In this document: positions 1 to 64,000 of the stretch, one piece after another | Position numbering within the stretch: position 1 is the stretch's first letter | Layout of the letters: every line of letters begins with the position of its first letter | NCBI GenBank assembly: GCA_041906785.1 | Contig: JAYRIM010000029.1 | Coordinates: 1,149 to 65,148, forward strand | Origin: Candidatus Levyibacteriota bacterium | GTDB taxonomy: Bacteria > Patescibacteriota > Microgenomatia > Levybacterales > UBA12049 | Length of the DNA: 64,000 nucleotides | Direction: 5' to 3' | Position numbers and translations under genes: made by a program | Notes under the pieces: model-generated | Told to the model about the DNA's origin: nothing | What the model saw: the letters and a program-made list of their open reading frames with translations, nothing else | Database searches by the model: none

Positions 1-298
1 ATACAGAGATTTAATATTATTTTTATCTTCATTCTTTCTTGCAAAAGAGTATCCAACGATTTTATTGTCTACTTTTGCGGTCCATCCACGTGATTTATTT
101 TTCGCAATTGCGTCTTTAACACCATTTATCCATTTTGTTGTTTTTTCTTTATCTTGAAAATATACGAGAATATCATTTCTTGTTATTCCAAATTCTTTAT
201 TGGGATACGTCGTCAACCAGACCTCTTTCTGAATAGAACGAATAAAATCGACCTCATCTACTCTACATAGATCAATTGAAAAAGTGATCATTAAAAAA
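1..298 (-). CDS. Partial CDS whose 5' part is in the window (start codon at 298) and which runs off the window edge. Possible GNAT-type acetyltransferase.
   Basis: Reverse-complement translation from ATG at 298 reads MITFSIDLCRVDEVDFIRSIQKEVWLTTYPNKEFGITRNDILVYFQDKEKTTKWINGVKDAIAKNKSRGWTAKVDNKIVGYSFARKNED... with no stop before position 1. It is missing from the ORF track because no stop lies in the window. Confidence 0.35.
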
Positions 299-388
299 GT
301 ATAGCAAAATCTGTCTTATTTTAGAGAAATACTTTCCAACAAAGTTACTCAAGGCTTGCTAACTCTAATTCAACTCTTATAGTCATTT

Positions 389-718
389 TTGATAAAATCA
401 GATTATATGCAATATGATCTACGAATTGGAAAGATAATTGAAATCGAAGAATTGAAAGATGCAAAATATACTACTCACAAACTAACGATAGATTTTGGTA
501 AAGAACTTGGTAAGAAAACTTCGCTTGCAAGTTTAGTTCGTTACAAAACAGAACAACTACTAGACAAGTTAGTAGTCGCCATTGTGAATCTACCTCCTAA
601 ACAAATAGGTACTCATATCTCAGAAGTTGTAATCTTAGGAACATCTAATACAAATGGGGAATGTATTCTAATTTCGCTCGACTCGGGCGATGTCGTAGTT
701 GGGGCAAAAGTTTATTAA
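389..718 (+). CDS. csaA: tRNA-binding domain protein (CsaA/EMAP-like)
   Basis: 109 aa. The pattern DLRIGKIIEIE...KLTIDFGKELG...VVAIVNLPPKQIG...SEVVILG matches the CsaA/Myf tRNA-binding OB fold. Confidence 0.75.
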   Translation: MIKSDYMQYDLRIGKIIEIEELKDAKYTTHKLTIDFGKELGKKTSLASLVRYKTEQLLDKLVVAIVNLPPKQIGTHISEVVILGTSNTNGECILISLDSGDVVVGAKVY

Positions 719-780
719 ATCTACAATAACCTGTCTTTCTACTCTGTGCAGAGGGTTACGTACTAATACCTGCGTTTTTA

Positions 781-1308
781 TTAATACAATGAAGGATTCT
801 TGAACGGTATTAAGGCTAGAATAACAGCAGGTTCATAATACGATGTTCGTGTTAATACATCACCTGTAAGAATACCAACCGCTCCAGTTGTTTGTTTCGA
901 ATTGATTCTCCCAAAAACGATATCATCTGCTTCTCCTAACTCTTTTCCTTGTCTGATAAGTTCCGCAACCTTTTTTGGTAAGAAAAATGAACCTGTTCTT
1001 CCTTTTCCTTCCTTTCCATTTTTTGCTTTCACAACTATCCATGCAAAAGCCTCAAATTCTCCATCAATTTCTTCGAGGCCTCCTTCAATACCAACCCAAA
1101 AGTCAGCTTCTGGAACAAGCCTCGAGACATTCTCAGCTCTGTTAGTTGCTCCTTGCAAAGTCTCTTCTTCGCTCATTGGTTGATTTGAAACATTTGATAG
1201 TGCTGAGACACCGCTTATCTCAAACGTTGTATCTGGAAACATTTTCGCAAATCCGATTTCTGTGGTATTAATCTTAACAGGATTTGTGGAAGCAACAACT
1301 ACTTTCAT
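781..1308 (-). CDS. yjjX: Inosine/xanthosine triphosphatase (non-canonical NTPase, YjjX family)
   Basis: 175 aa. MKVVVASTNPVKI...EADFWVGIEGG...ILTGDVLTRTSYYEPAVILALIPF is close to E. coli YjjX along its full length. Confidence 0.85.
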   Translation of the reverse strand: MKVVVASTNPVKINTTEIGFAKMFPDTTFEISGVSALSNVSNQPMSEEETLQGATNRAENVSRLVPEADFWVGIEGGLEEIDGEFEAFAWIVVKAKNGKEGKGRTGSFFLPKKVAELIRQGKELGEADDIVFGRINSKQTTGAVGILTGDVLTRTSYYEPAVILALIPFKNPSLY

Positions 1309-1326
1309 ATTTAACTAATATTGTTA

Positions 1327-1800
1327 TTATGACAAAACATTCTTATTAAGATACTCCATTAGCTCTTCAGCTCCATGAAAGTGTAGAGTTTTCAGTTTTG
1401 CCTTTTTAGCAGATTCAATATTCTCTAATGAATCGTCAATAAATAAAATCTCTTCTGGGTTCTTGCCAATTGATTCAGCAATTCTCGTATATACGTGTGG
1501 ATCTTTTTTACTGAATCCTAACTCTTCTGCTGAAAATATCTTTCGAAATATAGAATCTAATTCGCCTCTGATTTCTTGTGCGTTTTGAATACTACCACTA
1601 GTAAAAATATATAACTCCTTTATGCTTTTTATTGTGTTCAAATAATTGAGCAATTCTTTATTCAGTTCAAATGTACTAAGAAATGAGTAATTCTGCTCTT
1701 TTGAAAGATTCTTATGTAATGCATTTAGCCCTCCTTTGTACGTTTTATCTGTAGGAAAAAGTAATACGCGGGCAAGATCGAATAATAAAGTAGTAATCAT
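1327..1800 (-). CDS. HAD-superfamily hydrolase
   Basis: 157 aa. N-terminal LLFDLARVL and C-terminal ILFIDDSLENIESAKKAKLKT resemble HAD motifs I and IV. Confidence 0.55.
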   Translation of the reverse strand: MITTLLFDLARVLLFPTDKTYKGGLNALHKNLSKEQNYSFLSTFELNKELLNYLNTIKSIKELYIFTSGSIQNAQEIRGELDSIFRKIFSAEELGFSKKDPHVYTRIAESIGKNPEEILFIDDSLENIESAKKAKLKTLHFHGAEELMEYLNKNVLS

Positions 1801-1894
1801 ACTTGTATTTTAGCAAAAATTAAAGAGAAAACGAGAGATCTATATTATTGATTGAATTTATATTTACCTCTTTATGGTATAATTAACCCGCTTT

Positions 1895-2524
1895 ATGTCT
1901 GTACGGAAAATAGCAGGTTTTTTTCGCCCTCGTAATGTGTCCGTATTATTATTAGGTGTTGCTCTGGTGACTGTCACATACGCTTCCACGCGTACATTAT
2001 CACAGAGAAAATATAGCGAAATTGTTACACCTACTATTCCTTATGCCCGTAGTGCTATATCAGCTAGATCTTTTAATCCGACAGAAACACCCATACACTT
2101 TTCTTTAGAGACATCCACGATAACTCTTACAATTGAACCGACCGACATACATGCTATCGGCACAGGAAATTCTGAAACAAGTTTACCAGAATTAGATAAT
2201 CCATCTCCTACCTTATCTATTACGCCTACAGCACAGGCTACGCCCACTGCTCAACTCACTGAAACTCCAGCAGAAACTCCTTCTCCTACTGATGATGCAT
2301 GTACTCCCGTAACATTCTCATTAGAAGAAAAAGATGACATAAAAACAGTGATAGTTCACGGAGCGTCGAAGATGAATGTTAAAGCAACACCAGAATGGTC
2401 CTCGGAAGATTTCGATCTTGAGAAAAATAATATATATTTACATTTCACTGTAGAAAACGCCACAGTGTATGTTTATGGAAAGAGATACGAAGATTCTCCG
2501 CTCTGTGATAAGTATACATTTTAA
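1895..2524 (+). CDS. Hypothetical membrane-anchored or secreted protein with a Thr/Pro-rich linker
   Basis: 209 aa with an N-terminal hydrophobic segment and a low-complexity TP/TE stretch. Confidence 0.45.
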   Translation: MSVRKIAGFFRPRNVSVLLLGVALVTVTYASTRTLSQRKYSEIVTPTIPYARSAISARSFNPTETPIHFSLETSTITLTIEPTDIHAIGTGNSETSLPELDNPSPTLSITPTAQATPTAQLTETPAETPSPTDDACTPVTFSLEEKDDIKTVIVHGASKMNVKATPEWSSEDFDLEKNNIYLHFTVENATVYVYGKRYEDSPLCDKYTF

Positions 2525-2570
2525 AGATACTCTCATTGACTCTATTCAATGATTTTGAAATACTAGATTT

Positions 2571-3842
2571 ATGGATCAAGATACTCAATCATCCTCCCCA
2601 ATGTCCCAGCAAATGCCTGTACAATCTTCTTCTCATAAATCACCTAAATTTGTCTTCATGTTTCTCATTATTATTTTAATTTGTTTGGGGCCTATTGTCG
2701 GTTTTTATCTCGGCAAGGGCTTTAGCAAACCTTCAGAAACGAAAAAAGATACTCCTCAGCCGACACCCACACAACAAATTACTCAATCAGTGTTTCCTAC
2801 AGTAGATCCTAACGAATTAAATAGTGGGGAGCAACGTGTTGAAATCTATGCACTCTCTAACCAAGCCTTACAAAAAACATTTGAATACTCGCTTCCTGGA
2901 AGTTCAATCTTTGGTGTTCTCAAGCCAAGCTTAGGTAAAGATAATAAATTATACTTTGCCGATAATTCGAGAATCTTACGCTATTCGTTTGATGCAAAAA
3001 ATGTAGAAAAAGTATATGAGCTTAGTAACCCAAATGAAGCGATTACTAAAATAGAAGCGTTATTCACACCGAATATGTATATCACGAAAGGTCCAAAAGA
3101 ATATGGTGAAAACTACGAATTCACTGTAGAAGAATTTAATCTTTTAACGAAAGCAAAGCGTGAATTTGGACCAATTCCCCCAGGAATTTACAGTAATACT
3201 GCATATATATATAAATATGGTAATTCAGATATTGTGTCTTCTTTTGGTGGCGATGGGTGTGGCGGAGGTGGACCAATCTATAAATATACAGGCAATCAAA
3301 AAACGGAAATCGTTACTATCGGATTTGGTTGTGCTGATGGGCCAGGGTATGTCGGAGTTCTTGAAGAAAAAGGGAGCTTACTGTTAGTGGATCGGAACGT
3401 AAATATGGAAACTGGAGACTTCCCTTCCGAAACACTTCTCACACTCTATGAATTACCATTGAATAATACGAATTCTAAAAATGAAATATTTAACTTTTCA
3501 TCGACACCAGTTGAAAAAGGACAATTGGTATTAAACAGTAATAAAAAAACAGTTGGCATTATTTCTTCTTCAGAAATATGGATTATAAATCTTCAATCAA
3601 AAGAAGTTATAAAGAAACTAACAGTAGCATCCTTTCCAAATCACCAATTGTTCTTAAACGGGAATATATTATATGGTATCGATTTTAATGATAAAAAGAT
3701 TATAATGCTTGATTTGGATACAGGAACACAAAAAGATATCGTTTGGGGAAATGTATTACCAGCTAATAGTGCTCCTATATTCCTTGGTACATCTAATAAT
3801 ACTCTTCTTCTTTACACAGTTATTTATAAACAGCAGAATTAA
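2571..3842 (+). CDS. Hypothetical N-terminally membrane-anchored protein
   Basis: 423 aa. It has a TM helix (FVFMFLIIILICLGPIVGFYLG), a PT-rich linker and an extracytoplasmic domain. No family was recognised. Confidence 0.5.
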   Translation: MDQDTQSSSPMSQQMPVQSSSHKSPKFVFMFLIIILICLGPIVGFYLGKGFSKPSETKKDTPQPTPTQQITQSVFPTVDPNELNSGEQRVEIYALSNQALQKTFEYSLPGSSIFGVLKPSLGKDNKLYFADNSRILRYSFDAKNVEKVYELSNPNEAITKIEALFTPNMYITKGPKEYGENYEFTVEEFNLLTKAKREFGPIPPGIYSNTAYIYKYGNSDIVSSFGGDGCGGGGPIYKYTGNQKTEIVTIGFGCADGPGYVGVLEEKGSLLLVDRNVNMETGDFPSETLLTLYELPLNNTNSKNEIFNFSSTPVEKGQLVLNSNKKTVGIISSSEIWIINLQSKEVIKKLTVASFPNHQLFLNGNILYGIDFNDKKIIMLDLDTGTQKDIVWGNVLPANSAPIFLGTSNNTLLLYTVIYKQQN

Positions 3843-4417
3843 ATAGGATCATCTTTTAATTTTAGTAGATAACCAATATATGTAACCCCAAGGTGTAACG
3901 CAAAAAAAAGTATAAATGCAAGAATATAAAAGGAGAGCGATAACCGGATATAAAAAAAGCTAAAAAATATTGCTCCCAGAATATAATCAATTTGGTCGAA
4001 CGGAAACCAGGCTTTTCCGGGTGCTCTACCGAGTTGCCGTTTAAAAAAACTTTTCACTGCATCCCCTACTAATGCGCCAAAACTGAGTAAAAAACCTAAG
4101 GCAATTGGGTGTGCTGGTAAGGCTGCAAAAAATTTTGGCGTAATCAAAGATTGAAGCACCGCAATAAGCATACCAACTAATGTACCTCCCACGAGTCCTC
4201 TCACAGTTTTATGCTCTCCAAAAATACGTATATCTCGAAATGTTTTATAAAAATCTAATGGATACGAATAAGTTTCTAAAAAGGAAATTTTTGCTATAAC
4301 AACAGGTATCATGTTTGCTATTCCAGCAGGAAGAAAAAACCAAAAAGTAAAAAAAATATCCTGAAACATAATATTTTTTCCAAAAAATTGCGCGACCCCG
4401 CTCAGCGGGGGAAGCAA
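3839..4417 (-). CDS. CTP-transferase family membrane protein (CDP-archaeol synthase CarS / DUF46-like, or a short CdsA-like cytidylyltransferase)
   Basis: 192 aa. It contains HKTVRGLVGG and GDAVKSFFKRQLG, matching the KTxEG and GDxxxSxxKR signatures. The first 16 codons lie in a GC-rich hairpin, so the true start is probably the internal Met (MFQDIFF) near 4369. Confidence 0.6.
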   Translation of the reverse strand: MLPPLSGVAQFFGKNIMFQDIFFTFWFFLPAGIANMIPVVIAKISFLETYSYPLDFYKTFRDIRIFGEHKTVRGLVGGTLVGMLIAVLQSLITPKFFAALPAHPIALGFLLSFGALVGDAVKSFFKRQLGRAPGKAWFPFDQIDYILGAIFFSFFYIRLSLSFYILAFILFFALHLGVTYIGYLLKLKDDPI

Positions 4418-4434
4418 TCTCTCAATTCAAAACT

Positions 4435-4505
4435 GTCATGCTGAGCGTTAGCGAAGCATCTTTCTCAAAGATCCTTCTCCCGATTTGCATCGGGATCAGG
4501 ATGAC
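4435..4505. repeat. Palindromic intergenic element, family A (GTCATNCTGAGC...TCAGGATGAC), copy 1
   Basis: Reads gtcatgctgagcgttagcgaagcatctttctcaaagatcctt...atcaggatgac. Related copies sit at 11156, 31617 and 44756. Confidence 0.7.
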
Positions 4506-5416
4506 AAATTGAATGCAATCGTCGGCGATGTTTTATCAATATGTTTATTATAAAGAAACGTTATTTTCTTTTTCAGTATTTCTATTTCTACACCTTTCCG
4601 CTGTAAAACAGGATCGCCATCTACTTGTACAAACGGCTCACCTTCTATACGAATATGAGATGCTTTAAAATGCACTTTCCCCACTCTCGAATATAGTGGG
4701 TGTCTAAAACCGCGTAAGCGAAGATTACGAATATACGCATATTTCGTTGAGAAAACAGTACAATCAAGAAACCCATCATTTAGTTTTGCTGCAGATGCTA
4801 CGAGATAATTCTGCCCGAGAATCGGTCCATTGGCTACCATTAATGACGAAACAGTTGCGTTTAATGTAACTGCATGGTCTATCGTAAATGTAATATCTCT
4901 ATGTGGATGTTTTACGACGCTATGAAGTGCTGCAAATATATAAGAAGGAAGACCAATATACTGATTTTTATTTCGGTCATGAACAATACGAGCATCAAAT
5001 CCGGCGCTGATATTAAATAAACCGATAGGAAAATCGGGAAGATTTGTCCTCATTACATCGATTGTAACTGAAGGAGAAACATGTTGAATCGTTTGTAATG
5101 CTTTTTCAATTGTATCAACACCAAAACAGTATGCCATAGCATTTCCAAACCCTAACGGAATAACTGCAAGTGTCGGTTTTTGTTTTAATGGTAGAACTGC
5201 CCCAGCGACTTTCGTGATAGTCCCATCTCCCGCAGCAATAACAATGAGAGAAGGGTTTTTCTGTTTTAGAAACGATGAAATATCACCTATCTGAGAAAAA
5301 TCATAGGCATTTTTCTTTATAAACGGATGTGTTGCAACAATTTTCTCCCAATTTTTCTTTGCTTTTCCCTGATTTGAATAGGGATTGTATAAGTATAAAA
5401 TGTTTTTATATTTCAT
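4496..5416 (-). CDS. Diacylglycerol-kinase catalytic-domain lipid kinase (YegS/BmrU family)
   Basis: 306 aa. LIVIAAGDGTITKVAGAV is the DAGK_cat GGDGT-type motif, and overall length and architecture fit the family. Confidence 0.75.
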   Translation of the reverse strand: MKYKNILYLYNPYSNQGKAKKNWEKIVATHPFIKKNAYDFSQIGDISSFLKQKNPSLIVIAAGDGTITKVAGAVLPLKQKPTLAVIPLGFGNAMAYCFGVDTIEKALQTIQHVSPSVTIDVMRTNLPDFPIGLFNISAGFDARIVHDRNKNQYIGLPSYIFAALHSVVKHPHRDITFTIDHAVTLNATVSSLMVANGPILGQNYLVASAAKLNDGFLDCTVFSTKYAYIRNLRLRGFRHPLYSRVGKVHFKASHIRIEGEPFVQVDGDPVLQRKGVEIEILKKKITFLYNKHIDKTSPTIAFNLSS

Positions 5417-5519
5417 TTTAAATTGTCTTATTATTATATTGCTATATTGTTACCTTCTCCCAAAAGGAGAAGGTTGTGATGAGGGAACAATATAAAAATA
5501 TAACAATATAACAATTGTT

Positions 5520-6179
5520 TTATAATCTCATTCTTTTTCTCAGCCGATTATATAACGGCGACATATATGAGAAAACAGAAGGATGTTCTTCTTTCAGATC
5601 TGCATGCAAAAGTAAATTTACAAGATTTTTTTTCGTTACTTTTTCTGAAACCATACTATATGCAGATCCTAATCCGATAAACCCATGAGCATCACTGCTC
5701 GCAGCACATGCTTTAGTATGTTGTTTAGCCAGATTTAATGCTTCCATATTTTTCCATCGACCAAAGGCTCTCGCGTTAAAAACCTCGATAATATCGATAT
5801 CAAATATAAGATGCTCTAGTGTATTTTTCTGTAATCCTTTTCTCACTTTTTCAAAAGGATGAGGAATATATACCAAACCTTCCTGCTCGTGAATGTTATA
5901 GATCGTTCGTTCTACAGATAAACCTGGTTTAATTAAGGTTTCTAAAAAAAGCCCTATGATCTCTCCTTCTTCTGTCATGATTTCTTCGCCAACGATAATC
6001 GAATCACCATGTTTTTTATGCAATTCCTGAGCAAATAAAATCTGATTATGGTCTGTTATGGCTATATAATCGAGTAAACCGGATGTAATAGCTCGCTCAT
6101 AACTTTCAACAGAAATTCCACCGTCATGTGAAGATATAGAATGCGTATGAAGATCAATGGTATACTTATGCTTAATCAT
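5520..6179 (-). CDS. PHP-domain phosphoesterase
   Basis: 219 aa. The N-terminal IDLHTHSISSHDGG is the PHP metal-binding motif. Confidence 0.75.
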   Translation of the reverse strand: MIKHKYTIDLHTHSISSHDGGISVESYERAITSGLLDYIAITDHNQILFAQELHKKHGDSIIVGEEIMTEEGEIIGLFLETLIKPGLSVERTIYNIHEQEGLVYIPHPFEKVRKGLQKNTLEHLIFDIDIIEVFNARAFGRWKNMEALNLAKQHTKACAASSDAHGFIGLGSAYSMVSEKVTKKNLVNLLLHADLKEEHPSVFSYMSPLYNRLRKRMRL

Positions 6180-6774
6180 GTTAACTGTAAAAAAATCGCT
6201 GGTTGAGCAATATACGAAAAGAATTGCTGTTTATTTCCCTAATACTAACCCAAATACTATTACAATACTAGGTCTCCTCTTCCCTTTTCTTTTTTTCTTT
6301 TTTCTGGTCACGAAACAGTATCTTTTCGCACTCGTGATTTTTCCGGGAAATGCGTTCGATATGCTCGACGGCGCTATAGCGCGCTTATATAAAAAAACCA
6401 CAGCTTTTGGTGCACTTTTAGACTCCACATTAGATCGACTATCTGATGGTTTAATCATTAGTGCATTTGGATTTGCACAAATTGTAAGATGGGAAATTAT
6501 TATCCCGTTACTCGTTACATCATATCTTATTAGTTATATCCGTTCCCGAGCAGAGCTGGCAGCAGAAAAGAAAATTTCTTTAGCGGTAGGATGGGTTGAA
6601 CGGACAGAACGGCTCATCTTCCTTTTTCTGGCTCTTCTGTTTTTTATCCTCTTCCCAACCTTTTCCTTCTTATCATTCAATAGCGCGGAAGATATACTGA
6701 TTCTTCTTACAATCTTTTCAATTTTTACTGTCTATCAAAGAATGAACTTTGCAAAAAAAGAATTATCCAGATAA
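6157..6774 (+). CDS. CDP-alcohol phosphatidyltransferase (PgsA-like)
   Basis: 205 aa. DMLDGAIARLYKKTTAFGALLDSTLDRLSD is the D-G-x2-A-R-x8-G-x3-D-x3-D signature. The start probably lies at the second Met (about 6178), because the listed start overlaps the divergent PHP gene. Confidence 0.75.
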   Translation: MVYLCLIMLTVKKSLVEQYTKRIAVYFPNTNPNTITILGLLFPFLFFFFLVTKQYLFALVIFPGNAFDMLDGAIARLYKKTTAFGALLDSTLDRLSDGLIISAFGFAQIVRWEIIIPLLVTSYLISYIRSRAELAAEKKISLAVGWVERTERLIFLFLALLFFILFPTFSFLSFNSAEDILILLTIFSIFTVYQRMNFAKKELSR

Positions 6775-6863
6775 TAGTTTCGCTTTTGATACATTTGATA
6801 CTTTTTCTATTTTTCTTTCGTCTTGACATTTTAGCCTTCTAGTGAAATACTCAGCCTACAAAA

Positions 6864-7595
6864 ATGGGTGCATCCAAATCGCTACTTTTTATAATTGGGC
6901 TAATAGGATTAGTAATCATATTATTTCTTGGTTTTTATATTGGGATTCAATATCAAGAAAGAATAACGAAAGAACGACTAGAGAACTCAACACCGACAGT
7001 GACACCGAAGCCGACCATCACGCCGACGCCCACACCAAAACCTTCTCCTACTCCTAGCCCCTTTCCAGGAGGAGTAACAAATAACGATGAATCCACAGTC
7101 GTTTTCGAATGGGCTACCTATGTAAACACGAAACATAAATATACAGTAACCTATCCGAAAACATGGAGTATTGATACGAGTGAAGCAGATAAAGAAGAAG
7201 ACTTCACAGATGGATCATGTTGTAATTCGGCAAAACTGCGTTTATTAAATAAGCATGTACTATGGGAATTCGTTGTTAATCCATCACCAGTTGTTAATAT
7301 AGGCCCGAAAGAATGCAAGTCGAGTAAAGTCGTATGTGATTTTACAAATACACCGATAAAAGTTATGGGTCTACAATTACAACGTACCATTATCCGATTA
7401 AAAAAGCCTAATAAGATTCTGGAGGCGTATATCAGTACTCCAGGGAAAGGTGAAGGGTTCGGCCAGGTCGGAATCACAAATCAATTTACTACTCCAACGC
7501 AAGTAAAATATACTTTAAATTATTATGGAGATTCTATGGATAAATACATGATGATTCTCGATACGATCACCGAAAACCTCCAACCCACACCATAA
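6864..7595 (+). CDS. Hypothetical membrane-anchored protein with a PT-rich linker
   Basis: 243 aa. TM helix followed by TPKPTITPTPTPKPSPTPSP and a Cys-containing domain. Confidence 0.5.
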   Translation: MGASKSLLFIIGLIGLVIILFLGFYIGIQYQERITKERLENSTPTVTPKPTITPTPTPKPSPTPSPFPGGVTNNDESTVVFEWATYVNTKHKYTVTYPKTWSIDTSEADKEEDFTDGSCCNSAKLRLLNKHVLWEFVVNPSPVVNIGPKECKSSKVVCDFTNTPIKVMGLQLQRTIIRLKKPNKILEAYISTPGKGEGFGQVGITNQFTTPTQVKYTLNYYGDSMDKYMMILDTITENLQPTP

Positions 7596-7753
7596 CTCTT
7601 CTATTATAGGTTGCCTTCTCTACAATTCTTTGCTATGATCAGGAAGCCTCTTTATTGACAAGACCTCTATAGGTTTATTGTGGGTAAAAAGGCATTGCTC
7701 TTTAATACTGATGGATTTACGTTTCGGAATACAGGCTCTATGGGAAGAAAAAA

Positions 7754-7846
7754 GTTTCCAGTTTCTAATTTCGAATTTCCAATTAGTTACAAGTTTATGA
7801 ATTAATAAATTAATTGGAAAATGGAGATTCGAAATTGGAAATTTCT
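7754..7846. repeat. ~90-bp palindromic element, family C (TTTCCAATT / AATTGGAAA arms), copy 1
   Basis: gtttccagtttctaatttcgaatttccaattag...ctaattggaaaatggagattcgaaattggaaatttc. It is internally palindromic and about 75% identical to the copy at 15229-15316. Confidence 0.7.
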
Positions 7847-7947
7847 CTTTCTTTAGAGCTTGTGTTCCAAGGGTGCAGGGACCCAGGGAATAGCTCGAGA
7901 CAGTCACCGTTGACTATCAGATCTAGACCATAGAAAGGGTTAGTGAT

Positions 7948-8355
7948 ATGACAACCTCAACAACTGAGGAACCTGCCGATCGCACAGGTGACGGCGAACC
8001 CGCTGATAAGCCCATCGCTAGCGCGATGGCAACGGACGGAGAGACGACCGAATACTGGATGCTCGGCCGCAATTGGGTAGCCGAGCGCTGTGAGTTCGCC
8101 TCCACTTCCACTTGCCGTGCTGTACTGTTTGCCTGGAATGGCTTCGGTTCGCTGACACGCGTTCGCGTGGAACTTCCAGAAGGCTATGCCGACTACCGTT
8201 CGGGCCAACCGCCGGTGTTCAAAGGGTTAGGCAGCGCACTCGCTCTCTTCCCGCCGGCTCTCTCAGCAAGGGTACAAGAACTCCTGGGCGTTCCGCTCCC
8301 ATGGCAGATTGATTTTGGGCGTGCAGCCCAACTCGTCTACGACTCTCGTCGGTAA
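7948..8355 (+). CDS. Hypothetical protein in a GC-rich island; coding status uncertain
   Basis: 135-aa ORF whose composition is very unlike the neighbouring genes. The RBS is weak and no family was recognised. Confidence 0.3.
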   Translation: MTTSTTEEPADRTGDGEPADKPIASAMATDGETTEYWMLGRNWVAERCEFASTSTCRAVLFAWNGFGSLTRVRVELPEGYADYRSGQPPVFKGLGSALALFPPALSARVQELLGVPLPWQIDFGRAAQLVYDSRR

Positions 8356-8504
8356 GCATCTCTATCCCGCAAGTTCATCAGTAAAGCACCGTGAATCGGT
8401 GCAGAGAGGAGGTCGCATGGCCTTTTACCCCCGATGTACTTCGGGGGATGAAAAAGCCACTGTGGCCACCCCTGCTACCCACGGTGCTTTTTCATGGAAA
8501 AAAA

Positions 8505-8930
8505 TCATGGTTTTAAAAACATCGGCCATTGGCCATTCAGACATTTACTAAATCCCATCTTCTCAAAAAATACATCCTTATCCGTAATTGCTAGTACCTC
8601 ATAAATTTTCTTTTCTGTTGCTTCTCGTACACAGGCATTGACTAACTGTCTTCCTATACTTTTTCCTTGATATTGCGGAGTAACAACTAATGACCGAATC
8701 TCAGCAAGCTTGGGGCTGTAAATCTCAAGAGAACAGCAACCTACCACCTTCCCATCTGTTTCAAAAACATAAAAATTTTTAATAACCTTTTTAATCTCAT
8801 CTTTTGATCGAGGAAGAACTTTTCCATTCTTCGCAGCAAAGGAAATAAGTGAAAAGACGAAATCTATATCTTCAATAGTATTCTTTGCTTTACGTAACAT
8901 ATTGTTCAGTATACCGTATATTTTTTCCAC
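8505..8930 (-). CDS. GNAT-family N-acetyltransferase
   Basis: 141 aa. VTPQYQGKSIGRQLV (acetyl-CoA binding motif A) and the core GNAT fold pattern are present. Confidence 0.8.
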   Translation of the reverse strand: MEKIYGILNNMLRKAKNTIEDIDFVFSLISFAAKNGKVLPRSKDEIKKVIKNFYVFETDGKVVGCCSLEIYSPKLAEIRSLVVTPQYQGKSIGRQLVNACVREATEKKIYEVLAITDKDVFFEKMGFSKCLNGQWPMFLKP

Positions 8931-8960
8931 GAAAAAGCCGCCTCTCTCCAGAAGGCGGCT
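8931..8960 (-). terminator. Rho-independent terminator following the GC-rich gene 8985-9269
   Basis: On the minus strand the sequence reads AAGCCGCCttctggagagaGGCGGCTT, followed by TTTTT. Confidence 0.55.
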
Positions 8961-8984
8961 TATGATTGAAGCGATTGATGGATG

Positions 8985-9269
8985 CTAATAAATTCTGTGA
9001 CGACTTGTTGCCGGTTTGGCCACCGGCTGCCAGTCCCGCAAATGCGGAAACTGACAATAAAATGACTCTAGAGCCTGCTGGTAGCTGCCGCTTTCTAAAG
9101 CATTCAACGGCGTGCCATCGAGGTTTTGAACCTCCTTAGTCAACCATTGAATCAGTTCAGGCGTTTCCCCGAGAGCAACAACTCTCTCCAGTAACGCCAA
9201 GGCGAATGTGTCATTTGCCTCTGCCAGCAACTCGATAACTCGAACAAATGGATCCATAGTGCTCTCCAT
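8985..9269 (-). CDS. Hypothetical protein, GC-rich composition
   Basis: 94-aa ORF with its own downstream hairpin and U-tract. No family was recognised. Confidence 0.35.
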   Translation of the reverse strand: MESTMDPFVRVIELLAEANDTFALALLERVVALGETPELIQWLTKEVQNLDGTPLNALESGSYQQALESFYCQFPHLRDWQPVAKPATSRHRIY

Positions 9270-9524
9270 GAAGTAGTAGCAGCTATACGTTCCTCTAACG
9301 TAAGCTGCAGAAAAGAAAAGATGAAATCATTTCCTCTTCTCCTTCATGCAACCTACGGCTTGTATAACATCCATTGGATATCAAAGATCAATCTCCCTTT
9401 TACCGCGAGAAACGGGTTTAAACCATAATGAATGAGCGCTAAATGCTCATTTTATTTGGCAGAAACCCTGGCAGCATAACAAAGATTAACTGAAAAGTCA
9501 AAACTATAAGATTACCTGTATTTT

Positions 9525-9971
9525 TTATAAAAATACTTCTACTCTTTTATCAAACTTTGCATTTGGGTCGAGGATATAGAAATGCTCAGGAATAATTTTA
9601 AAAAATCGATATGGGGCTTTTCCTGAAAATGATTTCCTCGTCATCGGCATAAAAGAAGTGTAGTACCAGCACATAGCGGCATCAATTTCTTTTTCTGGTA
9701 GAAGATACGCTTTTCCTGAACACTGTACACCATTTCCTGTTCCTTCTTTTTGTGTGGAATCGAAAATTGTAAAAGAAACATTTGGATTTTTTAAGATGTT
9801 CTTCGAATGCACAGAATCTAATTGAGACGCGAAATAAAAGGTAAACGTATTACTTACACCATAATACACAGGTGAAACCCAGACATGTTCCCTACCATAT
9901 GTACCAAGCGTCAGATAGTCATTCTTTCCTATTATTTTTCTGGCTATTACAGCCAATGATTTTTTATTCAT
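9525..9971 (-). CDS. Pyridoxamine-5'-phosphate-oxidase-like FMN-binding protein (general stress protein 26-like)
   Basis: 148 aa. DYLTLGTYGREHVWVSPVYYG and the overall split-barrel pattern fit the family. Confidence 0.5.
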   Translation of the reverse strand: MNKKSLAVIARKIIGKNDYLTLGTYGREHVWVSPVYYGVSNTFTFYFASQLDSVHSKNILKNPNVSFTIFDSTQKEGTGNGVQCSGKAYLLPEKEIDAAMCWYYTSFMPMTRKSFSGKAPYRFFKIIPEHFYILDPNAKFDKRVEVFL

Positions 9972-10036
9972 ATTGTCTTCTTGGTATCCAACCTACCTGC
10001 CCGCATTGCTACGCAAAGCCTTGCAGGCGGGCAACC

Positions 10037-10084
10037 CACGACACTTCGCAGAAGTTAGTCCCCATGTGGGACAACTCATAACTA
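10037..10084 (+). repeat. Conserved 45-nt motif, family D, copy 1, upstream of the TrmB-like gene
   Basis: cacgacacttcgcagaagttagtccccatgtgggacaactcataact. It is near-identical to the copy at 22191-22245 and contains a GTCCC..GGGAC hairpin. Confidence 0.6.
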
Positions 10085-10127
10085 ATGCCGTCACTTTACC
10101 TTATTCCATCCATACTGTAAAATTGTT

Positions 10128-10973
10128 GTGCTAATAGTGAACAACTCATCACATACGAATATTGCTCTTATTAAAGAATTTCTCGGAAAACTAGGTTTCT
10201 CTGAGGAAGAAGTAAAGCTTTATATCACCTTAACGCAGAAAGGACCACTTACGCTTCTTGAGGCTTCCCGTGCTAGCGGTATAGAACGCACTAAAATCTA
10301 TCGTATGATTGATGACTTAAAAGAAAAGAAGCTTCTGGAAGAGATTCCACAGTATAAGCGAACAGTTATTAAAGGAGCAGGCTTACAAACTATAGAATTA
10401 CTCGTAAAGGAAAAAGAGTTAGAAAATAAATTTCTTCAGAATAATGCTGCAACCTTTACTCACGCGGTTAATGTACTGACTAAATCGCTTCCTGAAAATA
10501 ATGTTATTTACTACCGTGGTGTTGAAGGAATTCGCCAAATGACATGGAATATGCTCAGATGTAAAGGACTATTTCGAACATATTCCTGTAGCTTTTGGAA
10601 TGATATTCTCGGTGATTCGTTCGTGGATGAGTTAAATAAAGAATTATTGGCGAGACATTTTAGTGTTCATGATCTTTACTCTGACCAATATATCGAGTTT
10701 AAGAATCAATGGATGAAGGAAAAAGGCGGAAAGCCCAGTGGAGATTGGCATTTCTGGCATTCTCGATATATATCAGAAAAAATTGTAAAGATTAATCAGA
10801 ATATTGACATATATAATAACGTAGTTTCTTACTACTACTGGCAAGGAGAAGAAACGTTCGGAGTAGAAATTTATAATCAACGTATTGCGGATATGCAAAA
10901 ACAAATTCATGATGTTCTCTGGAAAATGGCGAAAAGAAGAAAAGAACTTGATTGGACAATAGACTGGAAATGA
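10128..10973 (+). CDS. Putative HTH transcriptional regulator (TrmB-like N-terminus)
   Basis: 281 aa. The N-terminal LYITLTQKGPLTLLEASRASGIERTKIYRMIDDLKEKKLLEE resembles a TrmB-type winged helix. A GTG start is implied. Confidence 0.45.
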   Translation: MLIVNNSSHTNIALIKEFLGKLGFSEEEVKLYITLTQKGPLTLLEASRASGIERTKIYRMIDDLKEKKLLEEIPQYKRTVIKGAGLQTIELLVKEKELENKFLQNNAATFTHAVNVLTKSLPENNVIYYRGVEGIRQMTWNMLRCKGLFRTYSCSFWNDILGDSFVDELNKELLARHFSVHDLYSDQYIEFKNQWMKEKGGKPSGDWHFWHSRYISEKIVKINQNIDIYNNVVSYYYWQGEETFGVEIYNQRIADMQKQIHDVLWKMAKRRKELDWTIDWK

Positions 10974-11155
10974 GCTTATAGTTTTGATTTTTACTTCGAT
11001 TTTCAGTATAATCCTCTGATTCTCTCAGTAAGACCTAGAAGTAAAAGATTTTCTATGATTTTTTTCTCCTGAGTCTTACTCAGGTCGGATTCTATAGGAA
11101 TTCCGGCCATTTTTCGCGGCCGCTTTTTCTTATTAAGGTCCGTTTGCTCTTCACT

Positions 11156-11216
11156 GTCATTCTGAGCAAAGCGAAGAATCTTTACTTTAAGGATCCTTCA
11201 CTTCATTCAGGATGAC
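11156..11216. repeat. Palindromic intergenic element, family A, copy 2
   Basis: gtcattctgagcaaagcgaagaatctttactttaaggatccttcacttcattcaggatgac. Confidence 0.7.
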
Positions 11217-11466
11217 AACAAGAAGACAGAACCTTAACAAGAGAGAGTGAGAGCGGACTCCGATGCATATCGGAGGAGCTCGCCTACAGTCCGCCAGCTG
11301 GCGGATCGACAGACGTGTGTGCCGCATCTTCAATCTAACAAGTATCCCTCAAAGAAGAGGGTCTGCAGTTGCCGTAAGGCGACCTATAGATGGTGGCCGT
11401 TAGAGAAACGTTTATTCAACAGCTCTCACGGAAACTACCGTGAGAGCCCATCACAAGGAGTCAACT

Positions 11467-12591
11467 ATGTATTTGTTTCACATCCTCGCGGAGACGCTCC
11501 ACCGGTTCTTCCGGTGGCTCCGCGACCTGGAGTGGGAACGGCTTGGCATAATCGCCATCCTTTTCCTGCTCCTCGGCTGGATTGTCTTACGCGTGCTCGC
11601 TTGCGGGCAACCCGCCAGCGCCCACGCCGCTCAAGCCACCCTACAACCGAGTGAGAACACCCTCGTTCTGTGGTTCAATGAAGAACACATGACGGGTCAG
11701 GTTCTTTACCCGGAAGGCGGCAGTGTCCGGGCAAAAATGGTCGCAGTGAACTTAAACCCGGACCTCGAAACGATTGCACTTGAGGCTGAGATCGATTCCG
11801 CTCGCCCAGAGTCCCTTTTGTGGCGCGCAGGGTTACAGCCTTTCACTGTCGGCAACCGCCATATTATCCCCCAAACTGGCGACTATGTGAATTTCGTCGT
11901 CGCTACCTGGAACGAGGTAGCCGGTCGTTGGGAACCGGTTATCTACACCACGGTTCAACTCACTGGCAAAACTCATGTTCTCCAATTCCTACTGGAGAGT
12001 GAGATATCCGGCGAGTTGCCATTCGAGGACAATCCTGAACCAACCACGCCTCCCAATCCGGTCGAAAACTTGTTAATCAACTGCGACTTCTATCGGGTTG
12101 CTAACAACCCATACGGAGACTCAGGTTTTTGGCAAGTAAACATCCGGGACAGTTTCGGCGAGTTAGTTAGCTCAATGACGAGCGACTCGTCGGAAGCACC
12201 CCAGCATTCGTTCACAAACGCTGAGCTGGAACGGCTCGTATTTAGCCGCGTGTCGTATGAATACGTCTGGCAGTTGAACCACAACACACTTCCCTTGAAG
12301 TGGAGCCTCGCGTTCGAGTTCAGGGCATGCGTCTCTCCGATTCCGACGGAAACACCAGGGTTATCCCCGACCTTGACGCCCACGCCAACACCAGGGTATT
12401 TGCTCTACGCACCCTACATCTCGCGGGCGAGTATCGGTGGCAGACGACCGGCGCCGACGCCGGACATGCCACGGATCACGCCTGGCGTCATTTTGAGTAT
12501 GACGGCTGCGGCGGTGACGCCAAAGCCGACCTTCACGCCCACACCGCTGGCAATTTTGCCCCCAGCGCCCGAGCCAACAAGGACTCCTTAA
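11467..12591 (+). CDS. Hypothetical membrane-anchored protein with a Pro/Thr-rich C-terminus, encoded in a GC-rich island
   Basis: An AAGGAG Shine-Dalgarno sits 7 nt upstream of the ATG at 11467. There is a TM helix (IIAILFLLLGWIVL) and a C-terminal TPTPTP / PKPTFTPTP repeat. A hairpin follows at 12597-12633. Composition is far more GC-rich than neighbouring genes. Confidence 0.45.
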   Translation: MYLFHILAETLHRFFRWLRDLEWERLGIIAILFLLLGWIVLRVLACGQPASAHAAQATLQPSENTLVLWFNEEHMTGQVLYPEGGSVRAKMVAVNLNPDLETIALEAEIDSARPESLLWRAGLQPFTVGNRHIIPQTGDYVNFVVATWNEVAGRWEPVIYTTVQLTGKTHVLQFLLESEISGELPFEDNPEPTTPPNPVENLLINCDFYRVANNPYGDSGFWQVNIRDSFGELVSSMTSDSSEAPQHSFTNAELERLVFSRVSYEYVWQLNHNTLPLKWSLAFEFRACVSPIPTETPGLSPTLTPTPTPGYLLYAPYISRASIGGRRPAPTPDMPRITPGVILSMTAAAVTPKPTFTPTPLAILPPAPEPTRTP

Positions 12592-12596
12592 CTATC

Positions 12597-12633
12597 ACCC
12601 ACCCCACGCTTAGGAGGAGCGTGGGGGTGGGCC
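12597..12633 (+). terminator. Strong GC hairpin after the GC-rich gene; no clear U-tract
   Basis: CCCACCCCACGC-ttaggaggag-GCGTGGGGGTGGG. Confidence 0.3.
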
Positions 12634-12771
12634 CTTTCGGGGGTACAGTAACCTCCTCTCACTCTCTCTCATAATAACAATTTGACCCCACTTCGCTAAA
12701 GCTTCGCGGGGCAAGCAAATTAACTATTTCAAATTTATTGTTTCTCCTTAATAACTTACACTACTAAACTA

Positions 12772-12791
12772 ATGTCCAATATACTGGACAT
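12772..12791. promoter_or_regulatory. Operator-like palindrome upstream of a candidate promoter
   Basis: ATGTCCAatatacTGGACAT has 7-bp perfect arms. It is followed by ttgtat (12799-12804), an 18-nt spacer and tataat (12823-12828), ahead of the gene at 12846. Confidence 0.35.
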
Positions 12792-12845
12792 CAAATATTT
12801 GTATTTTTTTATTGTGCCGTTATATAATCCTGCTATACTCTTCTT

Positions 12846-13334
12846 GTGAATTCGCAAGCAGAACAAGAAATACTTCTTAAAATTGTCGAGACATGGAACC
12901 CTAGCATGAAACCAGAATATCGTGGATTTCGTTGTGCGAATTGCCAGAAATATAAAAACGAAGCTTGGTATCACTGGGTACATACTGGAGGGTATCGTCT
13001 CCCTATCCACATGTGTACTGATACGTGTGAACCACAATTCCAAAATGGAACGATAAATATAGACGAATCAAAAAGAAAACAGGTCATTAGAGAAGAATTC
13101 AATCCCACCTATTCTGAAAAAACTGAAAAACGATTTGATGAAATAATCGCTTCTTGGCCAGAATATAAAAAGCCAGAGTTAAAAGCGTATACATGTGATG
13201 AATGCGAACAAGATTTAGATATAGACACAGATGTACAAAGAAAAGGCTGGCATGTCTGGTATAAAATGCCTGATGACTTTACTCTCGCCGAACTCCACTT
13301 CCACAAATCCTGCGCAAAAAAAATAGGATTATAA
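12846..13334 (+). CDS. Hypothetical Cys-rich protein, possibly zinc-binding
   Basis: 162 aa. Paired CxxC motifs occur (CANCQ..., CDECEQ). The listed start is GTG. Confidence 0.4.
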   Translation: MNSQAEQEILLKIVETWNPSMKPEYRGFRCANCQKYKNEAWYHWVHTGGYRLPIHMCTDTCEPQFQNGTINIDESKRKQVIREEFNPTYSEKTEKRFDEIIASWPEYKKPELKAYTCDECEQDLDIDTDVQRKGWHVWYKMPDDFTLAELHFHKSCAKKIGL

Positions 13335-13341
13335 TAACTTC

Positions 13342-14058
13342 ATGCGACAATTTACTTATTCTTTCTTTCAATCTTCATTTCGTTCTGTTCCTGAAGTTAT
13401 ACAACACATGGAACAACTACAGATAGAGTTGAAGAATACTGATTTAGAACATGTCCGTGCGTTTAATAAGACCTATCTGATAATCACCAAGAATGTTTAT
13501 AAAAAAATTGGTACTGGATACTTCCAGTTCGATGATGTCATGACAGCAGTAGACATTAACTTCGCTTCTTACTATTTCCGTGCACTGAAATCATATGTTG
13601 AAAAGAAAAGAACACCTCCAGCCTGGGAAATATCATTCGATGCTTCTAAAAGAAATAATTATTATCAATTCATATACATGGCATTAGGTGTAAATGCGCA
13701 TGTAAATAATGATTTAGCGCAATCACTCCATGATGTAGTTAAAGATGAAACATATAAAGGGGATTTTAATAAAGTAAATGCCATAATTCACGAAAGTATT
13801 CCGGAAGTAATCAAAGGCTTGCAAGAAAGCTCCTCCTCACTCGCATTATTAGAAAAAATATTTCTTCCCGTATACACATTTTTTTTAGATGCATTAATCC
13901 AAAACTGGCGTTCCGATACATGGAACACTTTTTTAGCACTTAAAAAGAAAATAGCTACTGTCCACCAAGTAGAAAATAAAGCAGAAAAACTCGCTGTTCA
14001 GCTTAGTAAAATAAAACGACTAAGAGATATTCGTCACTTACGAAATGTCTTCATGTAA
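13342..14058 (+). CDS. Hypothetical protein
   Basis: 238-aa ORF with native codon usage. No family was recognised. Confidence 0.5.
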   Translation: MRQFTYSFFQSSFRSVPEVIQHMEQLQIELKNTDLEHVRAFNKTYLIITKNVYKKIGTGYFQFDDVMTAVDINFASYYFRALKSYVEKKRTPPAWEISFDASKRNNYYQFIYMALGVNAHVNNDLAQSLHDVVKDETYKGDFNKVNAIIHESIPEVIKGLQESSSSLALLEKIFLPVYTFFLDALIQNWRSDTWNTFLALKKKIATVHQVENKAEKLAVQLSKIKRLRDIRHLRNVFM

Positions 14059-14065
14059 TTTCCAC

Positions 14066-14107
14066 AACTCATAACTCATAACTCATAACTCATAACTCAT
14101 AACTAGC
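14066..14107. repeat. Heptamer tandem repeat, (AACTCAT)x5
   Basis: aactcataactcataactcataactcataactcataactagc, immediately after the stop codon of the preceding gene. Confidence 0.8.
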
Positions 14108-14294
14108 AATTATGCTTCCTATTACAAACTTATAACACTTCTCTGTTTGCCTTCACACAACAGTTTTGTAGTATGCGAATTACTACGAATTGTATCCTAA
14201 TTGATCCGAATAGAAGAAATATTCGTAACAATTCGGATTACAAGTTACTATTTATATTTGGATCAATTCGTAGCTTGGAAGGGGGGTGAGAAAC

Positions 14295-14606
14295 ATGCCA
14301 GAACAAGCCAAAAAATCAAATATGAATAAAGGGAAAACAGAAAAAAAAGGACGAAAAGGAGGAATTAGTGGAATCGCTGCTCCAGCTACCGGTGCAGTTA
14401 TAGGAGCTGCTATAGGAGGAGTAGCAGGATCGATGCTCTCATCCAGAGAAGGTAAAAAAGTCCTTGGAACAGTCGCTGATTCAGTTAAGGAAATTGCTGA
14501 AGACACTATAGAAGCTGTTGAAGAAAACAGGACGCAAGTTGAAAAAACTGCAAACAGTATAACTTCTTCAGTAGCAGAGAAATCTTCAGGTAAGAGTGGA
14601 AAATAA
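14295..14606 (+). CDS. Small glycine-zipper protein
   Basis: A GGAAGGGGGG Shine-Dalgarno precedes the ATG at 14295. The protein has a GxxxG-rich helix (IAAPATGAVIGAAIGGVAGSM) and a Lys-rich N-terminus. Confidence 0.5.
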   Translation: MPEQAKKSNMNKGKTEKKGRKGGISGIAAPATGAVIGAAIGGVAGSMLSSREGKKVLGTVADSVKEIAEDTIEAVEENRTQVEKTANSITSSVAEKSSGKSGK

Positions 14607-14765
14607 TGGGAACTTCGGGGGAGAAGTTCGGCATCAGCCAGCTGATCGCTGCGGAGACGTCATGCGTCTCGGCATTGTCAGCAACTGCTGCCTAGTTTTC
14701 TCCCCCTCGGGGTGCAATCACGATTGATCTGATACTCAATATAACGTTGGATAGATGCCGGCTGC

Positions 14766-15236
14766 TCAGCCGGCTCTGTTGCGAACGGCAGGCGCCTTCC
14801 AAGCGGGGATGGCTGTGGAAGCCACAGCCCCGCAGCCGCGGGCAATAACGGTGTACACACCGTTTTGCCGCAGACCAGCGACGCTGATACTGACTCGGCT
14901 GCCATTCTGAGTCACCGCGTTTGCCGAACTCAAAACCGGCACGCTGATCGTGACAGCAGGTTTCTTACTCGGGCAATTGCTCACGGTGACGGTCACGGTG
15001 GCAGTTGTCTGCCCACGAGTGACTGCAATAGCGATGGTCACGTCATTGCCCGTCTCGCGGTCTGTCGCGACTTGGACGACCGATTCCTCGGAGATGATCT
15101 GGCTAGCGTGAGCGCTGCTAGCCTGTGTGAACAGCCCCACCAGCACCATGGCCAGCAGGGCGAGTTTATAAAATTGTCTCACTAGTACCCTCCTTGTGAT
15201 TGCGAACCCAGGCAAGAGAAAACGAAGAGTTTCCAA
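14766..15236 (-). CDS. Hypothetical secreted protein encoded in a GC-rich island
   Basis: A signal-peptide-like segment (LALLAMVLVGLFTQASSAHA|SQ) is present. Composition is GC-rich and no family was recognised. Confidence 0.4.
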   Translation of the reverse strand: METLRFLLPGFAITRRVLVRQFYKLALLAMVLVGLFTQASSAHASQIISEESVVQVATDRETGNDVTIAIAVTRGQTTATVTVTVSNCPSKKPAVTISVPVLSSANAVTQNGSRVSISVAGLRQNGVYTVIARGCGAVASTAIPAWKAPAVRNRAG

Positions 15237-15316
15237 TTTCGAATTGCCAATTTCCAGTTAATTTTTAATTAATGAATTCACCACTAATTGGAAACTGGAA
15301 AATTGAAATTCGCAAC
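15229..15316. repeat. ~90-bp palindromic element, family C, copy 2
   Basis: gtttccaatttcgaattgccaatttccagttaatttttaattaatgaattcaccactaattggaaactggaaaattgaaattcgcaac. Confidence 0.7.
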
Positions 15317-15579
15317 TGCCTAAAAGGCTCCTTTCTGGGTGCGCAATAGATTGTTAAAGTACCAAAAAATTGTTATATTGTTAAATTGTTTTTTTATTGT
15401 TTAATAATATAGCAATAGAACACTATAACAATAGTAGATAATGTCTTTATAACACAAATCGGAAGTATACCACAGAAAACATAATTTGTCTACTATAGGC
15501 CTTAACTGCGATACGCATATTGTGTAGCTCAAAACGCAATTAATCAACTTACTGATAACCGATAACTGACTACTGACAA

Positions 15580-17688
15580 CTATTTTGATGGTATTGTGAA
15601 GCAAAAAAGCGCACCTTGATCTTTCTCACTTTCTACCCATATTTTGCCTTTATGCCTTTTAATAATATCTGCTGATACATACAATCCTAATCCCAAGCCA
15701 GGGAATGTATCTTCTCTATTACCACTGACACGGAAAAACCGTTCGAAAATATGTTTTTGTAATTCTTTTGGTATGCCCACACCATAATCCCGCACACATA
15801 CTTTTGTTTCCTCGTCTGTCTGTATAACAGAAACATCGATTTTCTTTGCATCAGGAGAATATTTAATTGCGTTTGATAAGAGATTCATAAGAACCTGGCC
15901 GATTCGCTCTCTATCTCCAAACACTTTTCGTCTTGCATTTCCCTCAACTGAAATTCGATGTTTATCAGTCGTTCTCTGCATTTCTTCAATAGTTTCTTTC
16001 GTAAGGGAGTTGATATCAAATTGTTCAAATTTCATTGAAAGTCTTCCAGACTCAATTTTCGTTACATCAAGTAAATCCTTAATAAGATTAGTTAGCTTCG
16101 TAAGCTGTAGATCCATTTTCTTTAATTGTTCTGCTGTCTCTATATTCCCCTGTTTTTGAAACCTGCGGGTTAATACTTGTACATACGCTTTTAAGCTCGT
16201 TACTGGAGTTTTCAATTCATGACTCGCTATGCTGATGAAATCATCTTTCTGACGTTCAAGTTTTTTCCGTTCTGTAAGATTAATGACTAAACCGATTATT
16301 TGGCCTTTCTTTCCTTCTGTAAACGTTTTTCCGATTAGCACAGGAACTCTCGAACCATCTTTTCTAAGATATTCTTTCTCATACGGTGTATGAAAACCTT
16401 TTTTATGTAATTCTCGTAATTCCTCACGATATTGGTCGTGATATTCATGTGGAGTTATATTGGCAATAGTAATTTCCCGTTTGCGTAGGTCACGTTTCGT
16501 GAGTTTTACCATCTCTAAAAAAGCCTTATTCGCATTGGTAATAACACCATCTGCATCTGCAAAAAACACACCAATTATATTCGCATCGACTATACGTCTA
16601 AGTCGTGTTTCACTTTCCTGAAGTGCAACCTGAGAATTTGATAACTCCTCAGCAAGTTTTTCTGCTTTAACCCGAGCTACATACTGCCAGTGACTTAATC
16701 CGAACAATGCTAAGCTTGTAAAAATTCCTCCAGCTAAAAGAAACGGTACGAGACTTCTTTCAGTGGAATAAATAAAATAGCGTGTTTGAGCAAAATAAAG
16801 TGTCCAGGTCCTCCCAGCAATACTGAAATTGCGAACAACACTCTCCTTGGCAGGTGATTTATCAACATCTGCGTTAGTAAAAAGTAAAGCATTTCTATAT
16901 GGTTTCGTTCCATCGTAAATATACATGTCTGCATCTGATTGTGTATCATGACCGAAAATACTATAAAAAAAATCGTTGGCACGAAATGGTCCATAGACAT
17001 AGCCATATAATAATTCCTTTCTTTCAGTAATAGTACTCGGAGTTGTACCTCCAAAATATACAGGCATATAAATAAGAAACCCTGGCTGTTTATTAGTAGT
17101 TATTTCCTGCACAAGAGTAACGATACCCGAAATGGTTGGTTGACCAGTCTCCATGGCCTTTTGCATTGCGTCACGCCGTGTTCTTTCAGAATACATATCA
17201 AAACCTATAGCTTTCTTATTCCGATCATCAAATGGTTCTAAATACTTTATAACATGATAGACATCTCGCTCATCATCAGGATAAATAGTAAAATTTTCAT
17301 ACCCTTCTTCCTCCATCAACTCAATAAACTCTTGTTTTTTATCGCTAGAAAAACGCTCTGAGAAACCTATTCCTTGAATGCCGTTATACCGGCTACGAAG
17401 CTCTAAATGTGAAGCGAAACTATGAAACTCATTACGAGTAATATATTGTTGTGACGAGAACATTCCAGCCCCAGCTCGTAACATAGCAATATATGTATCT
17501 AACCGTTTATCAATCGCCTCAATTCTTCTTGTTACTATCCTATCGAAGTACAGTTTATCTTTACTGTCAGCAACACGATCGATATAGAATGCTGCTAAAA
17601 ATGTTGTTAATAAACCCAATATAAAAATCGATAGAGGAAATAATGGACGTGAACGGTAATGATGTGTATGAAACCTACGTAATCTCAT
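15580..17688 (-). CDS. Sensor histidine kinase (TM, large extracytoplasmic sensor, PAS, HisKA, HATPase_c)
   Basis: 702 aa. H-box SHELKTPVTSL, N-box NLLSNAIKYS, G1 DYGVGIP and G2 GLGLGL are all present. A PAS segment (IVDANIIGVFFADADGVITNANKAFLEM) is seen. The N-terminal TM helix is followed by a ~300-aa periplasmic region that may be CHASE-like. Confidence 0.85.
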   Translation of the reverse strand: MRLRRFHTHHYRSRPLFPLSIFILGLLTTFLAAFYIDRVADSKDKLYFDRIVTRRIEAIDKRLDTYIAMLRAGAGMFSSQQYITRNEFHSFASHLELRSRYNGIQGIGFSERFSSDKKQEFIELMEEEGYENFTIYPDDERDVYHVIKYLEPFDDRNKKAIGFDMYSERTRRDAMQKAMETGQPTISGIVTLVQEITTNKQPGFLIYMPVYFGGTTPSTITERKELLYGYVYGPFRANDFFYSIFGHDTQSDADMYIYDGTKPYRNALLFTNADVDKSPAKESVVRNFSIAGRTWTLYFAQTRYFIYSTERSLVPFLLAGGIFTSLALFGLSHWQYVARVKAEKLAEELSNSQVALQESETRLRRIVDANIIGVFFADADGVITNANKAFLEMVKLTKRDLRKREITIANITPHEYHDQYREELRELHKKGFHTPYEKEYLRKDGSRVPVLIGKTFTEGKKGQIIGLVINLTERKKLERQKDDFISIASHELKTPVTSLKAYVQVLTRRFQKQGNIETAEQLKKMDLQLTKLTNLIKDLLDVTKIESGRLSMKFEQFDINSLTKETIEEMQRTTDKHRISVEGNARRKVFGDRERIGQVLMNLLSNAIKYSPDAKKIDVSVIQTDEETKVCVRDYGVGIPKELQKHIFERFFRVSGNREDTFPGLGLGLYVSADIIKRHKGKIWVESEKDQGALFCFTIPSK

Positions 17689-17751
17689 GTCAAAAAGTGT
17701 GGCTATTGTAGCATAAAATACCGAAGAATCTAATAACCTATCTTACGGATA

Positions 17752-18399
17752 TTATTTCAATTTTTTAAATTGATAACTCCAGACTGCCAAACAAGCAAAA
17801 GCAGAACCGAGTAATGCCCCACCAATAATATCGGTAAACCAATGTTCCCCAAGATATACTCGAGAAAGCAACATAATACAATCAAACATTATAATCATGC
17901 CCGTGATAATAAGCTTCACTTCCTTCGATACCCTTTTACTTTGCCAAATCAAAAGAATAAGCAGTACAGATAAAAATGTTGTCCGCCCACTATGACCAGA
18001 AGGATATGAATATTCTGCGCGTACATGAAACTCCGGAAATTCTTCAACTCGCTTGGTACGCAACATAAATTCTGGAGGCGGAAGGTTTTCAACAACATTT
18101 TTTCCAAATATTTCAATCATGTGAAATAAAGCAAAAAGTAAGAAAGTTATCAGACCAGCAAAAATTTTTCTGTTCGCAATAATAACAATAAGCAGAATAA
18201 TTGTGAGTACTTCAAACGTACCAAAAAAACTAAACCATGAAAATGGATCATCGAATCGACGAGGAATGTTGTTCTGTAAACGAACTGTCGTATCAAAATC
18301 AAGTTGTTTAAAAATATTTTTATCAACCAGAAATGAAAAGAGAATAAAAAAGAAGAAAAGCATCAATCCACTCATGAGCATCACAAATCGCGGTTTCAT
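17752..18399 (-). CDS. PAP2-family phosphatase (undecaprenyl-diphosphate / phosphatidate phosphatase-like)
   Basis: 215 aa with multiple TM helices. PAP2 motifs YPSGHSGR and SRVYLGEHWFTDIIGG are present. Confidence 0.75.
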   Translation of the reverse strand: MKPRFVMLMSGLMLFFFFILFSFLVDKNIFKQLDFDTTVRLQNNIPRRFDDPFSWFSFFGTFEVLTIILLIVIIANRKIFAGLITFLLFALFHMIEIFGKNVVENLPPPEFMLRTKRVEEFPEFHVRAEYSYPSGHSGRTTFLSVLLILLIWQSKRVSKEVKLIITGMIIMFDCIMLLSRVYLGEHWFTDIIGGALLGSAFACLAVWSYQFKKLK

Positions 18400-18415
18400 T
18401 CTCGTATCATAGCAT

Positions 18416-18790
18416 TCAACGAATATTTTCTCTATGTGAAGGAGAATATTTATTTGCGATAAATGAAATTGCTCTATCTGTCGAAGTCGTAGTTTTACTA
18501 AACCCTTCTAAAGATTCACCCGTCTCAGCAACAAAGATATCTACAATACCTGCACCTAAACGAACTGCTACAGAGAGATCTTGCCTTCTGATATGATCAA
18601 TACCCCTACGTAAATCACTTGTCGAATCTGAAAAATCATGTACATATGGATTGATACCTTTTTCTCCCGGACGACTCCCTACTACTGTCACTTGCATAAC
18701 TTTAGGTGTACCTTCGGCAGGGACCTCTCCGATAACTTCGAAGTCATCATAAACAGTATGATCGTATAATGGATATTCTGGAGTTGCCAT
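18416..18790 (-). CDS. YbjQ/DUF74 (UPF0145)-like small protein
   Basis: 124 aa with weak pattern similarity (AVRLGAGIVDIFVAETGES) to the YbjQ family. Confidence 0.35.
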   Translation of the reverse strand: MATPEYPLYDHTVYDDFEVIGEVPAEGTPKVMQVTVVGSRPGEKGINPYVHDFSDSTSDLRRGIDHIRRQDLSVAVRLGAGIVDIFVAETGESLEGFSKTTTSTDRAISFIANKYSPSHRENIR

Positions 18791-18808
18791 AGCATGTTCG
18801 GCAGGTAG

Positions 18809-19708
18809 TTATATATTTAAGCTTTTGAGGTATGCACGAAATTCTGCACTCAGATCTTCATGCTCAAGAGCAAACTCAACAACAGTTTTCAAATATTCCA
18901 ATTTATTTCCAGTATCATAATACTTACCGCCTTTTATTTCTGCAGCAATAACGCGCTTCCCATCATTCATCATAAGTTTTACCGCATCATTCCAATATAA
19001 TTCTGCGCCTTCCGTAAGATTTTCCTGGGCTCGATCTAAATATTCAAAAATATCTGGGGTATACAGATATCCACTCACTGTTGCTAAATCTGAAGGAGCA
19101 TTCGTTTTCCCTGGTTTTTCAATGAGATGTTTAACATCGATAATACCATCTCGTAATTGTTTTCCACCTGCAAAACCATATCTGTCATAATCTTCATCTT
19201 TATGTGCTTTTACGCAGGCTAGTACAGATGAGCCATACTCTTCATAGACCTCAATCATCTGCTGAAAACGAGATTTCGGATGCGCTTTTATAAAATCATC
19301 ACTCCAGGTATAAATAAATGGTTCGTTACCGACGATTGTCCGAACATTTAATAAAGGCGTTCCATTTCCATATGGACCTTTTTGACGAACATAGAAGAAG
19401 TTCGCCATTTCAGCTATTCGTTCGGCCTGCTCGATAAGTGGACGTTTCTTTTCTCCACCCATGCGTAAATTCTCAATCAGCTCGAGGGAAGGTCGGTCGA
19501 AATGATCTTCTATAGATCGTTTATGATATCCGGTAACAATAATAATATCTTCAATTCCTGCTTCAACAAGCTCTTCCACGACATACTGAATAATTGGTTT
19601 ATCAACAACTGGAAGCATTTCTTTCGGCATAGCTTTCGTCTGAGGTAAAAATCTGGTGCCGAACCCAGCAGCGGGAATAACAGCTTTACGAATCTTTTTC
19701 TTTATCAT
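18809..19708 (-). CDS. galU: UTP--glucose-1-phosphate uridylyltransferase
   Basis: 299 aa. KAVIPAAGFGTRFLPQTKAMPKEMLPVVDKPIIQY is the canonical GalU N-terminus. Confidence 0.85.
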   Translation of the reverse strand: MIKKKIRKAVIPAAGFGTRFLPQTKAMPKEMLPVVDKPIIQYVVEELVEAGIEDIIIVTGYHKRSIEDHFDRPSLELIENLRMGGEKKRPLIEQAERIAEMANFFYVRQKGPYGNGTPLLNVRTIVGNEPFIYTWSDDFIKAHPKSRFQQMIEVYEEYGSSVLACVKAHKDEDYDRYGFAGGKQLRDGIIDVKHLIEKPGKTNAPSDLATVSGYLYTPDIFEYLDRAQENLTEGAELYWNDAVKLMMNDGKRVIAAEIKGGKYYDTGNKLEYLKTVVEFALEHEDLSAEFRAYLKSLNI

Positions 19709-19764
19709 TACTTCGCATTATATATCATAAAAACTTTTTTTGTCCAATCCCATTTTGCTTCCTC

Positions 19765-19794
19765 TTTACATTCCATCCTGTAATTTGGTAAAAT
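19765..19794 (+). promoter_or_regulatory. Sigma70-like promoter for the secE-nusG-rplKA unit
   Basis: TTTACA, an 18-nt spacer, then TAAAAT, about 70 nt upstream of secE. Confidence 0.45.
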
Positions 19795-19828
19795 GCAACA
19801 AGCTTTTCAGTTACTATTCTCGGTATTG

Positions 19829-19862
19829 CTGACTACCGACAACTGATAACTGACAACTGTAA
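19829..19862. repeat. Heptamer-periodic tract (TGACTAC CGACAAC TGATAAC TGACAAC)
   Basis: 7-nt periodic NGAYAAC units lie immediately upstream of the secE start codon. Confidence 0.6.
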
Positions 19863-19865
19863 TGT

Positions 19866-20048
19866 ATGGTCACACCACTAAAATTCCTCATCGAAACTAA
19901 AGATGAATTACAAAAAGTAGTATGGCCATCACGACAAGACGTAATACGCTTAACATTTATCGTTATTTTTGTTAGCGCTTTAGTAGCATTTTATATAGGG
20001 GCGCTAGATTTCGCTTTTGCGAAAATCACAGAAACATTATTAAGATAA
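19866..20048 (+). CDS. secE: Preprotein translocase subunit SecE
   Basis: 60 aa with a single C-terminal TM helix (LTFIVIFVSALVAFYIGALDF). Its position immediately upstream of nusG is the conserved one. Confidence 0.75.
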   Translation: MVTPLKFLIETKDELQKVVWPSRQDVIRLTFIVIFVSALVAFYIGALDFAFAKITETLLR

Positions 20049-20096
20049 TCACAAGTCATAAGTCTACTTAGGACTTATAACTTGTAACTTACTATT
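20049..20096. repeat. Heptamer-periodic tract (AAGTCAT AAGTCTA ... CTTATAA CTTGTAA CTTACTA)
   Basis: Periodic 7-mers between the secE stop and the nusG start. Confidence 0.5.
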
Positions 20097-20675
20097 ATGG
20101 ATCAAACAGATCAATCAGAAAAACTTACACCAACTACCAATGATGCATCTGCAAATGCAAAGTGGTATATCGTTCATACCTACGCAGGTCATGAAAATAA
20201 GGTATCGAAAAATCTCCAACAACGGGTACAAGCACTCGGCTTTGAAAATCGGGTGTTTGATGTTATTGTACCAACACGAAATACCATTAAAGTCTCTCAA
20301 GGAAAAAAGGAAAATGTACAGGAAAAAATCTTCCCAGGGTATGTGCTCGTAAAAATGATTCTCGATGACGAAAGTTGGCTTCTTGTACGAAGCACGCAAG
20401 GCGTCACAGCATTTATCGGCGCTGGAAATAAACCCACTCCTATTTCAGAAAAAGAAGTTGCGGCTATTCAACAGTTCATGCAGCAAGATCAGCCTCTTTA
20501 TAAAACCTCATTTACTATTGGTGAAGCAGTTAAAATTGTCGATGGTCCACTGACAGATTTCTTAGGAACAGTTGATACCATTGACGAATCGCATGGAAAG
20601 TTAAAAGTGCTTGTGACTTTATTTGGAAGAGAAACCGTGGTAGAATTAGATTTTCTTCAAGTGAAGAAAATCTAA
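20097..20675 (+). CDS. nusG: Transcription termination/antitermination factor NusG
   Basis: 192 aa. The NGN domain (WYIVHTYAGHENKV) and a C-terminal KOW (GEAVKIVDGPLTDFLGTV) are present. Confidence 0.9.
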   Translation: MDQTDQSEKLTPTTNDASANAKWYIVHTYAGHENKVSKNLQQRVQALGFENRVFDVIVPTRNTIKVSQGKKENVQEKIFPGYVLVKMILDDESWLLVRSTQGVTAFIGAGNKPTPISEKEVAAIQQFMQQDQPLYKTSFTIGEAVKIVDGPLTDFLGTVDTIDESHGKLKVLVTLFGRETVVELDFLQVKKI

Positions 20676-20793
20676 TTAGTTAAAAGTTCAAAGTCAAAAG
20701 TGTAAAGTAAATAAGGAAACTACAAATGATTCCTTATATTACTTTTAATTTTTCATTTTTAACTTTTAATTTGACTGACTGAAAGGAAGGAAC

Positions 20794-21216
20794 ATGGCGA
20801 AGAAAGTAAAAACAATTATTAAATTAAACATTCCAGCCGGAGCAGCGACTCCTGCACCACCTGTCGGTCCAGCGCTTGGTCAACATGGATTACCGATCAT
20901 GGAATTTGTGAAAGCGTATAATGATAAAACGGCTGATCAAAAAGGTAATATTCTTCCAGTGGTTATTACAGTGTATGAAGATAGAACATTTAGTTTTATC
21001 ACGAAAAAACCACCAGTCGCTGAAATGATTAAAAAAGCATTAAGTAAAGATAAAGGCTCACAAAAACCAGGACGTGAATCTGCAGGAGTACTCTCACGAA
21101 CACAAGCTGAAGAAATCGCCAAACAAAAAATGGAAGATTTAAATACATCAGATCTCGAAATGGCTACTCGTGTCGTAATGGGCACAGCCAGATCGATGGG
21201 CGTAGAAGTTAAATAA
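20794..21216 (+). CDS. rplK: 50S ribosomal protein L11
   Basis: 140 aa. [32 protein letters not shown] is the canonical L11 N-terminus. Confidence 0.95.
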
Positions 21217-21290
21217 AAAAATGAAAGATTAAATCTCAAAGATTTTTTTAGATTTGATTTTTTATTTTTTAGATTGACTGGAAGAAACAT

Positions 21291-22130
21291 ATGGGAAAAA
21301 TAAGAGTAAAAGTCATCGGCGACGAACAAGCCGAGAAAGAACAACAAGCAGAAGCAAAAAAACGCGCAGAAGCGAAAAAGATTGAAGCATATAAACGCGA
21401 AAATCTTGAAAAGCAGACTGGTGATAAAACTGTAGAAACAATTGAAAAACCAGAAGAGATAAAAGAAGCAAAACCTAAAACTGTAAAGAAAAAGTTTGAA
21501 AAGGATGTAACGAAGAAGCGCTCAAATAAATTTGATGAGGTAGCTAAACTTGTTGATAAAAATAAAACATATTCTCTTCAAGAAGCTGTTTCACTTTTAC
21601 CAAAACTTCAAAGAGCAAAATTTGATGAAACAGTGGAGCTTCATATCAATACGACAGATAAAGGAGTTTCCGGAAACGTGACACTTCCTCACGGCACAGG
21701 AAAGACAGTTCGGATTGTGATCGCAAACCAATCTGAAGATCCGAAAGGCGTTGAAGAATTAGTAAAAAAAGTTGAGAGTGGAACAATTGACTTTGATGTA
21801 CTTCTCGCAACACCTGAAACAATGCCTAAATTAGCGAGAATTGCTCGATTTCTAGGACCACGCGGACTTATGCCAAATCCGAAAAACGGTACAGTAACTC
21901 CAAAACCGCAAGAAATGGCGAAAAAGTTTGAGGGTGGACAAATGAATTTTAAAGCAGAAGCGAAATTTCCACTGTTACACTTATCAGTAGGAAAAGTATC
22001 GTTTGGAGATAAAAAATTAGGAGAAAATGTAAAAGCTGCGATAGAAGCTGTACAGTTACAGAATATAAAAAGCGTAACACTTAAATCGACGATGTCTCCT
22101 GGAATGAAACTCGATGTCAGCAACCTCTGA
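21291..22130 (+). CDS. rplA: 50S ribosomal protein L1 with a ~75-aa Lys/Glu-rich N-terminal extension
   Basis: 279 aa. The L1 core begins around KFDEVAKLVDKNKTYSLQEAVSLL, and the preceding K/E-rich segment is an extension. Confidence 0.9.
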   Translation: MGKIRVKVIGDEQAEKEQQAEAKKRAEAKKIEAYKRENLEKQTGDKTVETIEKPEEIKEAKPKTVKKKFEKDVTKKRSNKFDEVAKLVDKNKTYSLQEAVSLLPKLQRAKFDETVELHINTTDKGVSGNVTLPHGTGKTVRIVIANQSEDPKGVEELVKKVESGTIDFDVLLATPETMPKLARIARFLGPRGLMPNPKNGTVTPKPQEMAKKFEGGQMNFKAEAKFPLLHLSVGKVSFGDKKLGENVKAAIEAVQLQNIKSVTLKSTMSPGMKLDVSNL

Positions 22131-22133
22131 TAG

Positions 22134-22170
22134 AAGTTACAAGTTACAAGTTATAAGTTATAAGTAATGA
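22134..22170. repeat. Heptamer tandem repeat, (AAGTTAY)x4-5
   Basis: aagttacaagttacaagttataagttataagtaatga, directly after the rplA stop codon. Confidence 0.8.
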
Positions 22171-22190
22171 GTCGAAATCAACTCCTAATT

Positions 22191-22245
22191 CACGACACTT
22201 CACAGAAGTTAGTCCCCTTGTGGGATCACTCGTAACTCATAACTT
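22191..22245 (+). repeat. Conserved 45-nt motif, family D, copy 2
   Basis: cacgacacttcacagaagttagtccccttgtgggatcactcgtaactcataact. Confidence 0.6.
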
Positions 22246-22285
22246 TCTCTTGCATTCCCCTTCTTTAGCCTACTATACTACTCTT

Positions 22286-24859
22286 ATGGACCCTATTTCC
22301 GAAAAACCTTCATTTTCACTACGAAATTGGCTTACAACACCAAATGGAAAAAAAGTTCTTGTACTATTTGGTGTTAGTTTAAGTGTTTTTTTAGTTTCAT
22401 TTTTAACCTTTAATCCCGTAAAAAATAAACCCACTCAAAATCAAATTTCTAGAAAGAATAACTCGACAGAGAAAACGCTTGTCTACCCTGCTCCATCCCT
22501 CGAATTCGGAGCATATACACTACAAGGTATATTTCCTTCTGTTCCCGAAACTGTTTCTTCTTATACAGTTAAAACGAACTTGAGCCAGGAAGAAATGAAA
22601 GCTCTTGCTCAATTATTCGGATTAACAGAAGAGAAAAAATTAACAGAGCCTTTCGTTCTTTTTTACAATACAACCGATCCAGAATTCCGAGGCATGTTGT
22701 ATATAAATCAGCAAACAGGTGCCTTCTCTTTCCAATCATACGGATCTCATAAACCGAAAGATGTATCAGATTCTTCGCCAGCTGTAATCGCAAAAACATA
22801 TGTACAGCAATTAGGATTTGATGATGGTACATTTACAGAGCCTGTTACATATAAAGAAAAAACATTTCCAAACATAACATATGTAGAGTTTCATCGAGAT
22901 TGGCAGAAGGTTGAGTTACCAATTCTCAGTACAATTGGGCTTTTAAATCTTCCTGAAGGGAAACCACTGAATACACTGACATTAGGAGAACTTGAACCAT
23001 TTACGATTAAAAACCCAGATATCATACAAACATCAAATAATCAGGATGGTACAAGCCGTCCGAATGACTTTAATACTGTTACAGTAGCAGTCAGTAAGGA
23101 CGGGACAATATTATCGATTGAATCGAACATTCGAAAAATTATTGGAACAACAAGAGTCACTCGAGATGATCTTTTAACACCAGAAGAAGCATTACAGCAG
23201 TTTACAAATCATACTGGTGATTTTTCACTCACGATCCCCGCAGGAACAGGTTCTATCGCTTGGGATAAAGTGTATCCAGAGAATATCGCAAAAGCGAAAA
23301 GTGCAATCATCACAGATTATATCCTCACGTATTTAGAAAATCCTCCTAGTATTGCCCAGAATAATATCGTTCCAATGTATACCATCCGAGGAATCGCTAC
23401 GTTAGACTCAGGTTATACAGTTCGTTTTATTCAAACGCTACCAGCATTAAAGGATGGAAGTTCAATATTTGCTAAAGAAGCTACTTCAAAATCACTGGCA
23501 AAAACTCAATCAACTGTTCTTGCCGCAAAAGACAGTTTACAACTTCAGCCATATTATCCATCAGGAACAATTATTCCTACACCTACTCAAGTAGCTGGAG
23601 GTGAAATAGAATTTCCGGCCCCAACCCCGACAATCAATCCTTATTTCGCAAAATGTCCGGACTGGACAAATGGCACAACATCGAAAATACAAGTTCCAGG
23701 TCTTGGTGAAATGGTTGTAGCCATAAGCCAATCATTTTACAATCCAGATAAAAAAGAGCTGGATCGCCATGGCCCGCACACTTTTTTCTTTCGTTCTGCC
23801 ACATTTCCCGTAAGTGATATTGAAGATGTAAAAAATAAATTCTTCTTTGGAGCCGATGACCTCAGTAAACCCCCTGGCCCATTTGAGAAGCAACTAATGA
23901 TAAACGTTGCAAAAAGAACGATGGGAGATATCACTGCATCTACTGTTGATGAGATGTATGCATTGTTTAAAAGTCTCAATCGACCTTTTACAAATAGCCC
24001 ATGCGACACTTCCTCACAGTTTGAGCGTCACGCACCTCCAGACCTACGCAATTGCAAGTATAACCCTACTACCTATGAAGGTGCTGGCTTAGATATTCCT
24101 AGACTCCAAAAACTTGGTGATAATGTTGCAAAAAGATTACTGCAAGTCCAGCAAAATGGGACAATGCAATCCCTAGTTTCAGAACCAGACGTTTTTCCTA
24201 AAGAAACAATCTTTGCATTTGGTTATATTTTCTCTAGTGCAACTCCAAATATGTACTACGGTGATACAAAAGAGAGGTTTAAAGCCTGTTACATTACAGG
24301 TACATCGCCAGTTCTCTATTTATATCCTGAAAAAGATAAAAACGTGTCTGTACAAATTGATGCACCGCTGACGTACACTGATCCTTCCATCATGAATAAT
24401 GAGTGGTCAGTAATAGCTCACACAGATGGTTCAGTTAATGCAACTGCAAATTATACTCGCCCATTCTTATATTATGAATATGATCGTACGAAGATACAGA
24501 TTTCAGAACCTTTAGAAGGATTTGTTGTTACGAAAGACAGTTGGAAAAATGAAGTTCAGAAGATAGCTAAATCACTTCAATTGACAAACGCTGAAACAAA
24601 CTCGTTAATAACAGAAGTCCATAATGTAGTAACAAATCTATCAAATACAGTACAATATGTTAAACTTTCACTGGTTGAACAAAATGAAATTACTAAGAAA
24701 CTTCCATTAACGATCTCTCCTAAACCTGACAACATATATCGAATACATATTGCTGTTACACCATTTGATACGTTTAGAACAGTAAACGAGCAAAACATTC
24801 AACCGGTTGTACGAAAAGGATTTACCGTTGTAGAACTTGGCGCATTTGACGTAAAGTAA
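22286..24859 (+). CDS. Large hypothetical membrane-anchored or extracytoplasmic protein (~858 aa)
   Basis: The ORF opens at a GTG at 22220 that lies inside the conserved motif D. The first ATG is at 22286 (MDPISEKP...), followed by a TM helix (VLVLFGVSLSVFLVSFLTF). No family was recognised. Confidence 0.6.
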   Translation: MDPISEKPSFSLRNWLTTPNGKKVLVLFGVSLSVFLVSFLTFNPVKNKPTQNQISRKNNSTEKTLVYPAPSLEFGAYTLQGIFPSVPETVSSYTVKTNLSQEEMKALAQLFGLTEEKKLTEPFVLFYNTTDPEFRGMLYINQQTGAFSFQSYGSHKPKDVSDSSPAVIAKTYVQQLGFDDGTFTEPVTYKEKTFPNITYVEFHRDWQKVELPILSTIGLLNLPEGKPLNTLTLGELEPFTIKNPDIIQTSNNQDGTSRPNDFNTVTVAVSKDGTILSIESNIRKIIGTTRVTRDDLLTPEEALQQFTNHTGDFSLTIPAGTGSIAWDKVYPENIAKAKSAIITDYILTYLENPPSIAQNNIVPMYTIRGIATLDSGYTVRFIQTLPALKDGSSIFAKEATSKSLAKTQSTVLAAKDSLQLQPYYPSGTIIPTPTQVAGGEIEFPAPTPTINPYFAKCPDWTNGTTSKIQVPGLGEMVVAISQSFYNPDKKELDRHGPHTFFFRSATFPVSDIEDVKNKFFFGADDLSKPPGPFEKQLMINVAKRTMGDITASTVDEMYALFKSLNRPFTNSPCDTSSQFERHAPPDLRNCKYNPTTYEGAGLDIPRLQKLGDNVAKRLLQVQQNGTMQSLVSEPDVFPKETIFAFGYIFSSATPNMYYGDTKERFKACYITGTSPVLYLYPEKDKNVSVQIDAPLTYTDPSIMNNEWSVIAHTDGSVNATANYTRPFLYYEYDRTKIQISEPLEGFVVTKDSWKNEVQKIAKSLQLTNAETNSLITEVHNVVTNLSNTVQYVKLSLVEQNEITKKLPLTISPKPDNIYRIHIAVTPFDTFRTVNEQNIQPVVRKGFTVVELGAFDVK

Positions 24860-24905
24860 AAGTTTTAAATTTTTAATTATATTTTTGACTTTTGATTTTT
24901 TACTT

Positions 24906-26075
24906 TTAATCTTCTATCACATATCCCTGATTTTTCTTTGTAGCAATAGTATCTTCGGGTAAACCTAATTTCATTAATTTTTGTCGAACTCTTCTGACAA
25001 GCTGATCAATTGCCCAGTCTGAATATTTCTCTTGTGACTCTTCTTTCCAGACAGCTTGTGCAATCTCATCCCGGGTTACAATTTTTCCTTTATTTTGTAA
25101 AAAGTGTCGTAACATTCTTCTTTCAGATGGTGAAAAAGTCGACGTTACTATAGTATTGTTTATTACAATATCTTTTTTATTTGTAACATTTATCGTTGTG
25201 GCATCTGCATAGTATGTTTTTACATAATCCCTGAGAAGCGCAACACGAATAGTAAAAGAGTCTCCATGAGGTACAAGAAAACCTGTATTCACAAGATATG
25301 TTATAGTTTGTTTTTCTTCTGGAGTAAAATGCATCTCTTCTCTTACAAGTTTTCTCAACACATCATGCTCCCATTCCTCTAATTCTGTCATTATTGTATT
25401 CAATCGTAAAATCATACCATCATGCGTAAATAATGTGGAACGATCGTTAGTCTTCGCTAAATGTCTTAGAGCTTCACGTACTAACCATAAACGATCACCG
25501 CATTGGGTAATGATAAGTTCCTGTAAAGCCTTATCAAGAGAAAAGTTATATTCTTTAGCAAGTTCTTGAATAAATGATCGAACTTCTTCAGTCGTATATG
25601 GCCTTTTAATAAAAATATTATGATACAGAGAAGAAAAATGAGATAATTTTTTAACATATGAAGGTGCTGTTATATTCTTCTTAAAAAAATAAATTATTGA
25701 ACATTGTTCCTGCGATAATGCAAATGTGTTAAAAATTGGCAATAGATCAAACCGTTCTGTTAAAAGCAAATCCGCATTCATAAGAATGATAACTAAATTT
25801 TTCTTACCTCGTTGACCAGCAAATTCATTCAGAAGAGAAATAACTTGTTCTTTCGTATCATGGAGATGAACATGTAAATCGAGAGATGTAATAAAAGGAA
25901 GTGTTTTATCAGCATAACGAAGCGGATTTGTTTGGAGGGAATCAACTATTTGGGGAACTCTGTATGCTTGACCTCGTGAAGAATAATTAACAGCAGACGC
26001 TGACTCTCCTCTATTTACCACATCTATAAAAGCATTTGCGCAGTCTGTTAACCAGTTTAAAAATACTGAGATCAT
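24906..26075 (-). CDS. Transcriptional regulator with a C-terminal OmpR/PhoB-type winged-helix domain and an uncharacterised ~280-aa N-terminal domain
   Basis: 389 aa. The C-terminus (ERRMLRHFLQNKGKIVTRDEIAQAVW...AIDQLVRRVRQKL...GYVIED) matches the trans_reg_C pattern. There is no receiver domain. Confidence 0.55.
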   Translation of the reverse strand: MISVFLNWLTDCANAFIDVVNRGESASAVNYSSRGQAYRVPQIVDSLQTNPLRYADKTLPFITSLDLHVHLHDTKEQVISLLNEFAGQRGKKNLVIILMNADLLLTERFDLLPIFNTFALSQEQCSIIYFFKKNITAPSYVKKLSHFSSLYHNIFIKRPYTTEEVRSFIQELAKEYNFSLDKALQELIITQCGDRLWLVREALRHLAKTNDRSTLFTHDGMILRLNTIMTELEEWEHDVLRKLVREEMHFTPEEKQTITYLVNTGFLVPHGDSFTIRVALLRDYVKTYYADATTINVTNKKDIVINNTIVTSTFSPSERRMLRHFLQNKGKIVTRDEIAQAVWKEESQEKYSDWAIDQLVRRVRQKLMKLGLPEDTIATKKNQGYVIED

Positions 26076-26222
26076 ACTCTAGGACGCCATTATATCACAT
26101 CTATTGTCAAACTGACAATTTATTGTCAGAAATTGTTATAGCATCCATGACAAGTTGATAATTAAGACTCATATATATACTCAAGCTCCTACTTCGCAAG
26201 TTTTTTATCATGAGAAATAAAT

Positions 26223-27626
26223 ATGTCACGCGAAGGAGATTATTATCTTGTAAACTTAGCAAACCAGGCAGGAAGAAAAGAAATTGTCCCTTATGTAGAC
26301 CAGGTAATTCGTAATTTCACACAATTAGGAACAGTCGTAAGCCCCACTGGCCGTTCAGTACCGAAGGATATACTGGGAACTGACGAATCTGACGATATAT
26401 TTGATAGGCCGACGATAACTCCTGCAGGTATCAGACAGATTTTTTCAGAGTATATTATAGATCTGGATCATGATGATACCCCTGGAAAAGTGGCTGATGT
26501 CGTAAATTTCATGTTATTTGATGAGAGAAATCCTGAACATGAAAATCCATTTAATCCTCAAGCTGCAGAACTTCATGATGTCTTTGTGGCAACGCATGAT
26601 CCTTTATCGCAAGAAATAGCGAGAGAACTTTGGGAATATGAACAGAGAGAAGCCTTAAGAAGACAGTTAGAGTTCCGAGTTAAAAGAAATATCGATATTA
26701 GAATCATAGGTCAACTTGCATCTGGAAAAACTACATTTCTTCATACAGTTTCGCGAGAGTTAGCATTAGAAGAGGCAAACCTTGGAGTTTCTGCCAGTGA
26801 ACCTGAAGACCTAGAAAACGACTACCCAGAGCTTGCAGTACAAAACAGCTATGAATACGCAAGAGATTTATCACGAGGAGCAGAGGCAACATTCGGAACA
26901 GAAACAGTACAGCTCTTTAGCTATGCCACACATAATGGAGACCTTGCAGAAGTTACGATTCATAGTTCAGGTGGACATGTCCGAGCTGATAGACCATATG
27001 ATTATATAGATTTTTCTGTAGCAGCTTTTTTTATTGATTACCACTTAATGGAACAACTCACTCAGTTAGATACAGCGACTGATCCTCAAACAGTTTTGGA
27101 AAATAATGAAACGGTTTTAGAAACTGTACGCAGTTTACTGGCACGATTACAAGATTGGCATCAAGTAGATGGTGCGAAACTTGGTGTACTTACAAAATTA
27201 CCTCATGGTCAACCTATTACTAAAAAAATGTTTGAGGTAGTCAATAGAGCATATAAAAGAGTTCTCGCATATGCAGAAGCACATTACGAAGAGATAACAG
27301 ATGACTTTATTTACTCTGAAGGTATGGAACTAGATCCGACCATGCTTGATCCACAGGACGTCAGAAAAACTGCCAGCGAGTGGTGGCCTATCTACGATGA
27401 TGAACCGACATTTTCAGGCACTGTTCAGGTAGCAAAACGACTAACAGAACTTGCAGTGCTAGGCGAAAAGAAAAAAGTTTTAGGAGAAACACAACTGGTA
27501 ACATTTGATCCCACCAATAATAATCCCGGATTGATCTACTACGAACAGCTACCAAATAATAACGACTCTACAACAAAAAGGAATGATACGTATGACCAAG
27601 GCACTATTTTTAATGCAAACATGTAA
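26223..27626 (+). CDS. Uncharacterised P-loop NTPase
   Basis: 467 aa. Walker A IIGQLASGKTTFLHTV is present, and a Walker-B-like VAAFFIDYH may be. No family was assigned. Confidence 0.5.
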   Translation: MSREGDYYLVNLANQAGRKEIVPYVDQVIRNFTQLGTVVSPTGRSVPKDILGTDESDDIFDRPTITPAGIRQIFSEYIIDLDHDDTPGKVADVVNFMLFDERNPEHENPFNPQAAELHDVFVATHDPLSQEIARELWEYEQREALRRQLEFRVKRNIDIRIIGQLASGKTTFLHTVSRELALEEANLGVSASEPEDLENDYPELAVQNSYEYARDLSRGAEATFGTETVQLFSYATHNGDLAEVTIHSSGGHVRADRPYDYIDFSVAAFFIDYHLMEQLTQLDTATDPQTVLENNETVLETVRSLLARLQDWHQVDGAKLGVLTKLPHGQPITKKMFEVVNRAYKRVLAYAEAHYEEITDDFIYSEGMELDPTMLDPQDVRKTASEWWPIYDDEPTFSGTVQVAKRLTELAVLGEKKKVLGETQLVTFDPTNNNPGLIYYEQLPNNNDSTTKRNDTYDQGTIFNANM

Positions 27627-27995
27627 CAAAATTTTATGAATGTCATTCTGACAAAGTTTTGTCATATCTTTTCTCAAGCATCACTGACGGAAATGGATTA
27701 TTTTGGTAGTATGCACAGCGCTGTATATCATTCTAATAATACATATTTTTTATGAATGTTGCGACATCTGAACTCTCTGTATTACCATTGCGTTAATATG
27801 ATGTATTCAACCTTTGTAGCAGGAAAAAATATTGTGTCGGAGAGCTCTACAAGCTCGTATTGTAAGTTTCTAACATACTCTCTGATATCTCTCACCCTCC
27901 TCTCGTTTCTTTTAGAATATATAAAGTTCTAAAGCTTCAAAACCAATCTGTACAATGTACGTAATTTACCTTATGATAAAAAAGGAACCAATAGT

Positions 27996-29549
27996 ATGAC
28001 TACCCGAAAATTTCTTAAAGTATTCTGTTTGCTTTTCTTAATCGCATTACAATTGACAAACCCTTCGGGTTCATACGCTCAGTCTTCAAGCAAGTTAGAA
28101 TCATGTTTCCAATATTATAATTACGGAAAAGTTAAAGCTGAATTAGTTACTGAACGGAATGACTATAATTCAGGAGAGTCAGCACGCATTCTAGGAACAG
28201 TTACAAACGAAAATAGTTTTCCTCTTCGAGATGTTGTGCTGTACGCACAATTAAAACGAATTAATAATGAGCTCTCATTTAATGAAAACGGACATTATCT
28301 TATTGATCGCTTTACTGTAAAACAAGAACTCAATTTCCTTCCCCATGAAGTTAAAAATATAGACGTTTCTTTTCCAATAAACGCCTCATATCCAAATGGC
28401 GAATACGAAGTTCATTATTTTATTTATTCTCCTTTAGGTTTCCATTATGGAGGAAGACCATTTCTTGAGGAGGATGTCGCTGGAATATCTTCCTTCACTA
28501 TAACAAACGGAAAAAATCCTGATGTATTCTTTGATGTAGGAAATGTACAGGTTAATAGCGTATCACAAAAACTTCGCGGCGCAACGCAAGAATTTACTCA
28601 AGATTCTCTTTCCTTCTCCATCCCCGTGATTGATACTCGCCCGTATAAATCTGCGGTCCAAGTGTCTGTCCGCTGGTATCAATTTGAAGACACGTTTGAA
28701 CAAAATATTCTTAAAACAGAAGAAGCAGTTTACCAGCCGCCTGATCAGACAATCCAACTTACATTTTCTCCTCCAGTTCCTGGTGCATATGTACTAGTTC
28801 TTGAGATAGATGAACCTGTCCGGTCCATGTTTAAATATCGTTTTGCGAAAATAGGGGCTGGCTCATCAATATTACGAATGAATGACTTAGGTATTACAGC
28901 ATATCCCCCGACTACTGATGATCGAGCATTTGTCTGTTTCCATGCACCGTCATCTGTGTCTACTATAGAAACTACTGTCAAACTTGCTATCTTAGATGAT
29001 AAAAAAAATCCAGTTTCATCTATTGAAGAATCCCAATCATTTCCACCAAATGTTTTAGCGCTCAGCCTACCATTATCGAAATTAAAAAATAAAAACGATT
29101 TTTGGATTCAAACCACATTTATACCGAAAGATACGAATATCAAACAGCAAAAAGCTGAAATACATTATACTTGCGATATATTTTCCGATAGTGTCACAGC
29201 TCTAAAATTACAATATAATGCAACAGAAAAAAAGCAGTTGACTGTTCAGTCAATAGATCTTTGTGGTAAATCCTCAACTGGCTATGTGGAAGAAATAAAA
29301 ATTTTTAAAGATAATAAAACTGTTCTAGAAAAATATAATGTTACAGATGGTATAGTTACTGTAGCATCTTTAAAACCTGGAACATATAAAGCATCTGCCA
29401 AGAATGGTAAGCTAGCCGCATCACTAACATTTACCATAGCTGAAGGGAATAGTTTTGTTATGCTTATTGTTACTCTTGGCTTAGCATTTATGTTTTTCGT
29501 AGGAGTTGCATTTATATATCGTTTGCGAAAAAGTAAACCAATAGTATGA
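27996..29549 (+). CDS. Hypothetical cell-surface protein (signal peptide plus C-terminal TM anchor)
   Basis: 517 aa. N-terminal signal peptide (FCLLFLIALQLTNPSGSYAQ) and C-terminal TM anchor (VMLIVTLGLAFMFFVGVAFIYRLRKSK). Confidence 0.55.
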   Translation: MTTRKFLKVFCLLFLIALQLTNPSGSYAQSSSKLESCFQYYNYGKVKAELVTERNDYNSGESARILGTVTNENSFPLRDVVLYAQLKRINNELSFNENGHYLIDRFTVKQELNFLPHEVKNIDVSFPINASYPNGEYEVHYFIYSPLGFHYGGRPFLEEDVAGISSFTITNGKNPDVFFDVGNVQVNSVSQKLRGATQEFTQDSLSFSIPVIDTRPYKSAVQVSVRWYQFEDTFEQNILKTEEAVYQPPDQTIQLTFSPPVPGAYVLVLEIDEPVRSMFKYRFAKIGAGSSILRMNDLGITAYPPTTDDRAFVCFHAPSSVSTIETTVKLAILDDKKNPVSSIEESQSFPPNVLALSLPLSKLKNKNDFWIQTTFIPKDTNIKQQKAEIHYTCDIFSDSVTALKLQYNATEKKQLTVQSIDLCGKSSTGYVEEIKIFKDNKTVLEKYNVTDGIVTVASLKPGTYKASAKNGKLAASLTFTIAEGNSFVMLIVTLGLAFMFFVGVAFIYRLRKSKPIV

Positions 29550-30865
29550 AAAAAATATTTTTTGTTGTTTTTTTATTATGTGTCGGAATATTTTCTTTAC
29601 AAGCAGTATCTCAGGTCGATGCAGATTATACTAGTATGCGAATTCCCCCGATTGGAGATAATCCAGATAACTATCGTACTGACTGTTATGGCCTAACAAC
29701 ATCGGAAAATCTCTCAGTACAAGTAAAGAAAAATCAGGTGGATCTCGCATCAACATCATCAAATGCATGTACCTTTACAATGGACGTGCGAGCTCGTGGT
29801 GAATGGGAATCAGTAGGAGCCCATGAAGATTCTCCGCCTTTTGGTTGGCGTGGACAGCCAGTATGGAATCCTATTACTTTCCGATCAGATTATGGAGTAG
29901 TCGCTGGAGGATTTAGTGGATTTAGTGTTACCTGCACTGACCCAGGCTATTCACTTCCTAATGCATTACCTAGCTATGTGGAACTAGTTAAAGAGGAAGA
30001 CCTTTTTGCTACTGACCCTGCTGTAGCATCTGGAAAACGGTATTATTTCCGCCTAAAGTCAGACGCGCCACAAACAGGTACATTTAATATTCTTGCTCAA
30101 GCATCGTACTCATGCCAACTTGACGCAGATATTGGTTCGATCTGGGGCAGAGTTATAATGCAAACGATTCAACCTGGCAGAAACTATTATTCCTATTGTG
30201 CAGGTGCTGAAGTCATAGATAAGAGCTCTCATCAAACATCTTTTAATTATCGCATAAGCCTTGAAAACGGCTGTCTCGCCTCTCCTCCGCCACCTAGCCC
30301 AACAGTCACTCCCCAACCTCCTGCCTCTTCATCATGTGAACCGATTACACTCAGTGGAGAGTTAAAAACCGGAGGGACAATCACACTAACAGCAACAAAG
30401 CGCGGGTCAGAATCACCCGGCGCAGGAACCTTTCATGTCACTAAGGACGCAAATGAACTAACTACTTCCCCATTAATTGGACCGACTGTCACAACAGCTC
30501 TCGACCCTTCAACGAATCAAAATGTAAATGTTTACACAACAAGATGGCCATATACACTTACAAACTCTGGAACATATACGATTTCGCTTGAATATTCTCC
30601 TGCTGTCCAGCAAATAGAAAACACTAACCATCCGTTTACGTTTTCTTCATTTTTCAAATTTATGACAAACAGTTGGAAATCATTAGGAAAAAAAGAAACA
30701 AATTTACAAAAAACGACAATAGCAAAAAAAGAACCTAAGCCGAATGTTCTGAGCGCGACATCACAACGCTCTATACAGCTCTATCAATTCCAACTTACTC
30801 CTACGCCAGCCTCAGCGATAATAAGTAGAACATGTGCTGAAATTAAGTTCACAGTTGCCCAGTAA
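29546..30865 (+). CDS. Hypothetical secreted protein
   Basis: 439 aa with an N-terminal signal peptide (IFFVVFLLCVGIFSLQAVSQ). The start codon overlaps the preceding stop (ATGA), suggesting translational coupling. Confidence 0.55.
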   Translation: MKKIFFVVFLLCVGIFSLQAVSQVDADYTSMRIPPIGDNPDNYRTDCYGLTTSENLSVQVKKNQVDLASTSSNACTFTMDVRARGEWESVGAHEDSPPFGWRGQPVWNPITFRSDYGVVAGGFSGFSVTCTDPGYSLPNALPSYVELVKEEDLFATDPAVASGKRYYFRLKSDAPQTGTFNILAQASYSCQLDADIGSIWGRVIMQTIQPGRNYYSYCAGAEVIDKSSHQTSFNYRISLENGCLASPPPPSPTVTPQPPASSSCEPITLSGELKTGGTITLTATKRGSESPGAGTFHVTKDANELTTSPLIGPTVTTALDPSTNQNVNVYTTRWPYTLTNSGTYTISLEYSPAVQQIENTNHPFTFSSFFKFMTNSWKSLGKKETNLQKTTIAKKEPKPNVLSATSQRSIQLYQFQLTPTPASAIISRTCAEIKFTVAQ

Positions 30866-30877
30866 TTCTGCGAAACG

Positions 30878-30906
30878 TTGACAATACCCCTACCTCATGG
30901 TATTAT
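30878..30906 (+). promoter_or_regulatory. Sigma70-like promoter of rplJ-rplL
   Basis: TTGACA (30878-30883), a 17-nt spacer, then TATTAT (30901-30906). Confidence 0.55.
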
Positions 30907-31055
30907 GTACGAACCTAAGACAGTAGGCAAAACAATAAGACCTACCGAGGAGCGGACTGAGCAAAGCAAAGGAGCTCGCCTGCGCACGAAGTGCAGACAG
31001 GCGCGGAATTTCTTTACAATTATTAATCCGCATCACTCACGGACATCTTAGGTAG
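30907..31055 (+). promoter_or_regulatory. rplJ 5' leader, a candidate L10(L12)4 autoregulatory leader
   Basis: ~150-nt GC-enriched untranslated leader with potential stems (gcctgcgcacgaagtgcagacaggc). In many bacteria the L10 leader is an autogenous control element. Confidence 0.35.
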
Positions 31056-31613
31056 ATGTCCTTTTTTATGGATACAGCAACTAAAATTTCAGCAAACAAA
31101 AATAAAAAAGCTGCAATCATCAGCGAAGTAACCGCAAAGGTTAAAAAAGCAAAAGGATTCGTATTTACGAATTATCAAGGGCTAACCCATCATCAGCTTG
31201 AAGATCTTAAGCGAGGAATGAAAAAACTCGACGCTGAATATGTTGCTACTAAAAATACGTTACTCAAACGAGCCCTCCAAGAAGGAACTGATAGCTCACA
31301 ACTCATAACTGATAACTTTGATGGTCCTACAGCAACAGTATTTATGTATAAGGATGCAGTCGAACCGATTAAAGAATTGACGAAGTCAATAAAAGCATTA
31401 CAACTCCCGGTCATCAAATTCGGCATTATTGAAGGTAAAAGAGTTGATGCAGCCCAAATTGAAAGATTGGCTACCCTCCCGCCGCTGAATGTTCTCCGTG
31501 CACAACTTGTTGGTAACTTACAATCACCTATTGCAGGATTTCATAGAGCATTGCATTGGAATTTACAGAAACTTGTTTTAACATTGAGTGCAATTCAACA
31601 AAAGAAACAATAA
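31056..31613 (+). CDS. rplJ: 50S ribosomal protein L10
   Basis: 185 aa. KGFVFTNYQGLTHHQLEDLKRGMKK is L10-like, and the gene sits immediately upstream of rplL. Confidence 0.9.
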   Translation: MSFFMDTATKISANKNKKAAIISEVTAKVKKAKGFVFTNYQGLTHHQLEDLKRGMKKLDAEYVATKNTLLKRALQEGTDSSQLITDNFDGPTATVFMYKDAVEPIKELTKSIKALQLPVIKFGIIEGKRVDAAQIERLATLPPLNVLRAQLVGNLQSPIAGFHRALHWNLQKLVLTLSAIQQKKQ

Positions 31614-31616
31614 TTT

Positions 31617-31672
31617 GTCATTCTGAGCTTTAGCGAAGAATCTTAAAGATCCTTCGTTTCACTCAGGATGAC
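31617..31672. repeat. Palindromic intergenic element, family A, copy 3, between rplJ and rplL
   Basis: gtcattctgagctttagcgaagaatcttaaagatccttcgtttcactcaggatgac. Confidence 0.7.
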
Positions 31673-31700
31673 ATTACAAAAGAAAGGCGGTGAATGAAAC

Positions 31701-32099
31701 ATGGCAAAAATGACAAAAGAAGAATTAATGAGCGCGATTGAAGAGATGTCAGTTTTAGAACTTGCTGATCTCGTCAAAGCACTTGAAGAAAAATTTGGAG
31801 TTTCCGCAGCAGCTACTATGGTGGCAGCAGCGCCAGCAGCCGCTGGAGCAGCACCAGCAGCAGATGCAGCACCAGCTGAAGAGCAAACAATTTTTAACGT
31901 TGTTCTCGCAAATTCAGGTGCTAACAAAATTGCAGTTATTAAAGCTCTTCGCGAACTCGTTCCAACACTTGGATTGAAAGAAGCGAAAGATTTAGTAGAC
32001 ACAGCACCAAAAGAAGTTATGACGCAAGTCAATAAAAAAACTGCTGATGAAGCAAAAACGAAATTAACAGCAGCGGGTGCAACTGTAGAATTGAAATAA
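31701..32099 (+). CDS. rplL: 50S ribosomal protein L7/L12
   Basis: 132 aa. The N-terminal dimerisation helix, an Ala-rich hinge ([18 protein letters not shown]) and the C-terminal KEAKDLVD...GATVELK are all present. Confidence 0.95.
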
Positions 32100-32100
32100 C

Positions 32101-32177
32101 AAAAAACGCTAAACTAATAATCCCGATCTATATCGGGGTGCCCAACACTTAACACTAGTTTAGCGTTTTTTTGTGGT
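32101..32177 (+). terminator. Rho-independent terminator after rplL
   Basis: Long stem AAAAACGCTAAACTA ... TAGTTTAGCGTTTTTTT enclosing an inner hairpin (cccgatctatatcggg). Confidence 0.7.
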
Positions 32178-32902
32178 TACCGAGTAAATGAAATAGTTTT
32201 TAGAAGCGATATAATACTTTTTTCAGAAATATTTTTCTTGTTAGTTAACGCTATTCCTTTACCTTGAATAACTGCTATATAACATGACCACGGTGTCTCT
32301 TGACTCACCCATTCATATCCACACATTGCAGGCTCTGTGAGAAAAACTTTATATGTAAAGTTTCCATTTCCTAAATCGATCCGTTTATATTCTTCTATAG
32401 ATTCATCATGAAATGTATTATTAAATGCTAAGTATAGTTTCTTAAATTTATCTTCTTCTGTTCTTCCCTCTTTTATGGTAGTTAAAGCTGCAACTGTCTC
32501 AATCGTCATATAATCAGCACCATATTTTTGTAGATGAATGCTGCCACTATCCACATCAACCAGTGTAAGCTCTGAAGGGTAATCGAATCGAAACCCTCTT
32601 TTTTTATTTTTCAATGTCTCATTAAATGTTTTAGTGACAGTCGGATTTTTTAAATATGTTTCTGTGACCTCTGAAAGTTTTGGCGACCAACCATTACCTA
32701 CGCACCATCCTCCTGTAGAATTTGCTTCTAATTGACAGCGATATCCTTGAGGACAAACAGACCCCATAAATCCACTGCAGGAAATCTTCGTATATACTGT
32801 GTATTGTGATTTATTATAAAAATAAAATGCTACAAATAGGAGAACTAAAAGAATAAGTAGTGGTATAAAGATTTTTTTGTATTTTTTCAACTGATCTTTC
32901 AT
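32177..32902 (-). CDS. Hypothetical membrane-anchored Cys-rich protein
   Basis: 241 aa. N-terminal TM helix (IFIPLLILLVLLFVAFYFY) and an extracytoplasmic Cys cluster. Confidence 0.5.
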   Translation of the reverse strand: MKDQLKKYKKIFIPLLILLVLLFVAFYFYNKSQYTVYTKISCSGFMGSVCPQGYRCQLEANSTGGWCVGNGWSPKLSEVTETYLKNPTVTKTFNETLKNKKRGFRFDYPSELTLVDVDSGSIHLQKYGADYMTIETVAALTTIKEGRTEEDKFKKLYLAFNNTFHDESIEEYKRIDLGNGNFTYKVFLTEPAMCGYEWVSQETPWSCYIAVIQGKGIALTNKKNISEKSIISLLKTISFTR

Positions 32903-33024
32903 AGTTTTAGCTTATACTCCCATAACAGCAATTGCAACTTGTAACGTGTAACTAATAAATTATAGGCCATTGACAAGTTTGTTATAGTTTGTTACCTTAA
33001 AAATAGCTTTTATCTATTTATAGC

Positions 33025-33252
33025 ATGACTGATCCCACCCTAAATAATAAAAAACAACTTTCTATTGAAAAACTACCTGATCTTCTTACAGTACGTGAAG
33101 TTGCAGAAATTCTTCGAGTTTCACCTTTAACAATAAAACGTTGGGGTAAACGCGGAAAACTTCCAGCGATTCGTATTAATTCCCGGGGCGACAGACGCTA
33201 TAAAAAAGAAGCAGTGTTATGGTTACTTGGTATTCAACAAAAGACGGAGTAA
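33025..33252 (+). CDS. Excisionase/MerR-like helix-turn-helix DNA-binding protein
   Basis: 75 aa. LLTVREVAEILRVSPLTIKRWGKRGKLPAIRI matches the excisionase-family HTH pattern. Confidence 0.6.
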   Translation: MTDPTLNNKKQLSIEKLPDLLTVREVAEILRVSPLTIKRWGKRGKLPAIRINSRGDRRYKKEAVLWLLGIQQKTE

Positions 33253-33337
33253 CCTCTTTATTATGCAACGCCTTAGTGGATTAGCTTAACTCATCGGTAT
33301 TTGACAGAATCTGCATAGACTCTCCAATTTAATATTT

Positions 33338-34348
33338 TTGAATACCATTGAAACATATATTTTTTTTATATATAGTAAACATATGAATGATGGACCAATG
33401 ATGGAAGTTACTACACCTGTTATTAAAACAGGCCTTGATCGTGCTTTATCAACCCCGGAAATGAGAGACGTCATGCAAACAGAAGCTGCACCAAAAAATC
33501 TTCGTAAGCTAGGTGAAAAAATGAGAGTAGCATCCTTAAGTTTTCTTTATGAACAACAACATGAAAATCGGATTGGTGTAAACCAGCTATCTATGCAAGA
33601 AGCTATTAGATCTCTCCATATTTTATCAACTCCTGGATGGAAACTTTTTGATGAAGATCCGGATGAAGAATTTAAAGCTGGCGAATATCGTACAGACCTT
33701 CTTCAATTTGGTGACAAGATTCCTCCCCACCCAAATGATGTTCCGAGTCTCATGGCACATTTTGGTAGTAGATTAAGTGAACTTTTGGAAGATTGTCCAC
33801 CTGATGATGCCGATTTACTCGCTACATGGGCAGACTCTGTTTTTGTAGCAATTCATCCTTTTCGAGACGGAAATGGCAGAACAGGCAGATCACTTGTAGA
33901 ATATATTCGGTATAGTATAGCTCGTAAACACGGAACTGAGTATAAACCTCTCCATTTATCGCGTACTGAAGAAGCTGCTGGAGAAATGGTAACTGACCAA
34001 TTAGGCCAAGTGCAGTATGAACTCGGCCTATTTAATGGTACGACCGATAAAAGTGGTAATATTCTTCGTACAGCGCAAGACGCATATGATAGTAACCCGA
34101 CCACATATTTTGTAGATGTCGCGGATCGAATTCGTGAAGGAATTGTAACTACTGAAAGTGTTCAGGATTTAAGAAAATATCCAAAATTAGCAAAACTTGC
34201 AGAAGGAATACAAACAATAGGAAACTGGAAAAATTATGAAACTAACTCTATGGCAGCAGATGCAGGAGCAGAAGCGTATAGTAAAGAATTAGAATTCAAG
34301 TTGCCAAAGGTAAGAGCAGAATTAAAAGATCTAGCCAGAGCAGCGTAA
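33338..34348 (+). CDS. Fic/Fido-domain protein (putative AMPylase)
   Basis: 336 aa with the canonical Fic motif HPFRDGNGRTGR. The true start may be the Met at about 33383. Confidence 0.8.
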   Translation: MNTIETYIFFIYSKHMNDGPMMEVTTPVIKTGLDRALSTPEMRDVMQTEAAPKNLRKLGEKMRVASLSFLYEQQHENRIGVNQLSMQEAIRSLHILSTPGWKLFDEDPDEEFKAGEYRTDLLQFGDKIPPHPNDVPSLMAHFGSRLSELLEDCPPDDADLLATWADSVFVAIHPFRDGNGRTGRSLVEYIRYSIARKHGTEYKPLHLSRTEEAAGEMVTDQLGQVQYELGLFNGTTDKSGNILRTAQDAYDSNPTTYFVDVADRIREGIVTTESVQDLRKYPKLAKLAEGIQTIGNWKNYETNSMAADAGAEAYSKELEFKLPKVRAELKDLARAA

Positions 34349-34355
34349 TACGATT

Positions 34356-34601
34356 TTACTTCGTCCCTTCTTTTCCTTCTTCTGAAGTTTCGAAATCAAA
34401 CGGACCGCCATGTTCGGTAGGAAAAATACTTGGTATACTTCCTGGTTCTTCTTCATCGGGGACCCCATCAGTAACCCCAGCCGTACCAATTTCTTCTTTC
34501 GGCTCAGCCTCTTTTATATCAGTTCTTTTCGGTCTTGGTGTAAGGTTTATATCTTCTGGTTCCCCCCAATGACCTCCTTCATGTTCACGGCCTCCACCCA
34601 T
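34356..34601 (-). CDS. Small acidic hypothetical protein
   Basis: 81 aa, Glu/Gly/Pro-rich. Coding status is uncertain. Confidence 0.25.
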   Translation of the reverse strand: MGGGREHEGGHWGEPEDINLTPRPKRTDIKEAEPKEEIGTAGVTDGVPDEEEPGSIPSIFPTEHGGPFDFETSEEGKEGTK

Positions 34602-34656
34602 AAGCCTTTTTAACAGTATAGATCAGGATTTATGAAAAATATGTAAGAAGATGAGA

Positions 34657-37476
34657 TTACTTTCTACCAAATCGTAACCAGGATCGCCAGCCACTAGACT
34701 TTACAGGTTCAGGCGGAGGTTGCTGACCTGCATCTGACGGCGATGATGTAGCCGGAGGTAATGGAGGAGGTGCATTCCGTAGAAATGAAGGTACATCTAA
34801 ATCAGAGGCTGTCGTAGCGGTGCCAGTTGTTGCTGGAGGTGTTGTGCTTGAAGAAGCAGGTCGCGGTGGAAATGTCGGAACATCTAAATCGTCTTCTGCA
34901 CCCCTAGGTGTAAAACGAACTGGAACACTACGACCTGCTGAAACCCCTGTTTCTTCCTCGTGACTTTCATCTACAGCCGAAGACACTGCTACAGGCTCTT
35001 CGACACTTGTCCTTCCTGCTCTTCTTGCATCCATAATGGCATCAAATCTACCAAGCAGTTCTTCTGTGACTCTTCCTTCTACTAGTCTTCTCAACTCTTC
35101 ATCAGGTATCTCCCGAGCCATATCTAACAAAGATTCGATATTCGTACTAACCATTTCAATATCATTATCACTTAAATCATTCACTCTCGAACTAACATCT
35201 CTCAACTCTACTCTTAATTCCTCCATTGCCTGTACAGGAAACTCGCCAACTCTCCGCTGTAATTCAGTAGTCACGCGAGATTGCGCTTGTGCAACCTGTG
35301 GGTTTTCATCAGGATTCCCAGTTAATGCAGCTCTAAATTCAGCCATCAGATCATCTGCCGAAAGATTCTGGAGTCTGTCGGTTTCTCGTGATTCAGTAAC
35401 ATGCTGCTCTAGTGTGTGTAATTCTTCTTTTAATAACGCAACTATCTCCGGCGAACCTCCTTGTGTCTCAAATTCTTCTATAGCTTGATTAAAATTTCCT
35501 ACGCCATATAAAAACCGTCTCTGGAAGGGACTTGAGTTTCGTTTGTGCATCTCTATTAATTGGGGTGCAGAAATGTTTAATGCATACATTAACATTCTTT
35601 TATCAAGTGACTCTTCTGCTTCTTCATACTCAGATAATGCAGTCCGTATGGCTGCTGCAGAATTTAGTTGACCCAATCTTTCTCGATATCTATTGACAAT
35701 GGGACCAAATGTAGGCTCCATAATTCTCATAGCAAATTCCGCTGCGTTCCTATTTCCAGACTCTTGTAATCCATAAATTCTAGAGAGAATACCTTGTGCT
35801 CCATTTTCTAATACTTGAGGATCTCTTCGAACCGCAGCATCAATATCCATCAACTCTCTATATGTGTTACTTGATATGCCTAATCCTGTTGCTACTTGAT
35901 CAATTGCCTCCATTACCGCAGCTGTTTGAGGATCATTAGCATTTTCAATTGGTCTATCCCAATTTTCAGCAACTGTTCTATGTAATGCTATTGCCTGATC
36001 AACAGTCATGCGAGGTTCATCCTCAGGCTCTATTTTCGCTCTAGCTAATTCGAGCTGCTCTTTTAGATATGCGAGTACTTCTTCTGACCTTCCTGGACGA
36101 GCCTCAAACTGCCGTATTTCCTCTTCAGCTTCCTGTAAATGCATTCGATAAGGATACAGCCCTTCCTGTGCATTAATCCTATTCAACGTAGCTAATCCAG
36201 GGGCAGCAACTCGTAATGCATGCATCATAGGTACAATATCATCAGGATCGAACTCCTCATTTTCTCTACCTCCCTCCCATACTAATCGATACGCGTTCCT
36301 CACTGCCTCAACTGTATTTAAGCTTCCTACTTGCGTCCTATATCGTCTTATAGGATCTGCAAATATTGGTTCTAGATTTCTAAACAGAAAATCTGTAGCT
36401 GTTGTATTCCCCCGCCCCTGATATCTTGCAAGTTGATCGAGAACAGTATCTTCACGTGAAAAACCTCCTTGTTGCTGAATAAGAACATCAAGTAATCCTC
36501 TATAATCGTCCTCATCAATGCCAGTAGATCTTGCTATTTCAGCAATGTCACGATCAAGTGCAGCTCGAAGGTTATTATCAGGAGTCTGTTGATATTGCGC
36601 AAATCGTATAAGTGTATCTACATGCAGTCTCGCAGCTTGACGCAGAGCTGCTTCACTCTCTTCATCTGTTCGTTGATCCCCCGTTTCGGTTCTATCGGTT
36701 GTTGGTTGTGCAATAACAGGCTCAGGACTCGCTGGAAGAGCTGCTCGCAGCGCTGCTTCATCTGGCAATGATGCTCTCACTGTAGAAACCAAATGTTCAA
36801 GAGCAGCTCTCGCTTGAGGATTTCTCACTCGTGCAGCTGCAGCAGTCAGTTCATCGAGTCTACTTACCAGTCTTGGAAGTGAAGCTAATGCCGTACGTGG
36901 ATCTGATGGTAATCTGAGAATATCTCCACGAACTCGTTCTAGATGTCCAGCCGGGAATCCTGTTTCTCGTTGGATATCTCGAACTACTGCCATCACTTCC
37001 TTTTGTGTAATTCCTTCAGTGGTTATTGCTGTCGTGTAGCGGGAATAAACACTTCCTGCATCTGCAGGATCACCACCTGGTATTCGTTCTGGTTCAGGTG
37101 CAGCAACTTCATCAACAACTTCTGGCTCAACTACACGAGCTTCTTCCACTGCAGTTTCTTCTCGAGCTGCCTCTTCTAATACTGGTTCTGTTCGAGTTGC
37201 AGCCTCTGCTTGTCGTCTTCTTTCAGCCAAAACTGCCGCTGGGTCGATAACTACCTCTGTGCCAAACCGCATTGTACTCCTCATAGGAGATACAGCTTCA
37301 GTATGCGTTGCAGCAACTTGTGGTCTTTCTTCTCCTGTCTCACCTCTTCGCTGTGACAATAAAGCGTTAGGATCGATAACTACCTCTGTACCAAAGGTTA
37401 CTCTTCCCGCCGCTGGCTTTACCACTTCTGATGATTTTCTTGTTTGGTCTTCTGACCCTCCTGTTTCACCCGCCAT
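34657..37476 (-). CDS. Large (939 aa) Glu/Arg/Ala-rich alpha-helical protein with N-terminal duplicated motifs and C-terminal FtsZ-CTP-like DLDVP(S/T)F motifs
   Basis: Long ORF with GC content above its neighbours. N-terminal repeats VTFGTEVVIDPNALLSQRR and MRFGTEVVIDPAAVLAERRR. Internal duplicated ~55-aa helical segments (DFLFRNLEPIFADPIRRYRTQVGSLNTVEAVRNAY and AAEFAMRIMEPTFGPIVNRYRERLGQLNSAAAIRTAL). C-terminal DLDVPTFPPR and DLDVPSFLRN, then a basic amphipathic tail WRSWLRFGRK. Confidence 0.6.
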   Translation of the reverse strand: MAGETGGSEDQTRKSSEVVKPAAGRVTFGTEVVIDPNALLSQRRGETGEERPQVAATHTEAVSPMRSTMRFGTEVVIDPAAVLAERRRQAEAATRTEPVLEEAAREETAVEEARVVEPEVVDEVAAPEPERIPGGDPADAGSVYSRYTTAITTEGITQKEVMAVVRDIQRETGFPAGHLERVRGDILRLPSDPRTALASLPRLVSRLDELTAAAARVRNPQARAALEHLVSTVRASLPDEAALRAALPASPEPVIAQPTTDRTETGDQRTDEESEAALRQAARLHVDTLIRFAQYQQTPDNNLRAALDRDIAEIARSTGIDEDDYRGLLDVLIQQQGGFSREDTVLDQLARYQGRGNTTATDFLFRNLEPIFADPIRRYRTQVGSLNTVEAVRNAYRLVWEGGRENEEFDPDDIVPMMHALRVAAPGLATLNRINAQEGLYPYRMHLQEAEEEIRQFEARPGRSEEVLAYLKEQLELARAKIEPEDEPRMTVDQAIALHRTVAENWDRPIENANDPQTAAVMEAIDQVATGLGISSNTYRELMDIDAAVRRDPQVLENGAQGILSRIYGLQESGNRNAAEFAMRIMEPTFGPIVNRYRERLGQLNSAAAIRTALSEYEEAEESLDKRMLMYALNISAPQLIEMHKRNSSPFQRRFLYGVGNFNQAIEEFETQGGSPEIVALLKEELHTLEQHVTESRETDRLQNLSADDLMAEFRAALTGNPDENPQVAQAQSRVTTELQRRVGEFPVQAMEELRVELRDVSSRVNDLSDNDIEMVSTNIESLLDMAREIPDEELRRLVEGRVTEELLGRFDAIMDARRAGRTSVEEPVAVSSAVDESHEEETGVSAGRSVPVRFTPRGAEDDLDVPTFPPRPASSSTTPPATTGTATTASDLDVPSFLRNAPPPLPPATSSPSDAGQQPPPEPVKSSGWRSWLRFGRK

Positions 37477-37591
37477 ATACTATTATATTGATAGAAAATG
37501 TAAGAATTGTCCAGAAGAAAAAAAGTATTAAAGGTATCAGGAGCTTAATCAATAGTTAACTAGCAAACGCCAAGCATTTTTTATTCTTCTA

Positions 37592-39136
37592 CTATTGTCC
37601 ATTTTCCCGCTTATTTTCTCGAGCAGCATTCATTGAGTTTTTTACGAAATCCTCAGCCCAGGTATATATATTCCGTTCTTCCATGAGTTCTACCATTTCG
37701 TTTGTCCGCCTGACTTTCTCACGCACACCCATTTCTAACCCTGTTTTAATACTGTCAGCAACCTGTTCAATATCATATGGGTTTACTATAAGTGCAGCGC
37801 CTAAATCGATAGCTGACCCAGCGAATTGTGAGAGAACAAGCATGCCTGGATCTTCTGAAAATGATTGTGCGATGACAAATTCTTTTGATACTAAATTCAT
37901 TCCATCATCAAGTGGTGTAACTACAGCTAATCTCGCTTTCTTATAGAGATTTAATACTTCTTCGCGAGTGAATGACTGATGAATAACCTGAATAGGCCGC
38001 CATGTCTCTGTCGCATATTTGTCATTTATTTGTTTTACTAATGCGTTTACATCTTCTTTTAATTGTTTATATGTAGGAATTTCGCTTCGAGATGGAGACA
38101 TAACACCTAAATACACAGCTCGCTCACGATACTGCGGATATTTTTCGAAAAACCGATCAATTGCAGACAGTCGTAAAGGTACTCCCTTCGTATAATCGAG
38201 CCTATCTACACCGAGAATCACTTTATAGTTTTGAAAGAAAAAATCCAATGGATCAGAAATCTTTTCTTTCTGTTCTTCATTCTGCTCACCTCGTAGCATA
38301 TCTTGAAGAACTCGAAGTAAGAAAGAATCTTCAAGAGGTGGCGCCACGATTCTTTTGATAACATCTACATCAATGCCAAGCGGTAAATTCCGGACTGTTG
38401 TTATCTTTTTATCAAAATGTACCTGCCGTTTCTCTTCATCAATACGCACTGCCAATTCACGTTGGACTGTATTTAGGAAATTTTTCGCTTGATAATCACG
38501 ATGGAATCCCAGAAAATCACACGATAAAAGGCTCCATAAAATATCTTTTTTTACTGGAAGGATTCGGAAAATCTCCCACGTCGGCCATGGAATATGCCAG
38601 AAAAATGCGACTATCGTATCTTTCGGTCTTCCTAAATACATCGGAACGAGTGAAAGCTGATAATCATGGATCCAAATAAATGTTTTTCCTGAAATTTCTT
38701 CTTTTATCGCCTGAGCGAATTTTTTATTAACTTCTTTATATCCTTCATACCATTCCTTACGGAATTGAGGTTTCTGGAATGCTATATGACAAAGAGGCCA
38801 GAGTGTCTGATTCGCGAAACCATTATAATATGCATGAATTTCTTCCTGAGAAAGGAAAATGCGCTTCATTGTATAATCGCCTTCGGTTCCTTTAATAGTG
38901 AGCTTCCCCTTCCTATCAACACCGATTTTATCTTCTTCTGTTCGCGCGCGTGCAATATATGTAGCTTTTGAGGCTTGAGCAAGGATATCAAAAGAGGAAG
39001 AAACACCCCCGGGGACGTTTTGCAAAACTATCTGATCGTTCTTGCGGATATTCATTTTCGTCTCGCCATCCGCAGCAATAATCGTCTTATAACCAAGACG
39101 ATCGAAATAATCACGCAAATCGTAAAAAGATGCCAT
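37592..39136 (-). CDS. otsA: Alpha,alpha-trehalose-phosphate synthase (GT20)
   Basis: 514 aa. IWIHDYQLSLVPMYL and FWHIPWPTWEIFRILP are hallmark OtsA motifs. Confidence 0.85.
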   Translation of the reverse strand: MASFYDLRDYFDRLGYKTIIAADGETKMNIRKNDQIVLQNVPGGVSSSFDILAQASKATYIARARTEEDKIGVDRKGKLTIKGTEGDYTMKRIFLSQEEIHAYYNGFANQTLWPLCHIAFQKPQFRKEWYEGYKEVNKKFAQAIKEEISGKTFIWIHDYQLSLVPMYLGRPKDTIVAFFWHIPWPTWEIFRILPVKKDILWSLLSCDFLGFHRDYQAKNFLNTVQRELAVRIDEEKRQVHFDKKITTVRNLPLGIDVDVIKRIVAPPLEDSFLLRVLQDMLRGEQNEEQKEKISDPLDFFFQNYKVILGVDRLDYTKGVPLRLSAIDRFFEKYPQYRERAVYLGVMSPSRSEIPTYKQLKEDVNALVKQINDKYATETWRPIQVIHQSFTREEVLNLYKKARLAVVTPLDDGMNLVSKEFVIAQSFSEDPGMLVLSQFAGSAIDLGAALIVNPYDIEQVADSIKTGLEMGVREKVRRTNEMVELMEERNIYTWAEDFVKNSMNAARENKRENGQ

Positions 39137-39244
39137 AGGTAAATCAGGCAGAAAAAAAGCTTATAAACTTGTCTAGATTCAGTTCATTATAGCATAGCCT
39201 TCTGCGCTAGAGTGTAAAAGAAGTGTAAAAGAACGTAAAGGTCA

Positions 39245-39320
39245 AAAGAGACAGAAGAGCCAGAGGGGCCAAAGGAAATTCTCTTTTGTCTCTTCTGTCT
39301 CCTTGGTCCCATTTGGCTCC
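39245..39320. repeat. Inverted-repeat element, family B (GAGCCAGAAGAGACA / TGTCTCTTCTGGCTC units), hairpin pair
   Basis: aaagagacagaagagccagaggggccaaagg ... tgtctcttctgtctccttggtcccatttggctcc. Confidence 0.6.
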
Positions 39321-39980
39321 TTAAGATAATTATCCACTTCATAGATACATCCTGATCGACTTATGAAAAGTGGAGGATGTCTAGTTGATCTATATGTATA
39401 GTACTATTTTTTAAAAAAAATTTGCAAACAGTGAGATTTTTAAACAAAGTAAAACAGCAGTAAGTATGTACGTTTCAAATTTATTATTTAAATGCCATAT
39501 TTATTATCCCTATATAACGTTATAATTACTCATACATGATCATGATAAGTACTCAGAGATATTCTCATACATTTCGAAGTTTTAATATACTTAAGGAAGA
39601 AATCCGTTTTCGTTGACGTCATGTAGTTCGATTTTTTCGATAAGCATACAGGAAACAGTAGAATATCCTTAAAACTTTTCATATAATTTATAAAAAAATA
39701 TCTTATCTTGACAGAAATTATTAAAAATCTTGACTTAGAACATATTAGTTGATCAATAACACTTCTTCGGGAATTATTGTGAAAACTTTTTTAAAAGAAG
39801 TGTTATTTTTTTGCATAAGAATTTTGAAAAAATTAATTTTTTTTAAGAAATTGAGCATTATAAACCTCAAAACTCAATGCTACATAAAGTCATCTTAGGA
39901 AAACAGCACTTCAAAAAATCATTGCGTGAAAATTTCTTTTTTCACAAAAGAAAGTGAGGGAAATGAAATTTTATTACCTT

Positions 39981-39995
39981 TGTCTCTTCTGGCTC
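39981..39995. repeat. Family B unit, forward orientation
   Basis: tgtctcttctggctc. Confidence 0.5.
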
Positions 39996-40326
39996 CTAGG
40001 TCTCCTTTGTCCCTAATCTCCCTCCTACTTTATAACTTTTGAATTTTTTTAAACATTGGCCTTAGAATGCCCTACAACGGCAGATAGTTTTAAAAGTGCT
40101 ATTTTTAGTCGTTATTTTTTCTAACTTTATATGACACTACAATAATAAATAATATTATCTTATATTTCTCAATTACTAAGCACTCCCAAGGGTTCCCTAT
40201 AGGGTATTGAAGAGCTTTGTGGAAAGTACAGCAGAGATGCGTAAGTTTAGGCTAGTTTCTCGTGAAAATTTGCCTATTGACATCTTCTTACAGGATTGTT
40301 ACTTTATAAGTCCATAGAAAAATAAT

Positions 40327-43131
40327 ATGAGTATTCCTGCCCTATACCAAATCGCCCATAAAAGTGTTCTTGATCTTTCTAAACAAGCAAATCCTTCAAA
40401 TGAGGAAGATCTAAAAGCCATGCTAGGCTGCGATAGCGCATTAACTGTTTTAAAACTCCTCAACGCTTATAAAAAGGAACCGTCTCCTGAGCTACTAGAT
40501 ATTTGTAATAAAAGACTTTCTCTTCTTATACGCCTTCAAGGAAACGAGGTAAATCTTAAAAGCGGAGAAGAACCTGGTAAATTTATTCGTTTTTTTGCAA
40601 AAGCTGAATCACTTCCCGAAAATAACCCATGGTTTATTTACAATGATGGATACACACGCATGTATGATTCAATTGATGCAACTCCCCTCACCTTAATTTC
40701 TATTTATAAGTACTGGCAAATAACAAGCGATAATGAATTTTTATTACAGAGCTTATCATCTGTCGAAAAAGCTCTAAACTGGATCATTACATATGGTGAT
40801 AAGGATAAAGATGCGCTGCTTGAACATGAATATCAGCCATATGCGAAAGATGAAGAAGCACTATACTCATGGACTGATGCACATAGATTACTTCTCGCCG
40901 AGAGTGAAACGACGAACTATCCTATTGCTCCTGTAGAAACGCAAGCGTTTGCTTGGCTTGCTCTTCGTCTCTGGTCAGACTTTTACCGTGACCACTACCC
41001 TACATTTGGTCATAAGATATACACGCATGCCGCACAGTTGAAACAACAATTTAATAAACTATTTTTACTGGAGGATCGAGGATATTGGTATACAGCCCAA
41101 GCACTTGACGGTAATAAAGAACAGATTAAACGAATTACTGCTAATCCCCTTTTCTGCCTGTGGGCCTCATATAAAGAAGATGGAAAACAAAAAGAAGCTA
41201 TTATAGAAGAAGAAATTATAGCAAGCATGGTCGAACGGGCATTCCTTCCGGATATGTTCGATGCAGATGCGGGTATAAGACTATTAAGTAGTGATACCGT
41301 TACTGGGAATCTCCGCTTCCATGGAACAAAAAGTTTCTGGCCAGTTGTAAATGGCTACATTATAGAAGGATTGGAAAAATATAAGTTTTGGAAACAAGCA
41401 TCTGCCCTAACTGAAGCATCGCTTAAACCTATTGCGCATTTCCAATCTCCAGTTGAAAGTTACATTAAATCTGAACATGGGTATGAATCAGTAGAATTAC
41501 CCACAAGTATTAAAGATCTTCATGTCGAGAAAGTGAATTCAGCAGCAGCTGTTTTAGATATGGTCACTATTCCCCGCTGGGCTCGAAAAGCTGTGGTTTA
41601 TCAAATATATCCTCGCAGTTTTAAGGATACCAATAAGGACGGTATCGGAGATCTCCAAGGAATCATAGAAAAATTAGATTATCTTCAGTATCTTGGAATT
41701 AATGCTATCTGGCTCTCCCCTATTTATAAATCCCCAATGGCAGATAATGGCTATGATATCGCGGATTATTGTGACATTGATCCTATTTTTGGTTCTCTGT
41801 CGGATTTCGATCGTTTGATTGAAGGTGCACATAAAAGAAATATAAAAGTCATGCTTGATTTCGTACCGAATCATACATCAAACCAACATCGCTGGTTTAA
41901 AGAATCCGCCTCGTCGAAAGTCAATCCAAAACGAGATTGGTATATCTGGAAAGATCCGAAGGAAGATGGATCAACGCCAAATAACTGGATTAGCGTTTCA
42001 GGAGGATCGGCCTGGCAGTTTGACCAAAACAGTGGCCAATATTATCTGCATAGCTTTCTCCCCGAACAGCCAGATTTAAATTGGAGAAACCCTGAAGTTG
42101 TGGAGGCTATGTGTAACGTCTTACGGTTCTGGATGGATAAAGGTGTTGATGGATTTCGAGTCGATGTCATTTATTATCTAATTAAAGATAATCGTTTCAT
42201 TGATGAACCACTGAACGAGAATTATAGACCTGGCACTGACCATCCGAATGAATATCTTAAACATATCTATAGTAAAGATCAACCTGAAACACTAGAAATA
42301 ATTAGAACGTTTTGTGATGTTCTTGATGAATACCCAAATAAGTTTATGGTAAGTGAAACGTATGTTGATATACCAGAAACAGTTCGTTTATATACAACGT
42401 CCGAAAAAGGGCTTCACGCGCCATTTAACTTCCATTTACTTTATCAACCCTGGGAAGCTGAAGCATATAAAAACGTTGTTGATACCTTCCAGTCATCTCT
42501 CAGAATGCAAGATCTCCCTGTGTATATACTTGGAAATCACGACCAGTCTCGAGTCGCGACACGCGTGGGCGGTCAGAAACAAGCCCGCATAGCTGCTATG
42601 ATGCAGCTAACCTTACCAGGAATGCCGTTTATTTATTACGGTGATGAAATCGGCATGGAAGACGTTAATATCCCTTTTGAAAAACGTGCGGATAAATTTG
42701 AAACCTGCCGGGATTTTGAGAGAACACCATTTCAATGGAATAGCAACAAATACGCTGGTTTTTCAGATGTTGAACCATGGCTGCCTACCCAAGAAGATTT
42801 TCAAATACAAAACGCAGAAAAGCAGCAAGAAGATCCTACATCAATGCTTTCTCTCTATAGATTCCTTATTCAATTCCGTAAAAACACGTCTGCTCTAACC
42901 CACGGAAAGTATCTACAATTGAATATAAAAAACGAACATATCTTCGCATATAAAAGAAAATATGGAAAATCGGAAGTCACAGTCATCCTTAACTATTCAG
43001 GTGAAGATCAAAATGTACATATAGATAATAAAAACCGAAAAGCCGTATGTTCTACGTACATGGATGAACGCGAGGCTAATCCTGAAGGCTATATAACACT
43101 TAGACCATTTGAAGGGATTATTCTTGTTTGA
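40327..43131 (+). CDS. Fusion glycosidase: N-terminal six-hairpin glycosidase-like domain (glycogen-debranching GDE_C-like) plus C-terminal GH13 alpha-glucosidase / trehalose-synthase-like domain
   Basis: 934 aa. The C-terminal half carries GH13 regions VYQIYPRSFKDTNKDGIGDL, DFVPNHTS, GFRVDVIYYL, VSETYVD and GNHDQSR. The N-terminal ~400 aa fit the (alpha/alpha)6 glycosidase pattern (ETQAFAWLALRLWSD). Confidence 0.8.
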   Translation: MSIPALYQIAHKSVLDLSKQANPSNEEDLKAMLGCDSALTVLKLLNAYKKEPSPELLDICNKRLSLLIRLQGNEVNLKSGEEPGKFIRFFAKAESLPENNPWFIYNDGYTRMYDSIDATPLTLISIYKYWQITSDNEFLLQSLSSVEKALNWIITYGDKDKDALLEHEYQPYAKDEEALYSWTDAHRLLLAESETTNYPIAPVETQAFAWLALRLWSDFYRDHYPTFGHKIYTHAAQLKQQFNKLFLLEDRGYWYTAQALDGNKEQIKRITANPLFCLWASYKEDGKQKEAIIEEEIIASMVERAFLPDMFDADAGIRLLSSDTVTGNLRFHGTKSFWPVVNGYIIEGLEKYKFWKQASALTEASLKPIAHFQSPVESYIKSEHGYESVELPTSIKDLHVEKVNSAAAVLDMVTIPRWARKAVVYQIYPRSFKDTNKDGIGDLQGIIEKLDYLQYLGINAIWLSPIYKSPMADNGYDIADYCDIDPIFGSLSDFDRLIEGAHKRNIKVMLDFVPNHTSNQHRWFKESASSKVNPKRDWYIWKDPKEDGSTPNNWISVSGGSAWQFDQNSGQYYLHSFLPEQPDLNWRNPEVVEAMCNVLRFWMDKGVDGFRVDVIYYLIKDNRFIDEPLNENYRPGTDHPNEYLKHIYSKDQPETLEIIRTFCDVLDEYPNKFMVSETYVDIPETVRLYTTSEKGLHAPFNFHLLYQPWEAEAYKNVVDTFQSSLRMQDLPVYILGNHDQSRVATRVGGQKQARIAAMMQLTLPGMPFIYYGDEIGMEDVNIPFEKRADKFETCRDFERTPFQWNSNKYAGFSDVEPWLPTQEDFQIQNAEKQQEDPTSMLSLYRFLIQFRKNTSALTHGKYLQLNIKNEHIFAYKRKYGKSEVTVILNYSGEDQNVHIDNKNRKAVCSTYMDEREANPEGYITLRPFEGIILV

Positions 43132-43132
43132 A

Positions 43133-43167
43133 GGGACAGAAGAGACAAACGAGCCAGAAGAGACAAA
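43133..43167. repeat. Family B inverted-repeat arm, reverse orientation, tandem units, flanking the four-helix-bundle gene
   Basis: gggacagaagagacaaacgagccagaagagacaaa. Confidence 0.6.
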
Positions 43168-43176
43168 TGTTAAAAA

Positions 43177-43542
43177 TTATTTCTTGAGACTTTTTATTAG
43201 CTGTGAAAGCAAATACCCAACCTCACTTCTTTTCCCTTCAATAACATCATATTGCTCATGAGTAAGAAATGATAAGTCAAGAGAAAGCTCAAATCCTGCC
43301 TCTAGCTCAGCAAGTGAACCATCTGCAGTATTCAGAAAATGTAAATAATCTTTTGTTGTATGTCTTCTGTATCCTTCCACTATCGTAAGCACTACTGATA
43401 CAGCTGCTCTTCGCAACTGACTTTTTAGCCCAAATTCCTCACTCTTAGGAAATTCTTCTGTAAATTTATAGACTAACAACACTAATTCACGAGCTCTTTG
43501 CCAAACAATCAATTTGTGATACCCTTTATTTTCTTTCTTCAT
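43177..43542 (-). CDS. Four-helix-bundle protein (TIGR02436 / '23S rRNA intervening-sequence protein' family)
   Basis: 121 aa. LIVWQRARELVLLVYKFTEEFPKSEEFGLKSQLRRAAVSV...GSLAELE is the typical family signature. Confidence 0.8.
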   Translation of the reverse strand: MKKENKGYHKLIVWQRARELVLLVYKFTEEFPKSEEFGLKSQLRRAAVSVVLTIVEGYRRHTTKDYLHFLNTADGSLAELEAGFELSLDLSFLTHEQYDVIEGKRSEVGYLLSQLIKSLKK

Positions 43543-43550
43543 AACCCATC

Positions 43551-43583
43551 TGTCTCTTTTGGCTCATTGGTCCCCTCTGGCTC
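43551..43583. repeat. Family B inverted-repeat arm, forward orientation, flanking the four-helix-bundle gene
   Basis: tgtctcttttggctcattggtcccctctggctc. It overlaps the 3' end of the GT4 gene. Confidence 0.6.
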
Positions 43584-44760
43584 TTAAAGTTTTGAAAAAC
43601 TTCTCATAATCATCAACCATCCTCTGTACACTGAACTTCGCCTCAATATATTTTCTTGTACTCTCACGCAATTTTTTATATTCTGCTGGAGACATAGAAT
43701 ATATTCGCTCAACTGCCTCTTTTATACCTTCTAAACCAGTTTTTTTTATAATCCACTCCCCTCTTTTATCAGACTCTGAAGGATTAACGAGAAATCCTGT
43801 TTCTCCATCCTTGATAATTTCCGGAATTGCTCCTTTTGCAAAGGCCACCACTGGAGTTCCGCAACTCATAGCTTCAAGAAGAACTAAACCAAACGGTTCC
43901 TCCCACTGAAGCGGAAACAGAAAAAGCTTTGCTTCGCCTAAAATGCTGTTTTTATCAATATGTTCGTCTATTGTTGTTCTACGAAATGATATGTTTTCAC
44001 TTATCAGCGGTTTTATATCTTTATGAAAGTACTCTTCTGTTGATTGTTCTATATACGTAACAATATTTAAATGTCGGTTCAAGTCATTCGCAACTTGGAT
44101 GGCTTCTTTCGCTCCTTTATTCATCCGATGATGAATTCTACTCATCCATACCATGTCATCACTACCTATTTCATTAAATTGTAATGGCGTGATATCTATA
44201 CCATGAGGAATAACAGTCTTCCTTTCTTCGTGGATAAAGGGTACTTCATTATATTGGAGTTTCGACGGAAAAACGAAAAACATATTGTCAGAAATTCCAA
44301 ATTGTTTTGCATAAAACTCAAGCGTAAAGCCTACTGGGAAATGTCCGATAATCACAACGGGCTTCTTAAAAAAACGTGTATTAAATGTAAAAGTAGGATA
44401 CATAGCGCTATCAATAATCAAATCGAATTCTTCTTCATGTTCTTTTATATCTAAAAAAGCACGCATAAAGGCAGTTGAAGCAAACTGTTCTTTTCTACCT
44501 CGAAATTCTAAGGGTTTTTCAGTAAAGTATGTGTTTGAGTAATACTCAGGAAGGGGAAAATCAAGGAGTGGGTGAAGTGTAATGTTTTCATGAATCTCTG
44601 AACCTGATAATGCATAAAGATCAACTTTATGACCACGGCGGGCTGCTTCGAGAACGAAATTGGCTGTCCAAACTTCTGTTCCTCCCTTGCTATCTTTCCG
44701 AGCTGGTTTATCTGGAAGTGTAACTATTGCTATTTTCATAGTTGTTCTTGGTGTTGTCAT
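43564..44760 (-). CDS. GT4-family glycosyltransferase (possibly trehalose / alpha-glucan related)
   Basis: 398 aa. EPFGLVLLEAMSCGTPVVAF is the GT4 E-x7-E region. Confidence 0.8.
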   Translation of the reverse strand: MTTPRTTMKIAIVTLPDKPARKDSKGGTEVWTANFVLEAARRGHKVDLYALSGSEIHENITLHPLLDFPLPEYYSNTYFTEKPLEFRGRKEQFASTAFMRAFLDIKEHEEEFDLIIDSAMYPTFTFNTRFFKKPVVIIGHFPVGFTLEFYAKQFGISDNMFFVFPSKLQYNEVPFIHEERKTVIPHGIDITPLQFNEIGSDDMVWMSRIHHRMNKGAKEAIQVANDLNRHLNIVTYIEQSTEEYFHKDIKPLISENISFRRTTIDEHIDKNSILGEAKLFLFPLQWEEPFGLVLLEAMSCGTPVVAFAKGAIPEIIKDGETGFLVNPSESDKRGEWIIKKTGLEGIKEAVERIYSMSPAEYKKLRESTRKYIEAKFSVQRMVDDYEKFFKTLRARGDQ

Positions 44761-44822
44761 TCCCGCGGAAGCGAGAATCTCTTAGCAGAGATCTGAGATC
44801 CCGGCTCAAGGCCGGGATGACA
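44756..44822. repeat. Palindromic intergenic element, family A, variant copy 4
   Basis: gtcattcccgcggaagcgagaatctcttagcagagatctgagatcccggctcaaggccgggatgac. Confidence 0.6.
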
Positions 44823-45846
44823 TCTCTTGTGAGACAAAGTCTGAGAGATCTGCTATAAATCTAGCACATGCTTCGACATTTGGCAAAAGAACATCTACTG
44901 CTTCTCTGCTTTGCTTACCTTCGAATTCAGATTGAATACCTATAGAAAAACCTAAAAAGCTGCCTTGAGATTCTTGCTCAGCTCTTTTCAGAAATTGAAA
45001 TGTACCTAAGTCTTGATCTGAATCACCAAGATATATGATTCCATCATACCTCTTATGCTTATCAATCAATGAATTTGTTCCATGTTTATTATCAAAGTCT
45101 TTAGCCAATCCCGCCAGAATTTCAGCTTTACTATGCATAAAATCAGGTGTTAAGCTTACTGAGTGGAAATACCCATCCATTTGAGAATCTTCATGGAAAT
45201 CACAGATTCGTGTATCCTGAACTCCGAATTGCTTTAGAGCTTTCTCATATAAATCTCTAAGAAATTCTATATATGATTGTCTATACTGCTGGTCTATGAG
45301 ATTAAAGTGATATACATGACTAATTCCTAAAGGAAAATCCTTAGTTATTCCTTTCTGTTCGACGACAATCATTCCTCCAGGAATCTTCTCGGCAAACTCG
45401 AACTTTTCTGGCAGATCATGATTTATACCGCTAGCATTAAAGAAATTGGCTCGTATATCAAGTAAAACTCGTGATATAGTTTGAGCATGTGGTACTAAAC
45501 GATTATCTATGTGTGAGGTTTCATCCTTGAAAAGTTCTAAACCATATGTCCCGAATACTTCTATATCATCTAAATCTGCAAGCGATGCTATTTTCGCTCC
45601 TGCTCTTCCAGAAATAATAGCAACATCTATCTCATTGTCTAAAAGCATTTGCATTGATTCATGAATACCTGGGAATAATTGTGTGTCCCGAGGGTCTTTT
45701 CCTAATGTTCTTTTTGAAATCCCGAGCGTTCCATCGTAATCGCTTGCGAAAAGGATTTGCTTTTTTGCATAAAGGAGTTTCTCTAGATCTTCCAGCCTGG
45801 AAGGATTCTTAAAATAAGAGGCTAAGACTTCACTTTTATCTCGCAT
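44806..45846 (-). CDS. otsB: Trehalose-6-phosphate phosphatase-like HAD hydrolase
   Basis: 346 aa. Motif I ILFASDYDGTL and a later IIYLGDSDQD fit the T6PP subfamily. Location within the trehalose cluster supports the call. Confidence 0.65.
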   Translation of the reverse strand: MRDKSEVLASYFKNPSRLEDLEKLLYAKKQILFASDYDGTLGISKRTLGKDPRDTQLFPGIHESMQMLLDNEIDVAIISGRAGAKIASLADLDDIEVFGTYGLELFKDETSHIDNRLVPHAQTISRVLLDIRANFFNASGINHDLPEKFEFAEKIPGGMIVVEQKGITKDFPLGISHVYHFNLIDQQYRQSYIEFLRDLYEKALKQFGVQDTRICDFHEDSQMDGYFHSVSLTPDFMHSKAEILAGLAKDFDNKHGTNSLIDKHKRYDGIIYLGDSDQDLGTFQFLKRAEQESQGSFLGFSIGIQSEFEGKQSREAVDVLLPNVEACARFIADLSDFVSQEMSSRP

Positions 45847-46081
45847 GAAGAGATTATAGCACGGGGAAATAGTATAAAACGCATTTTTATTGTTTTATTA
45901 TTCCTTGCGTAGAGCGCGCAGACGATCCCCGCTCAGCGGGGAAGACTCTTGAGTGAGCGCATCAGGGGGAACCCACCACAGTGTGGAGGGGGTGTTATCA
46001 CCCGATAAGCAAACGAAAGAGTCTAGTCGAGCACTCCCTAGCAAGAGAGCTTTGGTACTTTCTCGATAGAAAGTACAAGAA

Positions 46082-47785
46082 TCACTCTTTAATAAAATCC
46101 ACACAAATTGTCTCGTGCGGTCTAAGCTTTATACAGGTAAAATCAATACTTTCTCCAAATTCTCGATCCATAAGTGTCGTATGGAGAAATCTTCCTTGTT
46201 TCTTCACTATTGAGAGCTCAATGCTCTCCCCTGAAATATTGTTAATGATCAGATATTGTCTGTTTCGAAACGTGCGCTCTATGACAACGACGTTATGTGC
46301 CATTGAGCCATCGGTCATCTGAATATCATTTCGTAACTTAAGAGTTCCTTCTCTGATAAGGTCAGTTTTCTTCATCGATATAAACCATTGGAAATTCGCT
46401 AATGTTGACTTTCTATCACGCAACGCTTCTTCAATGTTCTTACCAGAAGCAAATTGGCGATCAACATATATTCGTGAACATTTATAAGAATCTGTAAATC
46501 CTGCATTCGGTTCTTCATGATTCCAAAGCATCGCAGTCCGGCATCCATCACGTCCGTTAATACCTTTTATGCCGCCCTCGTTAAATCGTTCTGTTAAAAA
46601 ATATGAATCATCGATATAGGCAGTCGTATCTTTTTTACCGAATTCTGATCCTTGAAGAAGACAAAAACCACCTGGAAGCGAAAGAAGTATCGCATGTAGC
46701 TGCCTCGCTTGTAATTCTCCACCCCATCGAGTTGCGGGAAAACGATTGTCGTGATCACTGTCAACAAACACAGGAAATGAATCGAGTGATTGATAATGAT
46801 CAATGATATCAATCATACTCCTTCTTACATGCTTGGCATCATAATCCGTATAAATGAATGTGAAATCGAAAGGCCCACCGTTCTTTACAGCTCGAGCAAC
46901 TTCTACCTTTTGTTTGAAAGGAATATACACTTCAGCAATAATTATCCCATTCCGCTTCCTAATTCTTTCAGCTATTTTTTTTATTGTTTTTATTAATGTT
47001 GGATAGTAATGGTCTCTGTATTTATGGGTTTGCTGATTATTCGGATGGCGAAAAAAAATGTTCCGTTTTACCAACTCGCTACGAAACCTTGGATCTTTTG
47101 ATAAATACCCTATCGCATCTACACGGAAACCATCAACACCAATCTTCATCCAGTAATCTATAACCTTCATTAATGCCTCTTGAACCTCTGTGTTGTGCCA
47201 ATTAAGATCTGGCTGGAACAAATCTTTCGGATTATCTGTGAATGTCGGATTTCCTCTTAGAAAACTGCAAAGAATGAACTTGTTACTTTTAGGATCATAT
47301 TTCCAGGCAGGGCCCCCCGCCACACTCAGCCAATTGTTTGGATAAAGTTCTGAATCAGGAATATGCTCTTCTCCATCTTTTCGAGGTCGCGGATCACGTA
47401 ATATATACCAATCTCGTTTAGGATTATCCTCTGAAGCTATACATTCTTTAAACCAAGGATGTTCACTGGATGTGTGATTTAACACTAAGTCAATTAACAC
47501 TTTAAGGCGTTTTTTATGTGCAGATCTAATGAGCTGTTTAACATCTTTAAGGGTACCAAACATCGGATGGACATTGTAATAATCTGTAATATCATACCCA
47601 CCATCTGCCATAGGTGAAGGATAAAATGGCGCAATCCAAAGAGCATCTACACCTATGCTTTGTAAGTAATCTAACCGCTTTTCTATTCCTCTTAAATCTC
47701 CAATTCCATCACCATTACTATCCTGAAAACTTAACGGATAAATTTCATAAATAAACCAATTTTTCCATGAAGAAATTCTAGACAT
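46082..47785 (-). CDS. GH13 alpha-amylase-family enzyme (oligo-1,6-glucosidase / trehalose synthase / sucrose-isomerase-like)
   Basis: 567 aa. IYEIYPLSFQDSNGDGIGDLRGI, DLVLNHTS, GFRVDAIGYL and IIAEVYI are present. Confidence 0.85.
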   Translation of the reverse strand: MSRISSWKNWFIYEIYPLSFQDSNGDGIGDLRGIEKRLDYLQSIGVDALWIAPFYPSPMADGGYDITDYYNVHPMFGTLKDVKQLIRSAHKKRLKVLIDLVLNHTSSEHPWFKECIASEDNPKRDWYILRDPRPRKDGEEHIPDSELYPNNWLSVAGGPAWKYDPKSNKFILCSFLRGNPTFTDNPKDLFQPDLNWHNTEVQEALMKVIDYWMKIGVDGFRVDAIGYLSKDPRFRSELVKRNIFFRHPNNQQTHKYRDHYYPTLIKTIKKIAERIRKRNGIIIAEVYIPFKQKVEVARAVKNGGPFDFTFIYTDYDAKHVRRSMIDIIDHYQSLDSFPVFVDSDHDNRFPATRWGGELQARQLHAILLSLPGGFCLLQGSEFGKKDTTAYIDDSYFLTERFNEGGIKGINGRDGCRTAMLWNHEEPNAGFTDSYKCSRIYVDRQFASGKNIEEALRDRKSTLANFQWFISMKKTDLIREGTLKLRNDIQMTDGSMAHNVVVIERTFRNRQYLIINNISGESIELSIVKKQGRFLHTTLMDREFGESIDFTCIKLRPHETICVDFIKE

Positions 47786-47834
47786 GTATTTATAGTAGTA
47801 TTAATTTAAAATAGAAAACAAGTTACAAGATATT

Positions 47835-48416
47835 TTACTTTTTGTCAGAAGAATACTCAATAAATTCTTCTGTATGGAGAGTATTCCATTGTGATTCTGG
47901 AACCCAAAGATTTCTAAAATGTTTCCATTCATTCCAACCGACTCCTAACGCGCGAACCGGCATACCCTTCTCCTGCAGAGTTTTTACGAAAATTTGGGTT
48001 TGCAACGAACCTATAAAATGGCCATAAATGATTATCTCCTTTTTATCTCGTTTGCTGAATTCTTTTTCAAAATCCTGCACTCGACTATTGTCAATCGTCA
48101 ATGGAATTTCAGTGTTAGTGTATAAAGGAAATGACTCTGCTGTTTTAATATGTGCCTTGTTAAAATCATCTCTACTACGGATATCTACCAATAGCTGATC
48201 TCTACTGCCTTTTTTAATAGTTTGTAAAACTTCATATGGATCCGCTGGCATCGTTGTAGTTACCATGTTCGCCTTCAAAAACGAAAAATCTGAAAAGAAA
48301 AGAACCAATCCTAGCACAAAACCTACGAAAAAGAGAGAAAAAAACAGTCGAAGTAGATCGTAAGAGTTACTTTTTTTTGCGAGATGTCTTACTGATTTCA
48401 TAAATGTATTATACAC
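47835..48416 (-). CDS. Membrane-anchored rhodanese-like domain protein, apparently lacking the catalytic Cys
   Basis: 193 aa with an N-terminal TM helix and a rhodanese fold pattern (LLVDIRSRDDFNKAHIKTAESFPLY...IIIYGHFIGS). No Cys occupies the active-site loop. Confidence 0.55.
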   Translation of the reverse strand: MYNTFMKSVRHLAKKSNSYDLLRLFFSLFFVGFVLGLVLFFSDFSFLKANMVTTTMPADPYEVLQTIKKGSRDQLLVDIRSRDDFNKAHIKTAESFPLYTNTEIPLTIDNSRVQDFEKEFSKRDKKEIIIYGHFIGSLQTQIFVKTLQEKGMPVRALGVGWNEWKHFRNLWVPESQWNTLHTEEFIEYSSDKK

Positions 48417-48522
48417 TCAATAATAAATTAAAAGGTGAAATTTCAAAGTAAAAGAGATTACTCTTTTATTTTTTACATGCTATTTGGCTTAAAACTATTG
48501 ATTTTGAGTATTGCCTTTCCTC

Positions 48523-50667
48523 CTATTCATAACGCAATGCGTTTAAGGCTGATATTCTCTTTGCTCTTCTTGCTGGATAGTATCCAGTCAAAATCCCTAC
48601 TAAAAATGATACAACAATAATAAACACAACGAGAAACCACGGAATATATGTAAGTTCTAAATAACCATCTCCATTTGCAATAGCGATAAGCGAAATTAAA
48701 AACGAAATAATTTTTCCAATAATAAATCCGAAAAATAACCCCCCAATACCTCCAGACATGCCTAAAATCATCGCTTCTGCAAGAAACAAATCACGAACTT
48801 CCTTAGAAACCATACCAATCGTTTTCATTCCTCCTATTTCTCTTGTCCTCTCAAGAAGCGATACTGTTAACGTGTTGAACATACCTAACGATGCTACACC
48901 TAGTGCAACCAACCCAATAAGAGCAAGCAATATTCTGAGATTACTAAATAAATTTTCTATTTGAGAAACTGTATCCGCAGTACTACTGGTCCGGAAACCC
49001 AATACTTCTATTTTTTTACGAATGTTTGGCATAGCAGTTTGGGAACTTAATATCAACTTTAGTTGAGAATAATTCTTAATGTCTAACGCAGCAGCATGAT
49101 CTAATGCAATATAGAAATAAGAAGAATCGTTATCATCTATAACGCCAATAATTTTATATTCCTTTTCTTCTGTTGAGGCTTTACCATCAATCGCAGGGAC
49201 AAGAGATTTCGTTAAAACAAATGATGTCTTAAATGTTGTATCTAATGCTTTCGAGAATGGAATATTTAATAGAGTTAAGAATGCATTTGACACTACTGCT
49301 TCATACCGAACATTATTTTTAAATCGAATAATTTCTTGTTTTTTCTTAGTAGTAGGATTCGCAAAGCTCACAACTTCCATACCTGCTTCATCAGTTGCTA
49401 CGATAAATTCACCGACAAGTGACGCACTTTCTGATGCAGACTCTGCTGCAGTAGTCTCTGTTTCATTCGTAACGATTGTAGCTGAACCACTTGCTGAACT
49501 TGTCTCACTCAAAATTTCTGATGTTGTAGTGTCTCCGAGAACTTGTGTATCTTGGATAATAATCTCATCTTTCTGTAAACACACTGCCTTCCAAATCTGT
49601 CTTCCGTTATCACCTAGCTGAGGTAAAAATCGTCCATCATATGTCTCATAAAATATAGGGACTTCTGATTTTATCCATGTTTGAAGTTTTCGATCCAGCT
49701 TTTTATCAAAGCCTTCTTGATTTGCTCCTCCTGCATAAAGATCTCCCCAATATTCGTTTCCGGAATATCCACCTTCAACCGGTCGGACAACCCCTAGAAT
49801 GTCTGATTCGTTTGTGCAAGAGCTCCAGGCAAATGTTTTTAAAGAAGGATTTATAGAAAAATGAATCACATTTCTAGATGCTTGTTCACCATACTTACCT
49901 TCTTTAATTTTCGTAGCTATTCCTGCAACATCTTTATCGTCAACTAATTCTGCTATCGTGCTCTTAAAAAATTTGCCACGAAGAAGTTTGACATTCGCAT
50001 GCTTTAGATATGTTTCACTCGTTGCATATACTAGGACATCTGTTTTTGCATTATGGAAATCAACCTTACCAACAACCGAAACTAGTGGCATTATTGAACT
50101 AATATCTCCCATTTTTTTTATTTTTTCTACAAGATCTTTATTGAGCCGTAAAGCAGTGTTTGACCCTGTTGCCACATCAACCATCTTCAACTCATTAAGA
50201 CTTGCAATTCTGTTAATTATGAGCCTCTCAACACCATACCCTAAAGATAAAAGGAGAACGATTATACCTACTCCAATAGACATGCCTAAAATTGTGATAA
50301 AAGTCCTTGTTTTTTTAGCCATTAAATTCTTAACACTAAGACTAATCAGATATGTACGCTTTACACTCGAACCCGATGGTTTATCCAATCTATCAACGAT
50401 ATTGTCAATAAAAGCCTGTAGCTTTTTTGGCCAAATTTTTTTTAGAAGAACAACTACATGATGACTTGCTGGAAAAGTATCAAAAAGCTCTATCAATTGT
50501 TTAATAATAAAAATGATGAGAAGAATGAAAAAGGAAGAAAACTCTCTAGTCTCGTGGTATACGTGAAGAGTGAAAGTTACACTGTTCCTTGGCAAATGTT
50601 GCCAAAAAGAAACATCTGCCAAAATGTGAAGTACGTGTTTTATAATTTCAAATATTTTCCCTTTCAT
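48523..50667 (-). CDS. MacB/FtsX-type ABC transporter permease with a large extracytoplasmic domain
   Basis: 714 aa. N-terminal TM helix (TRTFITILGMSIGVGIIVLLLSL), a ~450-aa extracytoplasmic region and a C-terminal FtsX four-helix core (LGMFNTLTVSLLERTREIG...YYPARRAKRISALNALRYE). The true start may be internal. Confidence 0.8.
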   Translation of the reverse strand: MKGKIFEIIKHVLHILADVSFWQHLPRNSVTFTLHVYHETREFSSFFILLIIFIIKQLIELFDTFPASHHVVVLLKKIWPKKLQAFIDNIVDRLDKPSGSSVKRTYLISLSVKNLMAKKTRTFITILGMSIGVGIIVLLLSLGYGVERLIINRIASLNELKMVDVATGSNTALRLNKDLVEKIKKMGDISSIMPLVSVVGKVDFHNAKTDVLVYATSETYLKHANVKLLRGKFFKSTIAELVDDKDVAGIATKIKEGKYGEQASRNVIHFSINPSLKTFAWSSCTNESDILGVVRPVEGGYSGNEYWGDLYAGGANQEGFDKKLDRKLQTWIKSEVPIFYETYDGRFLPQLGDNGRQIWKAVCLQKDEIIIQDTQVLGDTTTSEILSETSSASGSATIVTNETETTAAESASESASLVGEFIVATDEAGMEVVSFANPTTKKKQEIIRFKNNVRYEAVVSNAFLTLLNIPFSKALDTTFKTSFVLTKSLVPAIDGKASTEEKEYKIIGVIDDNDSSYFYIALDHAAALDIKNYSQLKLILSSQTAMPNIRKKIEVLGFRTSSTADTVSQIENLFSNLRILLALIGLVALGVASLGMFNTLTVSLLERTREIGGMKTIGMVSKEVRDLFLAEAMILGMSGGIGGLFFGFIIGKIISFLISLIAIANGDGYLELTYIPWFLVVFIIVVSFLVGILTGYYPARRAKRISALNALRYE

Positions 50668-50686
50668 GTTTTTTTATATCCTTCCA

Positions 50687-51481
50687 TTATAGTTTTAATT
50701 TTTTTAATAATTCTGGATCGTGTACATTTGCGATGCCATCATTTTCGCCTATCTGCTTTTTTCCTTGGAATTGCTCAAGCTTTTTTGATTGCTTTGGCTC
50801 GTATTCTTCTACGACCAAACCATCAATCATATGAAAAATTTTCGATCCATATTTCAAATATTCTAAATCGTGTGTAACCATAATTATACTTTTACCGCTT
50901 TTCACAAGATTTATAAATGTATTTAGCAAATCTTGTCCGGATACAGTATCAAGATTTCCAGTCGGCTCATCAGCAACTATTAATTGGGGGTCTGTCATCA
51001 GTGACCGCGCAAGACTAATTTTTTGCTGCTGGCCGGATGAAAGTTCTGTAGGAGTATACTCTGCCCATTTTGAAAGCCCTACCATCTCTAATGTATCATA
51101 TGCCTTCTTCTTAATAGCAGTTTCTTCCATGTTCAAAAGATGTAACGGAAACATAATGTTCTCGATAACATTCAAAGAACCCACCCAGAGTGGCTGTTGA
51201 TAAATCATTCCTATCGTGTGTCTCCTAAATAAGGCTCTCTCGTCTTCATTCATAGAATAAAGATCTTTCCCATCTATATATATTTTTCCGGTTGTTGGCA
51301 TTTCCAGACCCAATAATGTGTGCAGCAATGTTGACTTACCACATCCCGAAGGTCCAAAGATAATCCCGAAATCACCTCTTCCAACCGCAATTGAAATACC
51401 TTTCAAGACATCTACTAGTGTATCTCCTACTGGAAAGGTTTTTTTAATATTTGTTGCCTGTAAGTATCCTTGTTGAGTCAT
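50687..51481 (-). CDS. ABC transporter ATP-binding protein (MacB/LolD-like)
   Basis: 264 aa. Walker A GPSGCGKST, signature LSGGQQQ, Walker B LIVADEPTGNLD and an H-loop are all present. Confidence 0.9.
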   Translation of the reverse strand: MTQQGYLQATNIKKTFPVGDTLVDVLKGISIAVGRGDFGIIFGPSGCGKSTLLHTLLGLEMPTTGKIYIDGKDLYSMNEDERALFRRHTIGMIYQQPLWVGSLNVIENIMFPLHLLNMEETAIKKKAYDTLEMVGLSKWAEYTPTELSSGQQQKISLARSLMTDPQLIVADEPTGNLDTVSGQDLLNTFINLVKSGKSIIMVTHDLEYLKYGSKIFHMIDGLVVEEYEPKQSKKLEQFQGKKQIGENDGIANVHDPELLKKLKL

Positions 51482-51510
51482 ATTTTAATATAACGTCCCA
51501 ATCTTTCTAT

Positions 51511-54500
51511 CTATTTTTCTTTTCCTTTTAAGAAACCGAACGTTTTTGAAAGATTATCAATAACTAAATTTAATGCATCCTTTGTAGATTTCGGTGTGAC
51601 TACTACATAATCAGGAGATTTTCCATTATTTGATCCTTTATCTTTAGATATCGCCCGTAAATGATAAATCTTTGCTGGTGTTAAGCCTGTAATTGTAACT
51701 ATATGATTGGTGGTCATAGCAGGATCCTCCTGGGTAGACTGACCATATGCTCCACCAGATCCCTCCGCATATTCCACTTGAGTTGTAGCTGGTTCATCAG
51801 TGTCCCAACTGACAATTATCTGAGCTTTAGATTCATCACCTACTCCTACTATTGTTGATTCAACACTCATGTTTTGAATTTCTGGAGCCCTAAAATCTAC
51901 TGCTGTTTTGATCTTCTGTACTGGATATATAGCTTCATTACCTGCGGCGTCTTTACCTTTCACTGTTATGACATAGTTGCTATCATCTCGTAAGTCTTTT
52001 AATAAGACATCATGACTCTTCGTTAGTTTTAAATTAATAAAGTCTTTCACAGCAGACGAGTTATTGTCAGGGTAATACGAAACAATAGTTGATATTTCGG
52101 TATTCGATGTCCATAGTAACCGTAACGTTGCCGTAGGCAAACCCGCTACCTGCTGAACTTTCAGCTGAACGATTTTTGGTACTGGTAAGGTTTCAAAACT
52201 GTAATCATCGCCAGCAAACGTATTACCATCTTCATCTTCGCCTACAATACGATAATGGTATTCTGTCCCTTCATCCAAATCATCAAGTAAGATTGTGTGT
52301 TGTGTCTCTGATTTCGAAGTTGATACGTCCTTTGTGCCACCGTAACTTAGAGATTTACCATATTGGATAGTTACTTTTGTCGCATTTTTGACGGTGAAAG
52401 AGAGGTATGTTGATGTAATACTTGTATTTAATGCTTTTACATTTGAGACAAAAGGTGCTGGGTCTGTTTCAAACGTAAGTTCGCTCGATGATCCTGTATT
52501 GCCATCCTCGTCTGTCCAAAGTACTTTATAGTAATATTTCGTACCAGGATTTAAACCGCTAAGGGATATCTCGTGGTAAGAAACATGCGTTGAACTTCCT
52601 ACTTCTTCTCCATAATCACCGGATTTTGTTCCGTATTTTACAAATGAATTAGAGGTTCTGCTGGTAGACCAGGCGATAGTTGCTGCTTTTGTTTTTACAG
52701 TAGCTGAAGCACTAGCAGTCATGGTAGGTGCTTCAGTCCATTTTCCATCTGGTAGGAATGAAACAGTATCTGAATAGGCTGAACAGTTATTCGTCGAGTC
52801 ACACGCTTTTACACAGTAGTAATACTTCTGCTGGCTCAAGTTAGTATCGACATATGACTCTGTTGTTGTAGAAGCAGTATACGAAAATGAGCTATCGCTT
52901 GTAGTGCAGACTGCACTGCTTGTTGTTGATCGATAAACTTTATAATTCGCAATTCCTGATCCACTGGATGTTGGCGCATCCCATGAAATTGCTAAACGCC
53001 AATTTTTTGTCGATTTAACCGATACATCTGAAATATCCATATTTCTTGCTACTCCAGGCGCAGATGTATTGGCTGTAAAGGTAACTGATGCATAGTTGTT
53101 ATAATCAATATTCCCTGCTTCATCTTTCGCAACTACATAAAATGTATTAGCACCTGGAACTGTCGCATATGCTCCTGCAGAAACATATGTTGTTGTTAAG
53201 CCAATAGCATTCACATTCTGAGCTGTCGGCAGTGCATTTACCGAATAATAATAGCGCAATCCAGATTGTGCCCCTGAGTATGTAGCTGGCGGTTGCCAAC
53301 TGAACGCAAATTCATTTACCGTATTACTCACCGGTGATACTTCCAAGCTCTGTGGTGCTCCCGGGGCTGTGGAGCTATAATAGAACGATGCATTTGCATA
53401 GTCAGATGCTATATTACCTGCGGCGTCTTTTGCTCGTACATAAAACGTATTAGTTCCTGTTTGATATGCAGTCAGATTACTGACAGATGTTGCCGAAATG
53501 CATGTATCAGTAGAGCCAGAAGCTCCTGTTTTATAACAGTATTGAGCAATTGTTGAAGCGCTATCCGTCGCACCGCTCCATGAAAAATCAAAGCTGTTTG
53601 TATTCGTATAACCAGGGGGTGTAGCTATTACTGTAGTCGGATTCGATGGTGCCACATTATCAAATTTATATATAAACGGCTCCCAGGTAGACGAACTTAC
53701 ATTTCCAGCATCATCTTTCGTCTTAATTCGTAGGTAATATACATTTCCTGAGGTCAAACTAGAGCCTGTATATACTGAACCTGACTGTAATACCCCATCT
53801 ATTTGAGGGTCTGCACTACTATCTGTCCCAAAATAAACATAATATCCAGTAACCCCAGAACCGGTAGATGTGTCTGTTGCCCCATTTGCTGCTTCAGCAT
53901 CAGGCCAATCAAAATTTGGCGCAGAGTAATTGTACCATGTATTCGTTGTAATACTGGCTGCTTGAGTAGCTGACGTATATGCTGTCAAACTAGATGCATT
54001 CGTCGGTGCTGTAGTGTCCCTATAAAAGTTAATTGAATAATCATCAACAGATCCAGAATAGACCCCGTCAGATGATGTTATTGTCAGCTTAACTTGTATA
54101 TACCTATTTGCTGTCGAATTAATTTTGTAAGTATTTGTTGTTGCAATACTTTTTATTTCAGAAGCTTCTGCCCAGGAAGACCATGTACTATTATCAGACG
54201 ACGTACGCGTGTAGACAGCTACAGCACTATTTGTTGCACTGTTCCATGTCAAACTTAAATTCGCAAACCGATATGTAGAAGTTAAATCATGTGCACCAGA
54301 GGTAAATGATCCTGATTCTTGAAATGAACTGGTTGCTGTCTGCATAACATATGTATATAAACCATTTCCATAAGTGTTTGTACCAGCCCCGGCTAAGACA
54401 AATATTTTACTTGATCCGTTTGTAGCTGCAGCACCTCCAGAGGTAATGTTTGCAGAGGCACTCGATAATGCTGACCATGTATTCCCTGAAATCGAATATT

Positions 54501-57500
54501 GATAACATGCTGTTGTATTGCTTCCTCGACAAGCATACAGATAATCACCGCTTCCAGGATCAACGAGGAAACCATCTCCTCCTACCGTAACACCTATACC
54601 TAAATCTGCTACAGCCGGATCACTCCATGTATTTGCTCCAATATCATATCGGTAAAATGATACTGCTCCATTTCCACGTAGAGCATAGATATAACTCCCT
54701 CGTAATATTAAATCTCCACCTGCGCCGATGGTTGCTGGTGTAACAGCCAAGGTACTCCATCTGCTCCCTGCAGAAGCTTGAGTATCAAATCGATAAAATG
54801 TTGTTGTATTTGCACCGCGAAGAACATAAATATATCTACTGCCATCATAGACCATTGACGCACCGGCACCAATATCGGCAGGAGGTAAATCATTTGTTAA
54901 CTCCGACCATGTATCTGTCCCTATATCATAGACAAAAAACTTTCTAAAAATATTACTGATCAATGCATAAATCTTGTTATTTGTTGAGTCATATACTAAA
55001 TCTCCTCCGGTAGAAAACCCTGCAGGAGCATCTGCCATTTGAGTTACTTCACCGGTAACTTCGTTATAACGAATGAATACATTGTTAAAGCCTCCTTGCG
55101 TAATATAGAAATTGTTATTATCACCTTTTACAATATCTGCTCCTGTACTAAAGCTAAGATATTCTGTACCACGAAAGATGGGAGCTAATATACCTCTTGT
55201 TGGAATAAGCCATGAATTTTTTGAAATATTATATCTATAGAAAACGTTTGATCCCGCTCCTCTCACTATATATATGTATCCACTAACAATTCTCATTGCG
55301 GTTCCACTAGACATAACTAGAGGAGTTTCGGCTAACTCAGTCCATGTCTGGGTATCAAGTGAATATTTATACATAAAAGGCCTATCCCAACCAGGCGTGA
55401 AGTAAACTGCATTTGTAGTTGAGTCGTATTCTATTTGTCCACCATAATATGCAAGAGAAGGGACATTTGGCAGCGTTGACCATGTACCGCTTGCAATAGA
55501 ATACTGTGCGAATCCAGACCGTGTATTTCCTTGTATGGCATAAATTTTATCCCCGCCATCATAGGCTAAGTCACCACCAATATAAATAAGATTATTTACT
55601 TGATCTGTTGGTGACCCAAAGTCAACGTTTGTTAGAACCTCCCAACTATCAACCGATGTATCATATCGCATAAATGTATCATCGTTATTACCTTTCAGCG
55701 CGTAAATATATCGTGATCCGTCATATTTTAAGTCGCTACCATAATCGAACGGCTGAGGGGCATCAGCCGCTGCAACGTCTGACCAAGTATCATTTGCAAT
55801 ATCATATCGCCAAAATGTTGTGGTATTTTGACCACGTGCAGCATATAAGTATCCAGAAGGGCCTTCTGTTAATGCTCCTCCATTATTCACAGAAGCAGGA
55901 GCAACTGCTTTTGAAGTCCACGTATCAGTATCTATGACATATTCATAAAATGTAGTAGTATTTGAACCTCGAAAAGTATAGAGTTTATTTGAAGAAGAAA
56001 CATAGGCAAAACTTGCTCCATAGCTAAACCCCGCAGGCGCAAGGCTAAGCCGTTCCTGCTGCCAAAATCCAGATTTACTCGCAATTTTTATAGTATCTGA
56101 AGCTGTAGTACTATTCGATACTGTTCCTGTACTAAAATCGGACGTCGTAGTAGCACTTACAGAAGTTGGTGATACACCCGTGTATATATAGCTAAAACCA
56201 GTAACTGCTGCAGCAATATTTCCGGCACTATCCTTTGTCTTTAAACGAAGATAATAAGTACCGTTTGATAAAGGTACAGTCACGGTATAATTTGTAGTTG
56301 TTTGTAAACTGCCAGAAACAGATGGATCAGCAGAGCTATCTGTACCGAAATATACATAATAACCAGCAACACTTGTCTCTGTGTCACTTGCACCACTCCA
56401 TGTAAAATATGGCGCAGCATAACTGTACGAGTTGCCACTTACGAGAGCTGTTCCACTTGCCGCCTGGGATGATCCAGTGAATACAGAAGGATTTGAAGGA
56501 GAATTAGTATCTCCTGTGTATGTTACTGTAATTGATGATAAAGTTGGTGTAGAAGATTGACCTGTCGAGGCCACCAGTGTAGCACGAACTTGTAAATATC
56601 GCCTTGCTGGCGATGCGATAGTTCCACTGCTAACACTTTGCCAATTTGACCATGTTGCCCGATCTGTACTAGATCGTGTCTCATATGTGACAGATGAGTC
56701 ACTTGGTGTTGTACTCGATGACGAAAGAGAAGTCCAACTTGCAACATATGTTAAATCCAGTACCGAGCTAGTCCATGTACCGCTTGATACATAATTGTTT
56801 GCACTTACAGTATACGTATGCATTTGAAGAAAATTAGCACCTGGAATAAAATAAAGTGTGCCTGAACCATCTGACTCTAACGACGCACCGTTGTAGGGGC
56901 CAATATTTTGCGCATAGTTTCCGGGTAAATACGGAAGCCTTCTCCATGAATTACCGCTTATAGAATATTCCCAGAAATCTCGCTTATAATATCCAGCCGT
57001 AGCATAAATCTTTCCAGAGTAGTATGTAATATCTACTCCATAATACGGAGAAAAAGGCAAAGATGTAAGAACTGACCAGCTATCCGACCCGACAGTATAT
57101 TTCAAGATCTGCGTCATGCCTGTACCGGTAATATAAAAAAGATTTGTTCCATCAGAGATAAGACGAGCACCATATGCAGCTTCAGCGTCATCAGGTAAAT
57201 CAGAAACAGCCACATCACTCCAGGTATTACTGCTGATACTGTATCGATAAAAGCTCCGTGTAGTGGCACCGCGTGTTCCATAAATATAATCACCAGAACC
57301 AGGATAAACCAGAGTCCCTCCGTTCTGAATAGTAGCAGGCGCATCGGCCAGCTGAGTCCATGCAGCTGTCCCTGTATTATAGGAATAAAATGTCAACGTA
57401 TTGCTTCCACGAAGAAAATATAAAATACTGCCTGCTACAACTCCTTTCGTATCATCTCCAAATGTATTTGGCGCGCTGGTTAGTGTCGTCCAGGTATTTG

Positions 57501-58629
57501 TTGAAGGTGAATATGAATAAAAATTTGCAGAGCCATTTCCCCTAAGAAAATAAAGTGTGCTGTTATAATAAAGTAAATCTGCTCCGGTTCCAGGCGTATT
57601 TGGTAAATCGGCAGCACCAAGAAATGTATCCCCAGCAATATTATATTTCCAAAAATCATATGTTCCATTCCCTCTGAAGACATACGCATAGCCATCTCCA
57701 CTATGATATACCAGACCAACATACCGTGTAACTTGTGGTGTGTTGGTTAGCGTTGTCCATGCATTTGTGCTAATTTGGTATCGATAAAATGTTTGCGTTC
57801 CTTGATCACGTGTAAGATAGATAAAATCTCCATTTCCATCCATATTATGATCTTCATTAATCGTTCCAGGAGTATTCGTCATTGTAGACCATGTACCAGC
57901 ACCGATATCATATCTGTAGAAGGTTTGTGTTCCGCCTCCCCGAGGGGTATAAAGATATCCGCTTTTATAGTATAAGGTAGACCCACTATTCAGTGTTGCT
58001 GGAGTACTCGTTATCGTAGACCACGTATTTGAAGATACTGTATATTTCCAAAAATCTGTTGTACCATTAGACCGAATTGCAAAAATGTTTGTACCGTCTG
58101 TCGCTATAGATGCGCCATTTGCAACAAGCTCAGGTAAATTTGATAGACTTGTCCAGGTATTATCAGCTATAGAATAACGTGCGAATTCTTTCTGATATCC
58201 ACCGAATTCAGCATAAATATAATTACCAAGGACGACTAAATCGGCACCAACATAAGCATAATGAGGAGCTGATGCAAGCGTCTTCCATTTATTTTCGCTA
58301 GGAACATATCGCATAAACAAATTATCATTACTGGCTAAAACATAAATGTATGTTCCATCACTGACAATCGCTGCTTGATCGCTAAGCGAAATATGAGGTG
58401 TATGGAATACGCGAGGTCCCCAACTTCCTGCGGGTGTGAGTTTTATATCCCCTTCTTTGCTTTGTGATTCAGTGTTATTAAATTCTCCATTATCAAAATC
58501 CACACGCGATGTTAACGTTGTCGAGGCTGCTTCTACTCTCTGAGGGGAACTGTATAACACGATATACCACGGAAAACTCAGCGAAACAATCTCTAGAATG
58601 ATCAGGAACGTCTTTAGTATAGATCTCAT
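51511..58629 (-). CDS. Giant (2372 aa) cell-surface protein with an N-terminal signal/anchor, multiple Kelch-like beta-propeller repeats and multiple fibronectin-type-III-like domains
   Basis: N-terminal hydrophobic segment. Dozens of repeats of the form G..TFYRY.I..N.W..L (FYRYDIGAGTWSTM, FYRYQISTNAWTTL, FYSYSPSTNTWTTL and others). FN3-like modules end in YYLRLKTKDSAGN, YYLRIKTKDDAGN, FYVRAKDAAGN and YYYKVLWTDEDGN. Confidence 0.85.
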   Translation of the reverse strand: MRSILKTFLIILEIVSLSFPWYIVLYSSPQRVEAASTTLTSRVDFDNGEFNNTESQSKEGDIKLTPAGSWGPRVFHTPHISLSDQAAIVSDGTYIYVLASNDNLFMRYVPSENKWKTLASAPHYAYVGADLVVLGNYIYAEFGGYQKEFARYSIADNTWTSLSNLPELVANGASIATDGTNIFAIRSNGTTDFWKYTVSSNTWSTITSTPATLNSGSTLYYKSGYLYTPRGGGTQTFYRYDIGAGTWSTMTNTPGTINEDHNMDGNGDFIYLTRDQGTQTFYRYQISTNAWTTLTNTPQVTRYVGLVYHSGDGYAYVFRGNGTYDFWKYNIAGDTFLGAADLPNTPGTGADLLYYNSTLYFLRGNGSANFYSYSPSTNTWTTLTSAPNTFGDDTKGVVAGSILYFLRGSNTLTFYSYNTGTAAWTQLADAPATIQNGGTLVYPGSGDYIYGTRGATTRSFYRYSISSNTWSDVAVSDLPDDAEAAYGARLISDGTNLFYITGTGMTQILKYTVGSDSWSVLTSLPFSPYYGVDITYYSGKIYATAGYYKRDFWEYSISGNSWRRLPYLPGNYAQNIGPYNGASLESDGSGTLYFIPGANFLQMHTYTVSANNYVSSGTWTSSVLDLTYVASWTSLSSSSTTPSDSSVTYETRSSTDRATWSNWQSVSSGTIASPARRYLQVRATLVASTGQSSTPTLSSITVTYTGDTNSPSNPSVFTGSSQAASGTALVSGNSYSYAAPYFTWSGASDTETSVAGYYVYFGTDSSADPSVSGSLQTTTNYTVTVPLSNGTYYLRLKTKDSAGNIAAAVTGFSYIYTGVSPTSVSATTTSDFSTGTVSNSTTASDTIKIASKSGFWQQERLSLAPAGFSYGASFAYVSSSNKLYTFRGSNTTTFYEYVIDTDTWTSKAVAPASVNNGGALTEGPSGYLYAARGQNTTTFWRYDIANDTWSDVAAADAPQPFDYGSDLKYDGSRYIYALKGNNDDTFMRYDTSVDSWEVLTNVDFGSPTDQVNNLIYIGGDLAYDGGDKIYAIQGNTRSGFAQYSIASGTWSTLPNVPSLAYYGGQIEYDSTTNAVYFTPGWDRPFMYKYSLDTQTWTELAETPLVMSSGTAMRIVSGYIYIVRGAGSNVFYRYNISKNSWLIPTRGILAPIFRGTEYLSFSTGADIVKGDNNNFYITQGGFNNVFIRYNEVTGEVTQMADAPAGFSTGGDLVYDSTNNKIYALISNIFRKFFVYDIGTDTWSELTNDLPPADIGAGASMVYDGSRYIYVLRGANTTTFYRFDTQASAGSRWSTLAVTPATIGAGGDLILRGSYIYALRGNGAVSFYRYDIGANTWSDPAVADLGIGVTVGGDGFLVDPGSGDYLYACRGSNTTACYQYSISGNTWSALSSASANITSGGAAATNGSSKIFVLAGAGTNTYGNGLYTYVMQTATSSFQESGSFTSGAHDLTSTYRFANLSLTWNSATNSAVAVYTRTSSDNSTWSSWAEASEIKSIATTNTYKINSTANRYIQVKLTITSSDGVYSGSVDDYSINFYRDTTAPTNASSLTAYTSATQAASITTNTWYNYSAPNFDWPDAEAANGATDTSTGSGVTGYYVYFGTDSSADPQIDGVLQSGSVYTGSSLTSGNVYYLRIKTKDDAGNVSSSTWEPFIYKFDNVAPSNPTTVIATPPGYTNTNSFDFSWSGATDSASTIAQYCYKTGASGSTDTCISATSVSNLTAYQTGTNTFYVRAKDAAGNIASDYANASFYYSSTAPGAPQSLEVSPVSNTVNEFAFSWQPPATYSGAQSGLRYYYSVNALPTAQNVNAIGLTTTYVSAGAYATVPGANTFYVVAKDEAGNIDYNNYASVTFTANTSAPGVARNMDISDVSVKSTKNWRLAISWDAPTSSGSGIANYKVYRSTTSSAVCTTSDSSFSYTASTTTESYVDTNLSQQKYYYCVKACDSTNNCSAYSDTVSFLPDGKWTEAPTMTASASATVKTKAATIAWSTSRTSNSFVKYGTKSGDYGEEVGSSTHVSYHEISLSGLNPGTKYYYKVLWTDEDGNTGSSSELTFETDPAPFVSNVKALNTSITSTYLSFTVKNATKVTIQYGKSLSYGGTKDVSTSKSETQHTILLDDLDEGTEYHYRIVGEDEDGNTFAGDDYSFETLPVPKIVQLKVQQVAGLPTATLRLLWTSNTEISTIVSYYPDNNSSAVKDFINLKLTKSHDVLLKDLRDDSNYVITVKGKDAAGNEAIYPVQKIKTAVDFRAPEIQNMSVESTIVGVGDESKAQIIVSWDTDEPATTQVEYAEGSGGAYGQSTQEDPAMTTNHIVTITGLTPAKIYHLRAISKDKGSNNGKSPDYVVVTPKSTKDALNLVIDNLSKTFGFLKGKEK

Positions 58630-58899
58630 AGTTTAATAACTGCTCGTTCCTGCCTGAAAATAAAAGTGCTGTTATGATTTACCGTCAAAAACAGCACTCT
58701 AGTATTTAAACTCTACTATATTTATAGTAGATAAATTGCATGGCTAAAGTCAATAGATTTTACTGAACCATATTCAATCATAAGACTCCACAAAATAATT
58801 CTCTCTGAATATATCAAAGTATAACTTAAAGCGTTAAACCTACTACTCATGATGAACCTATATATTTAAAATAAAGAGGGAATATTTATCAGTCTACCT

Positions 58900-59781
58900 T
58901 CATCTACCGTCATGTGAAGTATTTTGTTTTTTTAATTTCTCTTTAAAAAGAGATAACACATATTTAAATATAGCAATATAGAGAATTCTCTTCACCCGCC
59001 ATGGTTGACGTATCAGACGATATAACCATTCGAAGCCTAATCGTCGGATTATTTTCGGAGCTCGTGGAACTGTACCGCTAATATAATCAAATGCTCCACC
59101 AACTCCCATCATCATTCTAACAGGCAGTTTTTCAAGGTGTTCAGCTATCCATTTTTCCTGTTTCGGATGACCGAATGCTACGAAGAGTATATCTATTTGC
59201 TTACCAACTCGAACATCTTCAACATTTTTATGTTTCCCATCTCTTTTCGCTGAATCACGCTGAGCTATACGCTGAATCAGGCTGAAGTTTTGTTCTGCGT
59301 CTTTCTGCGTATTGATCAGCGTTTTTCCGCGCTGCCAAGTGCTGAAGTCAAAACCTTCTTCCCTCCATTCACTGGAAACGAAAACAATATTAAGTCCTGG
59401 GTATTTAGACAACAAGCAGTTGGCAGTTTCCTCTGCTACCCCAGCTTGAGCACCCAATAATCCTACTGTGACAGCCCAATCTGCGCTTTTACCACAGAGT
59501 GTCTCCATGAAATCTGTACCAGTAATCCGCTCTTTAAAGTGTATTCCGAAGAGTTTACTGAATAGTGTAATACCTTTACCATCAGGTAAGGCTATTTCAG
59601 CAGTATTGAGAATATTCCTAAACGAAGTGTCCTTATTTGCAAGCACTATCATCTCAGGGTTTGGGGTAACGATATAGAATTTTCTAGATGTTTTTTCCAA
59701 TAACTCTTTAATATGCTCTAGGATATGAGTCTCTGTTTCATTTGTAATGTTAACACCGATGAATTTTTCTTTTCTCAACAT
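58900..59781 (-). CDS. WecB/TagA/CpsF-family glycosyltransferase (GT26, N-acetylmannosaminyltransferase-like)
   Basis: 293 aa. FGHPKQEKWIAEH...MGVGGAFDYISGTVPRAP...LYRLIRQPWR matches the family's conserved C-terminal region. Confidence 0.8.
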   Translation of the reverse strand: MLRKEKFIGVNITNETETHILEHIKELLEKTSRKFYIVTPNPEMIVLANKDTSFRNILNTAEIALPDGKGITLFSKLFGIHFKERITGTDFMETLCGKSADWAVTVGLLGAQAGVAEETANCLLSKYPGLNIVFVSSEWREEGFDFSTWQRGKTLINTQKDAEQNFSLIQRIAQRDSAKRDGKHKNVEDVRVGKQIDILFVAFGHPKQEKWIAEHLEKLPVRMMMGVGGAFDYISGTVPRAPKIIRRLGFEWLYRLIRQPWRVKRILYIAIFKYVLSLFKEKLKKQNTSHDGR

Positions 59782-60019
59782 AAAATATTTTACTACAAGA
59801 CTTAAGACTTAAACCATTTTCCTTTTTGATTCTCTATTTTGTACAAATTGACTATTCAGATATTGTGCTCGAGATTATCCAGGCAAAGCTAAAAATCTGT
59901 AAAGTTATTAAAGTATATCTATAGGCTATACTTTATGTGAAAATTATGGATATTATTTAATGTTCTGAATCTCTCCTGTATAAAAAGTCTACAATTATAA
60001 GATCTAAAGCCTACAAGTT

Positions 60020-60070
60020 CATAACCTTAACCAATAACTTACAACTCACAACCTACAACCCACAACTATT
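60020..60070. repeat. Heptamer-periodic tract (ATAACTT ACAACTC ACAACCT ACAACCC ACAACTA)
   Basis: 7-nt periodic ACAACNN units immediately downstream of the mreB stop. Confidence 0.6.
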
Positions 60071-61196
60071 TTTTAATACTTCTTTTATATAATTCTATAT
60101 TTTCCATTGCTACTCCTGTTCCCCGGACAACACATAATAACGGATCAGGCGCTACATGGCATGGGACACCAGTTATCTGAGTCATCAACTTATCTAGATT
60201 CTTAAGAAGAGATGTTCCCCCACTCATTACAATTCCCTTGTCAATTATATCACTAGCTAATTCAGGAGGACATTGTTCGAGTACTGTTTTCGGTCCTTCG
60301 ATTATTTCTTTCAATACAGGAAGAATTGCTTCATTCACATGCTCTTCGGTTAGCTCAATACTTCTAGGTAATCCTGTGACATTATCCCGCCCACGAATCT
60401 CCTGAGTTTTTTTTTCAGCCGTATGCATAAGGTTACCTTCATCAATATCTACACTTTTTGACATTTGAGATTTCGATCCTTCGATGAAGGTACTCCCCTT
60501 GTGGGAGACATTTGAGATTTGCGAGTCTTCGAGCATTGCATTTCCCATCTCAATTTTTATCTGCTCCGCTGTTGTCTCACCTACTAAAAGATTAAATTTC
60601 CGGCGTATATAATTTGCTATTGCTTCATCAATTTTATTCCCTGCCACACGAACCGAACTATGCACAACCGCACCTCCGAGAGAAATAACAGCTGACTCAG
60701 TTGATCCACCACCGATATTTACAATCATGTGTCCAGCAGGCTGTGCTATAGGAATTCTTGCACCAATAGCTGCAGCTAATGGTTCATCTATTAAATATGC
60801 CACTTTCGCACCTGCGGCCATAGTCGCGTCGAGCACTGCTCTGCGTTCTACCTGCGTCACGCCTGAAGGAATACATACCATCACTTCAGGCTTAAAGAAA
60901 CGGGATTTGCCGCATGCTCTATTAATAAAATAGGTTAACATCGCTTCCGTAATCGTATAGTCCGCTATTACTCCATCCCGCATTGGCCGCATCGCAATCA
61001 CATTTCCTGGCGTTCTACCAAGCATTTCTTTCGCTTCTTTTCCTACTGCAACTACTTTATTTTCTTCTGCAGTTACTGCAACTACTGTCGGTTCATTTAA
61101 TACAATGCCTTCTCCCACAACATACACCACAGTGTTTGCTGTACCAAGGTCAATACCAATTTTTTTAGCTGTGGGAAAAGTAAACATACTGAACAA
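60066..61196 (-). CDS. mreB: Rod-shape-determining actin homologue MreB, with a ~40-aa insertion
   Basis: 376 aa. IGIDLGTANTVVYV and the actin-fold phosphate and adenosine motifs are present. The extra segment NVSHKGSTFIEGSKSQMSKSVDIDEGNLMHTAEKK is absent from typical ~345-aa MreB. Confidence 0.85.
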   Translation of the reverse strand: MFSMFTFPTAKKIGIDLGTANTVVYVVGEGIVLNEPTVVAVTAEENKVVAVGKEAKEMLGRTPGNVIAMRPMRDGVIADYTITEAMLTYFINRACGKSRFFKPEVMVCIPSGVTQVERRAVLDATMAAGAKVAYLIDEPLAAAIGARIPIAQPAGHMIVNIGGGSTESAVISLGGAVVHSSVRVAGNKIDEAIANYIRRKFNLLVGETTAEQIKIEMGNAMLEDSQISNVSHKGSTFIEGSKSQMSKSVDIDEGNLMHTAEKKTQEIRGRDNVTGLPRSIELTEEHVNEAILPVLKEIIEGPKTVLEQCPPELASDIIDKGIVMSGGTSLLKNLDKLMTQITGVPCHVAPDPLLCVVRGTGVAMENIELYKRSIKK

Positions 61197-61567
61197 TTTT
61201 AAATTTAAATAATTTAAACATTTAGATTTGATTAAAAATTTAAGATTAGAAATTAAAAATTAATACATCATACTATTATCAAACCATATCAAAAGTAGCT
61301 TTGGCTTTAGGATAATTTGATTATATACCCCTTCGCTCTCATATTACAAATTTATAATACCTAACATAGTTTTGATTTTTAGTAGTACCCTTTATAGCTA
61401 TAATAATTTCTCTTTTGAGAGCTTCGGTAGGTATATACAATTTATAAAAATCAAAACGACGTGGTATATCAATGTAATTCTATGTTGCAAGGGCGAAGAT
61501 AGAACAGATATAATAGCTATCAGTAGTCAGAATTCAGTACTCAGTTCTGAGAGGATTTGCTTTCTTA

Positions 61568-61600
61568 ACTAACCACTGATAACTGTCCACTGACAATCGT
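61568..61600. repeat. Heptamer-periodic tract (AACCACT GATAACT GTCCACT GACAATC)
   Basis: Lies immediately upstream of the start codon at 61601. Confidence 0.45.
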
Positions 61601-62800
61601 ATGCGCAGACAACTACTCTCTTCTATATTTATTTTATTTCTGTTACTAGCAGCTACTGTACTTGTCATTCTCTATGGAAAAGGATATAGAATCGGGAATC
61701 TCTTTAATGGCCGGCCAACTATCTCAAAAACGGGATTACTCGTAACGACAAGTGTGCCTGATGGTGCGCAAGTTTTTATTAATGGGAATTTAACAACCGC
61801 AACTGATGATACGATCGATCTTCTTCCCGGCGAATATACAGTAAAGATTACTAAAGAAGGCTACTTCCCTTGGGAGAAAAAGGTACAGATTCAAAAAGAA
61901 GTCGTCACGAAAGCCGATGCATTACTTTTTCCTACAGCGCCTCGTTTAGAAAATATAACATCAAGTGGTATAGAACATCCTGTGCTCGATCCTTCAGGGA
62001 AAAAGTTGGCGTTTCGTGTCGCCTCACAATCTGCAAGAAAAAACGGATTATATGTACTTGATATGAATTCGACCCCTATTTTAACTTTAAGTAGTTCAGC
62101 TCGCCAAATAACAGATGATGTCACTGACTTTTTTTCAAAAGCAACATATGAGTGGAGTCCAGATGGCGAAGAAATTATCGCGACAATTACAAATGACGAA
62201 ACTCAGTTGTCTACATATTATTTGCTCCGGGCTAACACATTTAATACCACCCCTCAAAACATTACAGCCACACTTCCTACTATAAAAGATACCTGGGAAA
62301 CTGAACGACAAGAAAAAGCTGAAGCAAGAATAAGTGGATTACCGAAAAAATTAAAATCATTAATTACAGATAATTTTAAGATTATTTCATGGTCTCCTGA
62401 CGATACTAAAATTCTGTATACAGCCTCACGATCTGCTGAAATACCGATGGTTATAACTCCACGACATATTGGACTTGATCTCATGCGCGAAGTAAGAAAT
62501 ATAGAGGAAGGAAATGTCTATGTCTATGATATTTCAGATGATTTCAACACGAAGATTCTCGATAAAAGTGAACCAACTCTTCCTGTGCAATGGATGCCTG
62601 ATTCTGACCATTTAGTTATAGTTCGAGATAATAAGATACAGATTTTGGAAGATGATGGAACAAATAACACGACTGTCTATGCTGGACCGTTTGTAAATAG
62701 TTATGTCTTCCCATGGCCGAATGTCTCAAAGCTCGTGATTTTAACAAACTTCAACAACGCAGGCGCTCCTGCTAACCTCTATACAATCGGTCTCAAGTAG
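61601..62800 (+). CDS. PEGA-domain protein with a TolB-like beta-propeller region
   Basis: 399 aa. N-terminal TM helix, a PEGA-like segment (VPDGAQVFINGNLTT...LLPGEYTVKITKEGYFPWEKKVQIQ), then WSPDG / SWSPDD repeats. Confidence 0.6.
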   Translation: MRRQLLSSIFILFLLLAATVLVILYGKGYRIGNLFNGRPTISKTGLLVTTSVPDGAQVFINGNLTTATDDTIDLLPGEYTVKITKEGYFPWEKKVQIQKEVVTKADALLFPTAPRLENITSSGIEHPVLDPSGKKLAFRVASQSARKNGLYVLDMNSTPILTLSSSARQITDDVTDFFSKATYEWSPDGEEIIATITNDETQLSTYYLLRANTFNTTPQNITATLPTIKDTWETERQEKAEARISGLPKKLKSLITDNFKIISWSPDDTKILYTASRSAEIPMVITPRHIGLDLMREVRNIEEGNVYVYDISDDFNTKILDKSEPTLPVQWMPDSDHLVIVRDNKIQILEDDGTNNTTVYAGPFVNSYVFPWPNVSKLVILTNFNNAGAPANLYTIGLK

Positions 62801-63224
62801 AATGTAGTAAGTAGTATGAGTTAAGTTACTTTACTATTCTTACTACCTGCTACAAAATACGTACTACTCAGTTAATAGAAATAAATTTTATTTCATGAAA
62901 GACATTGATGTTTTAAACAGAAATAGCTCAGAGTTTAGTTGATACAGGAAAAGATCAGCGTGGAAAATCTTATCATAAATGTATCAGGAACTATTTTCAC
63001 ACCTATTAGGTTCTAAATACTTGATAAAAGAACTCTTAAATCTTTTTGGATATAAGGGTAGTTTAGCGATGACAAGCAGCCTTTTCCAAGTTGTTTCTGG
63101 TGGGAACGTAAAACGTCGCAGCCCTTCTGCTAATTACTGTTTGCTAAGAGACTTGGTTTCGCTATTATAAATAGCCGCTTCCAAGTGGTACCGGGCGGCC
63201 CGCTTTTAGCGAGGCTCGCCTTAT

Positions 63225-63998
63225 CTATTTCGATTTAGGATCTTTAACTTGTAGAGAGGGTTTCGCTATAACAAAAAGACGTTTAAACGTGGTTCCCGGC
63301 GGCCAGCAGGTTTGTAATACAAGTTTTTCCTTATCTCCCCTGTCAGTTAGTAATGAAACATCACTGGGATCTGCAATACGTTTTTCAGTAACAGTATAGT
63401 TGTACCGAATATCTTGAAAATAGATTACGATCTGGTCACCTTTCTCTAATTCTTTTAATAAATAAAATACTGCGTTATACTGTCCTACATTTAATGAAGT
63501 ATCAGTTGAATGAGCGAATAAATAGATTGTTCCTCGCATTCCTGGGAAAACAGTACCTTTCGCATGTGCTACCCCATTAATAAGCACTCTGCGAAAATCT
63601 TTTTCGTTTGTTGGATCTATGTTTGGGATAATCCTTGAGGCTGCGCCAATCTTCGGTATCAAAATACTAAAATAGGTATCAGGAGATATCAGAATACGAT
63701 CTTGTGCATCACCAAAAAATGCTGACAGGACATCTGCAGAAGGATAGGATGCTTTTTTACAATTGACACAACTCTTGTCATCCTGACTACGTCCTGAGCC
63801 TGTCGAAGGACTTGTCCAGGATCGTTTTGGCTTGTGTTCAATTCTATAGGCAATACCTCTTACCTTCTCAACACGAAATCTAATTTCTTGCGAAACTGCC
63901 GGACCGAATGTCGTAAATACAAGATATAAGCCCAAGAGAATCAGAAAGTTACCAATCGTATGGATGATGAGAAATTGTATCTTTTCCTTACGAGTCAT
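63225..63998 (-). CDS. Sortase-family transpeptidase
   Basis: 257 aa. N-terminal TM anchor, His in LFAHS, catalytic TLxTC-type motif LVLQTCWP and a downstream Arg (TFKRLFV). Confidence 0.65.
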   Translation of the reverse strand: MTRKEKIQFLIIHTIGNFLILLGLYLVFTTFGPAVSQEIRFRVEKVRGIAYRIEHKPKRSWTSPSTGSGRSQDDKSCVNCKKASYPSADVLSAFFGDAQDRILISPDTYFSILIPKIGAASRIIPNIDPTNEKDFRRVLINGVAHAKGTVFPGMRGTIYLFAHSTDTSLNVGQYNAVFYLLKELEKGDQIVIYFQDIRYNYTVTEKRIADPSDVSLLTDRGDKEKLVLQTCWPPGTTFKRLFVIAKPSLQVKDPKSK

Positions 63999-64000
63999 AA

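Follow-up and report, generated by a model that had tools for sequence, protein, structure and literature searches.

GC-rich single-gene modules among native genes in a probably hypervariable chromosomal region of a Woesebacteria-like bacterium

Several described systems carry short accessory genes or repeated palindromes, and those closest to the locus studied here are genomic islets and plasticity zones, phage morons, integron cassettes (in which orphan ORFs are typical) and CALINs, non-autonomous elements with terminal inverted repeats (TIRs) and a passenger gene, and palindromic repeats such as REP/BIME and the RPEs of Rickettsia, which lie in frame inside genes. Orphan genes and acquired DNA tend to be richer in AT than the host genome. 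In Patescibacteria, genomic islands have been described and, together with competence-mediated uptake, have already been proposed (PMC12455944). We analysed a 64-kb stretch of chromosome (64,000 nt; the window) from a Woesebacteria-like bacterium of the Patescibacteria (CPR), an AT-rich, ultra-small organism whose native genes have their matches in Woesebacteria and Patescibacteria MAGs.

A GC mosaic within a native backbone

Four GC-rich blocks (50–60% GC) lie in intergenic spacers of a chromosome with 37% GC (Table 1). Averaged over 200 nt, the GC fraction is 0.55–0.63 at 7900–8500, 11200–12700 and 14600–15200, and 0.37 in the rest of the window; block 2 is milder than the other three (approximately 0.50 at 8940–9300). 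The remainder of the 64 kb contains no further block that exceeds both 55% GC and 500 nt. Most block edges are sharp, with the change in GC falling within 40 nt or less, and the right-hand edge of block 2 is gradual. GC at third codon positions (GC3) is 0.65 in gc4, 0.66 in gc5, 0.58 in gc1 and 0.53 in gc2, compared with 0.21–0.31 (approximately 0.28) in eight native genes. The codon composition of gc4 and gc5 is foreign, a label that we apply throughout on the basis of composition and comparison with relatives. The GC profile bears out the mosaic described in a first-pass annotation of this DNA. Four of its five GC-rich segments are true blocks, whereas the segment at 9990–10040 was rejected as foreign because it is part of a native intergenic repeat of about 100 nt, with more copies at 22191–22240 and 60472–60521.

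Table 1 Features of the mosaic region, in positions of the window
Feature	Position	Strand	Description
P1	7753–7846		AT-rich hairpin; arms (TTTCNAA)n / (TTNGAAA)n; RNA fold z −6.8
Block 1	7847–8503	+	~56–60% GC; ORF gc1 7948–8355, 135 aa, orphan
GNAT acetyltransferase gene	8505–8930	−	native composition, GC3 0.28
Block 2 module	8931–9520	−	hairpin 8931–8960, ORF gc2 8985–9269, leader 9266–9520
PNPOx-like gene	9525–9971	−	native backbone
Small native repeat	~9985–10090		PNPOx/TrmB spacer; ~100 nt
TrmB-like regulator	10137–10973	+	native backbone
Family-A palindrome	11155–11217		GTCATTCTGAGC...GAATC type; native element
Block 4	11240–12669	+	1430 nt, 55–56% GC; ORF gc4 11467–12591
Cys-rich protein gene	12846–13334	+	native backbone; orthologue in nearest relative
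DUF5995 gene	13342–14058	+	native backbone; orthologue in nearest relative
(AACTCAT)n array	14066–14104		DUF5995/YtxH interval
YtxH-like gene	14286–14606	+	native backbone; orthologue in nearest relative
Block 5	14607–15227	−	~58% GC; ORF gc5 14766–15185
P2	15228–15317		paralogue of P1, hairpin; RNA fold z −3.4

Three contigs of the Logan assembly (run SRR26835457) are 100% identical to positions 1–10063, 10034–13958 and 14077–21275, and run unbroken across all eight GC/AT junctions and both long palindromes, P1 and P2; these contigs represent one run only, the read set of which is possibly identical to that of the genome record. Because the contigs of a second assembler match at 100% at every junction, the mosaic is not an assembler artefact, and the mis-assembly that the annotation had named as a possible cause is not seen at any of the eight.

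The AT-rich genes reported between the blocks were identified as GNAT, PNPOx-like, TrmB-like, Cys-rich protein, DUF5995 and YtxH-like genes. The PNPOx–TrmB genes form a divergent pair that is conserved in other Woesebacteria-like genomes, and native CHASE kinase and PAP2 genes follow beyond block 5. Throughout this stretch of approximately 7.5 kb, every insert lies in an intergenic spacer and the native genes are unbroken. An 18-nt inverted repeat (8486–8503 and 8921–8938; 17 of 18 positions) lies on either side of the GNAT gene and is highly non-random. We consider it probable that the chromosome is hypervariable from a secreted-protein gene (6864–7595) to the CHASE histidine kinase gene (15580–17688).

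Contents of the GC-rich modules

Every block holds a single ORF with a terminal hairpin of its own; no junction motif common to the blocks was found. Block 1 has hairpins at 8428–8447 and 8452–8495 and ends on the right in the 8486–8503 arm of the GNAT-flanking inverted repeat; codon-position GC gives no clear support to the reading frame of gc1. The product of gc2 (94 aa; GC 0.50) is a small protein without assigned function, and its 255-nt leader is structured (z −5.05) and contains a conserved 23-mer (9394–9416). Block 2 has no adjoining long palindrome, and a direct repeat around it is not significant (p 0.29).

The composition borders of block 4 coincide exactly with a perfect inverted repeat of 14 nt, AGAGAGAGTGAGAG (11240–11253 and 12656–12669), whose 14/14 score is reached by only 0.2% of random window pairs. 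Within the window this motif is absent outside the two ends and the element is single-copy; block 4 has neither a target-site duplication nor a flanking direct repeat, and starts 23 nt past the native family-A palindrome. Its gene is preceded by a 5′ leader that is structured (z −4.1) and by the Shine–Dalgarno (SD) sequence AAGGAG, is followed by a 3′ hairpin (12597–12633), and encodes a protein of 374 aa with an N-terminal transmembrane helix and a Pro/Thr-rich tail. In block 5, gc5 (139 aa) has a GTG start, the SD sequence AAGGAGG, a signal-peptide-like N terminus and a GC-rich 3′ hairpin of 90 nt (14614–14704; z −5.4). Both ribosome-binding sites are strong and share the SD context ATCACAAGGAG, and the two proteins look secreted or membrane-anchored. 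RNA folding agrees with the annotation that the hairpins ending blocks 2 and 4 are terminator-like.

A HMMER scan of 1.84 billion representatives with the gc ORFs returned self matches only, and searches of Pfam, PHROG, NCBIfam and PDB gave no matches (none significant for gc1, gc2, gc4 and gc5 in Pfam and NCBIfam). The modules matched no phage or plasmid DNA and had no relatives in IMG/VR, and no search found a donor sequence. A donor search for each GC-rich segment, as the annotation had proposed, gave no donor lineage and, as the only homologue, a gc2-like gene in a sister CPR genome. No integrase, transposase or other recombinase domain was detected among ORFs of at least 130 aa in the 64 kb, and the window has no tRNA genes. 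Known structured RNAs (group II intron, riboswitch, OLE/GOLLD-type) were rejected, as Rfam gave no match in the window at the gathering threshold; at E ≤ 5, the matches in positions 7500–15700 were confined to hairpin-type miRNAs and weak sRNAs and are attributable to chance.

Palindromes and the corresponding region in relatives

The pair of approximately 75% identical palindromes placed by the annotation at 7754–7846 and 15229–15316 is real. P1 and P2 are built of tandem heptamers, are 75% identical in either orientation and are the only P copies in the 64 kb. Each directly adjoins a GC block (1 and 5, respectively); in the orientation P1+/P2− both blocks fall on the same side, and similarity continues for 29 nt past the hairpin. 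P1 resembles P2(−) as far as 7870. Heptamer arrays like those of P turn up widely, in CPR-like contigs, in GC-rich contigs and in GC-rich phages. Unrelated contigs, whether AT-rich or GC-rich, share identical 27-nt arrays, and related arrays also lie in frame inside genes of other CPR-like contigs. Because these arrays are frequent in CPR-like as well as GC-rich contigs, a hotspot role for P is hypothetical, and P may have come with the insert or have been its target. In another CPR-like contig a P-like palindrome lies where two genes converge, which indicates that palindromes of this type can be native. P1 and P2 may be 5′ regulatory hairpins that arrived as part of modules 1 and 5; alternatively, they may be bidirectional terminators of the native chromosome next to which these modules landed.

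We compared the locus with 17.8 kb of its nearest relative (L009), the kinase of which is 64% identical and the flanking orthologues of which have 64–73% protein identity. There, the DUF5995, YtxH, kinase and PAP2 genes are contiguous, the Cys-rich and secreted-protein genes are also present, and these 17.8 kb contain no blocks above 55% GC. The YtxH/kinase spacer is only 64 nt, compared with 973 nt here (block 5 and P2), and the unit of block 5 and P2 is therefore lineage-specific; in two further relatives the spacer after the kinase is 24 nt and 239 nt. P1 and P2 are absent from the orthologous junctions of the nearest relative, and thus vary together with the GC blocks rather than pre-existing there. 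Blocks 1, 2 and 4 lie within a region of non-conserved gene order. Because the closest relative shares only 64–73% protein identity, these ‘empty sites’ are ancient comparisons that leave the insertions undated.

Within the 17.8 kb, gc1, gc4 and gc5 had no homologues. An ORF of the relative (14554–14823) shares 33% identity with gc2 (pairwise E 1e-6) and has the same GC1/2/3 profile, with a GC3 of 0.50 in a genome with a GC3 near 0.28. It has its own GC-rich terminator, shares the upstream 23-mer and a hairpin with gc2, and lies in the same variable region beside different neighbour genes. A profile of the pair, searched against 5.8 billion clusters, matched no proteins beyond these two. The annotation had set against its own reading the case of relatives carrying the same anomalous GC-rich genes at identical positions; this applies in part, for block 2 only, and the neighbours differ. 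For this homologue, long residence with GC held high is an alternative.

Origin of the modules and comparison with known systems

We favour, as the probable explanation, the separate integration of at least four short (0.4–1.4 kb) single-gene modules of foreign composition in a hypervariable region. Native genes stand between the blocks, the DUF5995, YtxH, kinase and PAP2 genes are contiguous in the nearest relative, and the junctions are confirmed by a second assembler, in agreement with the annotation, which had preferred several small insertions to one island or a chimera. We infer that the modules derive from an unsampled pool of higher-GC replicons (for example, phage, plasmid or the symbiont’s host cell). 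This pool appears to be recurrently associated with the lineage, because the only close relative carries, in that same variable region, its own homologue of gc2, divergent and just as enriched in GC. The DNA would probably have entered by uptake or transduction and been fixed by illegitimate recombination, or as small non-autonomous elements such as the 14-nt TIRs of block 4 suggest, with terminator-adjacent spacers being the sites where insertions may survive. It counts against this explanation that mobile elements do not usually lie 20 GC points above their host. In a more specific and doubtful version, modules 1, 4 and 5, perhaps with the TIR-flanked GNAT unit, would be undescribed transposase-less single-gene cassettes of CPR with hairpin or inverted-repeat ends, moved in trans by an enzyme encoded elsewhere and carrying genes for orphan surface or secreted proteins back and forth between a replicon richer in GC and the CPR chromosome. 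The cassettes would then end in P-type heptamer palindromes, in the block 4 TIR or in the 18-nt repeat that flanks GNAT.

The annotation had regarded the palindromes as insertion hotspots and had each GC segment abut one. Pre-existing P-type or family-A hairpins might have been recognized by a trans-acting recombinase or transposase, with cassettes landing at a fixed offset, as the same-side position of blocks 1 and 5, the 29 nt of extra similarity, the 23-nt distance of block 4 from family A and the P-like palindrome at a native convergent junction would suggest. We nevertheless find such targeting unlikely, and the hotspot claim was not supported: the orthologous junctions lack P1 and P2, block 4 is bounded by its own inverted repeat, and a long palindrome adjoins three of the four blocks but not block 2. 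Both P copies in the 64 kb do adjoin GC blocks, but many native hairpins and arrays are insert-free, as is a second family-A copy (31617–31675, between rplJ and rplL), and the window offers neither a recombinase nor a shared junction motif. It is also rather improbable that the blocks are old, resident lineage-specific genes whose high GC is kept by selection, for example on RNA structure. The gc2 homologue with its matching profile in the same variable region, the strongly structured leaders of gc2 and gc4, and an orphan status compatible with fast-evolving lineage-specific genes fit this idea; however, a GC3 of 0.5–0.66 against a native 0.28 would be hard for selection to maintain over whole ORFs, the gc2 pair is far more divergent (33%) than the flanking orthologues and has other neighbours, the remaining three genes have no homologues in the 17.8 kb, and the YtxH/kinase junction of the relative is empty.

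A single GC-rich island with P1 and P2 as its terminal inverted repeats, later broken by rearrangement or native-gene insertion, seems very unlikely. P1 and P2 do form an inverted pair of 61–67 nt around the whole 7.4 kb, and the native-looking GNAT gene with its inverted repeat in GC-rich DNA could mark an insertion or inversion, but the pairing is automatic for elements that are each palindromic, the bracket encloses native genes, including the conserved PNPOx–TrmB pair, and the native gene order of the relative is maintained on both sides of P2, up to the kinase and PAP2 genes. An assembly or binning chimera, with GC-rich fragments of another organism joined to the CPR contig at low-complexity repeats, is still less credible: the identical 27-nt arrays of unrelated contigs make shared k-mers possible in principle, and all the Logan contigs derive from one run, perhaps the same reads, yet a chimera needs eight precise intergenic joins, each enclosing a complete ORF with start, stop and hairpin; the independent contigs are unbranched through the junctions, and a heptamer array is near only two of the eight. 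We give least credence to an integron-like array (CALIN) with the palindromes as attC sites. Short, mostly orphan ORFs with imperfect palindromes of 60–95 nt are shared with such cassettes, but the 64 kb contain no IntI or other tyrosine recombinase and no attI, P1 and P2 on inspection have no R′′/R′ boxes (RYYYAAC / GTTRRRY), and the ORFs, instead of forming contiguous co-oriented cassettes, lie in both orientations with conserved native genes between them.

Other systems resemble parts of the locus. Phage morons are autonomous units of promoter, gene and terminator set between other genes, and their GC is often deviant. Like them, the modules are self-contained units of ORF and terminator hairpin (with SD sequences in gc4 and gc5), deviant in GC and set between intact neighbours; unlike morons, they lie outside any prophage, with no phage genes nearby and no PHROG family match. 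Neither a moron nor a prophage remnant was evident from PHROG, IMG/VR or phage DNA, and the neighbours are cellular. Block 4 resembles MITE-like, non-autonomous elements in its perfect TIRs at the borders and its lack of a transposase, and differs from them in having no target-site duplication and one copy in the window; the other blocks have no comparable TIRs. P1, P2 and the family-A palindrome are, like REP/BIME and the Rickettsia elements, repeated hairpin-forming intergenic sequences, but P is built of heptamer tandems and has no REP-type stem. IS110/IS1111-type elements target palindromic repeats; here, the inserts come without a DEDD or any other transposase (gc1, gc2, gc4 and gc5; Pfam and NCBIfam).

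The integrase, flanking tRNA gene and direct repeats of a classical genomic island were not found in the window. Genomic islets and plasticity zones, in which small horizontally acquired segments lacking mobility genes cluster in a variable part of the chromosome, have more in common with this locus: atypical composition (GC 0.50–0.60 versus 0.37; GC3 0.53–0.66 versus 0.21–0.31), sharp borders, accessory orphan cargo, a variable region and no integrase. Block 5 and P2 are absent at the orthologous site of a relative that is 64% identical, and no donor or homologue in another lineage was found. The locus differs from described islets in consisting of four single-gene pieces of 0.4–1.4 kb among native genes, approximately 20 GC points above the host. 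We therefore regard the modules as probably clustered, horizontally acquired single-gene islets, which would represent piecemeal gene import into a CPR chromosome at an unusually fine scale, with cargo almost without relatives in public data.

A GC-rich mosaic in an ordinary chromosome

The window is ordinary chromosome, with nusG-rplK-rplA, rplJ-rplL, mreB, lipid and glycan enzymes, an ABC transporter and a sortase; we found no tRNA gene, Rfam family, integrase or transposase in its 64 kb. Relatives of its TrmB-like protein occur in MAGs named Patescibacteria or Candidatus Woesebacteria, and in three cases in CPR-like low-GC contigs under other names. Mean GC is 38%, or 37% without the enriched stretches. 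In 200-nt windows, GC peaks at 0.55-0.63 at ~7900-8500, 11200-12700 and 14600-15200 (blocks 1, 4 and 5) and reaches ~0.50 at ~8940-9300 (block 2). Most block borders are sharp, GC dropping within 40 nt or less, and the remaining 56 kb of the window contains no comparable stretch. The alternation of GC-rich and AT-rich segments described in the first-pass annotation is therefore real, with one correction: its fifth segment (9990-10040) is part of a ~100-nt native intergenic repeat that contains two small hairpins and has copies at 22191-22240 and 60472-60521.

The mosaic could in principle be a chimera of GC-rich fragments in a CPR contig, an alternative that the first-pass annotation had already disfavoured. 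Such a chimera needs eight precise joins, each within a spacer and each around one complete gene. Furthermore, three Logan contigs from an independent assembly (run SRR26835457) match window 1-10063, 10034-13958 and 14077-21275 at 100% identity and pass unbranched through all eight GC/AT junctions, breaking only at native repeats (the 10037-10086 repeat and an AACTCAT array). For practical purposes, we consider a chimera excluded.

Each GC-rich block contains one ORF, named gc1, gc2, gc4 or gc5 after its block. The GC contents of the three codon positions in gc4 (0.57/0.47/0.65) and gc5 (0.59/0.54/0.66) are those of a 55-60% GC genome, gc2 is intermediate (0.57/0.39/0.53) and gc1 is ambiguous; GC3 of native genes is 0.21-0.31. 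The strong Shine-Dalgarno sequences of gc4 and gc5 lie in an identical 11-nt context, ATCACAAGGAG. The N terminus of gc4 is confidently predicted as a transmembrane helix and that of gc5 looks, by eye, like a signal peptide; AlphaFold without an alignment gave a pLDDT of 39 for gc4. A GC-rich hairpin ends every block, and the leaders of gc4 (z -4.1) and gc2 (z -5.05) are strongly structured. We rejected a large non-coding RNA or intron, given that Rfam yielded no match and that the codon-position GC of gc4 and gc5 is evidence of coding.

At its two ends, block 4 has its own perfect inverted repeat, AGAGAGAGTGAGAG, which occurs nowhere else in the window and whose score is reached by 0.2% of random window pairs. 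Block 2 is flanked by a 14-nt direct repeat, which was considered as a target-site duplication and is not significant (p 0.29). Besides P1 and P2, the palindromes that adjoin blocks 1 and 5, end motifs common to the blocks amount to short, individually non-significant matches, and the dinucleotide signature is too noisy at these block lengths to address a common donor. Between blocks 1 and 2, a GNAT gene of native composition is flanked by an inverted repeat whose score was reached by none of 3000 random window pairs. It lies exactly at the GC/AT borders, taking in the GNAT start codon and the U-tracts of both the gc1 and the gc2 terminator; possible readings are a common junction sequence, the two ends of a small cassette and the borders of an invertible segment.

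Coordinates of features at the locus, elsewhere in the window and in other contigs
Feature	Position	Strand	Description
gc1	7948-8355	+	135 aa
gc2	8985-9269	-	94 aa
gc4	11467-12591	+	374 aa
gc5	14766-15185	-	139 aa, GTG start
Block 4 inverted repeat	11240-11253 / 12656-12669		14 nt, perfect
GNAT inverted repeat	8486-8503 / 8921-8938		18 nt, 17/18
gc2-family leader	9340-9482	-	hairpin and 23-nt box
gc2-family leader, L009	14236-14372
gc2 homologue, L009	14554-14823		89 aa
Integrase/IS gene, L009	17605-17786		rve family
P1	7753-7846		palindrome
P2	15228-15317		palindrome
Family-A palindrome	11155-11217
Promoter-like site through P, toward gc1	7611-7639
Promoter-like site through P, toward gc5	15492-15464
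Period-7 arrays (examples)	14066-14104, 15551-15581, 19829-19859, 20073-20091, 22134-22165, 60036-60067, 61231-61263
Inverted array pair	20063-20090 / 22134-22175		encloses nusG-rplK-rplA
Inverted array pair	39970-40014 / 43132-43176		encloses 934-aa amylase gene
8-mer arrays	5422-5528 / 15348-15432		inverted copies, ~10 kb apart
Ribosomal-cluster gap	22220-30865		~9 kb
GC-rich spacer	45847-46081	-	235 nt
L011 palindromes	2270-2345, 3536-3760, 6188-6262, 7984-8052
In-frame array, L105	8469-8495		27 nt
In-frame array, L108	3181-3207		27 nt

The four proteins have no match in Pfam, PHROGs, NCBIfam or the PDB, matched only themselves in a HMMER scan of 1.84 billion cluster representatives and found no relatives in IMG/VR protein scans; blastn against phage and plasmid collections gave no DNA match. 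A word-indexed search with the four proteins concatenated also returned no relative and is unreliable, as it missed the self match of gc1. Native and orphan proteins alike are all singletons at 90% identity. Because the database-wide scan missed a gc2 homologue in the nearest relative genome, 'orphan' here means having no relative closer than ~35-40% identity.

Two other features of the window were recorded. The rplK-rplA and rplJ-rplL cluster, normally contiguous, is split by a gap with five large ORFs, four of which lack a Pfam match. A GC-rich spacer between an alpha-amylase-family gene and a trehalose-phosphatase-like gene folds strongly (z -5.67 versus shuffles) and matches no Rfam family even at E<=1, making it a candidate undescribed cis-regulatory RNA.

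Palindromes and heptamer arrays

P1 and P2 are, as had been proposed, real palindromes with 75% identity to each other (RNA fold z -6.8 and -3.4, respectively). Their arms are tandem heptamers, (TTTCNAA)n and its complement, and the similarity between P1 (+) and P2 (-) runs 29 nt past the hairpin into the GC-rich side. Both adjoin GC-rich blocks, and both ORFs read away from P. Promoter-like sites are directed through P toward gc1 and gc5, in a scan whose total is no higher than chance; the AT-rich leaders upstream of P1 and P2 have no similarity to each other. The family-A palindrome beside block 4 is native, with a second copy between rplJ and rplL.

Heptamer arrays are common beyond the locus. 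Across the window, Tandem Repeats Finder (TRF) reported more than 12 period-7 arrays that differ in their unit; the majority lie at native gene boundaries, such as those of nusG, rplK, rplA and mreB, and some form inverted pairs around genes. AT-rich 8-mer arrays of the AACAATAT / TAACAATA type bracket a region somewhat larger than the stretch that holds the GC-rich blocks. A first arm pattern matched 89 IMG/VR stretches, including 55% GC tailed phages with portal, head, tail tube and GH108 endolysin genes, in which AT-rich heptamer palindromes lie just upstream of structural genes. In one such phage (L011, IMG/VR), palindromes that include three tandem 78-nt copies directly precede tail tube and head genes; similar cases are L060, L050 and L012, and in many further GC-rich viral contigs start codons are immediately preceded by (TTTCNAA)n arrays. 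A longer arm pattern matched ~14 independent JGI metagenome contigs, AT-rich CPR-like and GC-rich alike, often right before start codons and sometimes in frame within genes. In CPR-like contigs (L105, L108, L120 and L107), the 27-nt (GGAAATT)n array of P1 and P2 is in frame within long ORFs, for example in a topoisomerase-like protein reading ...RPTDVKLEIGNSKLEIGVDERRLYDLIW..., which recalls in-frame palindromic-element insertions. In another CPR-like contig (L104), a P-like palindrome lies between two converging genes, which it would serve as a bidirectional terminator. A phage origin of P1 and P2 was rejected: the phage arms are in the opposite order, the P-specific core has no viral match and the array also occurs in AT-rich CPR-like contigs. 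Phage palindromes and P therefore have a repeat vocabulary in common, not ancestry.

The locus in the nearest relative

The nearest genome available (L009, GCA_964512695.1; kinase 64% identical) has PAP2, kinase, YtxH and DUF5995 genes contiguous, and encodes the Cys-rich protein (73%) as well as the secreted one whose gene precedes P1 (66%). The convergent YtxH/kinase spacer of L009 measures 64 nt and contains a simple hairpin; in the window this spacer is 973 nt, comprising block 5, P2 and 262 nt of AT-rich DNA, and in two more distant relatives the spacer after the kinase is 24 and 239 nt. The 60 nt that follow the secreted-protein gene in L009 contain no P-like element. Gene content between the secreted-protein and Cys-rich genes differs completely between the two genomes, which defines a variable region. 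The divergent PNPOx-TrmB pair is native, as it recurs in three other Woesebacteria-like loci. In L009, an rve-family integrase or IS gene ends the variable region beside the secreted-protein orthologue, a hint that this lineage has a general insertion zone here.

The single GC-enriched spot of the locus in L009 is an ORF that carries a GC-rich terminator of its own. Over 73 residues, this ORF is 33% identical to gc2 (pairwise E 1e-6), and it almost equals gc2 in codon-position GC (0.57/0.41/0.50). An upstream 23-mer, CCCGTTTCTYGCGGTWAAAGRGA, is common to both genes at 20/23 positions (alignment score 31; shuffle maximum, 26) and belongs to a leader, conserved between the two sequences available, in whose hairpin 4 of 7 pairs are changed on both sides with pairing kept. 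A profile of the pair found no third member among 5.8 billion clusters. The first-pass annotation had held that the same GC-rich genes, with equally anomalous composition, at identical positions in relatives would count against insertion. For block 2 this applies in part: the relative does have a GC-enriched homologue, but its neighbours differ, so the case falls short of an identical gene in an identical position.

Origin of the GC-rich blocks

We consider it probable that the locus holds a cluster of single-gene islets, each acquired independently and lying in a variable region of a CPR chromosome, their genes drawn from an unsampled, GC-richer, lineage-associated pool; acquired genes would persist in spacers, where they are harmless. 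An alternative, that the GC-rich genes are old residents with maintained GC, is improbable. The homologue in L009 speaks for it, yet the divergence of the pair greatly exceeds that of the flanking orthologues, and both members are ~20 points above host GC3, which vertical descent within AT-rich genomes should have erased; judged from the sequences, it is more likely that both genomes drew gc2 genes from one richer-GC pool. A single GC-rich island bounded by P1 and P2 and later fragmented is highly improbable, because native genes separate blocks 4 and 5 and their order is conserved across P2 in L009, so the blocks cannot be its fragments. The earlier proposal of several small insertions in place of one contiguous island stands on the same evidence.

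That proposal also cast palindromes as insertion hotspots. Both copies of P in 64 kb adjoin GC-rich blocks, an adjacency very unlikely to arise by chance. Targeted insertion at palindromes is nonetheless unlikely: the orthologous L009 sites lack P, block 2 has no long palindrome, block 4 has its own inverted-repeat ends, and heptamer arrays are general in such genomes and beyond. For these reasons we do not call P a target; P1 and P2 may instead be terminators native to the chromosome, with inserts surviving next to them, or 5' hairpins brought in with modules 1 and 5. An integron is scarcely credible. All of these alternatives, like the chimera, are less well supported than a cluster of separately acquired islets.

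CPR bacteria (Patescibacteria) have very small genomes and are believed to rely on other cells, so it matters how they acquire new genes. At this locus, genes were gained singly: DNA ~20 GC points above its recipient was imported within a single variable region, and the nearest sequenced relative has a further member of at least one module family (gc2). Identification of a donor, whether host cell, phage or plasmid, would make the inserts a physical link between an uncultured symbiont and its partner. If the inverted-repeat ends are functional, they would mark a new minimal cargo-carrying element. We regard a class of transposase-less gene cassettes with hairpin or TIR ends as a long shot. The case at present is one of clean, unusually fine-grained horizontal acquisition, not of a new mechanism. 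Patescibacteria are already documented or proposed to have horizontal gene transfer, genomic islands and uptake by competence (PMC12455944), and the kind of event is thus known. What is unusual is the absence of detectable donors, a GC offset of this size and direction, ends formed by inverted repeats or hairpins, and the gene-by-gene grain.

Follow-up and report, generated by a model that had tools for sequence, protein, structure and literature searches.

Between rplA and rplJ, the stretch of DNA analysed here (64 kb; the window), from a small-genome, Levybacteria-like bacterium of the Patescibacteria, carries a block of five non-ribosomal genes, g1-g5, which we consider, with a probability of roughly 0.7, to be the current content of an old variable cargo slot between the rplKA and rplJL units, found across a Levybacteria-like clade of Patescibacteria (Microgenomates). 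In related genomes the orthologous rplA–rplJ interval holds different genes, the property that identifies a gene-turnover hotspot. Since the content of this operon boundary differs from one relative to the next, the locus is a lineage-wide variable slot rather than the site of a one-off mobile insertion. The block is best read as an old hotspot of recombination and turnover that lies between conserved core genes and in which carbohydrate enzymes and exported proteins of the envelope are over-represented.

Organisation of the rplA–rplJ interval

The initial annotation had described a block of about 9 kb splitting secE-nusG-rplK-rplA (19866-22130) from rplJ-rplL (31056-32099). Pfam searches and the gene table of Logan contig L081 (SRR26835457) confirmed this arrangement and set the gap at 8,925 nt (22131-31055; Table 1). 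L081, a separate assembly, matches window positions 21251-32130 with 0 mismatches over 10,880 nt, which excludes an assembly chimera at the junctions. The block had been credited with six genes; we count five, and the 369-nt spacer between g3 and g4 (27627-27995) contains no sixth gene, its ORFs all being 58 aa or shorter. Upstream of the block, the rplA product carries about 75 extra residues, rich in K and E, at its N terminus. Downstream, rplL is followed by a 241-aa ORF on the minus strand and not by rpoBC.

Table 1. Features of the rplA–rplJ region (window coordinates)
Feature	Position	Strand	Evidence or remark
secE	19866-20048	+	Pfam SecE 8e-16
nusG	20097-20675	+	Pfam NusG 2e-29
rplK (L11)	20794-21216	+	Pfam L11_N and L11
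rplA (L1), 279 aa	21291-22130	+	Pfam L1 1e-34
rplA-g1 spacer	22131-22285	+	heptamer tract, 50-nt motif, weak promoter
g1, 857 aa	22286-24859	+	
g2, 389 aa	24906-26075	-	
g2/g3 divergent control region	26076-26222		
g3, 467 aa	26223-27626	+	
g4, 517 aa	27996-29549	+	
g5, 439 aa	29546-30865	+	ORF table
rplJL control region	30878-31067	+	
rplJ (L10)	31056-31613	+	Pfam L10 1e-21; start more likely ATG 31068
rplL (L7/L12)	31701-32099	+	gene table of identical contig L081; 74-89% identity to relatives' rplL (tblastn)

rplJL is transcribed and regulated separately from rplKA

The rplKA and rplJL genes are separate, separately autoregulated transcription units. A promoter already proposed for rplJ at 30878-30906 proved to be a sigma-70 sequence, TTGACA-17-TATTAT, that matches the consensus at 11/12 positions, has a TG-extended -10 and is the best plus-strand match in 14 kb. 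Just downstream of the -10 hexamer, in the rplJ 5' UTR, lies the box CCUAAGACAGUAGG...CCUACCGAGGAG (CCTAAGACAGTAGG-N-CCTACCGAGGAG), which gives this leader the conserved AAGACAG...CCGAGG element by which L10 leaders mimic the 23S rRNA site. Autoregulation by L10(L12)4 through the L10 leader is established (PMC3616713). The Rfam model RF00557 matched over its full length at 30896-31076 (33 bits, E 0.0012 in a 501-nt scan), which is below the gathering threshold of 44 bits; at that threshold RF00557 has no match in the whole window. A terminator-like hairpin followed by U6 occupies 31041-31067, and ATG 31068 is more likely to be the real rplJ start than the ORF-caller's 31056, which lies in the 3' arm of this hairpin. 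Promoter and L10-leader box are kept in 10 of 12 relatives, whatever the cargo, and homology to the closest relative, L082, begins on the right side at the rplJ -35 hexamer.

As in E. coli and B. subtilis, with their canonical rplKA / rplJL-rpoBC arrangement (RF00557; PMC3616713), rplKA lies upstream in the same orientation and rplJ has its own promoter and a conserved L10-binding box; the hairpin just 5' of the rplJ start codon resembles attenuation leaders of the Firmicute type. In contrast to those species, in which the spacer is a few hundred bases, the two units are here 8.9 kb and five genes apart, rpoBC does not lie 3' of rplL and the leader match is sub-threshold. The strong rplJ promoter and L10(L12)4-responsive leader/attenuator would serve rplJL independently, so that DNA placed between the rplA stop and the rplJ -35 would be tolerated and r-protein stoichiometry left undisturbed.

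The interval carries different genes in related genomes

We compared 13 related Patescibacteria genomes that carry both genes; their L1 proteins are 49-75% identical to that of the window, a range spanning genera or families. Cargo of 1.1-8.9 kb was present at rplA–rplJ in 12 of the 13, in about 10 distinct configurations (Table 2), and the 8.9-kb block of the window is the largest seen at the site. The cargo of relatives includes VWA surface proteins, GT4 glycosyltransferases, glycoside hydrolases, lyases and a methyltransferase. Three cargo families are each common to one sub-clade and the remainder are unique. Of 27 cargo proteins from 11 genomes, about 12 have hydrophobic N-terminal segments typical of export or anchoring. 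The flanks are collinear, with the order PAP2-GalU-secE-nusG-rplK-rplA kept in relatives, and well conserved (NusG 72-93%, L11 74-91%, L12 74-89% and a downstream 75-aa HTH protein 84-95% identical).

Table 2. The rplA–rplJ interval in related genomes
Genome	Gap	Cargo or remark	L1 identity
L082 (closest relative)	6.1 kb	shares g1, g2 and g2/g3 control region, not g4, g5	75%
L085	1.8 kb	VWA	68%
JGI 3300050046 contig	2.1 kb	VWA	66%
L084	1.1 kb		66%
L106	6.0 kb	VWA + GH5	65%
L107	2.1 kb	GH63-like	64%
L108	5.1 kb	beta-helix + polysaccharide lyase; complete 1.61-Mb chromosome	62%
L001	~2.1 kb	methyltransferase	55%
L002, Levybacteria	2.2 kb	GT4	54%
L092	2.2 kb	GT4	
L098/L100	5.1 kb	GH115_C protein + GT4	
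L090	306 bp	only contiguous relative	

This synteny comparison, which the initial annotation had proposed, showed that related genomes vary in the genes found at rplA–rplJ. Since gene presence differs between relatives, the same genes are not fixed across the lineage, the arrangement that had been named as arguing against an insertion. The block is also not present or absent as one unit: the closest relative has g1, g2 and the g2/g3 control region, its version of g3 is doubtful, and g4 and g5 are missing. The identity of g1 and g2 to their orthologs in that genome (57% and 65%, respectively) is below that of the flanking r-proteins, which fits vertical descent. A single discrete insertion event is ruled against by the lineage-wide split and by this layering, in which g1-g2 are shared and g3-g5 have no clear counterpart in the relatives fetched.

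The locus had further been called normally invariant, a description that our controls did not bear out. Only 53 of 72 informative non-Patescibacteria genomes were contiguous; three had inserts of 1.2-5.5 kb and 16 lacked rplJ or rplL within 6.7-10 kb, such that rplA and rplJ are non-contiguous in about a quarter. Among the relatives, one further contig (L089; L10 63% identical) has no rplA in the 6.8 kb upstream of rplJ, so some of these genomes may have the two units truly dispersed, with no slot between them.

Predicted products of the block

Homology searches of g1-g3, suggested at the outset, gave a clear domain match for g2 only (Trans_reg_C), with marginal ABC-F matches for g3 and no match to Pfam or NCBIfam families for g1 (YycH, YycI and PepSY included). 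Among the gene types assigned earlier, the membrane-anchored g1 and winged-helix g2 stand, whereas the three further secreted or surface proteins are just two, g4 and g5. The functions given here for all five genes are predictions from folds or motifs, and suggest that the cargo mostly serves the cell envelope.

The g1 product is a single-pass membrane protein with a TM helix at about residues 20-42. Its predicted structure shows a large ectodomain of PepSY / YycH / YycI-like alpha/beta domains, which can be superposed on those of YycI, YycH, YpeB-C and the related structure 5coz, and, after it, a separable C-terminal module. On these predicted folds, g1 combines an N-terminal TM anchor with a YycI/YycH/PepSY alpha/beta ectodomain, and in its one N-terminal TM helix and extracytoplasmic fold it resembles YycH / YycI and PepSY proteins such as YpeB and M4 protease propeptides. 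Unlike these proteins, g1 is 3-4 times longer, has extra central and C-terminal modules and shows no detectable sequence similarity to them; there is no WalK-like kinase near it, and its neighbouring regulator, g2, is without a receiver domain. A weak promoter, TTGCAT-18-TATACT (22250-22279), precedes g1 and recurs identically in the closest relative as TTGCAT-18-TATACT-7-ATG. As it ends 6 nt 5' of the g1 ATG, the g1 mRNA may be leaderless.

By its sequence, g2 is an orphan OmpR/PhoB-type winged-helix DNA-binding regulator. Residues 314-386 match Pfam Trans_reg_C (PF00486; 3e-15, 56.5 bits against a cut-off of 26.2), and its PDB matches are to wHTH effector domains only. Neither Pfam nor NCBIfam gave a Response_reg (phospho-receiver) match, and we therefore regard g2 as an orphan wHTH regulator and not a response regulator. 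The N-terminal ~300 aa bear a faint likeness to the AAA+-like DNA polymerase III delta subunit (NCBIfam holA 9e-5, residues 112-207). The ortholog in the closest relative has the same position and strand, and the g2/g3 control region aligns with that genome over its full length. Within this region the g2 promoter (TTGTCA-18-TATAAT, 26118-26089, minus strand; 11/12 in the promoter scan) overlaps, at its -35, the palindrome CTGACAAT-TT-ATTGTCAG (26112-26129). Compared with the closest relative, the outer CTGAC/GTCAG half-sites are retained and the inner positions change compensatorily. g2 is probably autoregulated via this conserved palindrome.

The cytoplasmic g3 protein, which has very few relatives, is a candidate P-loop NTPase. 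It had been annotated as a P-loop NTPase outright; its Walker A (GQLASGKTT, residues 163-171) is indeed present, and the assignment draws on this motif and on two sub-threshold ABC-F matches (E ~1e-3 and 8e-3) confined to about 55-80 residues around it. It also has conserved GGH and FxDY motifs. Only two homologues were found, one named Shapirobacteria, and G163, G168, K169, T170 and T171 are invariant among the three known members. The AF2 model, with a pLDDT of 44, is unusable. A 333-aa protein at the same position in the closest relative matched g3 by BLASTP at 2e-4, but with an hhalign probability of 2.8%. Given the BLASTP match and the shared upstream region, this gene and g3 may be orthologs that have diverged very far, and vertical inheritance would then account for more of the block.

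The predicted exported protein g4 is hydrophobic at both ends, with a signal-like segment at the N terminus and a membrane anchor at the C terminus. Sequence comparison places it in a large uncharacterised surface-protein family with 714 representatives at E<=1e-3 in 1.84e9 proteins, of which about 25 are full-length (34-44% identity). Pfam matches among g4 relatives are at most sub-threshold (MG2, WxLIP_PGBD, PKD, PKD_4, SprB), the sole exception being Flg_new_2, which marginally reached its cut-off. The g5 product is predicted to be secreted, with a signal peptide (N-terminal hydrophobic segment KD 2.58) and a Pro/Ser/Thr-rich linker; it has no match in Pfam, NCBIfam, PADLOC or PHROGs and no homologue in any fetched locus of relatives. 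The g4 stop and the g5 start overlap in the sequence ATGA, so that both genes are probably translated together, and would form a pair of anchored and secreted surface proteins.

Alternative explanations for the block

The initial annotation read the block as an accessory-gene insertion; its genes are indeed non-ribosomal accessory genes that vary between relatives, and it is the discrete event that fails. That all the genes came in together, in one recent insertion of a mobile genomic island or prophage remnant, is highly unlikely, and for the whole block largely refuted. The size of the block, the lack of a clear counterpart to g3-g5 in any fetched relative and the repeated 50-nt motif at the left edge would suit this view, as would the match of the C-terminal 185 aa of g1 to an unannotated phage contig (29% identity, E 2e-11). 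However, no integrase, recombinase or transposase was detected in the five proteins (Pfam, NCBIfam, PHROGs, PADLOC), nor any other mobility, defence or phage family match in the block; the 64-kb window contains no tRNA; the g1 match is the only phage relative found, with no viral relatives for g3, g4 or g5. A comparison of both strands of the segments around the left and right junctions (22080-22330 and 30780-31120) gave no common word of at least 8 nt. Composition and codon usage are native: GC (0.33-0.42), GC3 (0.22-0.28) and codon distance (0.13-0.18) of the block genes all fall within the window distribution, for which mean GC is 0.38 and mean GC3 0.28. Collinearity of g1, g2 and the g2/g3 control region with the closest relative, and the filling of the slot by other genes in 11 other genomes, also argue against an island. 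The heptamer tract and the 45-nt motif noted earlier at the left junction do exist. The tract (TRF, 22134-22165) is one of 19 period-7 arrays, 17 of which are within non-coding DNA, itself 14% of the window. The motif, extended here to 50 nt (22191-22240), is 88% identical to a second copy (10037-10086) upstream of an unrelated TrmB-family regulator gene; its 30-nt core gave 2 matches in a pattern search against 0.00 expected by chance, and it was found neither at the right junction nor in the orthologous spacer of the closest relative. The rplA-g1 spacer folds as a long imperfect RNA hairpin (z -2.7) and has no Rfam match. Tract and motif are genome-wide intergenic features, not insertion scars.

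The position of the block might instead reflect a link of the cargo to the ribosome or translation, with g3, for example, a new NTPase associated with the ribosome and g2 controlling the r-protein genes. This is extremely unlikely: the Walker A of g3, its marginal likeness to ABC-F ribosome-protection proteins, its location inside an r-protein cluster and the g1 paralogs between rpsG and fusA in another Patescibacterium (L087) point that way, yet the short ABC-F match scores 17.9 bits against a family cut-off of 380, g1, g4 and g5 are predicted to be exported, the g1 family also occurs in non-ribosomal contexts and the cargo of relatives is unrelated to translation. A more credible but still doubtful account makes g1 and g2 an envelope-signalling module in which a YycH/YycI-like sensor acts on an orphan OmpR-type regulator, the rest of the block being its regulon and the position incidental. 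YycH and YycI themselves cross the membrane once and modulate WalK, the kinase of the OmpR-family WalR system (PMC7355866). The folds of g1, the adjacency of the two genes and its conservation in the closest relative, the palindrome over the g2 promoter and a g1 homologue 1.6 kb from a two-component system in L088 are consistent with such a module. Against this, g2 lacks a receiver domain, the block has no histidine kinase, and many extracytoplasmic proteins of differing function, including YpeB and protease propeptides, contain PepSY/YycH-like domains. The pairing is seen in two genomes only; none of the three other g1-family loci compared at the DNA level (L086, L087, L088) has a g2 homologue nearby, which weakens a functional link.

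Probable turnover at the slot

For the variable slot that we favour, gene content would turn over on the time-scale of genera. Some residents would be inherited vertically within sub-clades (g1 and g2 here and in the closest relative, the VWA surface protein, the GT4 glycosyltransferase), while others, such as g3, g4 and g5, would have been added or replaced. We infer that the most likely mechanism is DNA uptake with double homologous recombination in the conserved flanking core genes, plus illegitimate recombination. Such behaviour is that of MGE-free hotspots and of capsule and O-antigen loci in other bacteria. Classic loci of this type are pneumococcal cps, flanked by dexB and aliA, and the O-antigen cluster of E. 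coli, flanked by galF and gnd. Diversification of MGE-free hotspots by recombination at flanking core genes is documented (Oliveira, Touchon & Rocha 2017, PMC5635113), and the slot shares with them a fixed chromosomal interval bounded by highly conserved core genes, content that differs greatly among relatives, surface and carbohydrate enrichment, native composition and no recognisable integrase or transposase. It differs from them in that the flanks are two ribosomal-protein operons, the comparison runs across genera or families rather than strains of one species, and the cargo is mostly unrelated singletons and not one biosynthetic pathway. The locus is in these terms a new example of an already known kind of hotspot.

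A bolder proposal, and a quite unlikely one, is that boundaries within the universally conserved ribosomal and transcription clusters in Patescibacteria (rplA/rplJ; rpsG/fusA in L087) are preferred and selectively maintained display sites, where fast-evolving surface proteins and carbohydrate enzymes are swapped by recombination via ultra-conserved flanks, perhaps boosted by read-through from strong r-protein promoters, with g1 and g2 as a new envelope-sensing pair. If true, episymbiotic bacteria with small genomes would diversify their envelope through a genome-architecture strategy specific to the lineage, and g1 and g2 would be a previously unrecognised pairing of a YycH/I-like sensor with a receiver-less OmpR regulator.

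Five genes lie between rplA and rplJ

The rplA-rplJ interval of the window measures 8,925 nt and holds five genes, g1 to g5 (the block; see the table of features). The initial annotation had described a non-ribosomal gap with six genes; the gap stands, and the count becomes five. The same five genes were called independently on L081, a contig identical to the window, and the 369-nt spacer between g3 and g4 contains no ORF longer than 58 aa. L081, from the Logan assembly of SRR26835457, matches window positions 21251-32130 without a mismatch over 10,880 nt, which makes both junctions reproducible. According to the ORF table, rplL is not followed by rpoBC. A short way 3' of it lies the gene of a 75-aa HTH_17/MerR-type protein whose identity of 84-95% across the whole clade exceeds the conservation of L1 or L10; on this ground the protein seems to be a small, essential DNA-binding factor tied to the rplJL unit.

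Features of the rplA-rplJ region and of the rest of the window
Feature	Position	Strand	Product or remark	Source
secE	19866-20048			six-frame ORFs and Pfam
nusG	20097-20675			six-frame ORFs and Pfam
rplK	20794-21216		L11	six-frame ORFs and Pfam
rplA	21291-22130		L1, 279 aa, K/E-rich N-terminal extension	six-frame ORFs and Pfam
g1	22286-24859	+	857 aa	
g2	24906-26075	-	389 aa	
g3	26223-27626	+	467 aa	
g4	27996-29549	+	517 aa	
g5	29546-30865	+	439 aa	
rplJ promoter	30878-30906	+	TTGACA-17-TATTAT	
Terminator-like hairpin and U6	31041-31067			
rplJ	31056-31613		L10, ORF-caller's coordinates	six-frame ORFs and Pfam
rplL	31701-32099		L12	gene table of L081 and tblastn
HTH_17/MerR-type gene	33025-33252	+	75 aa	
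Palindrome at g2 promoter	26112-26129		CTGACAAT-TT-ATTGTCAG	
50-nt motif before g1	22191-22240			
50-nt motif before TrmB-family regulator gene	10037-10086			
50-nt motif, weak third copy	60472-60521			
Period-7 tracts (examples)	7755-7843, 14066-14104, 15230-15256, 15551-15581, 19829-19859, 20073-20091, 20678-20772, 21244-21271, 22134-22165, 24863-24910, 60036-60067, 61231-61263, 61520-61545			
High-GC stretches	7948-8355, 11440-12591		56-59% GC	
Inverted repeats	7753-7867, 15204-15317		61-67 nt	
Sugar-storage cluster	37592-47785			
Kelch/fibronectin-III gene	51511-58629	-	2,372 aa	

The content of the interval differs among relatives

Relatives were gathered by an L1 protein search with contig look-ups, complemented by a single scan each of GTDB and of metagenomes; the GTDB contig scan with L1 gave two Patescibacteria among the matches listed. 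The nearest named genome among the matches was Candidatus Levybacteria RIFCSPHIGHO2_01_FULL_38_26 (L1 54%, NusG 77% and L11 81% identical). The comparison of synteny proposed in the initial annotation showed that the content of the block is variable, even in the closest relative, L082.

Content of the rplA-rplJ interval in the window and related genomes (L-numbers denote contigs of other genomes)
Genome or contig	L1 identity	Gap	Genes between rplA and rplJ
Window	100%	8.9 kb	g1 to g5
L082	75%	6.1 kb	orthologs of g1 and g2, then 333-aa and 201-aa proteins
L085	68%	1.8 kb	VWA protein
JGI 3300050046 contig	66%	2.1 kb	VWA protein
L084	66%	1.1 kb	264-aa protein, relative of VWA protein
L106	65%	6.0 kb	VWA protein and 1339-aa GH5 cellulase
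L107	64%	2.1 kb	GH63/trehalase-like and 128-aa proteins
L108 (1.61-Mb chromosome)	62%	5.1 kb	176-aa protein, beta-helix protein, polysaccharide lyase
L001	55%	~2.1 kb	SAM methyltransferase and 286-aa protein
L002	54%	2.2 kb	GT4 and 236-aa anchored protein
L092	52%	2.2 kb	23S-IVP-like protein and GT4
L098/L100	49%	5.1 kb	GH115_C protein, GT4, 333-aa protein
L090	50%	306 bp	none, contiguous

All-against-all BLAST found three cargo families common to more than one genome (g1 with g2, the VWA protein and GT4), each confined to one sub-clade; all other cargo proteins were unique. The flanks, PAP2-GalU-secE-nusG-rplK-rplA and rplJ-rplL followed by the 75-aa HTH gene, are collinear and strongly conserved. 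About 12 of the 27 cargo proteins carry an N-terminal hydrophobic export or anchor segment, several with a C-terminal anchor too. Between the window and L082, g1 (57%) and g2 (65%) are less alike than the flanking L1 and L10 (75%), which fits vertical descent of fast-evolving genes. The divergent control region between g2 and g3 aligns end to end with that of L082, and homology resumes at the -35 hexamer of rplJ; the difference therefore spans the g3 start codon, or a later point, to the rplJ -35.

A literature search found no paper describing an rplA-rplJ split in Patescibacteria. In another Patescibacterium, L087 (GCA_023488505.1, JAMDEA010000090.1, 7406-15100), the str cluster rpoB-rpoC-rpsL-rpsG is also interrupted before fusA, by five genes that include two tandem g1 paralogs of 837 and 852 aa, and thus provides a second r-protein cluster boundary with the same kind of cargo.

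Outside Patescibacteria, the GTDB L1 scan supplied 78 control loci among the matches listed, of which 72 were informative. In these best L1 matches listed, a biased sample, rplJ lay less than 700 bp from rplA in 53/72, inserts of 1.2-5.5 kb were present in 3/72, and neither rplJ nor rplL was found within 6.7-10 kb of rplA in 16/72, where N-masking was absent and one locus was inspected by eye. With about a quarter of the 72 not contiguous in this biased sample, the description of the locus as normally invariant was not borne out; these data show that it is conserved, not invariant.

The right junction is the start of an operon

The promoter that the initial annotation had assigned to rplJ was confirmed: its -10 is TG-extended and it is the top plus-strand promoter match within 14 kb; promoter-like sites overall did not exceed their frequency in shuffled sequence. 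Downstream, the Rfam model of the L10 leader, RF00557, matches over its full length at 33 bits, under the gathering score of 44 bits (E 0.0012 in a 501-nt scan); this match was detected only by the E-value scan of a small region and not by the whole-window Rfam scan. The match contains the box CCUAAGACAGUAGG...CCUACCGAGGAG and the terminator-like hairpin. An alignment of rplJ-upstream regions showed that the -35, the extended -10 and the leader box are kept in 10 of 12 related genomes, whatever the upstream genes. The L10(L12)4 complex autoregulates rplJL through the L10 leader (PMC3616713). The right junction is thus the start of an operon. The ORF-caller's rplJ ATG (31056) falls within the 3' arm of the hairpin, and in the related contig L089 the equivalent hairpin lacks an ATG and rplJ starts after the U-run; for these reasons the ATG at 31068, directly 3' of the U-run and conserved as the start in relatives, is likelier to be the true start.

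A variable slot or a single insertion

Searches of the block proteins against Pfam, NCBIfam, PADLOC and PHROGs yielded neither an integrase or transposase nor a family of defence or phage proteins; the sole PADLOC or PHROGs match in the cargo was a wHTH-domain PHROG for g2. The 64-kb window contains no tRNA, and the two junctions have no word of at least 8 nt in common. In GC, GC3 and codon usage, each of the five genes stays within the distribution of the window. A profile scan of IMG/VR found no relatives of the g1 family, and single-protein scans of IMG/VR, which reach close relatives only, found none of g3, g4 or g5. Against GenBank phages, tblastn gave no match for g4 and a match to the C-terminal 185 aa only for g1. 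The initial annotation of an accessory-gene insertion is accordingly retained in part: the genes are accessory and variable among relatives, and a discrete insertion finds no backing in mobility genes, repeats or composition.

The initial annotation had also pointed to a motif and heptamer repeats at the left junction. Both exist. Within the window, 17 of 19 period-7 arrays fall in its 14% non-coding DNA, often as inverted pairs between genes; the heptamer tract next to rplA is a genome-wide intergenic feature. The motif (45-50 nt) is 88% identical between its two main copies, which precede the starts of g1 and of a TrmB-family regulator gene by ~45-95 nt; its 30-nt core was found two times, with an expectation of 0.00. 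Neither the right junction nor the orthologous rplA-g1 spacer of L082 contains the motif. We rejected motif and heptamers as an insertion scar, given their copies elsewhere, the absence at the right junction and the lack of a shared junction repeat.

Our preferred reading, with a probability of about 0.7, is that the block does not stem from a single insertion and is the current content of a variable slot that has long existed at a natural operon boundary. The rplKA and rplJL units would each be self-regulating, so that intervening DNA would be tolerated; some residents would persist within sub-clades while other genes are gained and lost. Since mobility genes are absent, we propose homologous recombination in the highly conserved flanks as the most economical mechanism of exchange. 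Turnover hotspots between core genes that lack mobile genetic elements are documented (PMC5635113), and the slot is of this known kind; its flanks, two r-protein operons in Patescibacteria, are an unusual position.

Synteny of rplKAJL should not be assumed in Patescibacteria, and a split cluster needs to be accommodated wherever r-protein blocks serve tools for binning, phylogeny or the estimation of completeness. An 'interrupted' rplKAJL cluster is neither a misassembly nor a sign of a mobile element. Anchored by universal marker genes, the slot is easy to locate and offers a place to collect envelope and carbohydrate-active genes that are specific to lineages of uncultivated bacteria and are candidates for host or phage interaction, and it could serve to gauge gene turnover in otherwise streamlined-looking genomes.

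Cargo proteins and their control regions

Specific functions of the cargo proteins are proposed with much less confidence than the slot itself, and the families of g1, g3 and g4 are individually uncharacterised. Homologues are labelled Patescibacteria or Shapirobacteria. g1 had no match in protein-family libraries and only 15 homologues in 5.8e9 proteins, in varied contexts; among them are a paralog elsewhere in the L082 genome and the tandem pair that separates rpsG from fusA in L087. Its AF2 model (pLDDT 73.9) has an N-terminal TM helix and an ectodomain, for which Foldseek matched 5coz (3e-6) and YycI (4e-5); the folds matched by this model are PepSY/YycH/YycI-like extracytoplasmic regulatory folds. 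YycHI have a regulatory role (PMC7355866). Residues 669-853 of g1 (window 24290-24859) match MT835506.1, a human-gut phage contig without annotation (29% identity, E 2e-11), as well as the C-terminus of a 1039-aa L087 protein; this C-terminal module therefore seems to be a separable domain that is widely shared. A TTGCAT-18-TATACT element 3' of the motif ends 6 nt before the g1 ATG, and the same layout, with 7 nt, is kept in L082, which hints at a separate promoter for g1 and perhaps a leaderless transcript.

g2, a winged-helix protein of the OmpR type (Trans_reg_C, 3e-15), lacks a receiver domain. The palindrome overlapping the -35 of its promoter keeps its outer half-sites in L082, with compensatory changes in the inner bases (CTGACG-AATAGA-CGTCAG), and is a candidate operator or hairpin. 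g3 has a Walker-A motif and two homologues only; its AF2 model (pLDDT 44) did not confirm a P-loop fold, and its similarity to the L082 333-aa protein reached a pairwise E of 2e-4 but an hhalign probability of 2.8%. g4 belongs to a large surface-protein family (714 representatives) without characterised members, whose matches to beta-sandwich and repeat domains were sub-threshold or marginal only. g5, whose start overlaps the g4 stop, is a predicted secreted protein.

Other features of the window

As a structured RNA the 50-nt motif was rejected, because its folding alone does not surpass that of shuffled sequences (z -0.9 and -1.8). The RNA of the entire rplA-g1 spacer folds modestly better, into a long imperfect hairpin (z -2.7) without a U-tail, and had no Rfam match even at E up to 10. 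We treat the motif (CACGACACTTCRCAGAAGTTAGTCCCCWTGTGGGA...), which contains two small palindromes, as a repeated intergenic or regulatory DNA element. The period-7 tracts are short tandem runs of units such as AACTCAT, AACTGAY, TTTCCAA and AAGTTAY; inverted pairs would fold into long AT-rich hairpins between genes, and one pair (20065-20090 and 22141-22166, 92% complementary) encloses nusG-rplK-rplA. Possible roles are as terminators, 5'-UTR elements or protein-binding arrays.

GC content across the window is 33-45% except for higher-GC stretches at ~8-9 kb and ~11-13 kb, and no Rfam family reached its gathering score in the whole window. The two high-GC stretches, against 38% for the window, deviate in codon usage, match no Pfam or Rfam family, and could be foreign DNA or an unrecognised structured RNA; the surrounding 7.8-15.3 kb is enclosed by inverted repeats. 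Farther downstream, the sugar-storage cluster encodes a trehalose-6-phosphate synthase (GT20), a GT4, two alpha-amylase-family enzymes, one fused to an amylo-1,6-glucosidase-like region, and a protein with a weak, sub-threshold match to trehalose-phosphatase. The 2,372-aa protein has many Kelch repeats and fibronectin-III domains, with internal repeats spaced at multiples of ~141-150 nt.

Follow-up and report, generated by a model that had tools for sequence, protein, structure and literature searches.

Can the C-terminal peptide of FtsZ be carried by a protein that is not FtsZ? Through this peptide, which serves as a hub, the Z-ring is read by FtsA, SepF, ZipA, MinC, SlmA, ZapD and other proteins. 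As far as we know, and as our literature search showed, the peptide has been described on FtsZ alone. The question is raised by one gene in a 64,000-nucleotide stretch of Candidatus Levyibacteriota DNA (contig JAYRIM010000029.1; the window), for which the original prediction described a large helical protein with two motifs resembling the FtsZ peptide and no tubulin domain. The open reading frame and its N-terminal to central regions were found as follows.

34657..37476, minus strand: complete coding sequence, 939 aa plus stop, ATG start
37057..37476, minus strand: N-terminal region, residues 1-140, predicted disordered, acidic, A/E-rich (AF2)
37342..37404, minus strand: N-terminal repeat 1, residues 25-45, RVTFGTEVVIDPNALLSQRRG
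37213..37275, minus strand: N-terminal repeat 2, residues 68-88, TMRFGTEVVIDPAAVLAERRR
35020..37056, minus strand: all-alpha core, residues 141-819, about 30 helices (DSSP on AF2 models)
36016..36663, minus strand: internal repeat unit A1, residues 272-487 (self-BLAST and alignments)
35362..36015, minus strand: internal repeat unit A2, residues 488-705 (self-BLAST and alignments)

The encoded protein is acidic (~104 kDa, pI 4.75), contains no Cys, and combines 1.1% K with 10.2% R, the most extreme values among the 41 ORFs of the window. Neither a signal peptide nor a transmembrane segment is predicted, and a cytoplasmic location is therefore expected. The overall architecture is predicted to be all-alpha with both ends disordered. 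The stated absence of a tubulin signature was borne out, as there was no Pfam or NCBIfam match to such a domain and GGG[TS]G[ST]G is absent from all six frames of the window.

Residues 1-140 have AF2 pLDDT values of about 25-42 and nearly no secondary structure, and can be aligned weakly to the N-termini of L001_880 and L001_463, two paralogues at a related locus. The duplicated N-terminal motif that had been reported lies within this region, and its two copies share nine contiguous identical residues. The core has no recognisable fold, since Foldseek against PDB and BFVD returned no match below E 0.1 and TM scores were at most 0.2. It is partly built of a repeated unit, as self-BLAST of protein pieces aligned residues 362-475 with 580-686 (31% identity, E 1.6e-13), and unit A2 is the part of the protein best conserved with the L001 homologue.

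By sequence searches, the 939-aa protein is an orphan apart from one positional homologue. It matched only itself in a word-indexed search of 5.8 billion proteins and in an exhaustive phmmer search of 1.84 billion representative proteins, and had no match in Pfam, NCBIfam, PHROGs, PADLOC, PDB or a scan of GTDB genomes. A family profile had no match in JGI metagenomes, IMG/VR or the word index, the last being a weak test in which the target itself was also not recovered. The sole detectable relative is L001_880 (880 aa, CAZEJU010000007.1, in the closest related MAG), with 24% identity (E 1e-18). Both genes have the same position and orientation relative to the upstream neighbour:

37592..39136, minus strand: otsA, trehalose-6-phosphate synthase, syntenic anchor (context only)

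The otsA copies are 88% identical between the two loci, against 24% for the adjacent genes. The features by which the family can be recognised, namely location directly downstream of otsA, a homologous N-terminus, and an A unit of ~215 aa followed by "RTGFP...EEL" helical modules, are present in both proteins, as is an A/E/R-rich composition. The homologue has one A unit where the target has two, an extra C-terminal helical module, and N-terminal repeats that differ in sequence; its K content is 4.8%, and the lysine depletion of the target is thus not common to both. It ends ...DEDEAIPPA and lacks the linker, both FtsZ-like motifs and the amphipathic helix described below, which implies that this tail module is a recent addition with no sign of conservation or selection. 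L001_463 shares the N-terminal region of L001_880 and differs in its C-terminal part. More distant Levybacteria have no member of the family downstream of otsA, none of the 64 loci from an otsA-guided metagenome harvest had a relative or the motif, and none of the window's other large hypothetical proteins was found to be a paralogue.

The 939-aa gene with its tail module occurs in one genome and one sequencing run (SRR26835457), from which both Logan contigs are 100% identical to the window. Mis-assembly was considered and rejected, as the junction of the Logan contigs (at about residue 290) falls inside a domain alignable to L001_880. The gene is real and native: GC3 stays at 0.24 over its whole length, tail included, and the other five frames of the tail are interrupted by many stops. 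Its overall GC is indeed higher than that of its neighbours (0.39-0.47 versus about 0.33-0.40), but foreign origin does not follow from this, because the excess lies at codon positions 1 and 2 (0.62 and 0.47) while GC3 is within the range of the neighbours (0.21-0.32), and so reflects amino-acid composition. Recent horizontal transfer was rejected on the same grounds.

The original prediction had also pointed to two genes nearby, both of which are real:

33025-33252, plus strand: excisionase/MerR-like HTH gene
33338-34348, plus strand: Fic gene

The HTH protein matches excisionase-type PHROGs and the Fic protein matches the SoFic and PDC-S04 defence models. A functional link of this pair to the 939-aa gene finds no support, as the pair is convergent to it, another ORF lies between, and the pair resembles stand-alone Fic defence/toxin modules. 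A diversity-generating retroelement was likewise rejected: there is a bAvd-like gene at a distance of 6 kb, but a reverse transcriptase was not seen.

The FtsZ resemblance resides in the last 120 residues (820-939), which are P/S/T-rich and disordered by prediction. The C-terminal strings quoted in the original prediction are all in place at this end of the protein:

34690..35019, minus strand: disordered C-terminal linker, residues 820-929, P 17%, S+T 25% (AF2, composition)
34858..34896, minus strand: FtsZ-peptide-like motif 1, residues 861-873, EDDLDVPTFPPRP (consensus 5/7)
34774..34806, minus strand: FtsZ-peptide-like motif 2, residues 891-901, SDLDVPSFLRN (consensus 7/7)
34660..34698, minus strand: C-terminal basic amphipathic helix, residues 927-939, SSGWRSWLRFGRK, putatively membrane-targeting (moment, AF2)

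Against the published seven-position consensus D/E-I/V-P-x-F/Y-L-R/K, motif 2 is a full match (DVPSFLR, residues 894-900) that reaches past the consensus with a D-L-D prefix and an N after the R, as in B. subtilis FLRN. Motif 1 (DLDVPTF, residues 863-869; consensus span DVPTFPP, 865-871) keeps D, P and F and has P-P instead of L-R. The motifs are spaced 29 residues apart, each is preceded by acidic residues, and they lie 66 (motif 1) and 38 (motif 2) residues from the C-terminus. An SSB-type acidic tip, which is D-D-D-I-P-F-COOH at a free C-terminus, was rejected as an identity for them, since both are internal.

How far this exceeds chance was assessed in the stop-free stretches of the window and 146 related loci (880,569 residues). 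The consensus occurs once in this set, and the single site is motif 2; chance would give 0.55 matches in the whole set, 5.8e-4 in the 939-aa protein and 6.8e-5 in the 109-aa tail. Within the window, motifs 1 and 2 are the sole instances of the relaxed core [LI]D[IV]P.[FWY]. Motif 2 is also the best-scoring of 844,432 positions under each of two position matrices derived from real FtsZ peptides. The first of these used 19 peptides, some of them retrieved via strings of the target motif, and is biased to that extent, while the second used nine picked without such searches. With the nine-peptide matrix, motif 2 still ranks first at 16.6 bits, which is under the training range of 19.5-30.7, and the next site, a spurious one, trails it by only 1.6 bits, a smaller margin than with 19 peptides. 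A chance look-alike, SDADIPSFLHNA, is found in an unrelated protein in the PDB, a lysoplasmalogenase. The tail itself recovered chance matches and no FtsZ from PDB sequences, probably owing to the short query and to truncated PDB constructs.

The resemblance also holds against individual FtsZ peptides from E. coli (...YLDIPAFLRKQAD), B. subtilis (DIPTFLR followed by NRNKRG), C. glutamicum (DDLDVPSFLQ) and Levybacterales. DLDVPSFL of motif 2 is identical over eight contiguous residues to the C. glutamicum peptide that was co-crystallised with SepF. Whether FtsZ of the same clade carries a different peptide could be answered at the level of the order: Levybacterales FtsZ OGH12179.1 ends ...SIFDIPAFLRQKN, which is the same motif type. 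BLASTP of the tail against this protein gave a single alignment, placing the motif on FtsZ's own peptide, and outside these 10 residues the two tails have no similarity. In a one-per-order set of bacterial FtsZs (PMC9871819), DLDVP occurs in 25 and DLDVPTF in 8. The variants DLDVP, DLDVPTF and FLRN of the target each occur in real FtsZs. Searches beyond both ends of the window found no ftsZ, ftsA or sepF; CPR genomes retain ftsZ with ftsA in the dcw cluster, and some carry a second, divergent ftsZ (PMC9871819).

The order of parts, from disordered linker to acidic run to D-[IV]-P-x-F-L-[RK], is common to the target and to FtsZ tails. Unlike FtsZ, the target has no GTPase domain (no Tubulin or FtsZ_C Pfam match), carries the motif twice, and continues for 38 residues after motif 2, whereas the variable end of FtsZ is 1-10 residues (PMC9939409). 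By these features it has the peptide after a disordered linker in common with the FtsZ/tubulin family, but not the GTPase domain or the short variable end. The linkers differ as well, the Levybacterales one being short and K/E/R-rich and that of the target P/S/T-rich. D, P and F of the FtsZ peptide are strictly conserved and contact SepF, the dimer of which has two identical pockets for it (PMC7118173). Motif 2 keeps all three residues, and the two pockets per dimer fit two motifs on one chain.

The basic amphipathic tail of the original prediction was also recovered. The helical hydrophobic moment of the last 11 residues (0.90) ranks first of 929 windows in the protein and is reached by 0.9% of shuffles, their net charge is +4, and AF2 models a helix at 930-935. 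By prediction, the segment is thus terminal, amphipathic and basic, as are membrane-targeting helices of the FtsA/MinD type. It resembles the E. coli FtsA anchor (...GSWIKRLNSWLRKEF) in forming the very end of the protein behind a disordered linker, and in its basic and Trp/Leu-rich composition, a shared SWLR and a high moment. It differs in that the target has no actin-like domain and its helix, with putative membrane binding, is short (11-13 residues). FtsZs of the Mycoplasma genitalium type (bioRxiv 10.1101/2023.08.29.555414) similarly end their division-related tail with an amphipathic helix that binds the membrane and allows direct attachment to it, a role that is putative in the target, but they are true FtsZs that have lost the canonical peptide, whereas the target has peptide and helix and no FtsZ core. 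SepF, ZipA and EzrA combine a membrane anchor (putative in the target) with a long linker or helical body, and a place at the interface of Z-ring and membrane is predicted here too. They bind the FtsZ peptide where the target displays it, which is the opposite polarity. EzrA is a large all-helical repeat protein, and no similarity of the target to SepF, ZipA or EzrA was found in sequence or fold.

The likeliest competing explanation is a fortuitous look-alike, a disordered tail that drifted into D-V-P-x-F-L-R and was locally duplicated, binds no FtsZ partner, and belongs to a protein whose function lies in the helical core and is unrelated to division. The question of whether homologues conserve the motif bears on this, and the answer counts partly against a conserved role, as the single detectable homologue lacks the whole tail. 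A family that evolves extremely fast (24% identity beside an otsA at 88%) also favours it, as do the known near-match in the PDB, the small margin of the matrix made without motif-string searches, and the 0.55 matches expected in 0.88 million residues, from which it follows that single matches do arise. The expectation within the tail itself (6.8e-5) speaks against chance, as do a match that exceeds the consensus on both sides, a second copy 29 residues away, and a disordered linker and terminal amphipathic helix that are independent features also typical of division-protein tails. On balance, we regard a pure look-alike as rather unlikely, although it must be taken seriously. A relic of gene fusion, in which a scaffold gene received as its tail a copy of the 3' end of some ftsZ (that of the same genome, a second CPR ftsZ or one of foreign origin), with or without the function being retained, would account for the FtsZ-like order of linker, peptide and basic end, and a second, divergent ftsZ exists in some CPR genomes (PMC9871819). 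Yet similarity to the Levybacterales tail stops at the 10-residue motif, no trace of a tubulin domain is seen in any frame, the codon usage of the tail is native, and two motif copies with an FtsA-like helix are lacking in FtsZ tails of this clade, which makes such an origin very improbable.

Two further readings direct the peptide at a foreign partner. As a host-directed effector, the protein would be delivered into a host cell, where the FtsZ-tail mimic and membrane anchor would block or hijack division and the extreme lysine depletion would shield the protein from lysine-directed tagging. Cultivated CPR bacteria live attached to other bacteria, and PMC11623550 describes all cultivated Patescibacteria as obligate episymbionts. 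The identity of the motif core to an actinobacterial FtsZ peptide is consistent with this reading, proteins that interact with a host are typically orphans that evolve fast, and L001 paralogues with a common N-terminus and differing C-termini have the layout of polymorphic effectors. But signal peptide, transmembrane segment and recognisable secretion domain are all absent, there are no adjacent secretion-system genes, the FtsZ type of the clade itself is an equally good fit to the motif, and the homologue is not lysine-depleted; we therefore consider delivery to a host improbable. The original prediction mentioned a phage-like mimic, and phage-encoded FtsZ inhibitors exist in general. The second reading is accordingly a division inhibitor of a phage or mobile element, carried with the excisionase-like HTH and Fic genes. 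This has been largely refuted and retains only a very slight probability: tblastn against 50,697 phage genomes had no match, neither PHROGs nor PADLOC has a family for the protein, there is no relative in IMG/VR and no viral structural match in BFVD, and the DNA pattern of the motif gave two chance matches in 2.9 million viral contigs. In addition, GC3 is native, the chromosomal position beside otsA is conserved in L001, where no HTH/Fic pair was seen in 21 kb of sequence, and no integrase, tRNA or repeats were noted.

Our preferred explanation, which we offer tentatively and with less than even confidence, is that a young, fast-evolving scaffold gained an FtsZ-tail-like module and may dock at the membrane, on FtsA or SepF, to serve as adaptor or decoy. 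The gene product would be a lineage-restricted, cytoplasmic, all-alpha scaffold of a small Levybacteria-type CPR clade, always encoded just downstream of otsA, and the module would comprise a disordered linker of ~110 residues, one complete and one partial FtsZ peptide, and an FtsA-type terminal helix. The helix may tether the protein to the inner face of the membrane, so that the two peptides could enter the FtsZ-tail pockets of FtsA, both pockets of a SepF dimer, or both. The scaffold might thus be brought to the site of division and be an adaptor there; alternatively, it could occupy the anchoring sites of FtsZ and act as a decoy or division brake. The stronger claim, that this is a membrane-bound FtsZ-tail mimic which titrates or bridges FtsA/SepF, and the first natural non-FtsZ protein to display bona fide FtsZ peptides, a pair of them beside a membrane anchor of its own, is one we hold as doubtful from the sequence evidence.

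Should the motif prove inert, the locus would still be a useful warning that a fast-evolving orphan gene can acquire FtsZ-like strings in its disordered tail. If it is active, the peptide on an unrelated natural scaffold would show that the FtsZ-peptide hub is open to motif mimicry. The "landing pad" of FtsZ would then be a short linear motif comparable to clamp-binding or SSB-tip motifs, transferable and able to evolve on scaffolds that are unrelated. With a membrane-bound mimic, a CPR bacterium would have a new means of braking or re-positioning its division; in the bolder variant, the mimic would target the division machinery of a host bacterium. For CPR bacteria, the cell biology of which is almost unknown, the 939-aa protein would offer a simple handle on division control.

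The 939-aa protein carries, close to its C-terminus, a motif whose likeness to FtsZ is real and quantitatively supported. The FtsZ C-terminal peptide has the consensus D/E-I/V-P-x-F/Y-L-R/K (bioRxiv 10.1101/2023.08.29.555414); another definition (PMC9939409) comprises 8 residues, among them an invariant D, P, and F, and after these a variable end of 1-10 residues whose net charge is positive in Gram-positives. Motif 2 (DVPSFLR) fits this consensus at 7/7 positions, in line with the original prediction, and motif 1 (DVPTFPP) at 5/7. The protein is organized as follows:

Residues 1-140: disordered N-terminus with two 21-aa repeats (prediction)
Residues 141-819: core of approximately 30 helices (predicted structure)
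Residues 272-487 and 488-705: tandem duplication of an approximately 215-aa unit (~30% identity, E 1.6e-13)
Within residues 141-819: shorter "RTGFP...EEL" modules, common to the 880-aa relative described below
Residues 820-929: disordered P/S/T-rich linker (prediction; P 17%, S+T 25%)
Residues 861-873: motif 1 region, EDDLDVPTFPPRP
Residues 891-901: motif 2 region, SDLDVPSFLRN
Residues 927-939: terminal basic region, SSGWRSWLRFGRK
Residues 930-935: short terminal helix (prediction)

Genuine FtsZ proteins end in comparable peptides, namely YLDIPAFLRKQAD in E. coli and DIPTFLR followed by NRNKRG in B. subtilis. The C. glutamicum peptide DDLDVPSFLQ has been crystallised in SepF. In the SepF complex, the contacts are made by the conserved residues D, P, and F, and two pockets are available per SepF dimer (PMC7118173). 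Levybacterales FtsZs end in EESIFDIPAFLRQKN (OGH12179.1) and EDDEWAVPAFLRRSKLK (OGH51542.1), and further CPR FtsZs in DEDDTPAFLRRRKKR (Saccharimonas aalborgensis) and DEFDIPTFMRQGK (CPR3) (supplementary FASTA, PMC9871819). Within a one-per-order file of bacterial FtsZs (PMC9871819), the string DLDVP occurs 25 times, DLDIP 52 times, DLDVPTF 8 times, and FLRN 30 times, which shows that each half of the two motifs is a natural FtsZ variant. On JGI contig Ga0074195_1000035, which belongs to a distant organism and was obtained through the otsA scan, an FtsZ-like ORF has the GGGTGTG signature and ends in SDIEIIG, without a canonical C-terminal peptide.

The consensus was scanned against 880,569 residues from stop-free stretches (100 aa or longer) of the window and 146 related loci, and occurred once, in the protein itself; by chance, 0.55 occurrences would be expected in the whole set, 5.8e-4 in the protein, and 6.8e-5 in the tail. 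With a position matrix built from 19 real FtsZ peptides, some of which had been retrieved via strings of the motif itself, the two motifs scored 28.1 and 19.2 bits, and everything else among 844,432 positions scored 14 bits or less. A second matrix, from nine FtsZ peptides picked by organism only, again ranked motif 2 first (16.6 bits), followed by a spurious 106-aa stretch (15.0 bits). Its training peptides score 19.5-30.7 bits and a genuine actinobacterial peptide just 8.0. The matrix is small and over-fitted, and the statistical margin is modest.

The protein ends in a basic amphipathic segment, as had been proposed: GWRSWLRFGRK has a helical hydrophobic moment of 0.90, the highest of 929 in the protein, which 0.9% of shuffles reach, and a net charge of +4. 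E. coli FtsA has a similar membrane-targeting end (NSWLRKEF), and the FtsZ of Mycoplasma genitalium has a C-terminal amphipathic helix that binds membranes (bioRxiv 10.1101/2023.08.29.555414).

The ORF (window 34657..37476, minus strand) has an ATG start and 939 codons, and its translation contains both the C-terminal strings reported earlier and the duplicated N-terminal motif (RVTFGTEVVIDPNALLSQRRG, residues 25-45; TMRFGTEVVIDPAAVLAERRR, residues 68-88). The statement that it lacks a tubulin domain also held, as no Pfam or NCBIfam family was matched and the tubulin signature is missing from every frame of the window. The tail is truly coding, since stop codons crowd the other five frames of this stretch. 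Upstream of the ATG lies a TATAAT hexamer, its end 6 nt away, with no sign of a Shine-Dalgarno-like sequence (window 37477-37500, minus strand); the mRNA may lack a leader or have only a very short one. Two Logan contigs (run SRR26835457) match the window at 100% identity and end and begin at 36601-36607, around residue 290, which hints at a graph branch caused by strain variation or the internal repeat. A mis-joined ORF was rejected because this junction falls within a domain that aligns to the 880-aa relative.

The gene is, as first noted, somewhat richer in GC than its neighbors; as a sign of foreign origin the observation did not stand, as the excess is confined to codon positions 1 and 2 (0.62 and 0.47). 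GC3 is 0.24, as in ordinary genes of the window, and stays at 0.21-0.29 across all segments, tail included, so that the higher GC reflects a protein rich in A, E, R, and P. Recent transfer of the gene is ruled out by this native GC3, given that foreign-looking genes of the window have a GC3 of 0.65. The protein has no cysteine, a pI of 4.75, and 10 lysines versus 96 arginines (1.1% and 10.2%), the lowest lysine and highest arginine content among the 41 window ORFs of at least 150 aa. Nothing is unusual at codon position 3, and the 880-aa relative is arginine-rich, not lysine-poor.

Neither a word-indexed search of 5.8 billion proteins nor an exhaustive phmmer search of 1.84 billion representatives returned anything other than the protein itself, and no relatives were found in GTDB genomes, JGI metagenomes, or IMG/VR. 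A 345-residue sub-domain, modelled with a pLDDT of 76, had no match among PDB structures and viral structure predictions (best E 0.1, TM at most 0.2). The sole relative was found by tblastn against 80 Levybacteria loci fetched around mreB. It is an 880-aa ORF in the closest genome (MAG locus CAZEJU010000007.1), where it follows, in the same orientation, an otsA 88% identical to that of the window. The two proteins share 24% identity over 347 residues (E 1e-18), the relative also aligns to the first repeat unit (E 2e-10), and the N-termini are weakly alignable. Judged from these alignments and the shared slot beside otsA, the two are positional homologues, hugely diverged relative to their otsA neighbor. 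More distant Levybacteria (otsA ~50% identical) have a different gene of approximately 300 aa downstream of otsA, so that the family is young and clade-restricted. In the MAG locus, the 880-aa ORF (16527-19169) lies adjacent to a 463-aa paralogue (19349-20740) with which it shares the N-terminal region alone (64% identity over the first 87 aa), the C-terminal parts being unrelated; the paralogue has no family in Pfam, PHROGs, PADLOC, or PDB.

The window is CPR-typical in content: hypothetical genes are numerous, one ORF spans 2372 aa, and there are genes for MreB, a PEGA protein, and a sortase as well as a trehalose/glycogen set. Its MreB has its best relatives (71-86% identity) in MAGs of Levyibacteriota, Levybacteria, Microgenomates, and Patescibacteria. 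No tRNA or Rfam families were found in the window, and ftsZ, ftsA, and sepF are absent from it and from the flanks examined; CPR genomes keep ftsZ with ftsA in the dcw cluster (PMC9871819). The neighbors named in the original prediction, a MerR/excisionase-like HTH gene and a Fic gene, are present (33025-34348, plus strand) and convergent with the 939-aa ORF. The PADLOC models matched at the domain level are SoFic and PDC-S04 for the Fic gene and mad1 for the HTH gene, and the pair is probably a stand-alone toxin or defense-type module. A very acidic 81-aa ORF without a family, also called by the Logan gene caller, starts 55 nt downstream of the stop codon on the same strand (34356-34601, minus strand).

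Elsewhere, three short high-GC islands (7948-8355, 11440-12591, and 14766-15236; GC 0.54-0.58 versus ~0.36) resemble foreign DNA inserted recently or contamination of the bin; GC3 of their ORFs is ~0.65 where computed, versus ~0.26 for the genome, and they include a 383-aa P/T-rich ORF without a Pfam match and a 156-aa ORF with a signal-peptide-like start. The genes of ribosomal proteins L1 and L10 are usually adjacent. Here they lie approximately 9 kb apart (21291-31613), separated by five ORFs (879, 389, 467, 517, and 439 aa), four without a Pfam family and one with a Trans_reg_C domain only. A 121-aa gene with 23S_rRNA_IVP/bAvd Pfam matches lies between amylase and glycosyltransferase genes (~43177-43542; 2426-2791 of fetched locus L081), and is probably not part of a diversity-generating retroelement, as no reverse transcriptase was seen among the scanned window proteins. 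The 2372-aa ORF (51511-58629, minus strand) immediately follows an ABC ATPase (264 aa) and a MacB/FtsX-like permease (714 aa) encoded on the same strand.

We tentatively favor a young, fast-evolving cytoplasmic scaffold that gained an FtsZ-tail-like module in this lineage and docks on FtsA/SepF at the membrane. That the motif is an inert look-alike is possible, if rather unlikely. There is a non-negligible probability that chance produces one such motif at some place in a genome. Among 2.9 million viral contigs, its DNA pattern matched only twice, both times by chance, and a PDB search returned a near-match in an unrelated protein (SDADIPSFLHNA). Accidental co-occurrence of the extended match, a second copy 29 residues off, a disordered linker, acidic residues before each motif, and a terminal amphipathic helix is very unlikely. 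Against a deeply rooted function of the tail stand the homologue without any tail, the presence of the module in a single genome, the incomplete motif 1, and the 38 residues after motif 2.

An effector directed at a host is improbable; the paralogue pair, with its shared leader and variable cargo, has a layout reminiscent of polymorphic effectors, and the protein has no signal peptide or transmembrane segment (top 19-residue Kyte-Doolittle window 1.04). It is highly improbable that the tail is a fusion relic from the 3' end of ftsZ: BLASTP of the 123-aa tail against a full Levybacterales FtsZ gave a single alignment, which placed SDLDVPSFLR on that protein's own peptide (SIFDIPAFLR), and no similarity beyond the motif. 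A phage or mobile-element inhibitor would be most surprising, and relatives were absent from phage genomes, PHROGs, PADLOC, and PDB sequences.

In the favored scaffold reading, the terminal helix would set the protein on the membrane, and the motif peptides would enter the FtsZ-peptide pockets of FtsA and/or SepF. Carrying two motifs, one chain could occupy both pockets of a SepF dimer, or neighboring FtsA subunits, with avidity above the ~15 uM of a single peptide. Such docking is plausible, with one genome as its base. The protein falls outside the FtsZ family, lacking the GTPase domain, and outside the FtsA family, lacking the actin fold, and is unrelated to the FtsZ-peptide readers SepF, ZipA, and EzrA. 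[quoted passage not shown] In a limited literature search, which is weak evidence, no naturally occurring protein other than FtsZ was described as bearing the FtsZ C-terminal peptide. What is new is an FtsZ tail module carried by a foreign scaffold, which may act as an adaptor, the scaffold being drawn to the septum, or as a decoy or brake that would compete with FtsZ.
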